Below are positions 1 through 64,000 of a stretch of 64,000 nt of DNA, one piece after another (position 1 is the stretch's first letter; each line of letters begins with the position of its first letter). Origin of the DNA: an uncultured bacterium (lineage in GTDB: Bacteria > Bacteroidota > Bacteroidia > Bacteroidales > CAIXTV01); NCBI GenBank assembly GCA_903922465.1, contig CAIXTV010000098.1, positions 10,055 through 74,054 of the forward strand, in the 5' to 3' direction. Under the pieces are notes generated by a model. The model ran no database searches. It was not told where the DNA came from and saw only the letters and a program-made list of their open reading frames with translations. The translations under genes were made by a program, and so were the position numbers.

Positions 1-2659
1 GATTAACAAAAAAATCTGTGTTTGTCTCAATTACAGAAAAGAATACATTTAATGTTCTCAAGCCCATTAAATATGTTTCTTCAACTAAATCAAAAATCAC
101 AGGATTAGAAATTTTTCCGTAATTGTTTTTAAGTATTTGACCAAGAATTTCTATTGTTTTGAATGCTAAATTAAGTTTTGCAACAATGTCTAATTCCGAA
201 ATATCCTCATTTAAGTCAGGTAAATTGTTGTAATTCTTTTCCAATTCTTCTTTTTCTGGTTCTTCTTGTTCGTCCTTTCTTTTATTAAGTTCTTCTCTAT
301 GTTCATCAATTGTTTTCGAATTGTAAACAAGCTGAGGAAGTTTATCTCCAAGTTTATTTATTGACGAAATGTCTTTATCTAATTTGCAGGGTCCAAGGTC
401 GTTAAATAATTCCTTTGCATTTGTTAATATTTCAGTTAAAAGGTATTTATCTTTAGAGTGATGCGTTAAAAACAATAAGATATTTGCAAATTCTGATTTG
501 TAAAGCCTTTTGCATAAAGCCGATATTTTTTCTCTTATTTCTTTTTGTTCAATATTCTCAGCCAAGTGCTTTGAAACAAAGAAATAATAGATGTACAGAT
601 ATTTAAACTCATAGTAACCTTCGTAATCGTCAAGAATCTTCCCCATTACAAGGTTCTTAATTATTGTATCTAATGAATCTTTAATAGTAAAATTAACTCT
701 GTAACCAGTATCAAATTTTTGAATTTCTTTTAAATCAATACATCTCACCTTGTTTTTGAAGTAATAATATGCTAATTCACTTAAATAATTATTGTAACTA
801 GTTATTTCGTCTTGACTTTTCAATGAATTACCAAATGCCTTTTGAATAAGAAATTGATAATAATGCCCGAAAGTACTAGCTGTTAAGTCTGCTGGATTTC
901 CTAATTCAATTGCTTGTAAAATTGTCAATAGAAATAAAGGATAATTTGGAACAAGGTTTTTCCCAGTAACAGTTCTTATAATCAATTCTGCTTGATGATG
1001 TTTTTTTATTCTTTCTTCATCAGACATTGTTTCTATTGAACCAAGCGTAATCCATTTATTGATTAACTTACTTTTCAAAAGATTACCAAACTCTCTTATT
1101 TCATAAGTACTAAATGAAGAAAACAAATCTTCGTTTACTGCTTCATCCGTTACAATATCTTCCAATGACATTAGTTCATTGCCTGAAATAATTAAGTTTG
1201 TGTAGTTGTTTATTAAATTTGATATTAGTTTTCCCTTATATTTTGAATTTAAAGAAGTTTTGTCAAAATCATCAATAATGATAACTAATTTTTCCATGTT
1301 TAGTTGTAAAACATCCTCCTTGTCAGATGATTCATATTGATTGAGAAAATGAGAAACAATTAATTTTTTAAAATCTTCAACACTTGTAGTTTTGATTTTA
1401 TGGCCATCTATTAAAACAGGAACAAAACCTTTTGAATGAAGATTTGCAAAAGTGATTTTTAATAAAGAAGTTTTACCAATATTTTCGGAACCACTAAGAA
1501 GTATGCGAATATCACCTTTTAATGACTTTATCAGTGCTTCTGAATCTTCTGTAATAATAGTAACTTCTCTATCAGCGTTCCCCGAAAAATCTCGTAACTC
1601 CAAACGAGGATATACAAAAATATCGGTCAATTTAACTGGTGAAACTAATGGATGTGCAAGATTTGCCCCAACATCATTTAAAGTTTGTTTAAACGCAGAT
1701 TTTAACTCATAAGGGCTTAATATTTTCGAGGCTCCTCTTTCGTACGAAAGCCATTTAAATTCAGTAGTCTCATTTGCATATTTCTCACCGGTCCATTTAT
1801 AGTTGGCTACTTGGAACTTGGTTTCATGTAAATCGAAATAAACTAAGTTAAAACCACTCAATTTAGAATCTTCGTTGTCTTGCAATATATCTCCTTCGAC
1901 ATAATAAACCAAATTATCATCTAGGTTGGAGATTAACGACTTTGTATATTCGTGTTCATGACCAGTAACATAAAAGTCTGATGTTTTTTCAATATGAAAT
2001 TTAAACTCCCTTCTGTTTTCAGGTTTTAACCAATGCAGCGGGTGATGAAAGCAAGAAATAATTATGTCGGCTTTTTCTCTGAAAAGGTTATCATCAAACA
2101 TACTTACAGGATAAATCATCTTACCGGGTTGTTCATGTAAAATAGATTGAAATGCAGTGTTGTATGTATAAAACACTAATGATTTGTCTTTTAATTGAAA
2201 TCTGTAAATATTTAGAATCTGACTGGCATAAATTGGTTCAGGATTAAGTTGATTGGCAAAGGCAAAATAATTCGTTTGAACGCTTGTTAAAGCTTCAACA
2301 ACACTTTGGTCAATGGCTTCTGATCCATTATCTTGCACAAATTTTATCAAACCCTCTCGTGCTTTATTTTCTTCAGTTAGTTTTTGGCAATCATGATTTC
2401 CAGGTAAAATGATTGTATGGATTTTTTTACCCGAATAATCTGACAGATATTTAATAATTTCATCAAAAAAAGACTTGCTTAATTCAAATTCTTCAATACT
2501 TCCTGAAAATGCAACATCGCCAGTTATCATTAAGAAAACTTCATCAACACTCTTTGTTTCATTCTGAATTGCTTCTATAAGTTTAGCTTTTTTATCAAAA
2601 ATAGAATCCTTGCCATTTTTGATATGTATGTCTGATAATTGAATAAATAGTACTTTCAT
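1..2659 (-). CDS. Large fusion protein whose C-terminus is cut by the window edge: N-terminal calcineurin-like metallophosphoesterase, central P-loop NTPase (STAND/AAA-like), then a helical C-terminal region
   Basis: Not in the supplied ORF track because it has no in-window stop. Hand translation of the minus strand from ATG 2659 stays open for all 886 codons down to position 1. It reads MKVLFIQLSDIHIKNG..ITGDVAFSG..LPGNHDCQK..CFHHPLHW..VTGHEHEY, which covers all five metallophosphoesterase motifs. Further on come LLSGSENIGKTSLLK (Walker A) and KLVIIIDDFD (Walker B). The start lies 13 nt after the hsdS stop on the same strand. Confidence 0.8.
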   Translation of the reverse strand, partial: MKVLFIQLSDIHIKNGKDSIFDKKAKLIEAIQNETKSVDEVFLMITGDVAFSGSIEEFELSKSFFDEIIKYLSDYSGKKIHTIILPGNHDCQKLTEENKAREGLIKFVQDNGSEAIDQSVVEALTSVQTNYFAFANQLNPEPIYASQILNIYRFQLKDKSLVFYTYNTAFQSILHEQPGKMIYPVSMFDDNLFREKADIIISCFHHPLHWLKPENRREFKFHIEKTSDFYVTGHEHEYTKSLISNLDDNLVYYVEGDILQDNEDSKLSGFNLVYFDLHETKFQVANYKWTGEKYANETTEFKWLSYERGASKILSPYELKSAFKQTLNDVGANLAHPLVSPVKLTDIFVYPRLELRDFSGNADREVTIITEDSEALIKSLKGDIRILLSGSENIGKTSLLKITFANLHSKGFVPVLIDGHKIKTTSVEDFKKLIVSHFLNQYESSDKEDVLQLNMEKLVIIIDDFDKTSLNSKYKGKLISNLINNYTNLIISGNELMSLEDIVTDEAVNEDLFSSFSTYEIREFGNLLKSKLINKWITLGSIETMSDEERIKKHHQAELIIRTVTGKNLVPNYPLFLLTILQAIELGNPADLTASTFGHYYQFLIQKAFGNSLKSQDEITSYNNYLSELAYYYFKNKVRCIDLKEIQKFDTGYRVNFTIKDSLDTIIKNLVMGKILDDYEGYYEFKYLYIYYFFVSKHLAENIEQKEIREKISALCKRLYKSEFANILLFLTHHSKDKYLLTEILTNAKELFNDLGPCKLDKDISSINKLGDKLPQLVYNSKTIDEHREELNKRKDEQEEPEKEELEKNYNNLPDLNEDISELDIVAKLNLAFKTIEILGQILKNNYGKISNPVIFDLVEETYLMGLRTLNVFFSVIETNTDFFVN

Positions 2660-2672
2660 ATTTTTATTTTGT

Positions 2673-3929
2673 TTAAACTTCAACTTCTTCTTTTTTCAAA
2701 GCCTCCCTCAAAGCCCCCTGCAACAACTTTTCATTTTCAATTTTACTTTGCTGTATGCTGTATTGCAATTCATCACAAAGTTTCATTAGTTGTTCTATTT
2801 TATTTACGATGCGGTCTTGTTCAGCAAAAGGTGGGAGAGGGAATAATCTTGCTTCAATAATATCTCTATTAATGGCTTCAAAAAAAAAACCTTTTGCTTT
2901 CCAATTTCTTTTCATGCAATCCAAAAAGTAAAATAATAAAACATGGTTTATTGTTTTATTCATAACTCTGATGATTGATAAACCTCTACCGATTGCATAT
3001 TTTTTGTCTGAAATATTTACATCTCCAACTGGTGCTCTTACGGAAATTAAAATGTCATTTGGTTCACTAATTTTTTTTGGTTGATTACACCATACTGAAA
3101 CACCTACAGGATACATAACTCCAAATTCAGTTTTACCTTGATAGAAAGGAATTCCATTTCCGTTTTTGTTGTATGTATTTCCTTCTGGGCTTTGTCCCAT
3201 TTGCAATTCAACAATGTCACCAAATCTGCACCACAACCAATTTGCAGGAATTGAAAAAGGAATTTCTTCTTCTGTAATCAGTGCAAGTTCTTTTCTTGCT
3301 TTTTTATCAATTGTTAGTTTGTCTTTTTCTATTTTTATTTTCTCTAACAAATCCTTTGCACTTTCATCTTTATAATTTTGTCGCGTTAATAATCCTTGCA
3401 TGGCTTCTTTTAAAATTGCATGCCGAAGTTTTATTACATCACCATCTTGTAAATTCAATTTTTCTTCCAACTCGTTTTTATATTCTGCTGCCTCATTTTC
3501 CAATGCAATTATTTCTAACTGTCTTTCCAAACTTGGAACTTCAACTTCTACATCAGCTAATTTATTCATCGGCAAACTCACATTGGCTGCACCTTTCATC
3601 AATGGCACTAATAAAGTTTCTTTGAACTGTTGTAAATACAAGTGAAGAAATTTTGCATTCAATAGTTTTTCATCATTCGGAATAACTGCACACAAAATAT
3701 TTCCTAATGCAAATTTTCCTTCTTGATAATGCACTCGTTTCATGCTTGCATGTCCGTGTCCTGTGCTGCTGATAAGCGGAACAATAACTGCCTTAGCATC
3801 AAACTGAAATTCGCTGTGGTTTCTGCGTTCATCGCTCAATGCCACCAACGGATATTTTCCTCCATCGGCTTTCATTATTCCGGTTGCCCCTTTGGTAATG
3901 CTGCAAATATCTTTTAAATGATATTTCAT
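2673..3929 (-). CDS. hsdS: Type I restriction-modification specificity subunit HsdS
   Basis: 418 aa with two variable target-recognition halves separated by conserved coiled-coil spacers (LERQLEII..., FAEQDRIVNKIEQLMKLCDEL). Its start overlaps the hsdM stop in a 4-nt ATGA overlap. Confidence 0.9.
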   Translation of the reverse strand: MKYHLKDICSITKGATGIMKADGGKYPLVALSDERRNHSEFQFDAKAVIVPLISSTGHGHASMKRVHYQEGKFALGNILCAVIPNDEKLLNAKFLHLYLQQFKETLLVPLMKGAANVSLPMNKLADVEVEVPSLERQLEIIALENEAAEYKNELEEKLNLQDGDVIKLRHAILKEAMQGLLTRQNYKDESAKDLLEKIKIEKDKLTIDKKARKELALITEEEIPFSIPANWLWCRFGDIVELQMGQSPEGNTYNKNGNGIPFYQGKTEFGVMYPVGVSVWCNQPKKISEPNDILISVRAPVGDVNISDKKYAIGRGLSIIRVMNKTINHVLLFYFLDCMKRNWKAKGFFFEAINRDIIEARLFPLPPFAEQDRIVNKIEQLMKLCDELQYSIQQSKIENEKLLQGALREALKKEEVEV

Positions 3930-5350
3930 TCTGTAGCTAATAAGGTTTTCAGTTTATTCACTATTTCGTGAATTTTGTTTTGTTCGATATCAATGCGGGA
4001 AAGAATCTCGTTTGAGGTTTCTTCGTTTTCTTCAACTACTGCATTCGGATTTTTAATATCCAAATCATAACCTCTTTCAATAATAGTATCAATAGAAACT
4101 TTCCAACTCACTTCGCTTTCAACTCTTTTCTTCCACCACTTTTTTATTGGTTCTAATTCTTCCAACTTCAACGGATTGGTTTTGGAATATGATTTTACTC
4201 CGTCCAAATATTTGTGTTGGTAATACCAAACATCTTTTGTTGGTTTTCCTTTTTCAAAAAATAATAGATTGGTTGCTACGGTTGCATAAGGTTTGAAAAC
4301 TGAATTAGGCAGGCGAATTATTGTATGCAAATTACAATCATCCAACAATTTTTGCCTTATTCTTTGCTTAACTCCATCGCCTGAAAGTGAACCATCGGGC
4401 AAAACAATTCCTGCCCTGCCTCCATGCTTCAGCAAATGAATCATCAAAATCAAAAACAAATCGGCACTTTCTTTTACCCTATAATTTGCAGGAAAATTAT
4501 TTTCGTTATTGTTTGCCACGGTTCCACCAAAAGGAGGATTGGCAATAATTACATCAACCCGGTCTTTCTCGCGATATTCAGACAACTGCTTATCCATTGC
4601 ATCACGATAGGTAATGTCGGGCAATTCGATGTCGTGCAGAATCAAATTGGTTGTTGCCAACACATAAGGTAAGGGTTTCCATTCCCAACCTTGTATGTTT
4701 TTTTGGATGGCTTTGCGTTGTTCAATATTTTTGGTTTGCTTTTTTAAATGTTCAATGGCAGAAGTTAAAAAACCTCCGGTTCCGCAAGCAGGGTCAAGAA
4801 TCCGTTCGTTTAATTGTGGATTAATAGTGTCTGTGATAAATTGAGTAATTGCTCTTGGCGTATAAAATTCACCATAGTCACCGGCACTTTGTAGTTCTTG
4901 TAATATTGTTTCGTAAATCTCACCGAACAAATGTCTTTCGGTGGCTTTGTTGAAATCAACTTCATTCAAACGGTTTACAACTTTGCGAATATTTATTCCG
5001 CTTTTCATATAGTTGTTGTTGCCTTCAAAAACTTCACGAACCATATAGGCACGAGGGTCAAGGGCTGAAAGTTCTTTGAGTGTCGGGAAAAGGTGCTGAT
5101 CGACAAAGTTCAGCAATTCTTCACCTGTCATACCTTCGTCATTGGCAGCCCAATTTCGCCACTTAAATTTTTCGGGAATAGGAGATTTGTAATTGTCATC
5201 CAACAATTCAAGTTCTTTGTCTTTGTCGTCAAATATTTTCAAGAAAAGCATCCAGCCTAATTGCTCAATGCGTTGCCCATCGCCGCTAACACCGCGGTCT
5301 TCGCGCATATCGTTGCGGATGGATTTTATTATGCCGGATAGGTTGCTCAT
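3926..5350 (-). CDS. hsdM: Type I R-M N6-adenine DNA methyltransferase HsdM
   Basis: Carries the AdoMet motif I DPACGTGGFL and catalytic motif IV IIANPPFGG. The N-terminal HsdM-N-like region reads LGWMLFLKIFDD. Confidence 0.95.
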   Translation of the reverse strand: MSNLSGIIKSIRNDMREDRGVSGDGQRIEQLGWMLFLKIFDDKDKELELLDDNYKSPIPEKFKWRNWAANDEGMTGEELLNFVDQHLFPTLKELSALDPRAYMVREVFEGNNNYMKSGINIRKVVNRLNEVDFNKATERHLFGEIYETILQELQSAGDYGEFYTPRAITQFITDTINPQLNERILDPACGTGGFLTSAIEHLKKQTKNIEQRKAIQKNIQGWEWKPLPYVLATTNLILHDIELPDITYRDAMDKQLSEYREKDRVDVIIANPPFGGTVANNNENNFPANYRVKESADLFLILMIHLLKHGGRAGIVLPDGSLSGDGVKQRIRQKLLDDCNLHTIIRLPNSVFKPYATVATNLLFFEKGKPTKDVWYYQHKYLDGVKSYSKTNPLKLEELEPIKKWWKKRVESEVSWKVSIDTIIERGYDLDIKNPNAVVEENEETSNEILSRIDIEQNKIHEIVNKLKTLLATE

Positions 5351-5414
5351 TTGTTTTATTTATTAATTTTATCTAAGGACTCAAACGACATCAAAGACCT
5401 TTAGTCGTTTTTTG

Positions 5415-5990
5415 TCATTTTTGTCCTTGGTTTCTTTTATTAATTCTTGCTTTGGTCATTCTTTCTCTCAAGCCTCCTTCGTTGACAAAGGCTGTTTCCA
5501 ATGCTTTTATTTGGTGATTCAGAAGATAGTTAACCACTTTTATGAGTCCTATCATCGAATTAGCACAAATTTCGGGGCTTTCATTTTCTATTGCTTTTTT
5601 AAAAGTATCGTAATTGCTATTTGGTATTTTATTTAATTCTCTTAGTCTGGCAACTAAGCGATGATCTTTATCCCACAAAGGTAGTTTATTTGTTCTTAAA
5701 AAATCTTCATAATCGATTTTTAATTCTTCTAAAGATGCACGGGCAACATTTGTTAGTTTAATTTCTGTTTCTTTTGAAGTTGCAGATGCCATGCTTGCCT
5801 CGGCAATATTTTGTTTCCCACTTCGGGCAGCCTGCACCATTTGATCGATGGTGCGGTCATATTTCCCAAAGAACCTTTTAGTAAAATACACTGTGCCATC
5901 GTAAATAATTTCAGCTTTCTGGTAAGCTATCAAATTATGATAACCTCCATGTTTTGGTATAAAGCCATCTTTGTTATCTATTTCTACCAT
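5415..5990 (-). CDS. Four-helix-bundle protein (23S rRNA intervening-sequence protein-like family) embedded in the hsd operon
   Basis: 191 aa. The segment YQKAEIIYDGTVYFTKRF...QMVQAARSGKQNIAEA..ASLEEL matches my recollection of the four-helix-bundle (S23p-like) family that is often inserted in Bacteroidota Type I R-M loci. This is a family assignment from memory, not from a search. Confidence 0.65.
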   Translation of the reverse strand: MVEIDNKDGFIPKHGGYHNLIAYQKAEIIYDGTVYFTKRFFGKYDRTIDQMVQAARSGKQNIAEASMASATSKETEIKLTNVARASLEELKIDYEDFLRTNKLPLWDKDHRLVARLRELNKIPNSNYDTFKKAIENESPEICANSMIGLIKVVNYLLNHQIKALETAFVNEGGLRERMTKARINKRNQGQK

Positions 5991-6051
5991 GCTTTTTTAT
6001 ATTTTCAGGAACACAAACGACTTGAACATCCAAATTCGTGTATGCCACCGT

Positions 6052-6087
6052 TTAGTGTCCTTAGTGTCCTTAATGTCCTTGCTGTCC
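6052..6087. repeat. 4 x 9-bp microrepeat (TTAGTGTCC-like) between the hsdR stop and the four-helix-bundle gene start
   Basis: The four units ttagtgtcc ttagtgtcc ttaatgtcc ttgctgtcc can be read directly. Confidence 0.8.
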
Positions 6088-6102
6088 TTTATTTTTTATG
6101 GT

Positions 6103-8568
6103 TTATGCTGTCTTATAAAGTTCCACTTCTAATTCTTTTACTGCTTGCAAATATTTTTCTTTGCTTCCAAATTCACTTACGATTTCAATTGGAGAACCAA
6201 ACTCGTTAAGTGGCTCCACCTTCAATACTTCCATGCTTTCTAAATTTTCGATTCCCTCATCGGCATATTTATCGAGCAAAGCCTCTAAAACTTTTCTGCT
6301 TTGTTCACCATATTTTGTAAAGTAATTCCGCTTCTTCACATTATTGGCTCTTTCTTTTCTTGTAAGTGGTGGCTGATCGTAAGCTATGTGACAAATCAGA
6401 TCAAAGAGGTCGCAATTATTTTCAACGGCTTCCATTAATGCCTCAACTAAAACACCCTGTTGTCGCAATTCTTCAATAATAGCTTCTTTCCTTTCTGTAG
6501 TGTTCCATTTGTTAAGAAAATCGTCGAGAGAGGAATATTCTCCTTTGATGATTTCTTTAGTATGATCTTTTAAACTTGTAGTAATTGGTCTGCCCTGTTG
6601 GTCGAAATACAATTCACGGGAAACAAGAATGGAAACATCTATACCATTTACATAAACTTTTTTTCTTGGTTCTTTTGCAATTCCTCTTCCATCGATTTGC
6701 CTGTCACCAGGATAACGGATTAAAGGTTTTTCAAATTTTATTTCATCTCCTGTTTCTGGGTCCAAAACAGGAAGTGTATTTTCTTCTTCTTCATTTATCA
6801 ACATTGATAAATCTTCATCTTGAGAAACCGGCTTAACTCGAATGGGGTCGCCATCAAAATCTTTGTCAGCAAATAAATCAGTTGCATTTCTGAAATCAAG
6901 AATGGTGAAATAAAGTTTATTAAATTCTTCATTTATGCGTGTTCCTCTACCAATAATTTGTTTGAACTTGGTCATTGATTTTATTATGCTATCAAGCACA
7001 ATCACTTTACAAGTTTGTGCATCAACACCAGTTGTCATCAATTCGGAAGTTGTGGCGATTACAGGATACTTTTCCTCGGGATTAATAAAATTATCCAATT
7101 CTTTTTTACCTTCATCATTGTCGCCTGTAACCTGCATTACATATTTGTGATTTACAGAAACCAAATCAAAATTTTCATTAGCAATACAACTTCTCATGCC
7201 TTCTGCATGCTCAATATCGCAACAAAAAACAATTGACTTTGAAAAACGATCAGTTCCTTTTAAAAACTCAGTGATTTTTTTTGCAACTAATATTCTTCGC
7301 TCTTCCACTACTATGCCACCACTCCTGTCAAAATCTGTGCGGTTATAAATTCTATCTTCAACTTCATTTCCTTCTTTGTCTAAAAAGCCAATTGAAGGTC
7401 GCCAGCCTTCTAAGTCAATGTTTAGCCCGACTCTGACAACGCGATACGGAGCTAAAAAACCATCATCAATTCCTTTTTTTAATGAATAAGTATAAACCGG
7501 GTTTCCAAAATATTCTGAGTTGCTTGTTACTTCATCTTCTTTGGGTGTGGCTGTTAAACCAATTTGTGTTGCACTTTTGAAATATTCTAAAATCTTCCGC
7601 CAGGCGCTGTCTTCTTTGGAGCTTCCTCTGTGGCATTCATCAACTATAATTAAATCAAAGAAACCCGGACTGAAATCTTTGTAAGCATCTTCAATACCTT
7701 CATCACTATTTGTCAAGCCTTGATAAATACCAAGAAAAATTTCATAGGCTTTATCACTACTGTCAATCCCTCTTTTTTTACTGGATACTAATTTATCTTT
7801 TCCATCAACATCAATAACTTTCTTTTTGATGATGGTCATTTTATCTTTAAAATATTTAAAGTCACCTCTGCGTGTCTGATCAATTAAATTATTTCTGTCC
7901 GCTAAAAATAGGATTCTTTTTTTTACTCCTGCTTTCCACAGCCGATGAATGATTTGAAATGCAACATATGTTTTCCCAGTACCTGTTGCCATTACCAATA
8001 AAATTCTGTTTTGTCCGCTAGCGATTGCTTCAACACTTCTATTTATTGCAATTTGCTGATAGTATCTCGGTTTCCTTCCACTGCCATCAAAATAATAATC
8101 TTGAGAAGCAATCTTTTCAGCTAAAGGGGTAGTTATGCCTTTATATTTTTTATATTTTTCCCATAATTGTTCAGGTGTAGGGAAATGGTCATTGTTAATT
8201 TCCGTTTCAATATTTTCATCAGTAGCTGTGCGGTCATGAAACAGAAAACCGTCACCATTGCTGCTAAATACGCATGGGATATCAAGAATTAGAGCATAGT
8301 CGAGTGCTTGTTGAATGCCTGATCTAACAGAATGATTATTGTCCTTGGCTTCAATAATGGCAATAGGAATGTTGGGTTTATAATATAAAATATAGTCTGC
8401 TCGCTTTGCAGTGCCTCTTGCAGTCAATTTTCCCCGGACATAGATTTTACCATCCGTAAAATAAACTTCTTCTAAAAGCTGAGTGAGCTTATCCCACCCT
8501 GCTTTCTCAATTGCAGGAGTGATAAACTTGGTGCATATATCTCTTTCCGATAAGCTCTTTTTGTTCAT
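6103..8568 (-). CDS. hsdR: Type I restriction endonuclease subunit HsdR (helicase/nuclease)
   Basis: 821 aa. The N-terminal PD-(D/E)xK-like nuclease region reads ADYILY..IAIIEAKD. The SF2 helicase motif I is VMATGTGKTY and motif II is IIVDECHRGS. Confidence 0.95.
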   Translation of the reverse strand: MNKKSLSERDICTKFITPAIEKAGWDKLTQLLEEVYFTDGKIYVRGKLTARGTAKRADYILYYKPNIPIAIIEAKDNNHSVRSGIQQALDYALILDIPCVFSSNGDGFLFHDRTATDENIETEINNDHFPTPEQLWEKYKKYKGITTPLAEKIASQDYYFDGSGRKPRYYQQIAINRSVEAIASGQNRILLVMATGTGKTYVAFQIIHRLWKAGVKKRILFLADRNNLIDQTRRGDFKYFKDKMTIIKKKVIDVDGKDKLVSSKKRGIDSSDKAYEIFLGIYQGLTNSDEGIEDAYKDFSPGFFDLIIVDECHRGSSKEDSAWRKILEYFKSATQIGLTATPKEDEVTSNSEYFGNPVYTYSLKKGIDDGFLAPYRVVRVGLNIDLEGWRPSIGFLDKEGNEVEDRIYNRTDFDRSGGIVVEERRILVAKKITEFLKGTDRFSKSIVFCCDIEHAEGMRSCIANENFDLVSVNHKYVMQVTGDNDEGKKELDNFINPEEKYPVIATTSELMTTGVDAQTCKVIVLDSIIKSMTKFKQIIGRGTRINEEFNKLYFTILDFRNATDLFADKDFDGDPIRVKPVSQDEDLSMLINEEEENTLPVLDPETGDEIKFEKPLIRYPGDRQIDGRGIAKEPRKKVYVNGIDVSILVSRELYFDQQGRPITTSLKDHTKEIIKGEYSSLDDFLNKWNTTERKEAIIEELRQQGVLVEALMEAVENNCDLFDLICHIAYDQPPLTRKERANNVKKRNYFTKYGEQSRKVLEALLDKYADEGIENLESMEVLKVEPLNEFGSPIEIVSEFGSKEKYLQAVKELEVELYKTA

Positions 8569-8804
8569 TTCTAATATTCAAATTTAAAAAAATGAGTCGA
8601 TTTTCTTGTCTTGTTTAAATTTCATAATTAAGCCGGATGTACATTTTTTTCTTTTCATTATAATTAGCCCCCAAAGTTATAATTAAAAATCACATAAGCC
8701 CTAAAAATCAGCTAAAAACAAGAATGAAAAAATCAACATTTGAGAATTTAACTATTATTAACGTTTTTTAACATTCAGGGGTAATATTTCAAATGAATTA
8801 GTCG

Positions 8805-8812
8805 TATTTTTG
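8805..8812 (+). promoter_or_regulatory. Candidate Bacteroidota -7 promoter box (TAnnTTTG) for the 8861 gene
   Basis: TATTTTTG lies about 49 nt upstream of ATG 8861. This is a motif match only. Confidence 0.3.
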
Positions 8813-8860
8813 TTTTGTCTTACAAATTAAATATTGTATAACCATAAATAATAGAATAAG

Positions 8861-9799
8861 ATGAATAAAATAGTAGATGCACAGGTTTCAAGTATATTTA
8901 GAACTCACGCCTCCATAAACGCTTTTAGCGGTTCATGGGCAGGGATGCAACCCATTATTAAACATGAAATACAACTCGGAGTAATAGAAAACAAGATCAT
9001 ACAGGAATTTGTAAATGCCGGATTGACAAGCAAAGGGGTAAGTGAGGATAAAAAAGCTAAATTGGGTAATATGATTACAAAATCCCTGATTATTGCCGCC
9101 TCGGTGTATGATTATGGTAGTGATAAAGAAAATAATGAGTTGATGGAAAAAGTTGATATTACAGCTTCTTCTTTTGCTCATTTATCAGAATTGGAGAAGG
9201 CAGCTCTTGCAAATGAAATTGTTGCCGCTGCAACAGATAGCATTGCTGATATGGGTACTGATTATATTATTGCCCAGTCTGATATTGATGAATTGAAAAC
9301 TTTTGTAAGCAATTATAAAATGTATATTCCCAAGCCCAAAGCTGTTATTACGGATGCTGCTGTTGCCCGTAAAAACATTAAGAAATTAGCGAAAGAAGGA
9401 TTATCTGTTTTAAAGAAAGTGGATAAATTGATGAATAATTTCCTGAATACTGATTTTCATAAGAGTTATTTCAGTGCACGAAAAATTATTTATGCTTCTA
9501 CTGCAAATAAAATATATACCTTAGAAGTTGCATGTCATATTATCAGGAAGATTTGTATTCACTTGTTCAAAATTGGCGAAACCGTTACTATTGAAAATGA
9601 TGGTACAGTTAGCTTGCAGGTAGGTTTGGCGTTTAATGCTAAGGCAACAGTGTTGGTTTGGTACACAGTGGCTGCCGGGGAAACGGTTACGATTAAACCT
9701 GATTTGATGGGGAGCCTTGACTTTAAATATGTGATAGTAAAGAATGCGGATTTATATGTGAAAGGGCATTTGGTGTTTACTATAAATAAATCTAAATAA
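8861..9799 (+). CDS. Hypothetical protein, paralogue of the 45783-46745 product (shared ~93-aa C-terminal domain)
   Basis: 312-aa ORF. The C-terminal 94 aa (9515-9796) align without gaps to the C-terminus of the 45783..46745 protein. My hand count gives 53 identical positions out of about 92. Shared stretches include KICIH.FK.GETVT, VLVWYT, TVTI.P.L.G.L and YV.VKN. There is no signal peptide. Confidence 0.7.
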   Translation: MNKIVDAQVSSIFRTHASINAFSGSWAGMQPIIKHEIQLGVIENKIIQEFVNAGLTSKGVSEDKKAKLGNMITKSLIIAASVYDYGSDKENNELMEKVDITASSFAHLSELEKAALANEIVAAATDSIADMGTDYIIAQSDIDELKTFVSNYKMYIPKPKAVITDAAVARKNIKKLAKEGLSVLKKVDKLMNNFLNTDFHKSYFSARKIIYASTANKIYTLEVACHIIRKICIHLFKIGETVTIENDGTVSLQVGLAFNAKATVLVWYTVAAGETVTIKPDLMGSLDFKYVIVKNADLYVKGHLVFTINKSK

Positions 9800-9802
9800 G
9801 AA

Positions 9803-9865
9803 GTACTTAACGTACTTAAAGTGCCTAGAGTGCCTAAAGTACTTGGAGTGCCGGGGGTACTTAAA
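9803..9865. repeat. 7 x 9-bp microrepeat (GTACTTAAA / GTGCCTAAA type) starting 4 nt after the stop of the 8861 gene
   Basis: The seven units gtacttaac gtacttaaa gtgcctaga gtgcctaaa gtacttgga gtgccgggg gtacttaaa can be read directly. Confidence 0.8.
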
Positions 9866-9937
9866 GTTAATTAGGAGGGTGGTTGAGTAGTTGTAAAACA
9901 TTTAGGTAAATAAATCAACATAAGGCATAACAAAAAA

Positions 9938-9965
9938 GCGACTAATTCAAATTAGCCGCTTTTTT
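9938..9965 (+). terminator. Rho-independent terminator candidate after the 8861 gene
   Basis: GCGaCTAAT-tcaa-ATTAGcCGC hairpin followed by TTTTTT. Confidence 0.5.
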
Positions 9966-9974
9966 AATTTATCC

Positions 9975-10034
9975 TACATTAATCCTAATATTCAGGAGGC
10001 AGCTGTTTCAGTTGAGTCAAAGTGAAAACGGGTC
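9975..10034. repeat. Direct repeat copy A: a displaced duplicate of the last ~16 codons plus 3' flank of the flxA-like gene
   Basis: 60 nt match 10688-10747 with 3 mismatches. All three are synonymous in the flxA-like reading frame: CCC/CCT Pro, ACT/ACC Thr, CTG/TTG Leu. Confidence 0.85.
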
Positions 10035-10051
10035 TGTCAGTATATCGAAAA

Positions 10052-10390
10052 CTACAAATTGCAATTTTTAATAATTCTCTTTATTTCCGCATCGGAAATC
10101 GTCTGCTGTTCACTTTTATCATAAAGTGTAACAAGAAGTATTTTTCGTGCAATAATATTCGCAATAATATTGAAGGTAATAATCCTTGCTCCGCCGCTCT
10201 TGCCTTTGTTTTTTGATTTAACTGATAAGCGGATTTTGCGAATATTACTTCCTAAATTAACCCCAATATCAGGATTTTCATTCAACTCCTTTTCAAATAA
10301 AACCAAATCCTGTGGTAAGGATATATATTTTTTCTTTAAACGCTTAAATTCCTTTTCAAACTCAGATGATACAATTATTTCAATCTTCAT
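10052..10390 (-). CDS. Type II toxin, RelE/ParE superfamily (HigB / Gp49-like)
   Basis: 112 aa. KGKSGGARIITF...LLVTLYDKSEQQTISDAEI resembles the GKSGGYRVIY...KNE..DL signature of this family. It overlaps the upstream small ORF by 11 nt. Confidence 0.75.
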   Translation of the reverse strand: MKIEIIVSSEFEKEFKRLKKKYISLPQDLVLFEKELNENPDIGVNLGSNIRKIRLSVKSKNKGKSGGARIITFNIIANIIARKILLVTLYDKSEQQTISDAEIKRIIKNCNL

Positions 10391-10595
10391 CCAGAAGTTG
10401 TTTTAGCGTTTTTGCCTTTCTCTTTCCTGAAACTATTTCCTTAACTTCCTGAAGTCCTGCTTCTATGCTTTTAGCGATATAGTTGTCTTTTGCATCAACA
10501 ACTTCAACACTTTTCACATCATTAAGGTTAGACAGAAGATGTTTCAAAAAAGGAATTGCTTGCTTGTTCTTTGGTGTAACAATTATTGTTTCCAT
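10380..10595 (-). CDS. Putative antitoxin partner of the RelE/HigB-like toxin
   Basis: 71-aa ORF immediately upstream of the toxin and overlapping it. The assignment rests on position and size only. Confidence 0.5.
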   Translation of the reverse strand: METIIVTPKNKQAIPFLKHLLSNLNDVKSVEVVDAKDNYIAKSIEAGLQEVKEIVSGKRKAKTLKQLLDED

Positions 10596-10687
10596 AAATT
10601 CATTTTTACAAAATTACAAAAAATACGCTTCATTAATATGTTTTAAAAAAAGCGGGCTGCCTAAACAACCCGCATTTTAATATATCA

Positions 10688-10747
10688 TACATTAATCCTA
10701 ATATTCAGGAGGCAGCTGTTTCAATTGAGTCAAGGTGAAAACAGGTC
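10688..10747. repeat. Direct repeat copy B (the functional 3' end of the flxA-like gene)
   Basis: See copy A. This copy is contiguous with the intact ORF 10698..11537. Confidence 0.85.
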
Positions 10748-11537
10748 CATCTTTACAAACGAACACCTTACCTACATTACATCTTCCACATTTACCGAAT
10801 CCGCATTTCATACGGTTTTCAAGGGTGGTGAAAACATTGTCGTCGGTAAAGCCAAGTTTTTCCAATACAGGGAAGGTGAATTTAATCATGATAGGAGGAC
10901 CGCAAACGATGGCAATGGTGTTTGCGCTCGAAGGGGCTACTTCGGATAGAACGGTAGGCACAAAGCCTACTTTGCCTTTCCAGTCGGGAGTTTCGCCACC
11001 CGGGTCAACGGTAGTAACGAGTTTTACATCGGGACGGTCTTCCCATTCTTTGAGTTCGTGTTTATAAACCAAATCGGCAACCGAACGGGCACCATAAACG
11101 ATGGTAATGTCTTTAAAGTTCTCGCGCAAATCGAGGCAATTCCAGATGACGCTGCGCATAGGAGGCAATGCAATACCTCCGGCAATGAATAATAAGTTCT
11201 TTCCTTTCCACTCGTCAATCGGGAAAATATTACCATAGGGACCTCTGAAACCGATGATGTCGCCTTCGTCGAGATTGGCAAGGGCTTTGGTCACACGACC
11301 CGCCTGACGGAAGGTGCATTCGATATATCCTTTGCGGGTAGGTGCAGAGGCAACACAAAAGGTAACTTCGCCTTCACCATAAATTGAATATTCGCCAAAC
11401 TGACCTGTTCTGAAAGAGAAGTTTTCAGCATCCTGTTCATTCATAAATTTGAGTCGAAAAGTCTTTACAAGAGGGGCTTCCTCCGTAATCTTTTCAATCT
11501 TCATTTTATAAGGGGCATATATATTACTCTGTTCCAT
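10698..11537 (-). CDS. FAD/NAD(P)H-binding oxidoreductase with a C-terminal [2Fe-2S] motif (FlxA / sulfhydrogenase gamma / AsrB-like)
   Basis: 279 aa with a ferredoxin-NADP-reductase-like fold (FRTGQF, LLFIAGGIALPPM). The C-terminal cysteine cluster reads CGFGKCGRCNVGKVFVCKDG. Confidence 0.8.
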   Translation of the reverse strand: MEQSNIYAPYKMKIEKITEEAPLVKTFRLKFMNEQDAENFSFRTGQFGEYSIYGEGEVTFCVASAPTRKGYIECTFRQAGRVTKALANLDEGDIIGFRGPYGNIFPIDEWKGKNLLFIAGGIALPPMRSVIWNCLDLRENFKDITIVYGARSVADLVYKHELKEWEDRPDVKLVTTVDPGGETPDWKGKVGFVPTVLSEVAPSSANTIAIVCGPPIMIKFTFPVLEKLGFTDDNVFTTLENRMKCGFGKCGRCNVGKVFVCKDGPVFTLTQLKQLPPEY

Positions 11538-11570
11538 TGTATATATTTTTTTTCAGCTTAATCTATTATT

Positions 11571-12587
11571 TTAACCTTTTGCAATTTGGGTGAGGTGTTC
11601 GGCAATGTTCATATCCGAAGGGCATGCTCTCGAACATCTTCCACAACCCACACAACCGAATTGTTTTTGTTGCTCGGGTTGATAAGAGAACTTATGATAA
11701 ATCCTCTGACGCCATCTTTGTGCTTGCTTTTCGCGTGGATTATGACCTGATGTATGCAGCGTAAACAGCTTAAATCCACATGAATCCCAACAACGGTGAC
11801 GAACGCCATCTTTTCCTTTTGTCTCATCCTGTATGTCGAAACATCCGCAGGCAGGGCAAACGAAAGCACAAGCACCACATCCTACACAACGCATAGCCTG
11901 TGTGTCCCAAATATCCGATTCGAAAAGGGTCTTCAGTTTTTCGTTGATGACTTCTTCGGTAAATTGTTGTTCGATTTTAGCAACAAGAGGGGTTTTGTCA
12001 ACAACTGCAGAATCTTTAAACAAAGCAGCATTCGCATCTAAAATGCTTTTGCCTTTTTCTGTAATGATTTCAGCATAATATTCGTTTGGTGACATTTCGG
12101 TAAGCAAAATATCGCTGCCAGAAGTATTTCCGGGGCCTCCATTTACTGAAGTACAGAAGCAAAAATCATCGGCTTTCTTACAACTAATGCTGATGATGGT
12201 AAGTTTATCCATACGAGCTTTGAAGATTTCATCCACATTGTCGGTAGTGAAAATAGCATCTAGCGGAATGAATCCAGCAGCATCGCAGGGCCGAGTTCCA
12301 AATGCAATCACTTCGGGGAATGCAGTGATATCTACGTTTTTAACAATAACATCGTCAAAGGTCTTCTCGAAATTCATTAGCTTCTCAACCTTTGGGAAAA
12401 CAAGTGATTTAGCAGATTGCTTGGTAGCAATGCAATCGAAATCCATTTCCTGCAGATTAGCAACTTTTTCGAATTCGGTGATTCCTTTTTTATTTACGGG
12501 GGCATAAACTTCTTTTCCTGAAGCATTCAGTTTTTCAACCAAAACGGTAAGAGAAGATTTATCGAGTATCTTATTAATTATTTCCAT
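11571..12587 (-). CDS. 4Fe-4S cluster protein (FlxB / sulfhydrogenase beta / AsrA-like)
   Basis: 338 aa with the cysteine motifs CVGCGACAFVCPACGC and CVGCGRCSRACP. Confidence 0.75.
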   Translation of the reverse strand: MEIINKILDKSSLTVLVEKLNASGKEVYAPVNKKGITEFEKVANLQEMDFDCIATKQSAKSLVFPKVEKLMNFEKTFDDVIVKNVDITAFPEVIAFGTRPCDAAGFIPLDAIFTTDNVDEIFKARMDKLTIISISCKKADDFCFCTSVNGGPGNTSGSDILLTEMSPNEYYAEIITEKGKSILDANAALFKDSAVVDKTPLVAKIEQQFTEEVINEKLKTLFESDIWDTQAMRCVGCGACAFVCPACGCFDIQDETKGKDGVRHRCWDSCGFKLFTLHTSGHNPREKQAQRWRQRIYHKFSYQPEQQKQFGCVGCGRCSRACPSDMNIAEHLTQIAKG

Positions 12588-12590
12588 GAT

Positions 12591-13394
12591 TTATTTAATA
12601 AAATTTTCTTTGTCAACAACAGTATAAGCAGAAAGAGCAGAGGTGAAAACTGAATTCAAACCTGCTTCTGAGTCAAATTCATCCAATACGAAATCGGAAA
12701 GCATATAGGATAGGATATTTAAAGGAATGTCAACAGGACACGACCTGTTGCATTCGCCACAATTGATACATCTTCCGGCAAGGTGCATGGCGCGCATCAT
12801 ATGCCATTCAACATTGCCATATTTATGAGAAGCAACAGGTATCCATTGAGGATTGTTGGTCTCAACATTACATTTGCCACAATAACACATCGGGCAAGAT
12901 GCACGGCACGCATAACATTTAATGCAAGGACTAAAGGCTTCCACCCAATAATCGAATCTTTCTTCGAGCGACATGGCTTGAATCTTTTCAATCAAAGCTT
13001 TATCTTCAGGTTTTAAACCTTTAGGCTGTGTTTTTGAAAACTCTTCGGCAGCTTTAAAGTCGAGTATTCCGGCACATTTACCTTCATGCGTAATTCCTAT
13101 GATGTGGATTTTCTCTTCAGTAATCTGATTTTCTGCTGACAGTTGTAATATGCTTCTTACTACATTAGGGGTAGCGGTAATGGCAACTCCCTTAGCATGC
13201 TGACAAGTATCTTTTTTCAGATATAAAGCAATATTATGAATACATGCTTCATTATAAATAAGCTTGTCAATATCCTCGGCTTTTGTAAAGAATGCCGGTC
13301 TGACTTTATTAGCCGTCCCTTTTTCAAACCCTAGCACCACCTGAACTTTATTTTCAGCAAGCAATTCTCTTGCTATTTTTTTAATTTCTTCCAT
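12591..13394 (-). CDS. Iron-sulfur protein (FlxC-like)
   Basis: 267 aa with CIKCYACRASCPMCYCGKC and CINCGECNRSCPV. It sits between the FlxB-like and MvhD-like genes. Confidence 0.7.
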   Translation of the reverse strand: MEEIKKIARELLAENKVQVVLGFEKGTANKVRPAFFTKAEDIDKLIYNEACIHNIALYLKKDTCQHAKGVAITATPNVVRSILQLSAENQITEEKIHIIGITHEGKCAGILDFKAAEEFSKTQPKGLKPEDKALIEKIQAMSLEERFDYWVEAFSPCIKCYACRASCPMCYCGKCNVETNNPQWIPVASHKYGNVEWHMMRAMHLAGRCINCGECNRSCPVDIPLNILSYMLSDFVLDEFDSEAGLNSVFTSALSAYTVVDKENFIK

Positions 13395-13397
13395 GAT

Positions 13398-13835
13398 CTA
13401 TTCTAAAATATCTTGAGTGGATAATTTATGATAACTATCGTAAGGGCCTAGTTTTATGATTTCTTCGTTAGTAGTATTCACAATATCAGCCCATTTGGAA
13501 CCTTCGGCAGCTGAAACCCAGGAGAAAACAATACGACGGGTATCAATTCCCATGAAGTCGCATAGTTTTTTAAATACAATCCATCGTCTACGGGCATAAA
13601 AATTACCCGAAGTGTAATGGCAATCGTTAGGGTGACACCCAGAAACAATAATTCCATCGGCTCCACTTGCAAAAGCTTTGGTTAATAACATATAGTCAAT
13701 TCTTCCTGTGCAAGGGAAACGAACGATTCTGACATTTGGTGAATATTTTATTCTGCTTGTTCCTGTTAAATCAGCCCCTGCATAAGTGCACCAGTTACAA
13801 ACAAAAGCAACAATTTTAGGTTGAAATTCTGACAT
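13398..13835 (-). CDS. MvhD/FlxD-type hydrogenase iron-sulfur subunit-like protein
   Basis: 145 aa. FVCNWCTYAGADLTG...FPCTGRID...SGCHPNDCHY is the typical MvhD/FlpD signature. Confidence 0.85.
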   Translation of the reverse strand: MSEFQPKIVAFVCNWCTYAGADLTGTSRIKYSPNVRIVRFPCTGRIDYMLLTKAFASGADGIIVSGCHPNDCHYTSGNFYARRRWIVFKKLCDFMGIDTRRIVFSWVSAAEGSKWADIVNTTNEEIIKLGPYDSYHKLSTQDILE

Positions 13836-13883
13836 CGTATATTTAGTTTAAATTCTAAAGTCTATAGTTTTAAAACAATAATT

Positions 13884-15884
13884 TTAACTATTTAATAATG
13901 CATCCACTTCCGAATACATTTGTTGATTAGTATAGCCATCGATATCGATAGACTTGGATTTGCAAATAGCAACACAGGTTCCACAACCCTGGCATAAGCC
14001 TGGATTAATGTAAGCAAGTGACTTTATTAAGTTTCCTGCTCTATCTTTAATGTCTTCTTTTTCGATAGCATTATATGGGCAAACCGGCTGACATAAGAAA
14101 CAACCCGTGCAGGATGAATAATCAGGAGCCGCAATTCTATCGACAAATGCGATAAGCGGTTCGCGGGTGAGTTCACTACTTGAGAACAAACAGGAGATTT
14201 TACCTGCTACACCAGAAGCAGCAGCAACCGATTCAGGAATGTCTTTTGGAGACTGACAAGCGCCAGCCAAATAAATACCAGCAGTATTGGTTTCAACAGG
14301 TTTTAGCTTGGGATGTGCTTCTGAAAAGAATCGATGTTGATCGTAAGAAACATGAAGTTTTTGAGCTAATTCTTCAGCACCCTGATTTGCAACACCCGCT
14401 GTTGCCAATACTACCATGTCGGCTTCGATTTCAACGGTTTCATGATTCATTAAGGTATCTGTCCCGATAACAATCAATTTGCCATCACGCTCATAAATGG
14501 AGGAAACTCTGCCCCTAATATATTGCGCATTGTCTTCTTCAATTGCACGACGGGTAAATTCATCATAATTCTTACCAGCAGCCCTGATATCCATATAAAA
14601 GATATAGGCTGTGCCATCATGAACTTTATGTTTATAGAGGATAGCATGTTTAGCTGTGTACATACAGCAAATTTTAGAACAATATTCAATGCCTTTAGCC
14701 GGGTCGCGTGAGCCTGCACAAGCCACAAATACAATTTTCTTAGGTTCTGCACCATCAGAAGGTCTGCGAATTGCTCCTAATGTAGGACCTGATGCTGATG
14801 CCATTCTTTCGAATTGCAAGCCATCGATTATATCTTTATGTTTCCCATATCCATATTCAGGGAAGAAGTCGGTTTTCTTAACATCAAAGCCGGTGCAAAT
14901 TGAAATAGCACCTACTGCAACTTCAATAATTTCATCTTCCTGATCGAAACGTATGGCTTTAGGTTGGCAGAATTTTTCGCAAATCTTGCATTTTCCATTC
15001 TTATAATAAGTACAGTTTAAGCGGTCAATCACAGGGACATTAGGAACTGCTTGTGGAAAAGGAACATAAATGGCAGGTCTGTTTCCCATGCCCAATTCAA
15101 ATTCATTTGGAATTTTCTTTTGAGGGCATTTGGTTGTACACATCCCGCAACCATTGCAAAGAGTTTCATCAATACTCTTAGCCTTCTTTCTGATTTTCAC
15201 ATTGAAATTCCCAACAAAACCTTCAACGCTTTCAACCTCAGCATAAGTATATAAGGTGATATTTGGATTTTGAGCCACCTCAACCATGCGAGGGGTAAGT
15301 ATGCATTGTGAGCAGTCGAGCGTTGGGAATGTTTCACTTAATTGCGACATATGTCCACCAATTGAAGGCTCACGTTCAACCATAACAACTTTATGACCAG
15401 CATTGGCAATATCCAAGGCTGCCTGAATACCGGCAACACCTCCACCAATAACCAAAGCGGTTTTGGTAACAGGAACTTTAATTGACATTAAAGCATTATT
15501 CCTTTTTACCTTTTCAACCATCATTCGGACAACATCTATTGCTTTTTGGTCTGTACGATCTCCTTTTTCATGTACCCATGAACAATGTTCACGAATATTA
15601 GCCATTTCGCATAAATAAGGATTTAATCCTGCTTCTGCGCAAGCTCTTCTGAAAGTAGGCTCATGCATACGAGGAGAGCATGCTGAAACAACAATCCCCG
15701 TAAGTTTGTGCTCTTTAATCGCATTCACCACTAGGCTTTGCCCAGGGTCGGAACACATATATTTATAATCTACACTATATGCAACTCCGGGAAATTTAGC
15801 AGCAACTTCCGATACCTTAGGGCAATCAACAGTTGCGCTGATATTTTCTCCGCAATGACAAATAAAAACTCCAATACGTGCCAT
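13884..15884 (-). CDS. hdrA: Heterodisulfide reductase subunit A-like flavoprotein
   Basis: 666 aa. The FAD motif is VIGGGVAGIQAALDIANAGHKVVMVE. There are several CxxCxxCxxxCP ferredoxin motifs and an N-terminal Cys-rich region (FICHCGENI). Confidence 0.9.
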   Translation of the reverse strand: MARIGVFICHCGENISATVDCPKVSEVAAKFPGVAYSVDYKYMCSDPGQSLVVNAIKEHKLTGIVVSACSPRMHEPTFRRACAEAGLNPYLCEMANIREHCSWVHEKGDRTDQKAIDVVRMMVEKVKRNNALMSIKVPVTKTALVIGGGVAGIQAALDIANAGHKVVMVEREPSIGGHMSQLSETFPTLDCSQCILTPRMVEVAQNPNITLYTYAEVESVEGFVGNFNVKIRKKAKSIDETLCNGCGMCTTKCPQKKIPNEFELGMGNRPAIYVPFPQAVPNVPVIDRLNCTYYKNGKCKICEKFCQPKAIRFDQEDEIIEVAVGAISICTGFDVKKTDFFPEYGYGKHKDIIDGLQFERMASASGPTLGAIRRPSDGAEPKKIVFVACAGSRDPAKGIEYCSKICCMYTAKHAILYKHKVHDGTAYIFYMDIRAAGKNYDEFTRRAIEEDNAQYIRGRVSSIYERDGKLIVIGTDTLMNHETVEIEADMVVLATAGVANQGAEELAQKLHVSYDQHRFFSEAHPKLKPVETNTAGIYLAGACQSPKDIPESVAAASGVAGKISCLFSSSELTREPLIAFVDRIAAPDYSSCTGCFLCQPVCPYNAIEKEDIKDRAGNLIKSLAYINPGLCQGCGTCVAICKSKSIDIDGYTNQQMYSEVDALLNS

Positions 15885-16792
15885 TATATTTCCTCCATTA
15901 TTTGAGTGTTTTCAACTACTACTTCTTTTTTAACATAGGGCTTGAAATTATCAAGTTTTACAGGGACAAAGTGTCTATTTAAACCTAACTTCTTCCTATC
16001 GATGCCTAAGGCAAGACCAATCGCCTGAGTAATATAAATTACTGGAGTGTCAATTTTTTTACCATTATATTTATCCATTGCTGGACGTCTCATGTCGAGA
16101 TTTGAATGACACATGGGGCAAGCAACAACTAATGCCTCAGCTCCTCTATGAGATGCATCTTCAATGATTTTGCCTGACAATCTGCCGACAGCTTCGGTAA
16201 ATGATACCGAAAAACCGGCTCCGCAACACTCTGTCTTGAAGGCCCAGTCTATAGAGTCGGCACCCAATTTCTTCATCACTACATCCATGGTCTGAGGATC
16301 TTCAGTGCGGTCGAAATTCAGTATCTTATTAGGACGAACCAACAGACAACCATAATAACAGGCTACTTTCTTGTTAATTTCAAACTTCATATTATCTTCT
16401 AATTTGTCGATAATATACTCTTCAATAAATTGAATGACATTTAAAATCCTTAAAGTTCCTTTATATTCTTTGCCAATGATTTCATTGACTTTTTTGTGCA
16501 TAGCATTATCGTGAAGCAACTCGTGTTGAGTTACAGTGAATCTGCTATAACAAGCGGCACAAGGAACCACCAATTCTGTCAAGCCTGCTTCTTCTGCTAA
16601 TGCCAGATTACGGGCAGGAAGTGATAGAGATAGTTCTTTATCCAGATTATGAGCAGCGGTAGCGCCACAACAATTCCAATCGGGAATCGAAACCAATTCA
16701 ATTCCCAATTTTTCGGCAACAGCCTGTACAGATTCGTTATATTCTCTGGAAGCTCCTTCCAGAGAACATCCGGGATAAAATCCAAGTTTCAT
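15884..16792 (-). CDS. hdrB: Heterodisulfide reductase subunit B-like (two CCG domains)
   Basis: 302 aa with CCG motifs WNCCGATAA and TECCGAGF, plus CPMCH. Its start overlaps the hdrA stop by 1 nt. Confidence 0.9.
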   Translation of the reverse strand: MKLGFYPGCSLEGASREYNESVQAVAEKLGIELVSIPDWNCCGATAAHNLDKELSLSLPARNLALAEEAGLTELVVPCAACYSRFTVTQHELLHDNAMHKKVNEIIGKEYKGTLRILNVIQFIEEYIIDKLEDNMKFEINKKVACYYGCLLVRPNKILNFDRTEDPQTMDVVMKKLGADSIDWAFKTECCGAGFSVSFTEAVGRLSGKIIEDASHRGAEALVVACPMCHSNLDMRRPAMDKYNGKKIDTPVIYITQAIGLALGIDRKKLGLNRHFVPVKLDNFKPYVKKEVVVENTQIMEEI

Positions 16793-16812
16793 TTCTTTCC
16801 TTATTTAAGGTT

Positions 16813-17418
16813 TTACTTATGCTTATTTTTCAATGTCTTTTGAAAAATCTGCTTGATATTTTTACGATCTTTAATGAGTTCGGGCAATATTTTTAATTTT
16901 CCTTTTGCAAACATAGAGGGGGCTAAAACAACATCTTGTACCATGTTTAACGACCTTGATTTATAATCTACTATTAAACCCATTTCATATAAACGGCCTG
17001 TTTTCTGAATGGAATTTAAAAAGGCTTTATGGAATCTTATAATGTTTTTAGCTGCTGGGTTTGCTTTATTTAATCGCATTGATTCGCCCCTAAGATAATC
17101 TATCATGGGTGGGATATCCACTTCCATTGGGCACCTGGCAATGCACATTTCACAGGTTAGGCAAAACCAGATGCTTTTCGAACGAAGAACTTCTTCTTCA
17201 TGTTTCGGAAAACCGGTTTGAAGTTTGCGAATTAATAAACTTGGAGGAAAATCCATGTCTGATGAAACTGGGCACCCTGCAGAACATTTTCCGCATTGAT
17301 AACACCTAGATACCTTAACACCAGTGTGTTTTTGGACTTTCCCTGCTAATGAATTGTCTTCAGTATGATGTGGATTTGACATATTTGAAAAATTTGTCAA
17401 TATTAATACTTTTTTCAA
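16813..17418 (-). CDS. hdrC: Heterodisulfide reductase subunit C-like (2x[4Fe-4S])
   Basis: 201 aa with CYQCGKCSAGCP and CEMCIARCP. The true start may be an internal Met. Confidence 0.85.
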   Translation of the reverse strand: MKKVLILTNFSNMSNPHHTEDNSLAGKVQKHTGVKVSRCYQCGKCSAGCPVSSDMDFPPSLLIRKLQTGFPKHEEEVLRSKSIWFCLTCEMCIARCPMEVDIPPMIDYLRGESMRLNKANPAAKNIIRFHKAFLNSIQKTGRLYEMGLIVDYKSRSLNMVQDVVLAPSMFAKGKLKILPELIKDRKNIKQIFQKTLKNKHK

Positions 17419-17811
17419 TGTTCAATGAAAAAAAATAAAAATAAATTCTTCACTTAAGCTATTGACAATGAGCTTTATCTTTTAAGTTTTTGATTGTTAA
17501 TCCCTTAACAGGGATAAAAAAAACTTAAACAAGCTGTTAGAAATACTTGTTAAGGTGAAGACTTATATGAAAGCTGAAAAACCTGAAATAGTCATTATGC
17601 TGAATTTCAACCAATGCAGCGAATCATCAACTAATTGTGATTACATCCTCAAAAACGAATTTTATCTTGAATTAAGCTGAATCATCAATTTTCTGAATAA
17701 TTTTATTTCTATTCTAAACTTACACAATTTATAGGATGCAGCACTTTTAATACTAAATCTGCCATGTGGTTTTTACTCAGCAACAAAAGAAATTATTCAA
17801 TGTCATTTAAC

Positions 17812-18042
17812 AATTACATATTGTCGTTTGTAGTTTACAAATTGTTGTTTGTAGTTTGCAAAATGTCGTTTGAAGTTTACAAATTGTCGTTTGTAGTTTG
17901 CAAAATGTCGATTGTAGTTTGCACAATGTCGTTTGTAGTTTACAAAATGTTGAATGTAGTTTGCACAATGTCGAATGTAGTTTGCAAAATGTCGAATGTA
18001 GTTTGCACAATGTCGTTTGACAATTACAAATTTGCAATTGCA
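17812..18042. repeat. Array 1: about 11 strictly phased 21-bp tandem repeats, consensus GTTTGCAAAATGTCGTTTGTA
   Basis: Unit starts fall at 17833, 17854, 17875, 17896, 17917, 17938, 17959, 17980 and 18001, with degenerate end units. The units contain the palindrome TTTGCAAA, and the array ends in the perfect 12-bp palindrome TTGCAATTGCAA (18032-18043). Confidence 0.9.
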
Positions 18043-18323
18043 ATGAGTCCTTAAATTAGGCTATTAATTGATTGTGTTGGAATGTAAGCGCAGCTAGGCA
18101 ATTGTATAAATTCTGCAATGAATGCAAGATGATTTGAAATTATTTGATCTGAAATAACTAATACATACACATCTAATATGTTGGAAATTAAAAGAGCACG
18201 AAAGGAGGGAGGTTTTCTGAAAAATTAAAATCTCTAATGTTTAGTGAATATAAGGCAATAAGAACTGAGGAATTACAAGAACACCCCTAAAGATGTACCA
18301 CTTGGAATTTGGAACTTTCTCTC

Positions 18324-19571
18324 TTAGCCTTTCAAACTAAATCCTGCCTTTTTAAGGTCTGACCAAAAGTGTGGATAAGACTTCTTCACCACTTCTGCAT
18401 CCTGAATTTCTACTTCTTCAAATAACAAAGCAAGAGGGGCCATTGACATTGCGATACGATGATCGTTATAAGTTTCGAAACTAAGAGGTTTAGTGAATTT
18501 ATGCTGGGATGAAGTAATTAGAATGCTATTTAGGGTTGCTTTTATATTGCAATGAAACTTGCTTATTTCCTTTACTAGGGCCTTAACTCTATCCGATTCC
18601 TTTTGTCTTAGATGCGCAATTCCATTAATGGAGGCTGTTATGTTTAATGCAGCGCAAGTAACAGCAATGGAGGGAACTATATCAGGAAAATCACCCATCT
18701 CATATACCTCATTTTCCTGAACCTCACCTGTATGTTGTAAGTGTAGCCCATTTTCATCAAAAACACTCTTCACTCCTAATGTTTCGAACACTTCCATCAG
18801 CTTGCTATCTCCCTGAAGGCTATCAGCTTTCAGGCCTTTAATATAAACCTTACTGCCAGGAGAAAACGCCACCATTTGATACCAATAAGCAGCACTGCTC
18901 CAATCAGTTTCAACAAAAAAAACACTTGGTTTAATAAGGTTTAAATTACATGAAATGCTATTATTGTCTAACTCGAATTTCATTCCCATATCCTGCATCA
19001 GTTTCAGGGTCATATATATATAAGGAGTAGAAACTGGAGACTGATAAATTAATTGAGTCCCTTGCTTAAGTTTGGGCAATATCATTAGCAAAGCCGAAAC
19101 AAACTGACTGCTGAGGCTCGCATCTAATGTAATGTTCCCTTTGGTTAATTCCCCTCCAATTATCTTTATGGGTAAATAAGCCTGCTTTTCGATATATTCG
19201 ATAGTTGCTCCTATGGATTTCAACGCATCTACTAAGGGGGCAATGGGACGTTCCTTCATGCGTGGACTGCCATCAATAATGTAAACACCCTTAGTTATAG
19301 CTAACAAAGCGGTTAAAAACCGACATACGGTTCCTGCATTTTCGCAGTCTAAAACAAGTGCAATGTTATTATCATGATGATTTGAAATATCGCCAAGGAG
19401 TTTTCTTAACAAAAGGCTATCCTGTGCTTCACTTAGATTTTGAATTTCTATATTCCCGGGGAAAATAGATTGTAATATAAGCAAACGATTTGATATACTC
19501 TTTGATGCCGGAGGCAGAATGCTAGCATGAATGGGTAGAGAAGGGGGCTTTATTATTAATCGTTGCTTCAT
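18324..19571 (-). CDS. aroA: 3-phosphoshikimate 1-carboxyvinyltransferase (EPSP synthase)
   Basis: 415 aa. The N-terminal LPPASKSISNRLLIL signature is present, and RMKERPI and LRQKESDR are conserved AroA motifs. Confidence 0.9.
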   Translation of the reverse strand: MKQRLIIKPPSLPIHASILPPASKSISNRLLILQSIFPGNIEIQNLSEAQDSLLLRKLLGDISNHHDNNIALVLDCENAGTVCRFLTALLAITKGVYIIDGSPRMKERPIAPLVDALKSIGATIEYIEKQAYLPIKIIGGELTKGNITLDASLSSQFVSALLMILPKLKQGTQLIYQSPVSTPYIYMTLKLMQDMGMKFELDNNSISCNLNLIKPSVFFVETDWSSAAYWYQMVAFSPGSKVYIKGLKADSLQGDSKLMEVFETLGVKSVFDENGLHLQHTGEVQENEVYEMGDFPDIVPSIAVTCAALNITASINGIAHLRQKESDRVKALVKEISKFHCNIKATLNSILITSSQHKFTKPLSFETYNDHRIAMSMAPLALLFEEVEIQDAEVVKKSYPHFWSDLKKAGFSLKG

Positions 19572-19969
19572 TATGTAGATAAATTTGGGAAAATAAATTT
19601 GATTTCAAAGATATAATTTTAATGGAATAGAACTAATGAAAATTTTGACTGAATGCTTTCGCTTACAATGAATATCTGCTTGAAAATAAATGAAAGGCTT
19701 AAGGAGGTAGATATATAAATTCAAATATTCCGATATCAGAAATTTGTAAGGAACTTTAAGTTCAGCAACAGAATAGATACCTTATTAAGATTATGCAAAG
19801 CCCTAAATAAATATATCCCACTCAATTCTTTAGAAGGAAATACTTCGTTTTTACAATTAACAAAATTACTGTATCACAACATTAATTACAATTATGCAGG
19901 TGCAGTTTGATAGTTCACCCTTTTAAATGTTTTTTCGCCATTGTAATAAGTGACGAAGCCAAATGATTT

Positions 19970-22174
19970 TTATTGAATAATAAGTTTTCTTATTTGAAAT
20001 GTATTTGTTTTGCGGTCGCTTAGCTTTAATAAATAAATTCCTTTTGCATTTTGTGAGATATCTACAGTTGAATTAGAAGAAGCATGTATATGGTGATAAA
20101 CCTGCTTTCCTTGAGCAGAAAAAATGCTCACATCAAGAGGATTATCATGTTTGGTTAGTATGTTGAATTTGCCATTACCAGGATTGGGAAAGATTATTAA
20201 CTCATCTTCATTTTGAATCTCACTTACTGAAGCGAAATCAACGGTTGATCTTGGAAGAACCATATATGATCCAATAAAGGGGGGGGTAAGATTAGGGGTG
20301 TATTGCGATACAATGCCAGTTATAGTAAAGAGAGATGTAGGGGCTGAGGTGCCTTGTAAAGGGCATTGAGTGTATATAGCAATGGAAATGGTATCGATGC
20401 CGTTTCTGGCTTTAACTGTGGCGGTAGGGCCTGCTATGGTGGGCCATCCTGAAATATACACAAGACTATCTATCTTAACCAACCACGATTCATAAGTGTC
20501 GTTAGGTGAATTTATAATCTGAGGATTATGCAATGGGTTTCCTGAAGAGATAAGGATAATCGAATCGGGTGCAATTTCAATAAGACCTCTGGTTTGAAGA
20601 ATTCTCCCAATAACCCTAATCTGATCGCCTTCTGTGACATTATAACCAAAATTAGAAGCTGAGTTAAAAACATTTATTCCTCCATTCGCATCTAAAATAT
20701 AAAAGGATAATCCCAGAGTGGTATAATTAAATCCATGAACAATTCCAGTAAGTTTGCAATATACATTATTGGAGTCGGCAACCCCCTGCGCATTTATTCC
20801 TTTTACCTGTGGAATAGTGTAAACAGGAACATAAGGCGGAGTGTAAACAGTAATTTCATTTCCATAATAGGTGGAGGTTGCATTAGTTGCGTATGCCCTT
20901 GCATAATAAAGGGTGGTGGGCGATAAGCCATTTATGATGCTAGTGAATGAACCTATAGTCCCTGTTTCTGAAGAATGACTGTTTGTAATGACTGGGTTAG
21001 GAGAAGTATTCCAGCAAATCCCTCTCGCAGTAATAGGGCTAACCCCATTATTAATTACATTTCCCGTTATATTGACTGAATATGAGCTCAAGTTTGAATA
21101 GGATGTTGTCGAAACAAAAGGAATAGCATTATTGTCAGGGGCAAAGGCGATGCCTCTGAAAAGAGTTTTTGTTGGAGATACAGCAATGGATGTTGCAATA
21201 GCAGTTGGGCTGTTGTCAATGATTTTAATGATTCGATTAAGAACCGTTTCAGCTGTGGTGGCATAAATAATGGGAAATGGAGCATTCCAATTAACAGCAA
21301 TACTTCTACAACCAACGGTGGAAGTAATTCCGGTGCCTAAGGTATAGGATAACGTCCATATTCCTGAATTCTTAACCCATTTTTGAATTCCACCTCCTGA
21401 AGTCGTAACCCTGTCGTCGGCTATATAACAAGTGTCAGAGGTTGAGTTCATCGAAAAAGCAAAAGGAGAAGAAGTAGGTCCTGTTGCGATTAAGTTGGTA
21501 GATATTTGCCCTGCCGTTGTTGGTGTTCCTGCACCAACTAAATATAATCCAAAAGTACCTTTATTGGTTATATAATATAGTTGTGAATTAAAAATGGCAA
21601 TATATCTTATGCTTGTTGAAGTAGAGGAAACAATTGCTGTATCGGTTGCAAGGCTTCCAAAATGATAAACTCCGGTGGTTCCTCCGGCAGCCCAATAATT
21701 ATCATTGCCATCGCTTACTGCAGAACGGATGTTGTTTGTGGAAAAAGCTGTAGAAGTTTCTGCGGCAGTAGAGATTGTCCCGAACTGGTTTATTTTTGCC
21801 ACCACTCTTTTCACAGCAATAGCACTACTGCTTGAAAGACTCATTGTGTAAGGAGGAGTTATTTTATATCCTGCAAAGCAAACCTGGCTGCCATCGGCAC
21901 TTCTAGTAAGTTGACCTTCTGAGGAAGCAGACCCACTTATGCAATAAGGATTGGCGCCTGTTGTTGGCAAAGCTATTGTATTCATTAAGGTTCCAAAAGC
22001 AGTGTATTCTTGTATATAGCATGGATTGCCCAAGCTAAATAATGTGTCTACTCCGTTTCCTACTTTTAAAACCACTAAATTACCAGGTGTAAACTGAGCT
22101 TGTATATTAGTGAGGCTTGTAAGTGTAAAAAAAGCAATCAAAAAGAAAGCTTTAATGAATGAATAATTTTTCAT
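19970..22174 (-). CDS. Secreted protein with a T9SS C-terminal sorting domain
   Basis: 734 aa. It has an N-terminal signal peptide (…LTNIQAQ) and a C-terminal FPNPGNGKFNI...GIYLLKL...IRKLIIQ typical of a type A T9SS CTD. Confidence 0.75.
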   Translation of the reverse strand: MKNYSFIKAFFLIAFFTLTSLTNIQAQFTPGNLVVLKVGNGVDTLFSLGNPCYIQEYTAFGTLMNTIALPTTGANPYCISGSASSEGQLTRSADGSQVCFAGYKITPPYTMSLSSSSAIAVKRVVAKINQFGTISTAAETSTAFSTNNIRSAVSDGNDNYWAAGGTTGVYHFGSLATDTAIVSSTSTSIRYIAIFNSQLYYITNKGTFGLYLVGAGTPTTAGQISTNLIATGPTSSPFAFSMNSTSDTCYIADDRVTTSGGGIQKWVKNSGIWTLSYTLGTGITSTVGCRSIAVNWNAPFPIIYATTAETVLNRIIKIIDNSPTAIATSIAVSPTKTLFRGIAFAPDNNAIPFVSTTSYSNLSSYSVNITGNVINNGVSPITARGICWNTSPNPVITNSHSSETGTIGSFTSIINGLSPTTLYYARAYATNATSTYYGNEITVYTPPYVPVYTIPQVKGINAQGVADSNNVYCKLTGIVHGFNYTTLGLSFYILDANGGINVFNSASNFGYNVTEGDQIRVIGRILQTRGLIEIAPDSIILISSGNPLHNPQIINSPNDTYESWLVKIDSLVYISGWPTIAGPTATVKARNGIDTISIAIYTQCPLQGTSAPTSLFTITGIVSQYTPNLTPPFIGSYMVLPRSTVDFASVSEIQNEDELIIFPNPGNGKFNILTKHDNPLDVSIFSAQGKQVYHHIHASSNSTVDISQNAKGIYLLKLSDRKTNTFQIRKLIIQ

Positions 22175-22201
22175 GTTGGTTAAATTAAATATGGATGATA
22201 A

Positions 22202-24574
22202 TTAGTCGAGCTTAATGATTTTACCTGTAAATGCATCCTCTCCAACTTTAATATTATAATAATAAACCCCCGAATGTAGCTTTGCTGCATCGAAGTGAAT
22301 ATTATGCTCCCCCTTTTCCTGCATTGAATTGCAAAGAATACTGATTAATCTTCCTGTAACATCATAAATGGAAATGAAAATATGTTTTGATGCTTTCAAG
22401 GTAAAGCTAAAGTTGGTTTGTGCTGCAAAAGGGTTAGGGAAAGCAGAAAATGTAAAGTCATTATTATTCTGGGCTATTCCTGCATATAAGCTTACAACAT
22501 CAGAAGGGTCGGATGCGCATCCATTTTCGGTAACTATATCAGTATAATTTCCTGTGACTAAAGATGAAACCATTAGTTTCGGCCCATTTTCCCCCAATAA
22601 AATATTTCCGTCTTTATACCATTGATTCCCAATGGCAATATTTGATTTTAAAGTGTCAATGGCACTGTAAACAACAGTAATTTGCGGTTTTGCGGGTAGG
22701 GTAATAAGTGAGACCTCAATACTGTCTTTATTTGTACAACCATTAGCACCATTTACGGTTACAACATAATATTGAGAACTTATTGGGATGAAGGGGACTC
22801 CTTGCAAAACACTATTATTCCATACATAGCTTACTCCACCACTCGCAAATAAAGCGATGCTGCTACCCTGACAAATACTGGTATCGTTTCCTACTAAAGC
22901 TGTAGGAAGTGGTAAGATGTTAATGGAAATACTATCTGTTTTCTTACACCCGTTTTTGTTGACTAAAACATTGTAAATGCCAGCATCGCTAACAGTTATG
23001 GCTTGTGATGTGTCATTTGTATTCCATAAATAGGTGCTTCCTGGATTTCCAGCATTCAATACAAATTGACCGGGGCAGGCTGTAGTATCGTTTCCAAGGT
23101 TGATGATAGGCAAATTGTTAAAGCCAGGCATATTTGCATCCATCCATGTCAATCGGTTTGTTATCCATGTTTTTAATGCAGTAATTTCTCCCGAATAACT
23201 GGATGGATAAGGACTTGGATTTGGCCAAGTGTAGACTCCCAAAATTGGCCATTGAACAAAGTGGCGTGCCTGAGCTTCGTTCAAATAAGCCTTTGTCGTA
23301 TCGATATATGCATTTATGGAAGCATTACTAAAAACCCCTTGTCTTAATTCGTTCCAGCGGCATTTAAGATTAGATGTAAAGGAAGTGTCCTGCATAAAAC
23401 GCGCCCACCAAAACGGTACATCTCCAGTATAGGATTCATTATCAACATAAGCCCATCCACTAGTATAACTGCCATGATTATAATTGGCATTCCCTAAGGC
23501 AATATTATAATCCCATGCCGGCCCACATACAATCTTTCTTCCTTCGCTTTCTCTATTCTTATATAAAAATGTACTTAGCCTATAACTATCAACATTTCTG
23601 GTGAGTTCATTTAATATGAAATAATCGATAAAAGAACCCACGTCTATATATTTTCTATATCCTGTTACAGGATTAGCAAAATAAGAAGAATTTAAAGCTA
23701 CTTCAAAAGAATCTACATAAGCCTTTATGTAATTCTCTTGTGGGACAACTATTTCGTCAAATGCAGGATAATCATATAAAAAGCGAACAGTATGACTTGC
23801 CGCTGTCTGGAAAGTAGAGTTCCAACCATCGCTGCCTCCGCTTCCAGTTGTCTTGTCTATTTTAAAAATATATCCCCCTGTAAGTGCATCGCCAACAGTA
23901 TCGGTAGATTCCATTTTTGCAATATTAACACGGTTGGCATCATGTTTGATTTTTTCCATCCACACATATATCCCTTGGTAGGTTCCATTCAAAACCAATT
24001 CGCAAAACTTTGTGCGTGCTGCATAATGACCAGTTTTATTGGCTAAATCGTAGACCAAAGTATTTCGCATACATGACTTATCGTTATAAGGAGCATAAAG
24101 TATCCAAGCATTTTCTTCAGGCATTTCTAATACTATGGTGTCATGTTCCTCCCCACTTGTGTCGCGGGTTTCTATGCTGTAAGGTTTCTGAGGAAAGTCT
24201 TGAGAAGTAGAGCCTCTCAGTTCGATGCCAATTCTGTTGTTGTAATTATTAAAAGGGTCGGTCATATAATTTCTAATGCCTGGGCCATGGTATATAACAC
24301 CCATAAAGGCCGCAATCTTTGGAGTATCTGGAACAGTTACGTTATTTGTATTTATAACTATAATAGGCAGGTTTGATGAGGTGAAAACGACCTTTGGAGA
24401 AGGGCTTTTATTTAGGTTTTGACTATTGGCACCTTTTGGGTCAATCGAAATCGTTTTAGTTGCATTATAAAAAGAATAGTTTGGAAGTGCGCTACTGCTA
24501 TCAAAAGCCTGTGCATTAGCACATAGGGTTTTGAATATGCAAATGATAATTATAAGAGGTATTGTTTTTTTCAT
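22202..24574 (-). CDS. CotH kinase-family protein with Ig-like repeats and a T9SS C-terminal sorting domain
   Basis: The CotH-like core reads FIDYFILNELTRNVDSYRLSTFLYKNR..GPAWDYNIALGN. The C-terminal FPNPFAAQTNFSF...GVYYY is a T9SS CTD. I place the start at MKKTIPLIIII (ATG 24574) rather than the track's 24679. Confidence 0.75.
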   Translation of the reverse strand: MKKTIPLIIIICIFKTLCANAQAFDSSSALPNYSFYNATKTISIDPKGANSQNLNKSPSPKVVFTSSNLPIIVINTNNVTVPDTPKIAAFMGVIYHGPGIRNYMTDPFNNYNNRIGIELRGSTSQDFPQKPYSIETRDTSGEEHDTIVLEMPEENAWILYAPYNDKSCMRNTLVYDLANKTGHYAARTKFCELVLNGTYQGIYVWMEKIKHDANRVNIAKMESTDTVGDALTGGYIFKIDKTTGSGGSDGWNSTFQTAASHTVRFLYDYPAFDEIVVPQENYIKAYVDSFEVALNSSYFANPVTGYRKYIDVGSFIDYFILNELTRNVDSYRLSTFLYKNRESEGRKIVCGPAWDYNIALGNANYNHGSYTSGWAYVDNESYTGDVPFWWARFMQDTSFTSNLKCRWNELRQGVFSNASINAYIDTTKAYLNEAQARHFVQWPILGVYTWPNPSPYPSSYSGEITALKTWITNRLTWMDANMPGFNNLPIINLGNDTTACPGQFVLNAGNPGSTYLWNTNDTSQAITVSDAGIYNVLVNKNGCKKTDSISINILPLPTALVGNDTSICQGSSIALFASGGVSYVWNNSVLQGVPFIPISSQYYVVTVNGANGCTNKDSIEVSLITLPAKPQITVVYSAIDTLKSNIAIGNQWYKDGNILLGENGPKLMVSSLVTGNYTDIVTENGCASDPSDVVSLYAGIAQNNNDFTFSAFPNPFAAQTNFSFTLKASKHIFISIYDVTGRLISILCNSMQEKGEHNIHFDAAKLHSGVYYYNIKVGEDAFTGKIIKLD

Positions 24575-24784
24575 GATGAACATATTGTTTAAAATGACAA
24601 TAATAATTTTTTCAAAGATATTCATTATCTTAATATCAAAGATAATTATAAATGTTTTTTTGATTTCCCTTGTATGCATTTGATTTTCTGCTATTGAAAT
24701 AATCAGTAAAATTCTCTTCTTTCAATAAAAAAATCTCCATTCTTCAATATTAATTGTATTTTTATCCTCTTAAATATTAATACT

Positions 24785-26131
24785 ATGAAAAATATTAAAA
24801 ACTTAGTCATTGCCATTTTATCATTGGTTTCATTGCTGTTAAATTCGCCACACAGCATTGCACAGTCGAAAATTGAAGCTAAAGACATTAAAGATAAAAT
24901 GCAATGGTTTGCCGACGCCAAACTGGGCATTTTTATTCATGCAGGTATTTATGCCGTTGATGGTATTGGGGAATCGTGGAGCTTTCATAATAAACACATC
25001 AGCCATGCCGATTATATGAAACAATTGAAAGGGTTTACTTTGAAGAATTACGACCCGGCTGCTTGGGCAAAACTCATTGAGGAAAGTGGTGCGCGTTATG
25101 CAGTCATTACAACTAAACACCACGATGGTGTAGCCATGTACGATACTAAAATGAACGACCTGAGCATAGTTAAAGCGACACCTGCAAAAAGAGATATGAT
25201 AAAGCCCTTTTTCGATGAATTGCGCAAACGTAACATTAAATGTGGTGCCTATTTCTCCCTTATCGACTGGTCCTATCCCGATTATCCCGGCTTCTTGAAA
25301 GATAGTTCAAGATATAAAATAGAAGTAGACTATGACAGATGGAATCGGTTTCGGAAGTTTTTTCAAGGGCAAATACGAGAAATAAGCAAGCAACTCAATC
25401 CCGATTTATGGTGGTTCGACGGCGATTGGGAACACAGTGCTGAGCAATGGGAATCGGAAAAAATTCGCAGTATTATTTTGACTAATAATCCTAAAGCTAT
25501 TATTAATGGGCGACTTCAGGGTTATGGCGATTATGAAACTCCTGAGCAAAATTTCCCGGTTTCCCGCCCAAAATTCAATTGGTGGGAACTTTGCATGACT
25601 ACCAACGAAAGTTGGGGTTATCAAAACGACACAATTTGGAAAACTCCTTATGAAGTCATCTCTATTTTTGTGGATGCCGTCTCAAATGGGGGAAATCTAC
25701 TTCTCGATATGGGTCCACGTGAGGATGGAAGCATTCCAACTGAGCAAATTATGGTGTTGAAAGAATTGGGTCTCTGGAATAAAAAGAATGGCGAAGCTAT
25801 CTTCAATACTATTGGTGGCATTCCACAGGGTCACTTCTATGGACCCACCACTTTATCAAAGGATTCCACCACACTTTATTTGTTTCTGCATGGCAAAACT
25901 AGCGGGCAAGTAATGCTGAAAGGCTTGGATAATAAAATTGAAGATATAGTGGTGCTTGGAAACAACACCAAACTCACCCATAAAGTAGTAGGTAAAATCT
26001 CTTGGAGTAGTGTCCCCGGATTGGTATATATTGATGTTCCCGAAAAAGTGCTCGATAAATATATAACGGTTCTAAAACTCAAACTCGATAAGCCTGTTCA
26101 TCTCTACAGAGGGCAGGGCGGATTTTATTGA
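24785..26131 (+). CDS. Alpha-L-fucosidase (GH29)
   Basis: 448 aa with a signal peptide. AKLGIFIHAGIYAV...YAVITTKHHDGVAMYDT...WWFDGDWE matches the GH29 pattern as I remember it. Confidence 0.85.
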   Translation: MKNIKNLVIAILSLVSLLLNSPHSIAQSKIEAKDIKDKMQWFADAKLGIFIHAGIYAVDGIGESWSFHNKHISHADYMKQLKGFTLKNYDPAAWAKLIEESGARYAVITTKHHDGVAMYDTKMNDLSIVKATPAKRDMIKPFFDELRKRNIKCGAYFSLIDWSYPDYPGFLKDSSRYKIEVDYDRWNRFRKFFQGQIREISKQLNPDLWWFDGDWEHSAEQWESEKIRSIILTNNPKAIINGRLQGYGDYETPEQNFPVSRPKFNWWELCMTTNESWGYQNDTIWKTPYEVISIFVDAVSNGGNLLLDMGPREDGSIPTEQIMVLKELGLWNKKNGEAIFNTIGGIPQGHFYGPTTLSKDSTTLYLFLHGKTSGQVMLKGLDNKIEDIVVLGNNTKLTHKVVGKISWSSVPGLVYIDVPEKVLDKYITVLKLKLDKPVHLYRGQGGFY

Positions 26132-26421
26132 GATGCTGCCCTTTGAAATTTCTAATGAATTCAAAAATAATTCCAGAATTGCTCTTATCTCTTACACCTT
26201 TTATGCGACAATGCTCTTGATTGCTAATAAGTTTTATGACTACTAGGTTTAATCATCCCAAATTTTGGCCCTACTGAATTTATTGAGAGAATCTTTTTGA
26301 TGAAACGCTCATTATTCTACAATTTCACCTTTTATAAAATACTCCTATCTATCTCTTTTGTTATCATTTTAGGACGCAATTGATTCATTCACAATTTGAG
26401 TATACAATATAAAATTTATAT

Positions 26422-26715
26422 CAAGGGTAACTCAAACCAAGGCAAGGGCCTCGCTAACAATAGCAAGAGCATCTCGCACCCGAGCAAGGGCATTTCCGAC
26501 AATAGCAAGGGCATCTCAAACCAAAGCATGGGCATTTCAAACCAAAGCAAGGGCATCTCAAACCAAAGCAAGGGCATTTCAAACCAAAGCAAGGGCATCT
26601 CAAACCAAAGCAAGGGCATCTCAAACCAAAGCAAGGGCATTTCAGACAATAGCAAGGGCATTTCAGACAATAGCAAGGGCATTTCAGACAATAGCATCAA
26701 TAGCATTTTTCATAG
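26422..26715. repeat. Array 2: about 14 strictly phased 21-bp tandem repeats, consensus CAAGGGCATCTCAAACCAAAG
   Basis: Unit starts fall at 26422, 26443, 26464 and so on to 26695, each exactly 21 nt apart. Central units are near-identical and flank units are degenerate (…CAGACAATAG variant). Confidence 0.9.
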
Positions 26716-26895
26716 TATGCAGATTTAAAGTTATTTATATGAAATAGCATTTGCGACATGAATTTGCTCTCACTGATAATATATTTCCTTATTGTACCGA
26801 TTTAGGAAAAATAATATTACTTTTGGCTCGTTATTTGCATTCGTAATATGTCAAATTAAAAGCTAACATTCAATTTATTAAAAATAGATTACATT

Positions 26896-27438
26896 ATGAA
26901 AACCATCTCAATTTTCTTGTTCTCAATTTTCCTATCCTGCTCATTATGGGCTCAAAAAGCGGAGATAAAAGAGAAGAATTACCCAAAAGTTCCTTCAGTT
27001 GAGCTAAAAGACGTGAAAGGAAATACCATTAACACAGCAAAAATCAATAACGATGGCAAGCCCATCATTATTAGTTTCTGGGCCTTATGGTGCAAACCCT
27101 GTCAAAAAGAACTTTCTGCCATTTCAGATGTTTTCGACGATTGGGTAAAAGAAACAGGAGTGAAATTATATGCAGTTTCTATCGACGATTCACGTTCTTC
27201 ATCAAAAGTGAAACCCACTGCCGAAGGTAAAGGCTGGGAATTTGAAATACTTTTAGATGTGAACAGCGATTTCAAACGTGCCATGAATGTCAACATGATT
27301 CCTCATACTTTTATCTTGAACGGAAAAGGGGAAATTGTATGGCAACATACTTCCTTTGCCGATGGTGGCGAACTGGAACTAATTAAGGTAGTGAAAAAAA
27401 TTCTTGCAGGTGAAGATGTTTCCACGGAAGGAAAATAA
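26896..27438 (+). CDS. TlpA-family thiol:disulfide oxidoreductase (thioredoxin fold)
   Basis: 180 aa with a signal peptide and the WALWCKPCQKE active-site motif. Confidence 0.85.
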   Translation: MKTISIFLFSIFLSCSLWAQKAEIKEKNYPKVPSVELKDVKGNTINTAKINNDGKPIIISFWALWCKPCQKELSAISDVFDDWVKETGVKLYAVSIDDSRSSSKVKPTAEGKGWEFEILLDVNSDFKRAMNVNMIPHTFILNGKGEIVWQHTSFADGGELELIKVVKKILAGEDVSTEGK

Positions 27439-27514
27439 GACCCAACGCTACTCTGTAATCTTGGGACTTGGAATTTAAAAAAATAGTAGAATCAATTAGC
27501 AACACATCTCATAA

Positions 27515-29167
27515 ATGAAACGAATATTATTTATTGCACTTATACTTTCTCCTTTTTGGGGTTTAGCACAAAACGTACTTTCGCAAGGCAAAATCAGTGG
27601 GAACTTCCAGATGGATGCACAGTATTATTTTCAAGATTCAGCTATAGGCGCCCCCGATGTACCTGAGAAATTATTGGTCAACGGATTTGCCAACCTATTA
27701 TATACCAACGGGAATTTCACTGCAGGATTGCGCTACGAAAACTTCCTGAATCCTATGCTTGGTTATGATAAACGTTACAAAGGGAATGGAATATCTTATC
27801 GTTTTGCAACCTATAAAAATGATAATATTGAAGTCACAGTTGGAAACTATTACGAACAATTTGGTTCAGGATTAATCCTGCGCACCTACGAAAACTGGAA
27901 TCTTGGTTTCGATAATTCGCTTGATGGATTACGTGTGAAATATACCCCTTTTGCAGGTGTTACAGTGAAAGGAGTTATTGGACGTCAAAGGTTTTTCTTT
28001 GAAAAGCCTCAAGGTTTGGTGAGGGGAGCAGACGTTGATGTTTCATTAAATGATTTTATTTCAAAATATAAAGATGCGAAACTGAAAATAACCCTAGGAG
28101 GAAGCTTTGTAAGCAAATTCCAAGAAGATCAAGACCCTCTTTATAAATTGCCTGCCAATGTTGGTGCTTATGCAGGAAGAATTAGTATGAATTATGGTAG
28201 ATTTGATTTTATGGGTGAATATGCACATAAAATAAACGACCCTTCAACAGTAAATAATTTCATTTATAAAGATGGAGAAGCACTATTTCTCAATCTTTCC
28301 TATTCTCAAAAGGGCCTCGGGATTTCACTTAGTGGGAAAAGGGTCGATAATATGGATTTTCGTTCCGATCGTACTCAAACCGGAAATGTGCTGAATATTA
28401 ATTATCTTCCTACTATTTCAAAAGAGCACACCTATAGCTTGGCGGCTTATTATCCTTATTCTACCCAACCAAATGGAGAAATGGGCTATCAGGCCCAAAT
28501 CGATTATAAGATTAAAAAAGGAAGCTTTTTGGGTGGAAAATATGGGACTAACATCACCTTGAATTTCTCAAAAGTGAATTCTATTGACAGAAAAAATATT
28601 GATGATAGCACTTATGTAAGTCAACCTGGCACATTGGGGTATTCCTCTTCATTCTTCTCCTTTGGAAAAGAAACCTATTTTCAGGATTTTAATTTAGAAG
28701 TAGGACATAAATTCAGCAAAAAATTTAAAATGAGTGCCATGTATGTAAATATGATTTACAATTATGCCATCATTCAGGGACACCTCATGGAAACAGGCGA
28801 TTCCTTACTCTATGGTGATATTGCTATAGTCGACATGTCTTTTGCTTTAACAGAAAATAAAACCCTTAGATTAGAATTCGAACATTTATCTACAGTTCAG
28901 GATAAGGGTAATTGGATAATGGGAATGGCCGAACTTTCTATTGCTCCCAAATGGTTTTTCTCTCTAACCGACCGATGGAACTACGGAAACAAAGATGCTT
29001 CAAAACAATTCCATTATTATAATGTAGGTGTCGCTTATGTGCATAACACCAGTCGCATTGCCCTAGTTTATGGGAAACAAGTAGACGGGGTGGTTTGCGT
29101 TGGGGGTGTTTGCCGCGCAGTCCCTGCTTCAAACGGGGTCACCTTAACCATTACAAGTAGCTTTTAA
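27515..29167 (+). CDS. Putative outer-membrane beta-barrel protein (DUF6029-like by recollection)
   Basis: 550 aa with a signal peptide. It has alternating-hydrophobic strand patterns and a terminal aromatic residue (…TITSSF). Confidence 0.55.
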   Translation: MKRILFIALILSPFWGLAQNVLSQGKISGNFQMDAQYYFQDSAIGAPDVPEKLLVNGFANLLYTNGNFTAGLRYENFLNPMLGYDKRYKGNGISYRFATYKNDNIEVTVGNYYEQFGSGLILRTYENWNLGFDNSLDGLRVKYTPFAGVTVKGVIGRQRFFFEKPQGLVRGADVDVSLNDFISKYKDAKLKITLGGSFVSKFQEDQDPLYKLPANVGAYAGRISMNYGRFDFMGEYAHKINDPSTVNNFIYKDGEALFLNLSYSQKGLGISLSGKRVDNMDFRSDRTQTGNVLNINYLPTISKEHTYSLAAYYPYSTQPNGEMGYQAQIDYKIKKGSFLGGKYGTNITLNFSKVNSIDRKNIDDSTYVSQPGTLGYSSSFFSFGKETYFQDFNLEVGHKFSKKFKMSAMYVNMIYNYAIIQGHLMETGDSLLYGDIAIVDMSFALTENKTLRLEFEHLSTVQDKGNWIMGMAELSIAPKWFFSLTDRWNYGNKDASKQFHYYNVGVAYVHNTSRIALVYGKQVDGVVCVGGVCRAVPASNGVTLTITSSF

Positions 29168-29178
29168 TATTATCTATT

Positions 29179-30066
29179 ATGAAAAGAATTAAATTAATAA
29201 GTTTGATGGTTGTTTTATTAAGCAGCTGTCTTATCGCTATGGTATCATGCGATAAAATTGATGCTCCTTATACCGATGACAACATTAACATCATTACCGA
29301 TTCAATCCCGGTTTTCCCTTCACTTTCTGCAAATTACTATAATAAAGTTTTGTTGGAAGAATACACGGGGATTAAATGTGTGTATTGTCCAACCGGCTCA
29401 CAAATTGCACGCAACTTGAAAACTGTTTATGGCGACACACTGATATTAATGGAAGTTCATTGCGGGGAATTTGCCAGTCCTGATGCTAACTTTACGGCAG
29501 ACTTCCGTACAACTGCCGGTACCGATTTTGATACAAAGTTTGGTATGAGTAATGCGGGTTTACCTGATGGAATGATAAACAGATTTGGGTTTCCGGGCAA
29601 TACACATATTCTATACATGGCATCATGGGGAACTGCAGTAGCTACAGCTAAACAAAAGCCTGTTAGCATTGCTTTACAGATTATAAACAAATATCAGGCT
29701 CCTTTGCTAAAGACATATATTAAAACCACGTTTAAGTCGAACCTTAGCAAAAACCTTATGTTGAGTATATTCATAATTGAAGACAGCCTTATTTCTCCTC
29801 AGAAAAACAACAATTCGGCTATTGGTCCTACTCCAGTTGATTCATTTTATGTGCATAATCATGTTTTAAGAAATGCAATAAACTCCACTTGGGGGGCCGA
29901 ACTTGCAACAATTGCTGTCCCAGTTGTGCAGGATTCATCTATAATAAAATCCTATTCCTACACCATAAACCCTGCTTGGAATGCTCAAAATTGTAATGTT
30001 GTTGCGATTGTTTATGATAAGGATACTTACGAAATTTATCAGGTAGAAGAACTAAAACTTCAGTAG
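29179..30066 (+). CDS. Omp28-related lipoprotein (thioredoxin-like)
   Basis: 295 aa with a lipobox (LSSCLIAMVSC). The motif LLEEYTGIKCVYCPTG matches my recollection of Omp28-related proteins. Confidence 0.55.
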   Translation: MKRIKLISLMVVLLSSCLIAMVSCDKIDAPYTDDNINIITDSIPVFPSLSANYYNKVLLEEYTGIKCVYCPTGSQIARNLKTVYGDTLILMEVHCGEFASPDANFTADFRTTAGTDFDTKFGMSNAGLPDGMINRFGFPGNTHILYMASWGTAVATAKQKPVSIALQIINKYQAPLLKTYIKTTFKSNLSKNLMLSIFIIEDSLISPQKNNNSAIGPTPVDSFYVHNHVLRNAINSTWGAELATIAVPVVQDSSIIKSYSYTINPAWNAQNCNVVAIVYDKDTYEIYQVEELKLQ

Positions 30067-30276
30067 TATTTTACTTAAATAGCTATTTTATTGCAATCTT
30101 TTTGCCCAATAAATTTCATCCATTTTATTAAAGCGAGCCCACTTGGTCCCAGATTCTACTAGTATTTTTGAGTTGTATTTAGAACCTTCGGAATTCATTG
30201 ACTAAATTTCAAGTTATTTAATAGGTACTAAAGCATTGAATTTGTGTCTAAAGGTATCGACAAGAAAAGATAAAAA

Positions 30277-30885
30277 TCAAATAAATCTTTTTGTAATTTC
30301 TTTAATCGAGGCAAAGCTATTTTGAAAAACTTCATCAGTAGCCTGAGCATTAAACCATCTGATATCAGTGATTTTCTCTTCAGCTTGCGGAATTAATAGA
30401 GTATCTGAGGAGCAAAACATTTCATACCAAAGCACCCTTTTGACGTACCATTTATTTTTTTCGAAAAACATATGGTGCATATACATAATTTCATCTCCCA
30501 TTTCAGGGTTTGGAATGCCAGTTTCTTCAGAAACTTCTCTTAAAGCCGCCTTATAAAAGCTTTCGTCCTCTTCAACATGTCCTTTGGGTAAATCCCATTT
30601 ACCTTTACGAAAGATAAACAACAATTCATTTTTCTCGTTCTTAACTATGCCCCCGGCAGCATCAATAATTTTGAAATTGGATAAAAATAAATTGAAAGCC
30701 AATTCAATAGAATCACAAATAATGTATCCTTCTTGAAAATTGCTTTCAATAAAATCAAGGAAAAATGTATTCAACGTAACGCACGTATCGTCTGGAGCGA
30801 AATGTAAATACATTTCACACTTTATAGGTTGAAAATTGGTGAAGATTATTACGCGATTTTTAATGAAAACTTTATACATTTGCAT
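30277..30885 (-). CDS. NUDIX hydrolase
   Basis: The NUDIX box reads GHVEEDESFYKAALREVSEETGI. The start is uncertain (ATG 30885, 30879 or 30813). The track start at 30942 would overlap pyrE. Confidence 0.8.
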   Translation of the reverse strand: MQMYKVFIKNRVIIFTNFQPIKCEMYLHFAPDDTCVTLNTFFLDFIESNFQEGYIICDSIELAFNLFLSNFKIIDAAGGIVKNEKNELLFIFRKGKWDLPKGHVEEDESFYKAALREVSEETGIPNPEMGDEIMYMHHMFFEKNKWYVKRVLWYEMFCSSDTLLIPQAEEKITDIRWFNAQATDEVFQNSFASIKEITKRFI

Positions 30886-30886
30886 C

Positions 30887-31534
30887 ATGAAACAAAATAA
30901 AGAAACTGCCGGCAAAGTTGCTGATTTTTTATTACAAATCAAAGCAATTAAACTTAATGTAGCTTCACCTTTTACTTGGTCATCAGGTTTGAAGTCTCCA
31001 ATATATTGTGATAACCGAAAAACCTTATCCTATCCTACTATCAGAACCTATATCCGTCAGGAGTTTGTTAGGCTGATACATGACGAATTTGGCATGCCAG
31101 ATGTTATAGCCGGTGTTGCCACAGGTGCAATTGCCCACGGAGCATTGATAGCACAGGATATGGGTTTGCCTTTTGTTTATGTTCGCACTTCTGAAAAGGC
31201 ACATGGCCTATCAAATCTAATAGAAGGTGTTGTTGAATCTGGTCAATCAGTTGTTGTGGTTGAGGATTTAATTTCAACGGGCGGAAGCAGTTTGAAAGCT
31301 GTTGAAGCATTAACCAATGCAGGATGTAAGGTAAAGGGGATGATTGCTATCTTTACTTATCAACTTCCTTCAGCGATAGAAAACTTCAAGAATGCCAAAA
31401 TTCCTTTATTTACCTTAAGTAATTACGATGCCTTAATTGATGAGGCAGTTAAAAGAGATTATATAACCCAAAGCGATATCGAATCTTTAATTCGTTGGCG
31501 TGAAGCTCCAGAACATTGGGGAGAAAAACTTTAA
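30887..31534 (+). CDS. pyrE: Orotate phosphoribosyltransferase
   Basis: The PRPP-binding motif is VVVVEDLISTGGS. The N-terminus FTWSSGLKSPIYCDNR is typical of PyrE. I place the start at MKQNKETAG (30887). Confidence 0.9.
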   Translation: MKQNKETAGKVADFLLQIKAIKLNVASPFTWSSGLKSPIYCDNRKTLSYPTIRTYIRQEFVRLIHDEFGMPDVIAGVATGAIAHGALIAQDMGLPFVYVRTSEKAHGLSNLIEGVVESGQSVVVVEDLISTGGSSLKAVEALTNAGCKVKGMIAIFTYQLPSAIENFKNAKIPLFTLSNYDALIDEAVKRDYITQSDIESLIRWREAPEHWGEKL

Positions 31535-31537
31535 TAA

Positions 31538-31951
31538 ATGTTACAGGTCGAAAGTAAAATTACTGAAGTAAATGCGTCTAATGAGCACATTTATAATTTT
31601 TTAGCTGATTTTAATAACTTCAGCAACTTAATGCCTCCACAGGTTACTCAATGGAAAGCAGATGAAAACACTTGCTCTTTTATCATTCAGGGCTTGCCAG
31701 AACTAAAATTAGAATATAAAGAGAAAACTCCTTTTTCTTTAATTGTAATTACTCCTCAATCTTTAGGCTCAGTAAGTTTTGATTTGGGAATTACCTTGCA
31801 AATTGTATCAGCAAATTCTTCAACTGTTATAACGTATCTTAATGCAGATGTTAATCCAATGATGAAGATGATGTTGCAAAACCCTTTACAGAATTTCGTC
31901 AATACTCTTAGCGAGAAGCTAGGCCTTTATTTTGAAAGTCACAAAAAATAG
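31538..31951 (+). CDS. Small SRPBCC/START-like protein (tentative)
   Basis: 137 aa immediately after pyrE. This is a weak family guess based on size, context and composition. Confidence 0.45.
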   Translation: MLQVESKITEVNASNEHIYNFLADFNNFSNLMPPQVTQWKADENTCSFIIQGLPELKLEYKEKTPFSLIVITPQSLGSVSFDLGITLQIVSANSSTVITYLNADVNPMMKMMLQNPLQNFVNTLSEKLGLYFESHKK

Positions 31952-31967
31952 TTTATAAATTATAATT

Positions 31968-32951
31968 ATGAAAAAAAGAATTCTTTTCACAGTGTCAGTA
32001 TTTGTTTTTTCAATGTGTTTTCTGTTGATAACAGGATGTGGAAATAACAAAACAATTCAAACCGATTCAACTCAGGCACTGAAGGGGGTGATTAGCATTT
32101 CAGGTGCTTTTGCAATGTATCCCATTGTTGTCAAATGGGCCGAAGAGTTTAAGAAATTACATCCAGACGTAAAAATTGATGTTTCTGCAGGTGGAGCAGG
32201 AAAAGGGATGACCGATGCCTTGTCAGGAATGGTTGACCTAGGAATGGTTTCACGCCCCATTTCACCCGAGGAAATCAATAAAGGGGCCTGGTATATTGCA
32301 ATAACGAAAGACGCTGTATTGCCAACCATTAATGTTAAAAATCCTGTTATTAAAGAGATTATGCAGCAAGGATTAACAAAAAAACAATTAGCAGAAGTTT
32401 TTTTATCTGAAAATAAAATAAGTTGGGGGCAATTAGTAAAAACAAATTGCACATCCAAAGTTGTTGGATATACACGCTCTGATGCATGTGGTGCAGCTGA
32501 AATGTGGGGGAAATATCTAGGGAAAAATCAAGAGAGCTTAACAGGAATTGGTGTGTTTGGAGATCCAGGAATTGCTGATGCAGTTAAAAATGATAAAAAC
32601 GCTTTAGGTTTTAATAATGTTATTTATGTTTTTGATATAAAAACACGCAAACCATATGAGGGAGTGACTGTCTTGCCTATTGATTTAAATGAAAACGGCA
32701 AAATTGATGTTGATGAAAACTTTTATTCTTCGTTAGACAGCATAATGAATGCAATTAGTATAGGCAAATATCCTTCCCCTCCCGCAAGAGATTTGTATTT
32801 TGTTTCTAACAGTGTTCCTAAGAGTTATCTGGTAAAAGCCTTTATTCAGTGGATACTTTCAGATGGTCAAAAGTTTATTCCTGAAGCTGGATATGTAGCT
32901 TTACCTGCTGACCAAATCAAAACCCAAATCGAGAAACTTAATAAGAAGTAG
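31968..32951 (+). CDS. pstS: Phosphate ABC transporter substrate-binding lipoprotein
   Basis: 327 aa with a lipobox (LITGCGN). The PBP-like segment is SGAFAMYP...SAGGAGKGM, and the gene heads the pstCAB genes. Confidence 0.85.
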   Translation: MKKRILFTVSVFVFSMCFLLITGCGNNKTIQTDSTQALKGVISISGAFAMYPIVVKWAEEFKKLHPDVKIDVSAGGAGKGMTDALSGMVDLGMVSRPISPEEINKGAWYIAITKDAVLPTINVKNPVIKEIMQQGLTKKQLAEVFLSENKISWGQLVKTNCTSKVVGYTRSDACGAAEMWGKYLGKNQESLTGIGVFGDPGIADAVKNDKNALGFNNVIYVFDIKTRKPYEGVTVLPIDLNENGKIDVDENFYSSLDSIMNAISIGKYPSPPARDLYFVSNSVPKSYLVKAFIQWILSDGQKFIPEAGYVALPADQIKTQIEKLNKK

Positions 32952-32956
32952 TACAA

Positions 32957-33856
32957 ATGGGTGTTTTAACAATCAGCCGACAAGTTCGCAACCGTTTGCA
33001 CGGTTCATGGATGCTGATTAGTTTAATCTTTGTGGTATTGTTGCCTTTTTTGTTAGGGACAGGATTGTACATTAAATCCGCTAACCTATTGAGCAATCAT
33101 TCAATTTCAAGCTTGTTATTTTCAACTGAATGGAAGCCAATAAGTGGTAAGTTTGGTCTTTGGCCATTTATTTTAAGTTCATTATGGGTGACAATTCTGG
33201 CAGTTTTATTTGCTGTTCCTATTTGTTTGCTCACTTCTTTGCACATTACGCAATACGCCAAGAGATGGGTGCTCAGTCTTATGCATCCGATAATTGATAT
33301 TTTAGCTGGAATCCCATCAGTGATTTACGGAGTTTGGGGAGTTTTAATTGTTGTGCCTTTTGTAGCTGATTATATTGCTCCTTTATTTGGGAAAACTATT
33401 TCTGGCTATAGTATTTTAGCTGGTGCTATTGTGTTGGCAATTATGATTATTCCCTTTATGTTGAATATTTTAATGGAAATATTTAAAACCATTCCTGAGG
33501 AATTGACCGAAGCTTCACTGGCCTTAGGAGCTACTCGTTGGCAAACCATTAAAAAAGTAATTCTTAGAAAAGCCTTCCCCGGAATTGTATCAGCTATTGG
33601 ACTTGGTTTATCAAGAGCTTTTGGCGAAACTATCGCGGTGATGATGGTTGTTGGAAACGTTACACGAATACCTTATGGTACTTTGCAGCCTGGTTATCCA
33701 TTGCCAGCACTAATTGCCAACAATTATGGCGAAATGATGTCGATTCCTTTATATGATTCTGCATTAATGCTTGCAGCTTTAGTGTTATTCGTCATTGTTC
33801 TTTTTTTTAATTTTGCTTCGAGGATGGCTATTGTTAGACTCGAAAAGAATCTATAA
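32957..33856 (+). CDS. pstC: Phosphate ABC transporter permease PstC
   Basis: 299 aa and polytopic, with the EAA-loop EASLALGATRWQTI. Confidence 0.9.
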   Translation: MGVLTISRQVRNRLHGSWMLISLIFVVLLPFLLGTGLYIKSANLLSNHSISSLLFSTEWKPISGKFGLWPFILSSLWVTILAVLFAVPICLLTSLHITQYAKRWVLSLMHPIIDILAGIPSVIYGVWGVLIVVPFVADYIAPLFGKTISGYSILAGAIVLAIMIIPFMLNILMEIFKTIPEELTEASLALGATRWQTIKKVILRKAFPGIVSAIGLGLSRAFGETIAVMMVVGNVTRIPYGTLQPGYPLPALIANNYGEMMSIPLYDSALMLAALVLFVIVLFFNFASRMAIVRLEKNL

Positions 33857-33862
33857 ATACTA

Positions 33863-34720
33863 ATGAGAAAAACCTCCCGAATTGAAGAAAGATTTTTTAG
33901 AGTTTTGATGTTCTTTTCAACAGCTTTTATAGCTATTAGTTTGTTGCTAATTGTTTTTAGTATAGTATATAAAGGTTTACCTTCCCTTTCTTGGGAAATG
34001 TTAACCCAAGAGCCAAAAGGTGGGTTCTATTTTGGGAAAGAAGGAGGTATATTGAATGCCATTTTGGGCTCCTTTTATCTTGCGATTGGGGCTACTTTGC
34101 TCGCCATGTTAATTGCAATCCCTGTGGCCCTTTTTATTAATGTACATCTACGGAAGTATAAAAAATCAACAAATTTTATTCGCTTTCTCCTTGACCTGAT
34201 GTGGGGTGTGCCTTCAATTGTTTATGGTGCCTTTGCATTTGGTGTTATGATTTATTTGGGTGTTAGAACTTCTCTTCTAGCCGGAATTATTACTGTAACT
34301 TTATTCATTATTCCAATTATGATTAGATCGTTTGACGAGGTTCTTAAAACAATACCTAATGGCTTGCTCGAATCTACCTTTTCATTAGGTGCAACACTTT
34401 CCGAAACATCATACAGAGTTGTATTGAGGCAATGTATTCCTGGCTTCATAACGTCTATACTTTTGTCGTTCGGAAGAGCTATTGGAGATGCAGCAGCTGT
34501 AATGTTTACGGCGGGCTTCACCGATAGTATTCCAACCTCATTAAACCAACCAGCAGCTACACTTCCTTTGTCGATATTTTTTCAGCTAAGTTCACCTATT
34601 CCTGAAGTTAAAGCTCGTGCTTATACATCCGCATTAGTATTAACGGTTATTATCCTTTTAATTAGTATTTTTGCCCGTTATTTCTCTCGGAAGTACGAAA
34701 AAAATAAAATCCGTTTTTGA
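33863..34720 (+). CDS. pstA: Phosphate ABC transporter permease PstA
   Basis: 285 aa and polytopic, with the EAA-like loop ESTFSLGATLSE. It ends with TGA at 34718-34720. Confidence 0.9.
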   Translation: MRKTSRIEERFFRVLMFFSTAFIAISLLLIVFSIVYKGLPSLSWEMLTQEPKGGFYFGKEGGILNAILGSFYLAIGATLLAMLIAIPVALFINVHLRKYKKSTNFIRFLLDLMWGVPSIVYGAFAFGVMIYLGVRTSLLAGIITVTLFIIPIMIRSFDEVLKTIPNGLLESTFSLGATLSETSYRVVLRQCIPGFITSILLSFGRAIGDAAAVMFTAGFTDSIPTSLNQPAATLPLSIFFQLSSPIPEVKARAYTSALVLTVIILLISIFARYFSRKYEKNKIRF

Positions 34721-34722
34721 TT

Positions 34723-35484
34723 ATGCATCAGGGTTGTAAAATACATATAGAAAATTTAAATCTCACTATTGGGAAGCAGAGTATATTGAAAGATATAAAT
34801 ATTTGTATTCCTGAGGGGAAGATTACCGTAATTATTGGCCCTTCAGGTTGTGGTAAAACTACACTGTTGAAAACCCTTAATCGTTTAACTGACCTTTATC
34901 CTGAAATGAAAGTAAGCGGAAGCATTGTTATTGATGACCAGAATGTATTAGAATCGGGGCAGGATATTACCGAAATTAGAAAGAAAATGGGGTTGCTTTC
35001 ACAACGTCCTTATCCACTTCCTATGAATATCTTTAATAATGTGGCTTTTGGATTACGTATCAGTGGAAGATTAAGTAAGAGGATTTTGCATAAACGTGTT
35101 CAGCATTATTTAGAGCAGGCAAATTTATGGGAAGAGGTTAAAAATCGTCTTCATGAGCCCGCTTCAAAGTTATCAATTGGTCAACAGCAACGTTTATGTC
35201 TTGCCCGAGGCTTGGCAGTAGATCCTGAAATTATTTTGGCAGATGAACCTACTTCCGCTCTCGACCCTATTTCGAGCCAGACTATTGAACACAAGTTCCT
35301 CGAATTGAGAGGCAAATACACAATTGTTCTGGTGACTCATTTTTTACAACAAGCTCAACGCATTGCTGACAATGTTGTTTTTATGTACTTGGGTGAAGTT
35401 ATTGAACAGGGTCCCTCTGATGAGTTCTTTAATAATCCTCAGCAAGAACACACTAAACATTATTTAAAAGGAATGTTCAACTAA
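34723..35484 (+). CDS. pstB: Phosphate ABC transporter ATP-binding protein PstB
   Basis: Walker A is GPSGCGKTT, the ABC signature is LSIGQQQRL and Walker B is IILADEPTSALD. I prefer ATG 34723 over the track's TTG at 34717. Confidence 0.95.
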   Translation: MHQGCKIHIENLNLTIGKQSILKDINICIPEGKITVIIGPSGCGKTTLLKTLNRLTDLYPEMKVSGSIVIDDQNVLESGQDITEIRKKMGLLSQRPYPLPMNIFNNVAFGLRISGRLSKRILHKRVQHYLEQANLWEEVKNRLHEPASKLSIGQQQRLCLARGLAVDPEIILADEPTSALDPISSQTIEHKFLELRGKYTIVLVTHFLQQAQRIADNVVFMYLGEVIEQGPSDEFFNNPQQEHTKHYLKGMFN

Positions 35485-35494
35485 ATTCACTCAT

Positions 35495-36790
35495 ATGAAA
35501 CTTACTAATTTTGGATTCGTAATCATTTGCAGCTTATTTTTACTGCAAAATCTCTCAGCTCAATTCACCATCAATGCGGAACTACGACCAAGATTCGAGT
35601 TTCGTGATGGGTATAAACAAATGGTATCTACAAATCCGAACCCAAATTTCATGGTGAGTCAACGAAGCCGTTTAAGTTTTGGATTTGCTAATGATAAGGT
35701 TATTGCGAAAATTTCATTTCAGGATGTTAGGGTTTGGGGTGACGAGAAGTTTAAAGCTGACAATGCTACTACTGCCTTAAAAGAAGGATGGGTTGATGTG
35801 AAATTGTGCGATTCGCTATGGCTTAAAATGGGGCGACAGGAATTTTCATTTGATAATGAACGGCTTTTAAGTGCGTCAAATTGGAATCAGATGGGCACCT
35901 CACATGATGGTTTATTATTGCACCTGAAATACAACACTTGGTCGTTGGATGTTGGGGGAGCATTTAATCAGGCTTCCGATGCAACTCTTTGGGGAACTGA
36001 CTACTCTCTATTGAGTGCAACCAACTATAAATCACTTGGATTCATCTGGCTATCAAAAAAAATAGGAAATCTTAAAATCACTGCAAATGGAATAACCGAT
36101 GGTTATCAAAAAGCATTTACAACCAATACAACCTATTTGCGTTTAACTTCAGGATTATCTTTTATTTATAAAACCCCTAAATTCAGTGCCTCGGCATGAG
36201 GTTATTTTCAGAATGGGAAAAACAAGAGTGGTGTTAACATCAATGCATGGTTTGCGCAGGCCGATGTAAATTATACCTTCTTTGATAAACTGACATTACA
36301 GCTGGGTTATGAACATTGGAGTGGGCAGTTTAATAACGACAAAAAAGAAGACAATCGTTTTAATCTTTTGTATGGTTCTACCCATAAATTTAATGGCAGC
36401 ATGGATTATTTTACTTCTAATGAAGATGCTTTAGGTATGGGGCTCAATGATTTATATTTGAGTTTAAACTATAAAATAAATACGAATTGGAGCCTTAAGG
36501 GCGAATACCATTATTTTAATTCCGACAAGGATTTCTTTTATAAAAGCTCCTCTATTTATTCATTCAATAAAAGCCTTGGAAATGAATTCGATTTGAGTGC
36601 CGTTTGGAATGTATACAATTATCTCACACTATCGGGTGGCTATTCGTTTATGTTGTCTTCTGCGTCTTTCAAAGTAGCTCAATTCGTTAACACTGGGGTA
36701 GTTTACAACAGTGAACGTATTCCGCAGTGGGCTTTTCTGATGCTTTCCTTTAATATGGATATATTTAAATTTGAGAAGGACAAAAAGTAA
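35495..36790 (+). pseudogene. Outer-membrane porin (alginate-export / phosphate-porin-like beta-barrel) interrupted by one in-frame TGA at 36197-36199
   Basis: Track ORFs 35495..36199 and 36368..36790 are in the same frame (36368-35495=873=3x291). The 56 codons between them contain no other stop and read GYFQNGKNKSGVNINAWFAQADVNYTFFDKLTLQLGYEHW, which looks like beta-strand sequence. The signal peptide is …LQNLSAQ. Confidence 0.65.
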
Positions 36791-37055
36791 ATAGCTTTTT
36801 CATAATATTAGTTCTTTAATCATCAAAGATAAACTTTTTATTATTCAACTTCACTTCAACAAAATAATAATACATCCACTTATTCCAATAGCTCAACTCT
36901 AACCCAATATTCAATTCCCCATTTTTATAAATCTCAACTTATCAAAGCTAATAAAACTTAGATTAAGGTTTGCTGCAATACCACAAAGGGAAGAACTAAA
37001 ATCACTAAAGGTTAGCAATTTGTAAATGTCTAAGAGCGTGCTTTGTAAGGCGGAA

Positions 37056-37181
37056 ATGCGATTATTGGCCTTGAAATGCCGACTCTTGTCAAGGAATAGC
37101 ATCCTCGTTGACATGAGTAGCATCTTCGTTGACACGAATAGCATCTTCGTTGACAAGAGGATACAACTCTTGATGAACTGG
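37056..37181. repeat. Array 3: about 5-6 phased 21-bp tandem repeats, consensus AGCATCTTCGTTGACACGAAT
   Basis: Clear units start at 37098, 37119 and 37140, with degenerate units on both sides. Confidence 0.8.
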
Positions 37182-37627
37182 CATTTATCAGAAGTGATAT
37201 GTCTTTATTATTTAAAGGAAACTGCCAATAAATCAAGCTGTAAGGCGACCTAAGTCAGAAACGGTTTAAGATTTTTAATCAGAAACGGATTAAGTCTTAG
37301 TGTGAAAAAACAATTAACTCACTGTAATAGGAGAAGACTGAACCCCAATCTTCAGGAGGATTATTGCCGATAATAAAACTTCTACGAAGAATTAATCTTG
37401 AACACTAAGCTATGTTAGTGATTTCGGATTTAGAACCTGAAGTAGGCTAAACAATGAGCGCCATATATAAATTCGTAACGATAGTCTAGTCTCCTGTTAA
37501 TCTGACTTCCTTATAAAAGGTTATAATAATAAGATGATTTTTAGATTACACGAACTTTTTGCTTAGTTCCCAAAAAATACCTGTGACGCTTTTATTTAAG
37601 GTTTAAATTGAATCTTAATGCCGTTAT

Positions 37628-38464
37628 ATGCATGAAAATAATAACTATGATTTATTATTTTTGTTGGAAATTGAAAATATACTGTATTTTTGCTTTCCCT
37701 TTTTAAAGTTATTATCATTAAACCATAGTATACTTGTGAAAAACACTAAATTTGATTATTATAAAGCGATAGTTTCGCTACTTTATTTAACAAAGTTCGT
37801 GATAAGCGTTTTAATTGCTTATTTTGTGATATGGGGGTTCATAATTGAGCCACGAAAAGATATAAATTATCAAGGCTTAGGAGATTTTGCCGATTTAGTT
37901 ATGGGTGTTATTTTAGTGATTCCGTTTTTTCTGATAAATTATGTTATTTGGACCTTTGAGAGATTAAAGCATTTCAGTAATGGTAGAAATCAGAAAATAT
38001 TTCAAGTTTTTAAATGGTTTAAGTCCTTGTGGAAGGAGCATGAAATTATAAAAACTGTCCATTTCAGTAACTATTACGTTAAGGAAGCTTTGAAGGACAA
38101 GAATTATATTTATTTAATAACCGGGCTAAGCTCATGTTTTAAAAATCTGGATGCTTATTGTTGCGGATGGACACTAAATTCTAATGGAAGCGATATTGAT
38201 ATATACCAAATCATATATAAAAAAGGGAAACCCGAATTTAATAAAATCAAAACTATAGCCATTGGAAGCGAATGTGGTTTTAGTTTGGTCTTCAAGAAAA
38301 ACAACAGAACTACACTCAAAATATATTGTAACGAAAATGAGCTATGGGAATTGATATATAAAACAGTTTCAACAAAAACCACCTACTCTTTTGGGCTTAG
38401 CTTAGATTACTTTGAAAAATGTGCTCTTAAAGGCAAAGTTACCTTTCTGAAACCTCATTTTTGA
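37628..38464 (+). CDS. Hypothetical membrane protein (weak call)
   Basis: 278-aa ORF in a very AT-rich region with two predicted TM helices (VISVLIAYFVIWGFII, VMGVILVIPFFLINYVIW). I recognised no family, and the start is uncertain. Confidence 0.35.
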   Translation: MHENNNYDLLFLLEIENILYFCFPFLKLLSLNHSILVKNTKFDYYKAIVSLLYLTKFVISVLIAYFVIWGFIIEPRKDINYQGLGDFADLVMGVILVIPFFLINYVIWTFERLKHFSNGRNQKIFQVFKWFKSLWKEHEIIKTVHFSNYYVKEALKDKNYIYLITGLSSCFKNLDAYCCGWTLNSNGSDIDIYQIIYKKGKPEFNKIKTIAIGSECGFSLVFKKNNRTTLKIYCNENELWELIYKTVSTKTTYSFGLSLDYFEKCALKGKVTFLKPHF

Positions 38465-38565
38465 TGATAGCATCAAGAAATTCTTGAATAAGGGTCTGAT
38501 TATTCCTTCAATTGTAAAATTAATAATTTTGGTATAAGCAAATGATGTAATTTTGGAAAAAAGAA

Positions 38566-39339
38566 ATGATGAAAGAAAAAGCCCTTCAATCCTTTGGTAA
38601 ATTGCTTGATATAATGGATGAATTAAGAGAGAAATGCCCTTGGGATCAGGAACAAACCATTGAAAGTATACGCCATTTAACCATCGAAGAAACCTATGAG
38701 CTTTCTGATGCTATTATGGAAAATAATTATGATGACATTAAAAAAGAACTCGGTGATTTGATGTTGCATTTGGTGTTTTATTCAAAAATAGCTTCAGAAA
38801 CAGATGTTTTTGACATTGCTGATGTCATCGACAGTATAAATCATAAGTTAATACAGCGCCACCCTCATGTTTTTGGTGATGTAAAAGTGAACGATGCCGA
38901 AGATGTTAAATCGAATTGGGAACATATTAAACTGAAAAATGGAAGCTCTTCTGTTTTAAGTGGTGTTCCAAAATCCTTGCCTGCCATGGTAAAAGCATAC
39001 CGTATACAGGAGAAAGCCCGAGGGGTTGGTTTTGATTGGGAAGACCCTTCGCAGGTTTTTGATAAGGTAGTTGAAGAAGTAGGGGAACTAAAAGCCGAAT
39101 TCGATAATCATTCTCCAAAGGAAAAAATAGAAGACGAGTTTGGCGATTTAATTTTTTCTTTAATCAATTTTGCGCGATTCATTAATGTGAATGCTGATGA
39201 TGCTTTAGAGAAAACAAATAGAAAGTTCATTAAACGATTTCAATATCTAGAAGATCAAACCCGAAAACAGGGGAAATCACTAAAAGATATGAGTCTTGAA
39301 GAAATGGATATTTATTGGGAAGAAGCTAAAAAGAAATGA
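38566..39339 (+). CDS. mazG: Nucleoside triphosphate pyrophosphohydrolase MazG
   Basis: 257 aa with tandem MazG domains (EETYELSDAI..ELGDLMLHLVF and EEVGELKAE..EFGDLIFSLINF). Confidence 0.9.
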   Translation: MMKEKALQSFGKLLDIMDELREKCPWDQEQTIESIRHLTIEETYELSDAIMENNYDDIKKELGDLMLHLVFYSKIASETDVFDIADVIDSINHKLIQRHPHVFGDVKVNDAEDVKSNWEHIKLKNGSSSVLSGVPKSLPAMVKAYRIQEKARGVGFDWEDPSQVFDKVVEEVGELKAEFDNHSPKEKIEDEFGDLIFSLINFARFINVNADDALEKTNRKFIKRFQYLEDQTRKQGKSLKDMSLEEMDIYWEEAKKK

Positions 39340-40145
39340 AATTAAGAATCCTTATCATTTGTATAGGATTAACAATCATAAACTCATCTGTTTTACACTG
39401 CCAGGATTCAACAAATGTAAATCATAAGTTGAATGTGAAATATGTAAAATCATATTTTAGTGATGAAGCCAAGATATTACTAAGTCCTATTCGTTGGGAT
39501 GCAACGCAATTCAAAATCGCTGGGGCAGTGCTTTTAGGAACGGCCTTAGTTTATTCACAAGATAAGGTGATAAAAGATTTCTTTCAACGAAACAAAAGCA
39601 ATATTGCCGATAATATTAGTTCAGTGCTTGAGCCTTTTGGCAGTGGAGAATTCAGTGTTCCGTTGCTTGGAGTACTTTTCTTAACTGCCGAAATATCAAA
39701 ATCGAAAAAATTACGACAAACAACACTTGAGGCCGGAAAAGCTTTTGTCTTGAGTGGATTTACGTCATTATTGTTGAAAGAAATATTGCATCGACCCCGA
39801 CCTTTCCAATATGACCAAGGAGATGTTCAATTGTTTGATGGCCCTTTGGGGCAATCTAATTACAATTCAATGCCTTCCGGGCATACAATAACAGCATTTT
39901 CAATTGCGACGGTTTTTGCAACAGAATATAAAAACATTCTTTGGGTTCCTATATTATCGTATACAATTGCAACGGGGGTTGCGCTTTCACGAATTTATGA
40001 TAATAAGCATTGGGCGTCAGATGTTGTAATGGGTTCAGCTTTAGGATGGGCAATAGGCAAGTTAATTAGCAATAATTCAAAATTAAAAATATATCCATTG
40101 ATGAATTCAAGATATACTGGGATGGGGATAAGGGTATCATTATAA
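39336..40145 (+). CDS. PAP2-family phosphatase
   Basis: The three PAP2 motifs are present: KEILHRPRP, PSGHT and SRIYDNKHWASDV. It has a signal peptide, and its start overlaps the mazG stop. Confidence 0.85.
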   Translation: MKLRILIICIGLTIINSSVLHCQDSTNVNHKLNVKYVKSYFSDEAKILLSPIRWDATQFKIAGAVLLGTALVYSQDKVIKDFFQRNKSNIADNISSVLEPFGSGEFSVPLLGVLFLTAEISKSKKLRQTTLEAGKAFVLSGFTSLLLKEILHRPRPFQYDQGDVQLFDGPLGQSNYNSMPSGHTITAFSIATVFATEYKNILWVPILSYTIATGVALSRIYDNKHWASDVVMGSALGWAIGKLISNNSKLKIYPLMNSRYTGMGIRVSL

Positions 40146-40178
40146 ATAAAAACTGCCCGAAATATCTTTCCGGGCAGT
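40146..40178 (-). terminator. Rho-independent terminator for the 40198-41814 gene (hairpin shared with the convergent PAP2 gene)
   Basis: ACTGCCCG-11 nt-CGGGCAGT stem at 40152-40178. On the minus strand it is followed by TTTTTATTTAT. Confidence 0.6.
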
Positions 40179-40197
40179 TAAAGTAAAGTTTATCAAT

Positions 40198-41814
40198 TTA
40201 CAGATTTATTAATTTGCTTTTAGGATACTTTATTGAATAAGAAATCTTCATGTCTTTTTTTATTTCAGAAGGTTCCATTTTAAGTTTCCAGGTTAGTTTT
40301 CCACTTTCTTCATTGTAAAGCCCCGATGACATTTCAAGTTTTTCTATTTCAATGTCTTTGTCATTCGAAATCGGGAATTGTTCATCAATAATAATTTTGA
40401 TGGCTTGCTTTTTCTGATTTCTAACTGTAATACCCCAGCAAATAGTTTCTTTCTTGTTTAAGCCTATGGTCTTGCTACTGCAGAAGTCTTTAAATTTAGT
40501 TCGGGTTACAATAATACTTTTATCTCGTCCAAGCGAAATGTCAAGGGTGTCATTAGTATTGCGGGTGTTTAAATATGATTTCCCTACATAAGTGCCTTCA
40601 AAATATAAGTTAGCTTCACCTGGCAGAAGATTATACTGATCCCAGCCTGTGATTTTAGCCAATAGGAAAGCGTCCCTGTCTAATTTTGGAGCACAATAGT
40701 ATTCATACTCAGCATTAACACTATGCTTTTGAATTTCAACTGCAATATTTCTACCATCAGACATAATAGAATAAGGAACTTTAATTTCAAACTCAATGTT
40801 GGTTTGTGATTCGGTGACCTCTGTGTAATCAGCCAATGTGTTTGCATAACCACTATTGTCTTTAGCTTCCATTTGACTATATTCTGCTGCTTGTGAGACC
40901 TTGTTCATTGCAGCGGGTCTATTGCTTATGTTCTTATTATTATCATAACGAGCATATAAAAAACTCAAATACCATGGATTTAATTGTGGTTTACTGCCTC
41001 CAAGAGTTGGATTGCCTGTTGATAAGGTAAGTTTGACGTTTTTCCAATCTTCACCACTATTTTGTGCAACATTGGCTTTATAAACCAACGAAATAGGACT
41101 ATTTACATCCTTTGCCCTGATGTCATAAACAGGCACCCACCCTGAATTGGATACATAATAGCTTAATGAAAATTCGGCTTGGTCTGCTTCTTTGGCAAAA
41201 ACATCGATTAAAATAATTCCTGATGATTTATTGGTGCTTGCAAACACAGCTATCTGCTGATTAACTCGTTGAATGTTCTCGCTTATCTTTTTTATTTTTT
41301 CATTTAAACTTATAAAACGGGTTTTTATTTCGATAAGTCTTGATTTAAAGAAATCAATATTCTCTTTTAAATCGATAAGTTTCAGTCCTGTGTTTGAACC
41401 ACCCACTATTTTATTGGCATTTAACATAGATTCTTCTGCCGTGCACACATCTCGCATGCTTTTCTGAAAGTCTAGCTCTTTATTTAGTTTTTCCAGAGTG
41501 TCTTCCAATTGTATGAGTTCTTTCGACTTTTGTGGTTTCTCGAGATAATCTTGTTGAAAGGTAACAGACATTATTGTGAAATCACCTTTTGCTGTTAATT
41601 GAATACTATTGGCGTTAATGTAGGGAGACAAGTCAGTGAACATCATAGTAGAAGCGCCTTTTGGAACAACAGCATTAGCAGTTCTGCTAATTTGAGCTCC
41701 GCTCAGAAAGACTGTGACTTCTTTAATGCTTGATTTAACTGGAATTGCTTCGGCTTGCGCAATGAGTTGCACAAAAGGAAACATAAAGAGCAGGACGATG
41801 AGTTTCTTTTTCAT
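40198..41814 (-). CDS. DUF4139 / mucoidy-inhibitor MuiA-family-like protein
   Basis: About 538 aa with a signal peptide and a central coiled coil. The N-terminus VTVFLSGAQISR and overall architecture match my recollection of this family. The start is set at MKKKLIVLL (41814). Confidence 0.6.
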   Translation of the reverse strand: MKKKLIVLLFMFPFVQLIAQAEAIPVKSSIKEVTVFLSGAQISRTANAVVPKGASTMMFTDLSPYINANSIQLTAKGDFTIMSVTFQQDYLEKPQKSKELIQLEDTLEKLNKELDFQKSMRDVCTAEESMLNANKIVGGSNTGLKLIDLKENIDFFKSRLIEIKTRFISLNEKIKKISENIQRVNQQIAVFASTNKSSGIILIDVFAKEADQAEFSLSYYVSNSGWVPVYDIRAKDVNSPISLVYKANVAQNSGEDWKNVKLTLSTGNPTLGGSKPQLNPWYLSFLYARYDNNKNISNRPAAMNKVSQAAEYSQMEAKDNSGYANTLADYTEVTESQTNIEFEIKVPYSIMSDGRNIAVEIQKHSVNAEYEYYCAPKLDRDAFLLAKITGWDQYNLLPGEANLYFEGTYVGKSYLNTRNTNDTLDISLGRDKSIIVTRTKFKDFCSSKTIGLNKKETICWGITVRNQKKQAIKIIIDEQFPISNDKDIEIEKLEMSSGLYNEESGKLTWKLKMEPSEIKKDMKISYSIKYPKSKLINL

Positions 41815-42108
41815 AGGGTATAGCATTTTATTTTTTAGTTATGCTTCAAGGATTTTTCAAAAACCATGCCATAATTATTGTTTCGAAAATATTATCTCTT
41901 CTCATGCTGTTTTTTATTGGATAGATATTGCGGAAATTGGTCGGATGGCGATACGGGTAGTTCCTATGCTTTCAATTTATATAGAATTATTTTGTGACTG
42001 AATCATTTTTATTCACTTTACACTTAAATGCTTCACTCTATGAAACCCAATATTTTCTCCCTTTATTAAAACGGCATAATTTTTGACGATATATCGAAAA
42101 CGAATCCC

Positions 42109-42519
42109 ATGAAAACTATTGCTAAATTCCTATCCCTTTTATTTATAGTGTTCGCTTCTTGTCAGGTTGATAAAAGCACTATTGACCCAACGGCAGATGA
42201 TAGAGATAAATATGTTGGCAATTGGACTTGTGTGGAAAATCCTGCCGCCAAAGTCTCTTTTTCGATTACCATTACCAAAAACACAGCAAATTCATCCGAA
42301 ATATTTATTTCTAACTTTAATTTATTAGGCGTTGATGTGAAACCCTATGCTACAGTTTCAAGCACAACGCTTACTATTCCAACCCAATGGGTGTGTAGTA
42401 ATACAACAAGGATTTACGGCAATGGGATATTGGTTAACGATGCAAAGATTACGCTTCAATATACGGTGATTGATACCGATAGCGCTAGTTATACGGCCAC
42501 TTACACCAAGCAACCTTAA
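42109..42519 (+). CDS. Small lipoprotein, hypothetical
   Basis: 136 aa with the lipobox VFASCQ. Confidence 0.5.
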   Translation: MKTIAKFLSLLFIVFASCQVDKSTIDPTADDRDKYVGNWTCVENPAAKVSFSITITKNTANSSEIFISNFNLLGVDVKPYATVSSTTLTIPTQWVCSNTTRIYGNGILVNDAKITLQYTVIDTDSASYTATYTKQP

Positions 42520-42527
42520 GGTTTTAA

Positions 42528-42893
42528 TTAGCGAACGGACGATTGCATTACGCTTAATCGCGTAATTACTTCCTGATACAATTTCCCGAAATATTTCAAA
42601 TCTATCGAATAATAGTAAAGACTATTTACTAGCTGGCTGTGAGTTATAGAATACTTCTTATACAATACGGCATAGTATGTTGCAGCCTTCATCTTCATAT
42701 CAAGAGGTACACCATAGTATTGCGCCATTGATGCTTCGATAAGATGCAAGTCGACGAGCACATTTATCATCTTTTCGCGGGGAATAACGTTGTCGGGAGC
42801 ATCGGCCAAAATATTATCTCTTTTGCCGCACGAAAAACATATTAAGACTATGATTAAGAGACTTATTAAACGAAATGATTTTCTGATCTTCAT
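42528..42893 (-). CDS. Small lipoprotein (DUF4296-like by context)
   Basis: 121 aa with the lipobox ICFSCG. Its start overlaps the stop of the dihydroorotase gene upstream. Confidence 0.5.
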   Translation of the reverse strand: MKIRKSFRLISLLIIVLICFSCGKRDNILADAPDNVIPREKMINVLVDLHLIEASMAQYYGVPLDMKMKAATYYAVLYKKYSITHSQLVNSLYYYSIDLKYFGKLYQEVITRLSVMQSSVR

Positions 42894-44254
42894 ATTTCAA
42901 AAAGAAGCCTTTGGCCTTTTACTGATTCATTAAATATTTTATTGCAATAGATTAAATTTCCGTTGACAAAGGTATGCGTTATAGTTGAATTAAAAGTTTC
43001 GCCTTCGAAGGGTGACCATTCACATTTATATAATATGTTTTCTTTTGCAACCAAGGTGGGTATTCGCAGATCGAATACGCATAAATCGGCATAATATCCC
43101 TTACGTATAAAACCACGTTTTTCAACTTTAAAGCATATTGCAGGAGAATGACACATCTTGTCGACCACTTTATTCAGGCTTAATAATTTTCCCTGATAAA
43201 ACTCAAGCATAATTTGAAGCGAGTGCTGAACCAAGGGGCCGCCTGAAGGGGCATTTAAATAGGAATTTTGTTTTTCTTGAAGTGTGTGAGGAGCATGATC
43301 GGTGGCTATAACATCAATTTTGTTCTCTAATAGTGCATTGAAGAGTGCTTCGCGATCGTATTCTGCCTTAATTGCAGGATTCCATTTGATGAGATTTTTT
43401 TTAGTTGCATAATCTTTATCGCTAAACCATAGATGATGAACACACACTTCGGATGTGATGCGTTTTTTATGGAGGGGTACATAATTATCAAGCAAATCCA
43501 TTTCGATGGCGCTGGATAAGTGCAATAGATGAAGACGTGTGTTGTATGTTTGAGCCAGTTCGACAGCTTTTTTTGACGATAAATAGCATGCTTTAGCGTT
43601 CCTTATTAATGGATGCGCTTGAGGGGGGATGTTTTCGCCATACTCTTTTTTGATAAAGAAGAGGTTTTCCTTAATGGTGAGTTCATCTTCGCAATGAACT
43701 GCTATTAACATCTTGCTTTTTGAGAAGATTAATTTTAGTGCAGGAAGGTCATCAACTAACATATCGCCTGTTGAAGCTCCAAGGAAGATCTTTACACCAC
43801 ATACGTTGCGGGGGTCGGTTAGCAGAACGTCTGCTATGTTGGTGTTGGAAGTGCCCATGTAAAATGAATAGTTGGCCAATGATTTTTCGGCAGCGATATC
43901 ATATTTTTCTTGCAGCAATTCTTGTGTGAGGGTGCCGGGTTTGGTATTAGGCATCTCCATAAACGAAGTTATTCCTCCTGCTACAGCCGCTTTACTTTCA
44001 GAATAGATATCTCCTTTGTGGGTTAAACCTGGCTCACGGAAGTGAACTTGATCGTCGATGACTCCCGGAATTAGATGTTGGCCGCTTAGGTCGATGGTGG
44101 TTAAGCCTTCAATATTAAAGGGGTCGGGGAGGGGGTTTTCGTCGGTGAAAACATCTTGTATGATGCCATTTTGTATGAAAACACTTCCTTCGAAAGTTTG
44201 TCCTTCGTTGGTTATGGTGGCATTTGCCAGTAAATAAGGTTTTGAATCATTCAT
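42890..44254 (-). CDS. pyrC: Dihydroorotase (cyclic amidohydrolase family)
   Basis: 454 aa with the metal-binding motifs DDQVHFREPG, VHCED and ATDHAPH. Confidence 0.8.
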   Translation of the reverse strand: MNDSKPYLLANATITNEGQTFEGSVFIQNGIIQDVFTDENPLPDPFNIEGLTTIDLSGQHLIPGVIDDQVHFREPGLTHKGDIYSESKAAVAGGITSFMEMPNTKPGTLTQELLQEKYDIAAEKSLANYSFYMGTSNTNIADVLLTDPRNVCGVKIFLGASTGDMLVDDLPALKLIFSKSKMLIAVHCEDELTIKENLFFIKKEYGENIPPQAHPLIRNAKACYLSSKKAVELAQTYNTRLHLLHLSSAIEMDLLDNYVPLHKKRITSEVCVHHLWFSDKDYATKKNLIKWNPAIKAEYDREALFNALLENKIDVIATDHAPHTLQEKQNSYLNAPSGGPLVQHSLQIMLEFYQGKLLSLNKVVDKMCHSPAICFKVEKRGFIRKGYYADLCVFDLRIPTLVAKENILYKCEWSPFEGETFNSTITHTFVNGNLIYCNKIFNESVKGQRLLFEI

Positions 44255-44778
44255 AATAAATATTCTTATCGAGCAAAGTTATATATTATTATACATACTA
44301 AGGCTTTTATTCGGCAAAATTATTGATTTTGGTGCCGAAAGCCTTATGCCAATTGCTTTTCTGTTTGTTTGATTTTATGCGAATTGCGTAATGTGGATGA
44401 TGTTTTTTAATGGATTGTTAGTCGATGGATTTATTTCAGCATAAAAATTTATTTTGTGTGAAAAACAGTCTCGAATCCCCGCTGATGGATATTTTGTATT
44501 ATAAATTGAATTATTTTTTCAGATTTCAAAAATAATTGAAACGTTAAAAAAAACAGAAATGAAATATATTCGAAAAAGAATTTATACATTTGTGGTTGAA
44601 TTTGTGCAATTGCAAAATGTGATGTTGTTATTTGTGTGGTTTATCATCCTAAATATCAACACGAATAGGTTGTGATGCCCATTTTTAAAGATAAAATGAA
44701 TATATGTATCATCTAAACATATATTATATATCGTATGAATTAAAACTATTTAACGTCATTTAAAAAGAAAGAGAAAAT

Positions 44779-45594
44779 ATGAATAACAACATTATTGTAC
44801 CAAACGATTTTTCCCCCTTAGCTGAGAAAGCAATTCAGCAGGCAGTAGTTATTGCGCTGAAAAATAAATCGAGCATCACTTTGTTGCATGTCATACACGA
44901 CAAATCGCATACAAGGCCTGAGGCAGAGGCACTTTTGAGGGCTCAGGCCGAAGCTATTGCCCGTGAGAAAGGCTTGACGTGTTATTTTAAGCTTAGGGTG
45001 GGCAATCTTTTCGAAGAGATTCACTATGTTACCTGTGAAAAAGAATATAATTTAATGGTGGTAGGTGCGCATCGCATGAAGGGGATTAAGCAGATGTTGT
45101 TTGGTGCCAACATCCTTAAACTTGTCGAAAAGTCGAGTACCAAGGTTTTAGTGCTTCAGGAAGCATCGCCTCTACTAAATTCGTTTAAACGCATCGTTCT
45201 ACCTGTGAGTAGTCACGAGTCATTTCAATTGGTGTTGGAGGATGTTTGTGATTTTGCCTCGATTTTCGACTCTGAAGTTATGTTATATTCCATTAATAAG
45301 CCCGGTTTCGAATGGCCTAATCAGTTGTTGTTGAATATTGAGTTGGCAACAAAATGTTTCGAAAGCGAGGGTATTAAAATGACAAGGGTTAAGGAAGATG
45401 CCACGGTGTATGCGATGGGCTATGCATGGCAAACCATGAAATATGCGAATAGCTGTGGGGCCGATGCTATATGTATGATGTCGATGCCTTCGAGCGAATA
45501 TTATTATTTTGCGCATGCCGACAAAGAAGCCCTTTTGATGAACGAATATCACATTCCAATACTCTGTTTGGGTGGAGGAGTGAATGTTGATTAA
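44779..45594 (+). CDS. Universal stress protein (tandem Usp domains)
   Basis: 271 aa. The N-terminus IIVPNDFSPLAEKAIQQAV...LLHVI and a second half with the same pattern are both present. Confidence 0.75.
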   Translation: MNNNIIVPNDFSPLAEKAIQQAVVIALKNKSSITLLHVIHDKSHTRPEAEALLRAQAEAIAREKGLTCYFKLRVGNLFEEIHYVTCEKEYNLMVVGAHRMKGIKQMLFGANILKLVEKSSTKVLVLQEASPLLNSFKRIVLPVSSHESFQLVLEDVCDFASIFDSEVMLYSINKPGFEWPNQLLLNIELATKCFESEGIKMTRVKEDATVYAMGYAWQTMKYANSCGADAICMMSMPSSEYYYFAHADKEALLMNEYHIPILCLGGGVNVD

Positions 45595-45723
45595 TATTTT
45601 GTTGGTTGAGGGCGATAGGGTAGGACACAAGTTTTAACAACAAGGCCTTTTGACTTCAGAAGCTTTAGGCTTTACGATTGCTTAGCCGCATTTCGTTCGA
45701 AATTCGGTTTTAAAATTCAGTAT

Positions 45724-45757
45724 AAAAAAGAAAAAGCCCTGCATTGCTGCCGGGCTT
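45724..45757 (-). terminator. Rho-independent terminator after the 45783-46745 gene
   Basis: On the minus strand, an AGCCCgGCA-gcaa-TGCaGGGCT hairpin is followed by TTTTTCTTTTTT. Confidence 0.55.
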
Positions 45758-45782
45758 TCTATATATTAAGGAGTGAATGTTT

Positions 45783-46745
45783 TTAAGCTACATTAATTAC
45801 AAAGGTGATATCGCCTCTTTCGGTAAGACTTTCATTCTTCACCATAACGTAACGGTTGGTGAGGTTTCCCAGCAAATTAGGATTGATGGTAACCGTTTGT
45901 GAAGGGGCCAAAGTATACCATACCAATACGTTGCCTTTGGCTGCGGAAGCCAGCCCCACTTTCAGTTCTTGGGTCGAATTGTTGGTCAGGGTGACCGTTT
46001 CTCCTGTTTTGAAGGTGTGAATACATATTTTTTTGATGATATGAGCAGGAACTAACAAAGTATAGCGTTTTTCGTTGCTTGCCTTATAGATGAGTTGCAT
46101 GGGAAAGAACGCCAAGGCGACTTCAGGATGTTCGATGTTTAGTTGAATCAATCCGCAATAGACATACCAAAGGCCATTTGCACAATCGTTCACCAATTCG
46201 GAAACATCAACACTGTCGTCGCTAACTTTTTGCTTATCAACGCTCTGTGTTGCTTTTTTACCTGCCAAAGCAGTGGCATATACTTGAATTTGAGCTTTAA
46301 CTGTAGCCAAAGAAGCGTCGCTTCCTATGGCCGTAATGAGGGCATTAATGCGAATAAGACGGTTTGTGCGTGAGCCAACATAGAAACTGCTAGCACCATC
46401 TATTAGTAGGCGGTCGTACTCTTCGGTGTCTTTAGGATACACGTCTGATATTTGTTTAATCCAATCGGTAAGCTCAGCTTTTTCGCCTTTTATGGTGAGT
46501 ACTACTTGTTTTGTGGCCGATGTGCGAAATATCACATTCGCTTTCTGAAGGGCTGCTTCTTGCTGAAGGGCTGTATTCTTGGGTGAATAATAGTCTAGCA
46601 GGGCTTCGATGTCTTCGTTAGTTTCAGCAGGAATTGTTAACGAATCAACTAGGCTTTGTGATATTTCTACAGCATTAGGAACGCTGCTCGACATTGCTTT
46701 TTTAAATGGATTTTTACCTAAATGTGAACCAGTTGGTGTTGCCAT
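45783..46745 (-). CDS. Hypothetical protein, paralogue of the 8861-9799 product
   Basis: 320 aa. The C-terminal 93 aa (45786-46064) are homologous to the C-terminus of the 8861 gene product, while the N-terminal two-thirds are divergent. There is no signal peptide. Confidence 0.7.
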   Translation of the reverse strand: MATPTGSHLGKNPFKKAMSSSVPNAVEISQSLVDSLTIPAETNEDIEALLDYYSPKNTALQQEAALQKANVIFRTSATKQVVLTIKGEKAELTDWIKQISDVYPKDTEEYDRLLIDGASSFYVGSRTNRLIRINALITAIGSDASLATVKAQIQVYATALAGKKATQSVDKQKVSDDSVDVSELVNDCANGLWYVYCGLIQLNIEHPEVALAFFPMQLIYKASNEKRYTLLVPAHIIKKICIHTFKTGETVTLTNNSTQELKVGLASAAKGNVLVWYTLAPSQTVTINPNLLGNLTNRYVMVKNESLTERGDITFVINVA

Positions 46746-46780
46746 GACTTTTGTGGTTTTAAATGAATAAAAAATTTAAC

Positions 46781-46802
46781 TACTTTGTGGGGAACAAAGT
46801 TA
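46781..46802 (-). promoter_or_regulatory. Candidate -7 box (TAACTTTG, minus strand 46802-46795) overlapping the 7-bp inverted repeat ACTTTGT-5 nt-ACAAAGT (46781-46799)
   Basis: The motif and palindrome can be read directly, about 50 nt upstream of ATG 46745. Confidence 0.35.
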
Positions 46803-46939
46803 TATATAATCTACATAATAGCAATACATATATGCAATTTATATTCAGTCTAAATAAGAAATGAAATTAAATGAATGATAATAAGTGTATTACTAAGGAA
46901 AATCAATTTTAAATTAAAAAAAATAATTTGTATTTTGTG

Positions 46940-47360
46940 TGAAATTCATTTTCGACAGAGGGTGTTTTTCTGTTTTTAATTGAAAATTCGTTTTTGAGGA
47001 ATTATCATTTTGGGTTTATAGTTGAAAAAATTTTTTTATAGGATAAACAATTTAGGTTTTCATATAAAAATCGATTTTCATAGGATAAACAATATGTAAA
47101 TGATTTCGAAAATTCATTTTTATAGGTTTATCATTTTGTGTTTTCATATAAAAATGCATTTTCATACGATTATCATTTTGTAAATGCCTCCGAAAATCAA
47201 TTTTTATAGGTTTATCATTATGTAAATGCCTCCAAAAATCGATTTTTATATGTTTATCATTTTAGGTATTGATATAAAAATAAATTTTCGACTTAAAAAC
47301 CTTAATGAAATCGGGAGAAAGCGCAATTTTCGAATTTCTAGCGAAAAAAAAATAATCGTT
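46940..47360. repeat. At least 8 strictly phased 42-bp degenerate tandem repeats, each with an AAAAT-NN-ATTTT palindromic core plus an ATAGGTTTATCATTTT-like half
   Basis: Unit starts fall at 46982, 47024, 47066, 47108, 47150, 47192, 47234 and 47276, all exactly 42 nt apart, with degenerate copies at both flanks. Perfect 12-bp palindromes are AAAATCGATTTT (47067-47078 and 47235-47246) and AAAATGCATTTT (47151-47162). Confidence 0.85.
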
Positions 47361-47555
47361 GGAACAGAGAAATTTCAGGAAGAATTTTTTTTAAAATAAA
47401 AAAAAATGCAGAATTAACATTTTATCCGAATCTTTCTTTTTAATTTTGTGATGCTTCTTCGAACCTGCCTTGTGGAAATCGAAATTAAAGAGGGCTTAAT
47501 TCGAATGAACCATTAAATTTTTTCAATAAACAAAAATAAAAAACTGGAGGGCACA

Positions 47556-48647
47556 ATGAAAATTAATTTTATAGACAGTTTCGATTCCAAATTCGATTAT
47601 AAGGAAGAAGGCGTAAATATTTTTTCAAACCTAATGTTTGCCGATTCTCTCTACTATTTCTCCAGCACGAGTTTTAACTTTTATCATTACAAATATCTAA
47701 AGCTTATTCCTGAAGATAAGCTGTTAGATTTATTTGAACAATGCTACGAACTTAACGAAAGTGAAGTGGAAATGGTATCAAATCTACGCAAAGATTATCA
47801 TAATTATAAAAAATTCAAAAATCAAAAGCATAGAGATAAGAGCTTACTCATAAGTTTGGGCCGCGTAGAACATACCTATAAAAATATTAGAAACGATTTG
47901 AAGGATTTTTTCGACAATTGCATTAGAGACCTTCATCACGATTCGCTGCTACCCTTTTTCGAAGAGAATATCATTGATATATTTGTGTTCGATCACACCT
48001 CTAGTGAGATAAACGAAAACAAATTTCTGTCCTTATTTGTCAAAATCATCCTTAATCCTGACGAAATATTTTCGGTTGACTCTTGCATCGATCAAGATTT
48101 TAGTTCATATCAATACGACGAGGATGACGAAGAAAATAGCGATATAATTTATGTGCCCCTATGGTCGTTTCCTCAGTTGCAACTTCTCACTACCCCCCAA
48201 TTGCGCTACACACGTGAGGATTTAAAACCCGCTTTCGCAGCTTTTGAGGCCGATTTTAAAACCTTTGTTAAAGAAATTCGGCAAATTAGTTTCGCCCCCG
48301 AAGACCACCAAAAATTACAACAATTGTGCGCCGAAAAACTAGTGGTGCACATCGAAAAAGTGCAACAACAAATCGACCAAAGCCTCTATATTACAAAACT
48401 CAACCACGAATTTCCGAACGATACTAAACAAAGATTTAATGTGGGCATCACCTCAATCGAATCATTACTCGACTTTTATGAGTGCGAAGAGGTGATAGGC
48501 TCCTATATGACAACCGAAATTAAAAGTCAGGTGGCGCGATACTATTCTTTAGATACATGCTATCCCTTCAGCTTTTATCAAACCATCGAAGCCAACGAAA
48601 CCCAATCGGATACCAAGCCCCTTTTCGATTTACTAAAGGAATTATAA
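47556..48647 (+). CDS. Hypothetical protein, tandem paralogue 1
   Basis: 363 aa. It is homologous to the next ORF along most of its length (e.g. LWSFP..REDLKP..F..DF...IRQISF.PED / LWDFP..REELKP..F..DF...LREIKFEPEN, and KSQVARY..LDTC.PF.FY / KEQVARH.DIRTC.PF.FF). It has no signal peptide or TM helix, and I recognised no family. Confidence 0.7.
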   Translation: MKINFIDSFDSKFDYKEEGVNIFSNLMFADSLYYFSSTSFNFYHYKYLKLIPEDKLLDLFEQCYELNESEVEMVSNLRKDYHNYKKFKNQKHRDKSLLISLGRVEHTYKNIRNDLKDFFDNCIRDLHHDSLLPFFEENIIDIFVFDHTSSEINENKFLSLFVKIILNPDEIFSVDSCIDQDFSSYQYDEDDEENSDIIYVPLWSFPQLQLLTTPQLRYTREDLKPAFAAFEADFKTFVKEIRQISFAPEDHQKLQQLCAEKLVVHIEKVQQQIDQSLYITKLNHEFPNDTKQRFNVGITSIESLLDFYECEEVIGSYMTTEIKSQVARYYSLDTCYPFSFYQTIEANETQSDTKPLFDLLKEL

Positions 48648-48721
48648 TTAAGAAAACACACATTTAAATAGTTTCGGCCAACCACCGCCAAGCATGGCTC
48701 CTCATTAATATTTATAAAACC

Positions 48722-49801
48722 ATGATACTGAAATATATCAACCGCCCAGGTTCAAAAATCAATATAGAATTTGAAAATTTTTCTACAATTCAAGCTCTTA
48801 TGCTAGCTGATATGTATGTGTCAAATGCAATTTCATCATTATACATTCTTCGTTATTTAAGACTAAACAATTTTTCCTACGATTCCTTAATTGAACTATA
48901 TGCCGAATGTTTCAGAAATGAAAAAGAAACCCCTCAGATTATTGCAAAAGCAAAGGAATTTAATTCATTATATAAAAGGGAGAAAAAAGTAAAATATAAA
49001 AATCAAGCATATCTGGTTTATTTAGGAAGATTGCGCATTTATTTCGACCAAATGAGAATAAGTTTAAAAGAGGCTTATGAAAAATTGCTCAAAGAAATCC
49101 TTGTTTATCCTGTTCTTCCCTATAGAGATTCAAAAGTATTTGTGCCCCAATTTTCTTATGTAAAAGATAAGGAAGGAAACGATCAGGGATATATTGATGA
49201 AATCGCTACTGATTTCATCTTGAACGATGTCACACTTGTGTTAAATAACTATATCACAACTTTTATGACAAAAGAATTGTCCCCAAGCTCCGTACCCGGA
49301 CAATTCATTGCCATCGAAATTGCCCTATGGGATTTTCCACACTTTACAAATGTTAGTTACGAAGAAATCAATTCAATAAGAGAAGAATTGAAGCCTAAGC
49401 TCTTGCCGTTTAAAAACGATTTTTATGAATTAACCCAACAACTCCGTGAAATTAAATTTGAACCCGAAAATATAAGCCAAATTAAAGAACTGGCTAACGC
49501 AAAAATCGCCCCCCACATCGAACCTATAAAAGAGTTTTTCGACGAAAATCTGTATATGTGCAAAATGAGAAAATCGTTTTTCGAAAATTCAGGCATCACA
49601 TTATATCTCGGAATTGCTTCTGTCGAAGATATCGTAAATTACTTCGAATGGATATTAATCGTAAAGCCCTATATGGCATCTGCAATAAAAGAACAAGTTG
49701 CACGCCACGTCGATATAAGAACCTGCATCCCGTTTATTTTTTTTAAACTCAATATGAATTATCCTAATCTAGAATCATGCAAAGGCCTCTATGAGGAATA
49801 A
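48722..49801 (+). CDS. Hypothetical protein, tandem paralogue 2
   Basis: 359 aa. See the previous feature. Confidence 0.7.
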   Translation: MILKYINRPGSKINIEFENFSTIQALMLADMYVSNAISSLYILRYLRLNNFSYDSLIELYAECFRNEKETPQIIAKAKEFNSLYKREKKVKYKNQAYLVYLGRLRIYFDQMRISLKEAYEKLLKEILVYPVLPYRDSKVFVPQFSYVKDKEGNDQGYIDEIATDFILNDVTLVLNNYITTFMTKELSPSSVPGQFIAIEIALWDFPHFTNVSYEEINSIREELKPKLLPFKNDFYELTQQLREIKFEPENISQIKELANAKIAPHIEPIKEFFDENLYMCKMRKSFFENSGITLYLGIASVEDIVNYFEWILIVKPYMASAIKEQVARHVDIRTCIPFIFFKLNMNYPNLESCKGLYEE

Positions 49802-49807
49802 ACAAAA

Positions 49808-49830
49808 AAATCCGCTTTTACTGCGGATTT
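49808..49830. terminator. Bidirectional terminator hairpin between convergent genes
   Basis: AAATCCGC-ttttact-GCGGATTT hairpin, flanked by an A-run on the left and a T-run on the right. Confidence 0.6.
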
Positions 49831-49835
49831 TCCTA

Positions 49836-50342
49836 TTAAATATCTTTTGTCAGCTCAAACTTATGCTTTTCGGCCAGCTTTTTCTGGACATCTAAAAAGT
49901 TTTTAAGTTCGAGGTTGAGTTTGTCATCAATCACCTTCGAAGCATCCTTAAACTTGGTTTGCTCTTCAATGGTGTACAACTCAGTGGGGATTTTGGTTAT
50001 CCTAACCAATTCCATATATTCCTTTTCAGCCACACTTTTATAAGCCTCAAAAAGCTTAAGAGCAGCATCTTTTAGAGATATTTCCTTATCAACTTCGTCT
50101 AACTTGCTCACTTTATCAATAGCGGCATTAATAACATCTTTAAATTTAGTGTATTCTTTATCGATGTTCGCCACATCAAGCTTAGATGCCATATCCAGAA
50201 TAATCTTTTCTTCATTAATAACGGCTTTTTGCTCAAAAACGATGGTGTCGTTATATTTGATAATTTCTTTTTTGGTAGGCCCACAACTAGCAAACAATAA
50301 GGCAAACATGCCCATTACGATAAACTTAAATTGGTTTTTCAT
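49836..50342 (-). CDS. Small lipoprotein, hypothetical
   Basis: 168 aa with the lipobox LFASCGP. The rest is helical and charged. Confidence 0.55.
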   Translation of the reverse strand: MKNQFKFIVMGMFALLFASCGPTKKEIIKYNDTIVFEQKAVINEEKIILDMASKLDVANIDKEYTKFKDVINAAIDKVSKLDEVDKEISLKDAALKLFEAYKSVAEKEYMELVRITKIPTELYTIEEQTKFKDASKVIDDKLNLELKNFLDVQKKLAEKHKFELTKDI

Positions 50343-50359
50343 AAAGAAGAGATAAAACG

Positions 50360-51103
50360 TTAAACAGTTTTTTTATTTGGATATTTTTTGAATAAGCTTC
50401 TGAATTTCAAAGAAAGAACACCTAAAAAGGCTTCATAAAATATGTTTTTCGACATTTTAGAAGTGCCCTGAGTGCGGTCAGTAAATATAATAGGAACTTC
50501 AGTTATGTTAAAACCGAGTTTCCAGGTCGTAAACTTCATCTCAATCTGAAACGCATACCCATGAAAACGGATTTGCTCTAAATCAATGGCTTCAAGAACC
50601 TTGCGCGTATAGCATTTAAAACCAGCAGTCGTATCCTGAATCTTCATTCGGGTAACAATACGAACATATGCCGAGGCATAATACGACATCAATACCCTTC
50701 CCATAGGCCAATTCACAACATTAACCCCGTTTATATAGCGCGATCCAATGGCTAAATCGGCCCCTTTTGTATAACAGGCATCATATAATTTCAACAAATC
50801 CTCAGGATTGTGCGAAAAATCGGCATCCATTTCAAAAACATATTGATAATTGCGTTGAAGAGCCCATTTAAATCCATGAATATAAGCAGTACCTAAGCCA
50901 AGTTTGCCTTTTCTTTCTTCAATGAATAGCCTTTCGGGAAACTCATTCATAAGCGATTTAACAATTTGAGCAGTACCATCCGGGGAATTATCTTCAACTA
51001 TCAAAACGTGAAAAACTTTTTCTAAAGAAAACACTTTACGAATAATATTTTCGATGTTTTCTTTTTCGTTATAGGTAGGAATTATTACGACGCTATCGAT
51101 CAC
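50360..51103 (-). CDS. Polyprenol-phosphate mannose synthase-like GT2 glycosyltransferase
   Basis: Carries IPTYNEKENI, VEDNSPDGT and EMDADFSH (Dpm1-like GT2 motifs). Confidence 0.85.
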   Translation of the reverse strand: MIDSVVIIPTYNEKENIENIIRKVFSLEKVFHVLIVEDNSPDGTAQIVKSLMNEFPERLFIEERKGKLGLGTAYIHGFKWALQRNYQYVFEMDADFSHNPEDLLKLYDACYTKGADLAIGSRYINGVNVVNWPMGRVLMSYYASAYVRIVTRMKIQDTTAGFKCYTRKVLEAIDLEQIRFHGYAFQIEMKFTTWKLGFNITEVPIIFTDRTQGTSKMSKNIFYEAFLGVLSLKFRSLFKKYPNKKTV

Positions 51104-51177
51104 TGATAATAGATTTATATATTTGGTAAAAGTATTATTTTTTTTAAAGAAAAGATACTAACGCTATAGAAAAAGAA

Positions 51178-52239
51178 TTATTTTACTTCCTTAGTTAAAA
51201 ACACATAAACCGGAAAGTGGTCGCTATATCCCCCAATAAAAACCCCACCAACCATAGTCCTGAAAGGATATCCTTTGAATGCGCCATCCTTTTGAGTTAG
51301 ATAGTTTTTGTTGTATACTTTAGCAACTGCAAATTTCCAACCTCCATTAACATTGTTAATTAAACCAGCCGATATTAGGGTTTGGTCGAAAAGATTCCAC
51401 GAATCCCTATAAGCCAATGAGCCGATTCCATCTTTAAATAATTTATAACCTGGGTTAAAAAAATCGCAGGGGGCTAAATTTTCTGCTTTCCCCTTAGCCT
51501 TGAATACTTTTACCAAACTTTTATCAATTGGGTCGTCATTCAAGTCACCCATCACAATAATCTTTGAATTTGGAGTAACATTGCAAATCGAATCAGCAAT
51601 GGCTCTGCTCAAATTAGCTGCCGCTGCTCTTTTAGGTGCGCTCCTAGCCTCCCCACCTCTCCTCGATGGCCAGTGATTAACTATAATAGTAAGTGGTTCT
51701 CCGTCTAACAATCCCTTTACTACCAATTGATCGCGTGAGCGAAATGCTGTATCTCCTGCTAAAGTAAGCCTAACAGGGTAGCTTTTCTCAACTTTAAACA
51801 CCGAAGGCTTGTAAATCAATGCAACATCCACACCTCTTAGGTCAGGGGAGTCGTAATGAACTATTGCATAACCCGATTTTTTCAGGCGAGGAGTGTTAAT
51901 CAAATCTTCTAACACACCCCTATTCTCAATTTCCGAAAACCCAATGATGGCAGGCCCTCCCTTTAATTGTTCGTCGCCAATTTGAGATATTACCTCAGAC
52001 ATATGATCGAGTTTCAGCATGTATTTTTCCGTATTCCACGTATTAGGTCCGGTCGGGAGGAATTCAGCGTCATCTGTATCAGGCGAATCTATGGTATCGT
52101 AAAGGTTTTCAAGATTGTAAAAGGCGATACAAGTAACTTTTATTTTCTTCTCTTGCGCAAATGTCGAATTATGAATGAACGTAAGTGAAAAGATAAATAA
52201 ACTGAGGAATAAGAAATTTCGATTTATTGGGTAATGCAT
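51178..52239 (-). CDS. Endonuclease/exonuclease/phosphatase (EEP) family secreted protein
   Basis: Carries the C-terminal SDHFPV motif, VMGDLND and a signal peptide. The start is set at MHYPINRN (52239) rather than the track's 52302. Confidence 0.75.
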   Translation of the reverse strand: MHYPINRNFLFLSLFIFSLTFIHNSTFAQEKKIKVTCIAFYNLENLYDTIDSPDTDDAEFLPTGPNTWNTEKYMLKLDHMSEVISQIGDEQLKGGPAIIGFSEIENRGVLEDLINTPRLKKSGYAIVHYDSPDLRGVDVALIYKPSVFKVEKSYPVRLTLAGDTAFRSRDQLVVKGLLDGEPLTIIVNHWPSRRGGEARSAPKRAAAANLSRAIADSICNVTPNSKIIVMGDLNDDPIDKSLVKVFKAKGKAENLAPCDFFNPGYKLFKDGIGSLAYRDSWNLFDQTLISAGLINNVNGGWKFAVAKVYNKNYLTQKDGAFKGYPFRTMVGGVFIGGYSDHFPVYVFLTKEVK

Positions 52240-52375
52240 GTTGTGTTTTTTATTTCTGACAAAAGTACAATCAAAAAGCATTATAAATGCAGAATTATGC
52301 AAATAATATGTTTTGTGCCATATTTAATTTTATCTTTGCTGACTTTTTATCTTAGAAAACTAAATCATATCTTAT

Positions 52376-55096
52376 ATGAAGAAACTATTAATTACGTGCT
52401 TATTAAGCTTTTTTATGCTCTCATTTATGTTTGCTCAACAAACAAAGCTTAGAGGCATTGTTAAAGATTCCGAGAGTGGCAATCCTGTCTCCGGTGTCGT
52501 TGTTAAAATTGATAAGAATACAGTTGTTACCAATGAATCAGGAACATTCGAATTTAATAATGTCCCTGAAGGTAAGACGTATTTAATTATTGATCAGAAA
52601 GGATTTGAAAATTACTCTCAACTTATTATTGTTTCAGGTGAAAGCATGAAAGTTGATGATATTAAACTGAAACATCTTGCTGAAGAAACCGATAAAACAG
52701 GAATCACTGAGGTTTCTGCTTCAAGTTTGGAATCGGATGATGTTAATAAAGAACAAGGGGTTTCATCTTTACTCCATTCTTCAGGTGATATTTTCACTTC
52801 TACTGCAAGTTATACTTTAGGAGCAATGTATTTTAGAAGTCGTGGATACGATGGCGAAAACTTAGCCACTTACATGAATGGTATCTATGTTAATGATGCC
52901 GAAAATGGGCGTGCCAATTGGTCAGAATGGGGAGGATTGAATGATGTTACCCGCAATAAAGAATCTGTTAATGGTATTAGTGCCTCAAGTTTTTCTTTTG
53001 GTTCCTTAGGTGGTTCAACCAATATTATAACTCGTGCTTCTTTGCAACGTAAACAAACCAAACTAACCTATTCATTATCTAATAAAACCTATAGCAATCG
53101 TTTGATGTTAACCTATTCAACTGGTTTAATGGATAACAATTGGGCTTTTACCGTAAGTGGATCTCGCCGTTGGGGTGATAATGGTTATGTTAAAGGAGTT
53201 TTTTATGATGCTTGGGCATATTTTGTTTCTGCCGAAAAGAAAATTAATGATCATCATAGCATATGTCTTACTGCTTTTGGATCTCCGACTACACGTGGTC
53301 AACAAGGTGGTTCTACTCAGGAAGTTTATGATTTAACAGGAAGTAATTATTACAATCCAAACTGGGGATATCAAAATGGTGAAGTTAGAAATGCTAAAGT
53401 GAAGAACTTTCACGAACCTATGATTATTCTTTCTCACTATTGGACTATTGATAATAAAACCAAACTGACTTCTTCTTTAGCTTATTCGTTTGGTTACAAT
53501 GGCGCTACTGCTTTAAATTGGTATAATGCTGCTGATCCTCGTCCTGATTATTATCGAAATTTACCCAGTTACGAATATTATATTTCCAATCACGTAGCTG
53601 ATCAGAACGTAATTAATCAAACTACTTATGCTTGGCAAAACAATCCTAATATTTCGCAAATTAACTGGGATAATTTATATCAAGTAAACTATAACAGAAA
53701 TCTAAAAGGTCAACAGTCAAGTTATATTTTAGAAGACCGTCGCAACGACCAACAGCAAATAAGTTTAAATATGGTTTTAAATAAAGAACTTTCTGGTGAT
53801 GTGAAGTTTGATGGTGGACTTGAAATTCGCAAATATACTGGTCATCACTTTAAAACTATTTCTGATTTATTGGGCGGTACGTTTTGGGTTGATATAGACA
53901 ACTTCGCCTTAAGAGATAATGGATTAAATGCTATTGAAATTCAGAACGACGTAAACAATCCTAACCGTGTGGTTAAGGAGGGTGATATTTTTGGTTACAA
54001 CTATAACATTTATAATAACAGTGGTTTGCTTTGGGGGCAATTAAGTGTTACCGCTAATAAATTTGATTATTTCGCCGCCCTCAATGTTAGTACAACTTCT
54101 TTTTGGAGAGAAGGTTTAATGAAGAATGGATACAACATTAACAATTCATTTGGCGATTCGAAAAAATATAGTTTCTATAATGGTGGCATCAAAGCCGGGG
54201 TAACTTATAAGATAAACGGACGTAACTTCATTGCCGTTAATTCACAAGCGATGACCAGACCTCCTTCGGTTTATAATTCTTTTGTCTCACCAAGAACTAG
54301 AAACACTGTTACTGCTAATATTCAAGACGACCAAGTGTGGACAGCTGATGCAAGCTATATCTTGCGCACCACTTTCCTTAAAGCTCGCGTAACAGCATAT
54401 CAAACCATGTTCTGGAACCAGAATGAAATTAGCAGTTTTTATCATGACGATTTAAATACCTATGTTAATTATGTGATGACGGGTATCGATAAAGTTCATC
54501 AGGGTATTGAAATTGGTTTAGAGATGAAAGCCACTACAAATATTTCCTTCACAGGAGTTGCAGCAATTGGTAGTTATCGCTACACTAGCAATCCTTTAGC
54601 AACTGTTTCATACGACAATCATATGCAGCCTGATATTACCGAAACTGTTTATTCGAAAAACTTCATGATTAATGGAAGTCCTCAAACTGCAGGTTCATTG
54701 GGTGTCAGCTACAGAAATTCAAAATATTGGTTCTTCAATGCTAACTTTAATTACTTCGGTGATAACTATCTCGATTTTAATCCAGAAAGAAGAACTGTTT
54801 CGGCTATGCCTTATGCAAGTCCTAATGATTCAAGAATCCCTTCGATACTTAATCAGATTAAAGTTGATGATGGCTTTACTCTTGATGCCTCTATTGGCAA
54901 ATCATGGTTGATTAAAAAGGTGTATTACAATGTAAACTTTAGTTTGAGCAATATCCTCGATAATACATCCTTAATTACAGGCGGATACGAACAAATGCGT
55001 TTCGATTTCGATACAAAAAACATTAATAAATTCCCACCTAAACTTTATTACGGTTTGGGCAGAACCTTTTTCTTAAACCTCAGCATTAGAATTTGA
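52376..55096 (+). CDS. TonB-dependent outer-membrane receptor with an N-terminal carboxypeptidase-regulatory-like domain
   Basis: 906 aa with a signal peptide. The CarbopepD_reg-like segment is LRGIVKDSESGNPVSGVVV, followed by a plug-like region. The terminal beta-strand reads …TFFLNLSIRI. Confidence 0.8.
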   Translation: MKKLLITCLLSFFMLSFMFAQQTKLRGIVKDSESGNPVSGVVVKIDKNTVVTNESGTFEFNNVPEGKTYLIIDQKGFENYSQLIIVSGESMKVDDIKLKHLAEETDKTGITEVSASSLESDDVNKEQGVSSLLHSSGDIFTSTASYTLGAMYFRSRGYDGENLATYMNGIYVNDAENGRANWSEWGGLNDVTRNKESVNGISASSFSFGSLGGSTNIITRASLQRKQTKLTYSLSNKTYSNRLMLTYSTGLMDNNWAFTVSGSRRWGDNGYVKGVFYDAWAYFVSAEKKINDHHSICLTAFGSPTTRGQQGGSTQEVYDLTGSNYYNPNWGYQNGEVRNAKVKNFHEPMIILSHYWTIDNKTKLTSSLAYSFGYNGATALNWYNAADPRPDYYRNLPSYEYYISNHVADQNVINQTTYAWQNNPNISQINWDNLYQVNYNRNLKGQQSSYILEDRRNDQQQISLNMVLNKELSGDVKFDGGLEIRKYTGHHFKTISDLLGGTFWVDIDNFALRDNGLNAIEIQNDVNNPNRVVKEGDIFGYNYNIYNNSGLLWGQLSVTANKFDYFAALNVSTTSFWREGLMKNGYNINNSFGDSKKYSFYNGGIKAGVTYKINGRNFIAVNSQAMTRPPSVYNSFVSPRTRNTVTANIQDDQVWTADASYILRTTFLKARVTAYQTMFWNQNEISSFYHDDLNTYVNYVMTGIDKVHQGIEIGLEMKATTNISFTGVAAIGSYRYTSNPLATVSYDNHMQPDITETVYSKNFMINGSPQTAGSLGVSYRNSKYWFFNANFNYFGDNYLDFNPERRTVSAMPYASPNDSRIPSILNQIKVDDGFTLDASIGKSWLIKKVYYNVNFSLSNILDNTSLITGGYEQMRFDFDTKNINKFPPKLYYGLGRTFFLNLSIRI

Positions 55097-55141
55097 TAAA
55101 TTAAATAACACAAGCTAAAAACAAATAAACACATAAATAAA

Positions 55142-56431
55142 ATGAAAACAGTTAAAACCAGAATATTCGGACTATTCATAATTCTACTTACCATTGTTAG
55201 CTTTAGCAGTTGTAAAAAAGATATTGAAACACCACCCTTCGACGAGCCTCATTTTACAGTGCCTGCCGGCGCAACTCTTAAGACCATTGCTCAAATGAAA
55301 GCTATTGTGGGTTCAAGCTCAATAGTTATTGATTCGAATTGGTACATCAGAGGTGTTGTCGTTGCTACTGACGAATCAGGAAACTATTTTAAAGATATCG
55401 TAATTCAAGATTCAACCGGTGGTATTGATATTAAGCTCGAGAAATACAGTTTATTTAATAACTATCCTTTAGGTCAAATGATATATGTTAACATGAATGG
55501 TATGTATTTCAGCAATGCCAACGGAACACATTCATTAGGTTATAAAGGCGGTACAGGTATTGTTACCCTCCCTGCTATTATGATTGATGCTCATATCTTT
55601 AAAGATAAATTCCCTGGGCCTGTACCTACCCCTGTTACCTTAACTTCCATCACTTGCACCGACAATTACATCAATACTTTAGTGGTGTTTGATAATGTGA
55701 GTTTTGCTGATGCGGGTTCAGTTTTTGCCGATCCTCTCAATCTTTTAGGCGGTATGACGCCTCGCAACTTTACCGATACCCTTAGTACAACTGCTATAAT
55801 TTTACGTTCAAGCACTTATGCTAATTTTAAAAATGTTTTACTTCCCTCCGGAAAAGGTAGTGTGAGGGGTATTTTAACCAAATACAACACCTCATGGCAG
55901 TTTTGCATTAGAGATATTAATGATGTTTATGGTTTTGCAATCGACCCATCCTTAATTTTAACTGCAAGTTTTGCATCATCGCTGGGTGGTTTTACACCTT
56001 ATTCGGTAACTGGAGCACAAGTTTGGGCATGGACTTCCTATGGAGCAACCATGTCGGGTTATGCAGCTGGGACTTATAATGCTAACGAAGATTGGTTAAT
56101 TTCTCCTGCTTTAAACTTAACTCAACACACCAACATTAAATTCAAATTCGAATCGGCAATGAACTATGGTACTGCCGGTGATGGTTCTTTGAAAGTTTTA
56201 TATTCAAATGATTATACAGGCACTGGAAGTCCTGCTGCAGCAACATGGACTGAATTCCCAACTTATATTTTATCGGCTGGTGCGTGGGCATTTACTCCAT
56301 CAGGCGACATCGATATGTCGTCGATAGGTGGAACAACTCATACCTATGTGGCATTTAAATATGTTTGCACTACAGCCAATGTTGCTACGTGGGAGCTTAA
56401 AAACATATCAATTAAAGGACAACACATCTAA
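55142..56431 (+). CDS. Surface lipoprotein, DUF5689-like N-terminal half plus choice-of-anchor-J-like C-terminal domain (by recollection)
   Basis: 429 aa with the lipobox SFSSCKK. It carries the C-terminal NEDWLISPALNL motif and lies immediately downstream of the TonB-dependent receptor. Confidence 0.55.
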   Translation: MKTVKTRIFGLFIILLTIVSFSSCKKDIETPPFDEPHFTVPAGATLKTIAQMKAIVGSSSIVIDSNWYIRGVVVATDESGNYFKDIVIQDSTGGIDIKLEKYSLFNNYPLGQMIYVNMNGMYFSNANGTHSLGYKGGTGIVTLPAIMIDAHIFKDKFPGPVPTPVTLTSITCTDNYINTLVVFDNVSFADAGSVFADPLNLLGGMTPRNFTDTLSTTAIILRSSTYANFKNVLLPSGKGSVRGILTKYNTSWQFCIRDINDVYGFAIDPSLILTASFASSLGGFTPYSVTGAQVWAWTSYGATMSGYAAGTYNANEDWLISPALNLTQHTNIKFKFESAMNYGTAGDGSLKVLYSNDYTGTGSPAAATWTEFPTYILSAGAWAFTPSGDIDMSSIGGTTHTYVAFKYVCTTANVATWELKNISIKGQHI

Positions 56432-56453
56432 TCGACCTAAATATTTATATAAA

Positions 56454-56481
56454 AGCCCTTCATTCGTGAAGGGCTTTTTTT
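56454..56481 (+). terminator. Rho-independent terminator
   Basis: AGCCCTTCA-ttcg-TGAAGGGCT hairpin followed by TTTTTTT, about 22 nt after the stop at 56431. Confidence 0.75.
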
Positions 56482-56644
56482 ATGATATAGAATGGCTTAG
56501 GTTAGTGTTTTGGGGCATATAGCAAAGGAAAAGCCTTTAGAGGGTGCTATTTTATTTTATGTATTTTAGAAATACAGAATTATAGGCAATGAAAATTCAT
56601 GCTAATTTTATGACGAAATCCTAAGAAATGCTGGAGGAATGCTG

Positions 56645-56875
56645 CCCTCACTATAAATCCGGTTGTCCGCACTATAAAACACTTTGTCCGCACTAAAATC
56701 CCGATTATCCGCACTAGAAATTTCGTCGTCCGCACTAAAAACCCGCTTGTCCGCACTAATAATCTCGTCGTCCGCACTAATAATCTCGTCATCCGCACCT
56801 AATTTCTCGTTGTCCGCACTAATAATCTCGTCGTCCGCACCTAATTTCCGGTCGTCCGCACCTAATTTCCTTTTT
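56645..56875. repeat. Array 4: about 11 strictly phased 21-bp tandem repeats, consensus TCCGCACTAATAATCTCGTCG
   Basis: TCCGCAC starts fall at 56666, 56687, 56708, 56729, 56750, 56771, 56792, 56813, 56834 and 56855, with a degenerate unit at 56645. Confidence 0.9.
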
Positions 56876-57183
56876 ATTATTTCAGTAAAAGCCTTAGTTT
56901 TTATAGTACGGAGAATTATTGGAAAAGAAAGAATAAGAATGTTTTAAGCGCTGATAATAATAAATTAAGAGCTGATGAATGTTTTTGATGGAAATATGTT
57001 GCTATCATCAGTAATTATTGAAATTGGAATAGTGCTAAAGAATAAATTTTCAGGAAGATATATTACTTGAAAAGAGATGACCTTCATTTTTAAGATGCGA
57101 AACCTCCTATTCTGCTAACTAATGGGATTAGGTGATGAATTTTACTTCATTTTCCCTCTGTCGTCAACTGCTTAAATTAAAAA

Positions 57184-57208
57184 AGGCTTGCCACCGGCAA
57201 GCCTTTTA
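57184..57208. terminator. Bidirectional terminator hairpin downstream of proS
   Basis: AAGGCTTGCC-accg-GGCAAGCCTT hairpin, with an A-run on the left and a T-run on the right. Confidence 0.6.
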
Positions 57209-57397
57209 CTTTATAACTCTTTGCGAAAACCATTTTGAACTTTACGTTTAAAAGTTTTAATGCAGAAAATCGCAAAACTTCATCGCAAAACTAAAAATCA
57301 GCTAACTCTGAGGATTTAAATTCAAAATAGTGACCCAATAACCCGGTAACTTATTTCACCCAATAACAAAATCACCAAATCACCAAACCACCAAATC

Positions 57398-58873
57398 CTA
57401 ATAAGACCTGGCAAAAACCACCCTGAAATGCGAAGGATTTCCGGTCAGTATACATCTGCCTTCTTCCTTTTTAGGGTCGAGAGGAATCAGACGAATAGTA
57501 GCCTTGGTCATCTCTTTAATTCTTTGTTCAGTTTCAGGGGTTCCATCCCAATGCGCCAACACAAACCCGCCTTTATGCTCAATAGTATCTACAAATTCGT
57601 CCCAAGTGTCAACCGTGAAAGTATTGTTCTCTCTGAAGTTCATGGCCTTATTAAAAAGGTTCAGTTGAATTTGTTCCAACAGATGCTCAATTTTAATTTC
57701 GATGTCGGTTATCTGATAAATTGCTTTTTCGAGAGTATCCCTACGTGCAACTTCAACCGTGTTTTCTTCCACATCACGAGGGCCAATGGCAATTCTAACC
57801 GGAACCCCTTTGAACTCGTGTTCAGCAAATTTAAACCCAGGTTTTTGAGTATCTCTATTATCATATTTAACCGAAATGCCCTTGGTTTCGAGTTGTTTTT
57901 TAATATAAAGAGCCTTTTCATTTACACTTGCAAATTGCTCATCCGATTTAAAAATAGGAACAATCACCACTTGAATAGGAGCAAGCTTTGGAGGCAACAC
58001 CAAACCGTTATTGTCGGAATGCGCCATAATTAAAGCCCCCATCAAACGAGTAGAAACTCCCCACGAAGTAGCCCAAACATATTCTTGTTTGTTTTCCTTG
58101 TTTACAAATTTCACGTCAAAAGCCTTTGCGAAATTCTGTCCTAAGAAATGTGAAGTCCCTGCCTGAAGCGCTTTTCCATCCTGCATTAAAGCTTCAATGC
58201 AATAGGTTTCAACAGCACCCGCAAAGCGTTCGTTTGGCGATTTCACGCCCTTCCAAACAGGAATAGCCATGTGAGTTTCTAAAAATTCAGCATAAACCTC
58301 CAGCATTAATGCGGCTTCAGCCTGTGCTTCGGCTTCAGTGGCATGGGCGGTGTGCCCTTCCTGCCATAGAAATTCGGCCGTGCGAAGGAATAAGCGCGTG
58401 CGCATTTCCCAACGAACCACGTTGGCCCATTGGTTAATTAGAAGAGGAAGATCTCTGTATGATTGTATCCAAGTGCGATAAGTATCCCAAATGATAGTTT
58501 CAGAAGTAGGGCGAACAATGAGTTCTTCTTCCAACTTTGCATCTTCATCAACAACTATTCCTTTGCCATCAGGCGAATTTTTTAAACGATAATGAGTTAC
58601 AACAGCACATTCTTTTGCAAAACCAGCCACATGGCTTGCTTCTTTACTGAAGAATGATTTAGGAATGAATAAAGGGAAATAAGCATTCTGATGTCCGGTT
58701 TCTTTAAACCTCTTATCGAGTATTGCTTGGATCTTTTCCCAGATGGCATAACCATAAGGTTTGATGACCATACAACCTCTTACCGCCGAATTATCAGCGA
58801 GTTCAGCTTTTATAACCAAATCGTTGTACCATTGTGAATAATTATCTTCTCTGTTCGTTAGAATTTTTGCCAT
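57398..58873 (-). CDS. proS: Prolyl-tRNA synthetase (archaeal/eukaryote-like type)
   Basis: Class II aaRS motifs are present ([26 protein letters not shown]). The N-terminus is [10 protein letters not shown] and the C-terminus ends in …FARSY. The start is set at MAKILTNRE (58873); the track start at 58918 is a TTG. Confidence 0.95.
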
Positions 58874-58977
58874 GAATTTAGATTTGTGGTATAATATTTG
58901 TTCTGAATTAAGTTGCAAAAATATAAAACATATTGGTTTGAAAAACTAAACAACAAATAATATAGGAGGCAAAAGCC

Positions 58978-60966
58978 ATGAAAACATTAAACAGTATATT
59001 AATTTTAGCCATCATTGCACTTGCATCTTGCACTTCCACCTATCAGGCAAGATCTAATTATGATGACGTGTATTATTCTCCAAAACGCAATCAGGCACAG
59101 CAATCGGCGCCTGTTAGCAATGCTGAAAATAATCAACAAACCCCTGCAAATTATTCGCTGAATGCAGAGAATAATAATCAACAGCAGAGTAATAATCAGG
59201 CAGAAAATCAATCGACTTCAAATGATGCAAATCAGGGGAATTACGATAATTCGGCCAACCAAGGGCAATATCAAGATCAAAATCAAAACCAAAATGCCCC
59301 TGATTATACCAACACAGAAACATATAATGATGGAAGTGGTGTAACTTATCAAACCAACAACTATTATTATGATAATGATGATTATTATGATTATGCCTAT
59401 TCAGCACGTATTCGCAGGTTTCATAATAATAGCTATTATGGAAATAGTTATTATAATGATTATTACACCAATTCTTACTGGTATAACTATGATCCCTATT
59501 ATTATGGGGTAAGTATCTATATGGGATACAATTGGTGGTGGCCAAACTACTATTATCCTTCTTATTATAACTACTGTTGGGGAAATCCATATTATGATTA
59601 CGGATTCGGATATAATGGTTGGGGTGGATATGGACATGGCTACAACAATGGCTACTGGAATGGTTATTGGGATGGTTATTACGCTGGTGGCGCAAACTAT
59701 TATCACAATGGTTATGATAACAATTCCTATTACTTTGGTCGCAGAGACAATGCGGTTAGTTCAAATGGGGTAGGGTCGAGGAGAGATGGAAGAGGCGGAC
59801 AAGGCGGAAAATCTATTGCTTCAAACTCTGATACTAGAAGTAGTGGTTTGTCTTTTGGCGAAAAATATGATAAAGCTATTTCAATTGAAAAGAACACTTC
59901 TAATTTCGGAAATATAAATGCAAGCGGAGGTTCTAATGTTAATACCAAACCAAATTCAGGGAAATTAGAACCAAGTTCTAATGGTAAGAAGACAGGTAAT
60001 GAACTTCAAAATCAGAATAATGTTAGTGCGAAAGATCAAAATACCAAAGTGTCAGGAAGCAATCAAAACACTAAGACAAATCAGATAGAAACAGGCAAAA
60101 CCGGGAATACTAAAGTTGACAACTACACTCCAAGTGATAAAATTATTAATGATATCAATAAAACTACCCCTAACAACACTGGTGTTAATACTGTAAACGG
60201 GAACAATGCTTCTAAAAATAATCCAACTAACAGCAATTACAACACAAATGCAGGTTCAAAGGTTATAAACAACAACACTGGGACTAATAATAACACAGGC
60301 AAGAATACAAACTATACTAGTCCTACGAATAATCAGACTGGGAAAACAAATAATACTGCTCCAAATTATTCGAAACCTAATAATACAGCACCAGTAAATA
60401 CTCAATCGGGTAATACTAATTATAATAAACCTAATAATAACTCAGGCAACTACTCAACTCCTAATAACACTAGAACTCAGCCTAATTCGAGCGGGAATAA
60501 TTATAACAACAATAATAAGGTTTATAATAAACCCAATAACTATCAAAATAATACAAATACAAACAAGGGGACTAACTACAACAACAATAATAACAGGCCT
60601 TCAAATAGCAATCAGAATAATAATTATCAGAACAACAATACCCCTAAAAACTATACTTCTCCAAACTATACTAAGCCAAAGTCGAGTCAAGAGTTTTCAA
60701 GTCCTCCTGCTAAACAAGGCAACAACAATTATAATCCTCCCGCAAATAATAATTACAAACCTTCGAATAACAATTCAAGTGCTCCGGTTTATAAGCCATC
60801 TAATAACAATTATACTCCTGCCCCTACACCTAAGAATGACAGCTATACGCCATCAAAGAATACAAGTAACTCGTCAAATTCATCTTCCAACACATCTACT
60901 CGTTCTAGTTCGTCAGGCAGCAACAATAGTTCATCAGGTTCATCAAACGGTGGCAGAAGAAGATAG
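58978..60966 (+). CDS. Lipoprotein with an extreme low-complexity N/Q/Y/W/G/S/T-rich sequence
   Basis: 662 aa with the lipobox IALASCTS. An aromatic-rich block reads YYNDYYTNSYWYNYDPYYYG..NWWWPNYYYPSYY..GYNGWGGYGHGYNNGYWNGYWDGYY. It is followed by about 350 aa of N/T/S/P/K-rich sequence and a poly-Ser tail. A coding strand is implied by the signal peptide and by the tight spacing to the next gene. Confidence 0.6.
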   Translation: MKTLNSILILAIIALASCTSTYQARSNYDDVYYSPKRNQAQQSAPVSNAENNQQTPANYSLNAENNNQQQSNNQAENQSTSNDANQGNYDNSANQGQYQDQNQNQNAPDYTNTETYNDGSGVTYQTNNYYYDNDDYYDYAYSARIRRFHNNSYYGNSYYNDYYTNSYWYNYDPYYYGVSIYMGYNWWWPNYYYPSYYNYCWGNPYYDYGFGYNGWGGYGHGYNNGYWNGYWDGYYAGGANYYHNGYDNNSYYFGRRDNAVSSNGVGSRRDGRGGQGGKSIASNSDTRSSGLSFGEKYDKAISIEKNTSNFGNINASGGSNVNTKPNSGKLEPSSNGKKTGNELQNQNNVSAKDQNTKVSGSNQNTKTNQIETGKTGNTKVDNYTPSDKIINDINKTTPNNTGVNTVNGNNASKNNPTNSNYNTNAGSKVINNNTGTNNNTGKNTNYTSPTNNQTGKTNNTAPNYSKPNNTAPVNTQSGNTNYNKPNNNSGNYSTPNNTRTQPNSSGNNYNNNNKVYNKPNNYQNNTNTNKGTNYNNNNNRPSNSNQNNNYQNNNTPKNYTSPNYTKPKSSQEFSSPPAKQGNNNYNPPANNNYKPSNNNSSAPVYKPSNNNYTPAPTPKNDSYTPSKNTSNSSNSSSNTSTRSSSSGSNNSSSGSSNGGRRR

Positions 60967-60996
60967 ATACAAGTTTAAATTTAACACGATACAATT

Positions 60997-62436
60997 ATGA
61001 AAACAATAAAAATCATACTGCTGTTTTTAATTATAAGCTCAGGGGCATTTGCTCAGAATGAAACTGATGCCCTTAGATATTCTAATTTAAGTTTCGGCGG
61101 AACTGCACGCTTTGCTGGCATGGGTGGAGCCTTTGGCGCCTTAGGGGCCGATTTCTCAACCCTTTCTTTTAATCCAGCCGGAATAGGTCTATATAAGAAA
61201 TCGGAAATTTCATTTACCCCTTCCTTCTATATATCAAACACTAAGAGTCTGTATCAAAACAATGAAAGCGCAGATAGTAAACTCAATTTGAATGTAAACA
61301 ACTTTGGAGCAATCTTTAGCATTAAGCTTGGAGATGAAAGCAAAAAGGGTTGGAGGAACATTCAGTTTGGGATAGGAGTGAACCGCACTCAGAACTTTAA
61401 TAATAGAGTCCTTATAGAAGGAGATAACCACAGCAATTCGCTGATGACTGAGTATATAGCCAGAGCTAACGGTTCAAAGCCTAAAGATTTGGGCGACTTC
61501 AATACAGGTATGGCTTATGATGCTTATTTGCTCGATCCTATTGGAGATTCAACGCATTATACAAGTCCACTTGCAAATGGGGGAGCTTTCCAACGGAAAT
61601 CTATCGAAACGAAAGGGGCCATGAATGAAGTTGTTATAAGCTTTGGAGGAAATTATAACGACCGCTTATATATTGGTGCAACTCTGGGTTTAACTTCATT
61701 AAAATATACCGAGAATTCTGTTTATAAAGAAACAGATGTGGCTGATACAATTCAGAATTTTAACAGCTTCTCGTTGAACGATCATCTTGAAACAACAGGT
61801 TCTGGCATTAATTTAAAGGTAGGTTTAATTTTCAGGGCCACTGATTGGTTGCGCTTAGGTGCAGCTATTCATACCCCAACTTATTTTTACAATATGGAGG
61901 ATAGCTATTACACCAACCTGAAATCGGATGTTGGTGCATTAGGAACGTATAATTATGAATCACCAAAAGGTTCTTTTATTTATACCATGACCACCCCTTT
62001 TAGGGCGATAGGTAGCATTGCTTTTATCATAGGTCCCTGGGGGCTGATTAGTGCCGATTACGAGTATGTTAATTATTCTGATGCTAGCTTGCACTCAGAA
62101 ACTGATGAGTTTGCAGATGTGAATGATAATATCAGAAATGAATATAAAGGTGCTGGAAACCTTAGGGTTGGAACTGAGTGGTCAATTGATATTTTCAAGA
62201 TTAGGGCAGGGTTTGCATATTATGATAGTCCTTATAAAACAACTGTGAACGATGCATCTAAAATGTACTTCACCGGAGGGTTTGGTTTCAGACAAGAGAA
62301 TTTCTTTGCCGATTTAGCTTATGTGTATGGCAAATCGACAGATAAATATTATTTATACGACGCTAATCTTGTGCCTCCTTCAACCAATACTAATATTTCG
62401 CATAGTGTATTAATAACTTGTGGGGTTAGATTTTAG
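60997..62436 (+). CDS. Outer-membrane beta-barrel, FadL/OmpP1/TodX-like transport protein family (tentative)
   Basis: 479 aa with a signal peptide. The N-terminus is ALRYS..GGTARFAGMGGAFGALGADFS..NPAG, and the terminal strand is …LITCGVRF. Confidence 0.6.
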   Translation: MKTIKIILLFLIISSGAFAQNETDALRYSNLSFGGTARFAGMGGAFGALGADFSTLSFNPAGIGLYKKSEISFTPSFYISNTKSLYQNNESADSKLNLNVNNFGAIFSIKLGDESKKGWRNIQFGIGVNRTQNFNNRVLIEGDNHSNSLMTEYIARANGSKPKDLGDFNTGMAYDAYLLDPIGDSTHYTSPLANGGAFQRKSIETKGAMNEVVISFGGNYNDRLYIGATLGLTSLKYTENSVYKETDVADTIQNFNSFSLNDHLETTGSGINLKVGLIFRATDWLRLGAAIHTPTYFYNMEDSYYTNLKSDVGALGTYNYESPKGSFIYTMTTPFRAIGSIAFIIGPWGLISADYEYVNYSDASLHSETDEFADVNDNIRNEYKGAGNLRVGTEWSIDIFKIRAGFAYYDSPYKTTVNDASKMYFTGGFGFRQENFFADLAYVYGKSTDKYYLYDANLVPPSTNTNISHSVLITCGVRF

Positions 62437-62553
62437 GACGAAAAATCGCCACAGATTCTTAGTTTGTAATTTTATAAACTTTGATAATCAGTAGCAATAT
62501 TTCTTAATTATCTCAGATAAGCTTTTCGGAGTGGGTCAATCTTACTATTTCAG

Positions 62554-63702
62554 TTAACCCCTGTAGTAAGGAATAAATGAATTGAGTTCTATTTCATCAT
62601 CTTCACCTGTAAGCTTGACAAACTGTCGAAAATTAGGTAATTCAGGTTCATACAAATGAGCCATCTTTAATATATCGCCAAACATAGTATTCGTTTGGGT
62701 TCTCCCAATTTTGAATAAATTCATAAGACTTCTGTGCATACAGTGGGTAGGGCTTGGATCATCCAATATTTCGGGTGCTCCTGTAACTACAAGGCTGCAC
62801 AAATTGCGTAACAACTCACCATCCTTAAGTTCAATAGCTGTAGAAAAACCATACACCAAATATTCAAAAAAATGATTCAACTCTTTATCCATAAATTCTT
62901 CAGCAGTAAGGGTGCGGAATTGAATAGTCTCAAACAAATTCAACGCATCATCATGTTTATTCAAATAACAAAAAAGGAATGCCTTCAAACAATTAATCGC
63001 AATTAGGTGATATTCCATGAATTTCTTTTCGGAGGTCAACTGTTGTGCGGTCTCAAGCACTTCAAAGGTTTTCTGTATCAATTGGTTTTTCTGTTGTAGA
63101 TGCATCTCACTATCTGCTCCTGCTTTAGCAAGGATAGAAGCCCATTGGAAACAATATCCCCATCGTTTGCTTTCTTCAATTTCCTTCCAACCTACTTCCA
63201 TCCAAGCATTGGCTTCCTCTATTTTAGTCAGATAGGAGTACATCTTCGCTCTATATAAACATAAAATTGGATAATAGGTTTTGTCTTGTTTATGAAGGTC
63301 AGAAATAGGTTCTTTAAGAGTCTTTTTTATACTGTAATTATCTAAATTGTTCAGATATTCAGCATAAAGGGTTATTACATCCAAGGGTGGACTTAAAGGA
63401 TGCACAAAGGTCTTATGTTTAAATGGGCCTTCCTCGAAAATATTAAATTGAGTAGTATCACTACCTACATTCTTCATGATTAATGAAAGTTCGTCAGGGC
63501 TTAACAAACTTGGATCTTCCACGTATTCCGGAAGCAATTCTTTTACCATTATATACTGCCTGTTGAACGGACCTATTTCAAAGGTCTTGCCAAATATTTC
63601 ACTTTTTGGCTTTATATAACAACTTAGTATCAGTGTTGAATCACCATAATTTATGAATTCGAGGCGAGTCTCAGGAAGCCATTTTTGTAGATTTAAGGGC
63701 AT
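62554..63702 (-). CDS. Hypothetical helical protein
   Basis: About 382-aa ORF with no recognisable motif. The start is set at MPLNLQKW (63702). Confidence 0.5.
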   Translation of the reverse strand: MPLNLQKWLPETRLEFINYGDSTLILSCYIKPKSEIFGKTFEIGPFNRQYIMVKELLPEYVEDPSLLSPDELSLIMKNVGSDTTQFNIFEEGPFKHKTFVHPLSPPLDVITLYAEYLNNLDNYSIKKTLKEPISDLHKQDKTYYPILCLYRAKMYSYLTKIEEANAWMEVGWKEIEESKRWGYCFQWASILAKAGADSEMHLQQKNQLIQKTFEVLETAQQLTSEKKFMEYHLIAINCLKAFLFCYLNKHDDALNLFETIQFRTLTAEEFMDKELNHFFEYLVYGFSTAIELKDGELLRNLCSLVVTGAPEILDDPSPTHCMHRSLMNLFKIGRTQTNTMFGDILKMAHLYEPELPNFRQFVKLTGEDDEIELNSFIPYYRG

Positions 63703-63858
63703 GATTATTTTTTTACGCAAAGGTAGAAATATATTTCAATTATAAAGCCTGCTGTAAAAAGAGAAATTGTCTCATTACGATTTATTATTGTAACTTTGCA
63801 AATTATTGTCTTTTATATATCGAATGTCAAAATTGAAGATGCTATTAATAATGAAATT

Positions 63859-64000
63859 ATGGAAACAGCCACTATCACAAATTCTACGATTGAAATAATT
63901 GAAACATATTTCCCTGAAGAAACATTGCATATACCCAGGCACATTCATAACCATGCCACGCTTTTCAATTTTAGTTTTAAAATAAATCGTGTCGCTGAAG
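63859..64000 (+). CDS. 5' end of an ORF running off the right edge (unknown product)
   Basis: ATG 63859 opens the frame METATITNSTIEIIETYFPEETLHIPRHIHNHATLFNF..., which stays open to position 64000. Only 47 codons are visible. Confidence 0.25.
   Translation, partial: METATITNSTIEIIETYFPEETLHIPRHIHNHATLFNFSFKINRVAE

Follow-up and report, generated by a model that had tools for sequence, protein, structure and literature searches.

In both PrrC and RloC, an N-terminal ATPase of the ABC type is joined to a C-terminal anticodon nuclease, and the Yyd proteins may form a conflict system. To our knowledge, no metallophosphoesterase effector had been validated in defense before DS-8 and DS-9. DS-8 is a single-protein anti-phage defense that was validated in E. 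coli (DefensePredictor, Science 2026, PMC13092281). In the first screen, E. coli DS-8 cut the plating of Bas1, Bas19, Candy, Bas11, Bas26, Bas25, and SECphi17 by 2–5.6 logs (PMC13092281). The substitutions D52A, N84A, and K375A each abolished protection (PMC13092281, Table S11). The family has been published, validated by experiment, and included in curated NCBIfam and PADLOC models. When the literature was searched for metallophosphatase plus NACHT, nSTAND4 plus a calcineurin-like domain, PDC-S60, and YydB/YydD, the DefensePredictor paper was the only one that bore on the topic. Here, we describe a gene of the DS-8 family found directly behind a Type I restriction-modification (R-M) set in a 64,000-nucleotide stretch of Bacteroidota DNA, which is referred to as the window.

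The open reading frame and its family

The gene had been predicted from the sequence as an unlisted minus-strand frame running from an ATG at position 2659 to the edge of the window. Translation bore this out, as the 886 codons from 2659 to 1 contain zero stops. The remaining five frames of this stretch hold 55–103 stops each, and the probability of 886 stop-free codons arising by chance at 29% GC is approximately 1e-35. The rest of the frame was recovered from P0001, an identical full-length protein. The complete protein is 1032 aa long, and 146 aa lie beyond the window. The gene at 1–2659 (minus strand), therefore, comprises codons 1–886 of 1032.

This frame very probably encodes a Bacteroidota orthologue of the DS-8 protein, which on its own makes up an anti-phage system of the bacterial NLR/STAND kind and is independent of R-M. 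On NF053861 (DS8_antiphage, an NCBIfam equivalog model with a cutoff of 790 bits), full-length P0001 scored 1095.9 bits across profile positions 1–994 of 994, and the part inside the window scored 958.5 bits on its own (profile positions 1–863). The cutoff discriminates, since it excluded two relatives: the variant with a TIR domain scored 559 bits, and a distant variant from Bacillus scored 190 bits. The PADLOC scan matched the PDC-S60 models PDLC05050 (E 4e-141 over aa 314–1031) and PDLC05051 (E 2e-29 over aa 1–946). The original prediction had found no named system for this protein. That part did not hold, as both DS-8, at a score above the NF053861 cutoff, and PDC-S60 fit.

A BLASTP comparison with E. 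coli DS-8 (WP_032203427.1) spanned its first 399 aa, the portion given in the supplement of the paper, and returned 29% identity (E 2e-38). In this alignment, the three residues essential in E. coli DS-8 are conserved, with D52 corresponding to D48, N84 to N88, and K375 to K396. Among 30 homologues, D48 and N88 were invariant, and K396 was at least 90% conserved. Protection by the gene alone has been shown for the E. coli orthologue and is predicted for the Bacteroidota protein.

The family is distributed patchily across phyla and is also carried on plasmids. A tblastn search of 50,697 phage records gave zero matches. One Bacillus plasmid match (H11) was considered as a YydB-type split system and turned out to be a single-chain variant of about 1050 aa that scores under the DS-8 cutoff. 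The discovery value of the gene is small, since the family has been published, validated, and modeled, and a current annotation pipeline would label it "anti-phage protein". A true defense gene nevertheless proved recoverable from raw sequence by a first-stage reading.

Domain architecture and the phosphoesterase effector

The full-length AlphaFold model (pLDDT 83, pTM 0.72) resolved three parts: a metallophosphoesterase at the N-terminus, an NTPase resembling that of NLRs, and a C-terminus made of helices. The calcineurin-like metallophosphoesterase effector domain occupies aa 1–300 (1760–2659, minus strand), on the evidence of Pfam, the ligand residues, the domain model, and fold matches. 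Pfam PF00149 (Metallophos) matched aa 5–238 (E 5e-13). All five phosphoesterase motifs that had been predicted are present: SDIH at residue 9, GDVAFSG at 47, GNHD at 87, FHH at 204, and GHEH at 233. They supply the ligand motifs D10/H12, D48, N88-H89-D90, H205-H206, and H234/H236. The metal ligands D10, H12, D48, N88, H89, H205, H206, H234, and H236 were invariant in 17 family members; in the 30-sequence alignment, D10 and H12 were at least 90% conserved and the other metal ligands were invariant.

A linker between effector and NTPase follows at aa 301–380 (1520–1759, minus strand), where both model confidence and conservation are lower. The chassis held in common with TIR-bearing relatives starts at about aa 319, within this linker, where the BLASTP alignment with the Vibrio TIR protein begins. 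The P-loop NTPase, by fold a nucleotide-binding domain of the NACHT/STAND type, spans aa 381–540 (1040–1519, minus strand). Its predicted Walker motifs are both in place: GSENIGKTS at 390 (Walker A, G390–S398, with K396) and VIIIDDFD at 459 (Walker B, V459–D466). STAND helical and winged-helix domains were assigned to aa 541–780 (320–1039, minus strand) from the secondary structure of the model, the NLR alignments, and a Pfam nSTAND_NTPase4 match at aa 642–695, which reached 22 bits compared to a cutoff of 27. The Pfam matches to AAA, ATPase_2, and nSTAND3 were all sub-threshold, and none of the NACHT/STAND models in Pfam reached its threshold on this protein. In the precomputed Pfam table of the homologues, nSTAND_NTPase4 (PF24406) appears in most and NACHT (PF05729) in a few. 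Foldseek matched the protein to NLRC4, NOD2, NLRP3/7/9/14, Avs4, and Avs5 (E 1e-10 to 1e-5), with NLR alignments of about 590 columns.

An acidic linker and the start of an all-helical C-terminal domain fill aa 781–886 (2–319, minus strand), as placed by model helices and conservation, and the domain runs on to aa 1032 outside the window. The helices from H784 to H1031 form this domain, in agreement with the prediction that the helical stretch would continue beyond the edge. It is the presumed sensor. A hypervariable C-terminal sensor was considered and rejected, since mean pairwise identity is about 35% in every domain and the C-terminal one, at 37%, is as conserved as the others.

The pairing of a calcineurin-like phosphoesterase with a P-loop ATPase is generic and could, taken by itself, describe a housekeeping DNA-repair or SbcCD-like protein with no role in defense. 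We consider this exceedingly improbable. By fold, the NTPase belongs with STAND/NACHT proteins, not with ABC/Rad50, and a long coiled coil of the Rad50 type was sought in the 1032-aa model and was absent, including from the C-terminus, which is a helical bundle. The patchy spread across phyla, plasmid carriage, low GC, and defense-gene neighbors also argue against a housekeeping role, as does the validation of the orthologue in defense (PMC13092281).

The effector domain modeled alone (pLDDT 87) was most similar in fold to YydB (PDB 9a6c; E 8e-20, TMq 0.74, rmsd 3.9 Å, 22% identity). Purple acid phosphatase, SMPDL3B, Rv0805, GpdQ, and Lmo2642 followed at E 1e-9 to 1e-8, and the match to Mre11 was weaker (E 4e-7 to 1e-6). 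Rv0805 is a cyclic-nucleotide phosphodiesterase. A sequence-profile search of the PDB had a best E-value of 1.5e-4 and missed YydB; only the fold comparison was informative. A different effector was found on a relative encoded by a Vibrio plasmid. This protein has a TIR domain (Pfam TIR_2), and its alignment with aa 319–1022 shows 30% identity (E 9e-93). Since TIR replaces the phosphoesterase on the same NTPase and C-terminal chassis, the phosphoesterase is a swappable effector. TIR domains in defense systems are commonly annotated as NAD-consuming or nucleotide-signal-making effectors. The predicted anti-phage layout of effector, NTPase, and helical region, of the STAND kind, gains support from this swap and from the E. 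coli mutagenesis (PMC13092281).

The TIR swap, the nearness of YydB, and the ranking of small-molecule phosphodiesterases above Mre11 all bear on the question of the DS-8 substrate. It is possible, although doubtful, that the phosphoesterase is a nuclease that degrades DNA or RNA like Mre11/SbcD. Many STAND/Avs effectors are nucleases, Mre11/SbcD chains occur among the PDB sequence-profile matches (E 0.003–0.1) as well as among the fold matches, and the closest structural relative, YydB, is uncharacterized and so leaves the substrate unsettled. However, the small-molecule enzymes named above outrank Mre11, by only 2–3 orders of E-value and with TM-scores that are all about 0.5. The model also lacks an Mre11 capping or DNA-binding domain, a Rad50-like partner is absent, and the paralogous chassis bears TIR. 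A nucleotide-type small molecule would, therefore, be the most likely substrate and nucleic acid a less likely one. The authors of the DS-8 paper likewise favor a nucleotide substrate (PMC13092281).

The protein could work in four steps. The helical C-terminal region would sense a phage cue. The NACHT-like NTPase would then bind or hydrolyze NTP and undergo a conformational change or oligomerization, which would turn on the N-terminal binuclear metallophosphoesterase. Hydrolysis of the phosphoester substrate would stop phage production. This scheme is based on the E. coli orthologue, for which one gene suffices and defense depends on the phosphoesterase ligands as well as on the lysine of Walker A, and on the orthology, residue conservation, three-part fold, and TIR in the place of the phosphoesterase found in the present analysis. 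C-terminal sensing, oligomerization, the class of substrate, and an abortive-infection outcome are the elements that we infer.

The Type I R-M neighbors and the homologue loci

The Type I R-M set upstream of the DS-8 gene is complete, with hsdR, hsdM, and hsdS all full length, and every gene of the block is on the minus strand. hsdR (6103–8568) encodes an EcoAI-family restriction subunit (NF046051, 1121 bits compared to a cutoff of 550; PADLOC REase_I). Between it and hsdM lies a four-helix-bundle gene with a TIGR04258 suffix domain (5415–5990; TIGR04258 and TIGR02436). hsdM (3926–5350) encodes an N6-adenine methyltransferase (N6_Mtase and HsdM_N; PADLOC MTase_I, E 2e-191) and overlaps hsdS by 4 nt. 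hsdS (2673–3929) encodes a specificity subunit with two target-recognition domains, seen as two stretches of Pfam Methylase_S and as PADLOC Specificity_I. An A-rich junction of 13 nt (2660–2672, minus strand) separates the end of hsdS from the DS-8 start codon. The predicted 13-nt gap and shared direction with hsdR, the four-helix-bundle gene, hsdM, and hsdS are, thus, correct.

A terminator-like hairpin was sought in the 13-nt junction and none was found. A sigma-70 promoter scan gave counts at the level of shuffled sequence, and its consensus is unsuited to Bacteroidota. Operon status is, therefore, something that we still infer, and it is plausible from the sequence that the DS-8 gene is co-transcribed with the hsd operon as its fifth gene. 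The DS-8 gene is more AT-rich than its surroundings, with a GC content of 28–31% compared to 34–37% for hsd and 36–43% for the flank. A search for flanking direct or inverted repeats that would mark a mobile cassette returned only short repeats at chance level.

The original prediction further suggested that the protein might be coupled to the R-M system. In one form of this idea, DS-8 is a guard that is set off once phage anti-restriction proteins have blocked HsdRMS, in the way that PrrC works in the EcoprrI locus. The 13-nt junction without a terminator fits such a guard, and so does L003, where the hsdR-hsdM-hsdS-DS-8 block is syntenic and homology ends at its borders. In the wider survey, Type I R-M (at least two kinds of subunit within 10 kb) was found at 5 of 65 genome loci, in three phyla and with varied hsd families and gene orders; Type I components were nearby in about 4–5 of 47 metagenome loci. 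Type I R-M beside the DS-8 family is commoner than chance, and all hsd genes adjoining DS-8 are on its strand. The E. coli DS-8 tests were also carried out in MG1655, a host that carries EcoKI, so that Type I R-M was present in them.

Against a guard, Type I R-M is near only about 8–10% of homologue loci, on either side, and about 90% of the loci are without it. The partner hsd genes come from different Type I families, and no adaptor gene is shared. The order of the genes varies as well. An arrangement with hsd always upstream and DS-8 last was considered and rejected: it describes all five genome loci, but hsd lies downstream in the metagenome loci L088, L092, and L101. A solitary copy occurs in L005, at 87% aa identity, where hsd is absent and the gene stands alone amid housekeeping genes, beside genes for proline racemase and D-amino-acid oxidase. 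Nucleotide homology with L005 starts just 21 nt ahead of the ATG and ends at the stop codon; the leader of about 20 nt is kept even in this hsd-less locus. Other neighbors of DS-8 are typical defense-island company (Type IV REase, HmaC, PD-T4-6 kinase, mad genes, AbiE, and a Pycsar effector), and none is a constant partner. The predicted association with defense islands, thus, stands. The GC of the DS-8 gene differs from that of hsd, and DS-8 was published as a single-gene system (PMC13092281).

A guard role is, in our view, quite unlikely, and a functional dependency on R-M is not supported, given the approximately 90% of loci without Type I R-M, the solitary L005, and the single-gene E. coli DS-8. 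In all likelihood, the DS-8 gene here is an independently acquired cassette 13 nt behind hsdS that is probably transcribed with the Type I R-M operon, and R-M and DS-8 form two independent layers of defense, not a coupled machine. The locus documents a Bacteroidota DS-8 orthologue in a compact two-system islet, made up of Type I R-M and DS-8, with housekeeping genes at its borders. There is a very slim chance that those DS-8 copies that sit on hsd operons may be co-regulated with the Type I enzyme or triggered by its failure, as a PrrC-like anti-restriction sensor with a nucleotide-hydrolyzing suicide or arrest effector.

Comparison with known systems

The present gene shares its genomic placement with PrrC and RloC, which are likewise second-line defense genes lying co-directionally within a Type I R-M operon or close behind one. 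However, the protein is unrelated, being a phosphoesterase with a STAND NTPase; it matched no PrrC or RloC model in the PADLOC scan, and its association with R-M is facultative (about 8–10% of loci). SbcCD/Mre11-Rad50 differs in that the present protein is without a long coiled coil and its NTPase resembles NLRs rather than Rad50.

The order of effector, STAND NTPase, and C-terminal domain is shared with bNACHT and Avs1–5, as are swappable N-terminal effectors, and the fold matches to NLRC4, NOD2, NLRP3, Avs4, and EfAvs5 extend the likeness to Avs and NLR proteins. No Avs or bNACHT HMM in PADLOC was matched at E ≤ 0.01, with only PDC-S60 returned. In contrast to Avs, the C-terminal domain is neither TPR-like nor hypervariable; many Avs sensors are more variable.

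YydB of B. subtilis (PDB 9a6c, an integrative YydD-YydB model) is the nearest phosphoesterase fold by ten orders of magnitude, but it is a separate polypeptide with the partner YydD, whereas the present phosphoesterase is fused in one chain. DS-9A (NCBIfam NF053862), the phosphoesterase of the two-gene DS-9 system, is also validated in defense, and its metallophosphoesterase motifs are akin to those at aa 5–104 of the present protein (E 5e-10). The protein scored 39 bits compared to a cutoff of 420 on that model, and DS-9 has no STAND module and requires a HAD-phosphatase partner.

Both models of PDC-S60 (PADLOC-DB v2, 2023) matched the protein, but this phage-defense candidate was derived computationally and groups together phosphoesterase-bearing and TIR-bearing proteins of the same chassis. 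The literature search turned up no paper that uses the name PDC-S60. The closest system is E. coli DS-8, which likewise has a metallophosphoesterase, a NACHT-type NTPase, and a helical C-terminus on one chain of comparable length (1014 aa, compared to 1032 aa here). The present protein differs in its Bacteroidota host, in its approximately 29% identity over the comparable part, and in being attached to a Type I hsd operon at its 3' end.

The window gene is DS-8

The reverse strand was open for 886 codons from position 2659 to position 1, as originally predicted. The remaining five frames of 1-2659 contained 55-103 stops each, and an open frame of this length has a chance probability of ~1e-35 at 29% GC. 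The complete sequence was obtained through P0001, a database protein identical to the window part; it is 1032 aa long, which leaves 146 residues off-window. The predicted phosphoesterase motifs were located at residues 9 (SDIH), 47 (GDVAFSG), 87 (GNHD), 204 (FHH), and 233 (GHEH), with Walker A at residue 390 and Walker B at residue 459.

No named system had been recognized in the original prediction; however, the gene is already known as DS-8. The NCBIfam equivalog NF053861 "DS8_antiphage", which has a cutoff of 790 bits, scored 958.5 bits with the window part and 1095.9 bits with the full-length protein (profile 1-994 of 994). PADLOC-DB (2023) already included the family, as candidate PDC-S60. 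The name comes from DefensePredictor (Science 2026, PMC13092281), where one gene from Escherichia coli (WP_032203427.1, 1014 aa, "metallophosphatase + NACHT") gave phage protection that was lost in the phosphoesterase ligand mutants D52A and N84A and the NTPase mutant K375A. Plating of Bas1, Bas19, Candy, Bas11, Bas26, Bas25, and SECphi17 was lowered by 2 to 5.6 log in the primary screen (PMC13092281). In BLASTP limited to the first 399 aa of the E. coli protein, taken from the supplement of PMC13092281, P0001 was 29% identical (E 2e-38), and its D48, N88, and K396 aligned with D52, N84, and K375. D48 and N88 were invariant and K396 at least 90% conserved in a 30-sequence family alignment.

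Genomic setting and the relation to restriction-modification

Family scans placed an EcoAI-family hsdR (6103-8568), a four-helix-bundle gene with a TIGR04258 "suffix" domain (5415-5990), hsdM (3926-5350), and hsdS (2673-3929) on the minus strand, the same strand as DS-8, and the hsdS stop lay 13 nt from the DS-8 ATG, both as predicted. Other contigs with P0001 had the same 13-nt spacing (471 minus 457). Since the gap is short, the leader is A-rich and conserved, and a terminator scan of the hsdS/DS-8 junction saw no terminator-like hairpin, DS-8 is likely co-transcribed with hsd in the window.

Beyond hsdR on the right lie genes for Fe-S oxidoreductases, EPSP synthase, and type-IX-secretion cargo. 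The gene table of the longest other P0001 contig (13 kb) lists a 118-aa ORF, an amino-acid permease, and more such cargo beyond DS-8. The closest genome matches were two MAGs, one from Bacteroidota and one from Flavobacterium; together with the cargo and housekeeping flanks, these indicate that the host is a Bacteroidota bacterium. The hsd genes and DS-8 form a compact islet flanked by housekeeping genes. Its right-hand edge looks like ordinary metabolism, a minus-strand Fe-S and flavin oxidoreductase cluster at 10698-17418 (heterodisulfide-reductase-like CCG domains, Fer4 proteins, and a DHOD-B-type electron-transfer subunit). A 312-aa plus-strand ORF divergent from hsdR (8861-9799), outside the block shared with locus L003, had no Pfam or PADLOC family beyond a weak FliB-like lysine-methylase match (E 0.003). 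Left of the window, just past the DS-8 stop, a 21-nt tandem repeat array with 13 registered copies (L001:3716-4183) lies within a 118-aa minus-strand ORF, whose predicted product is a heptad-repeat protein with no Pfam match.

Restriction-linked genes, PrrC and RloC among them, are known to accumulate in Type I loci. Homologue neighbourhoods were surveyed in 80 genome and 80 metagenome loci, and varied defence genes were found beside DS-8. No neighbour was constant, and flank gaps, strands, and sizes differed widely. Among the two nearest large genes on either side, PADLOC identified Type I/II/III/IV R-M parts, mad genes, AbiE, AbiL, a PD-T4-6-like kinase, HmaC, and pAgo-associated fragments; one plasmid copy had an Eco57I-like methylase on one side and a Pycsar effector on the other. 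Type I R-M (at least two subunit kinds within 10 kb) was present at 5 of the 65 genome loci with sufficient flank (L003, L012, L014, L015, L030) and at 4-5 of 47 metagenome loci, roughly 10%. The five genome loci span Bacteroidota, Bacillota, and Alphaproteobacteria, with differing hsd families and gene orders; hsd was upstream and co-directional in all five. A rule that hsd always lies upstream is broken by the metagenome loci L088, L092, and L101, where it is downstream, and every associated hsd gene in both samples shared the DS-8 strand. In two Acidobacteriota MAGs (L055:6986-9985 and L066:6990-9983), the homologue starts 15-17 nt downstream of a class II (B12-dependent) ribonucleotide reductase gene on the same strand; the tightly packed partner here belongs to nucleotide metabolism rather than to defence.

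Two close relatives were compared with the window. L003 (DS-8 88% identical) has the whole hsdR-hsdM-hsdS-DS-8 block, and nucleotide homology stops at the block borders. L005 (87% aa identity) lacks hsd altogether; its homology runs from 21 nt before the ATG to the stop codon, and it is flanked by genes for proline racemase and a D-amino-acid oxidase and by an unknown 206-aa ORF. This pair, the nearest informative comparison, is decisive in favour of autonomy. The GC content of DS-8 is 28-31%, compared to 34-37% for hsd and 36-43% for flanking genes. Taken together, the L003/L005 comparison, the AT-richness, and the single-gene activity in E. coli mean that DS-8 is an autonomous cassette, often landing in or beside Type I loci. 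The E. coli validation host carries EcoKI, which leaves room for a regulatory or guard-type link between DS-8 and Type I R-M, a link we consider very improbable. The functional guess was largely right, with a defence effector preceding an NTPase; the proposed R-M coupling is unsupported past co-location and probable co-transcription.

Within the shared block, HsdS (2673-3929; L003:8688-9986) was 32% identical, HsdM 72%, and HsdR 78%, and hsdS aligned at the nucleotide level over its last ~190 nt only; the target-recognition domains have been exchanged, as is typical. Because unrelated DNA (L003:6272-7233) fills the hsdR/hsdM slot in syntenic L003, the four-helix-bundle slot is a second variable insertion point of the same operon.

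Fold, effector exchange, and proposed mechanism

An AlphaFold2 model of the full-length protein from the 30-sequence alignment (mean pLDDT 83, pTM 0.72) comprised an alpha/beta-sandwich metallophosphoesterase (MPE; aa 1-300), a P-loop domain (aa ~380-540), helical and winged-helix domains up to aa ~780, and an acidic linker followed by an all-helical C-terminal domain to aa 1032. The model has no long coiled coil, so the C-terminus is not of the SbcC/Rad50 type that the original prediction had raised. Sequence-only searching gave no significant PDB relative. By Foldseek against the PDB, the central region matched NLRC4, NOD2, NLRP3/7/9/14, a STAND-TPR protein, EfAvs5, and Avs4 (E 1e-10 to 1e-5). 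Mean pairwise identity was ~35% in every domain; the C-terminal domain, which may be the sensor, was no more variable than the others. The MPE modelled alone (mfa922d396b55, window 1715-2659, minus; pLDDT 87, pTM 0.89) matched Bacillus subtilis YydB best by ten orders of magnitude (9a6c_B, E 8e-20, TMq 0.74, 22% identity). Purple acid phosphatases, SMPDL3B, the cyclic-nucleotide phosphodiesterase Rv0805, GpdQ, and Lmo2642 followed (E 1e-9 to 1e-8), and Mre11 scored 4e-7 to 1e-6.

In tblastn against plasmids, five full-length homologues were found, and TIR-domain proteins from Vibrio, Streptococcus, and Lactococcus (H9, H10) matched aa ~319-1022 only. The Vibrio protein (L083:5500-8121, Vibrio parahaemolyticus plasmid NZ_CP034287.1) has an N-terminal Pfam TIR_2 followed by nSTAND_NTPase4, matches PDC-S60, and scores 559 bits on NF053861, under the cutoff. 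It is 30% identical to the window protein (E 9e-93) across the entire NTPase and C-terminal chassis (aa 319-1022), a similarity equal to that of MPE-bearing homologues in other phyla. The TIR-bearing proteins are a TIR-effector sister of DS-8 inside PDC-S60; no experimental report on them was found in the literature. The phosphoesterase is thus a swappable effector, and this exchange supports the predicted order of effector, NTPase, and putative sensor.

In the best-supported model, DS-8 would perceive a phage cue through a putative sensing domain, the NACHT-like module would undergo an NTP-dependent switch or possibly oligomerize, the binuclear MPE would be switched on, and hydrolysis of a presumed phosphoester substrate would block phage propagation. 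Orthology, conserved residues, fold, and effector swap are established in the window protein; in the E. coli orthologue, the MPE ligands and Walker A lysine are required and the single gene is sufficient (PMC13092281). A nucleic-acid substrate seems unlikely, since the structural ranking favours small-molecule enzymes over Mre11, the paralogous chassis carries TIR as its effector, and both the Mre11 accessory domain and a Rad50 partner are absent. For these reasons, we lean modestly toward a nucleotide-type small molecule as the substrate.

PDB 9a6c is an integrative model of the YydD-YydB complex, and the DS-8 MPE is closest to its YydB chain; YydB and its partners may therefore form a split conflict system with the same effector type. 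Modular effector exchange is typical of NLR/Avs-type defence proteins, and the same exchange, of MPE for TIR, is seen on the DS-8 chassis.
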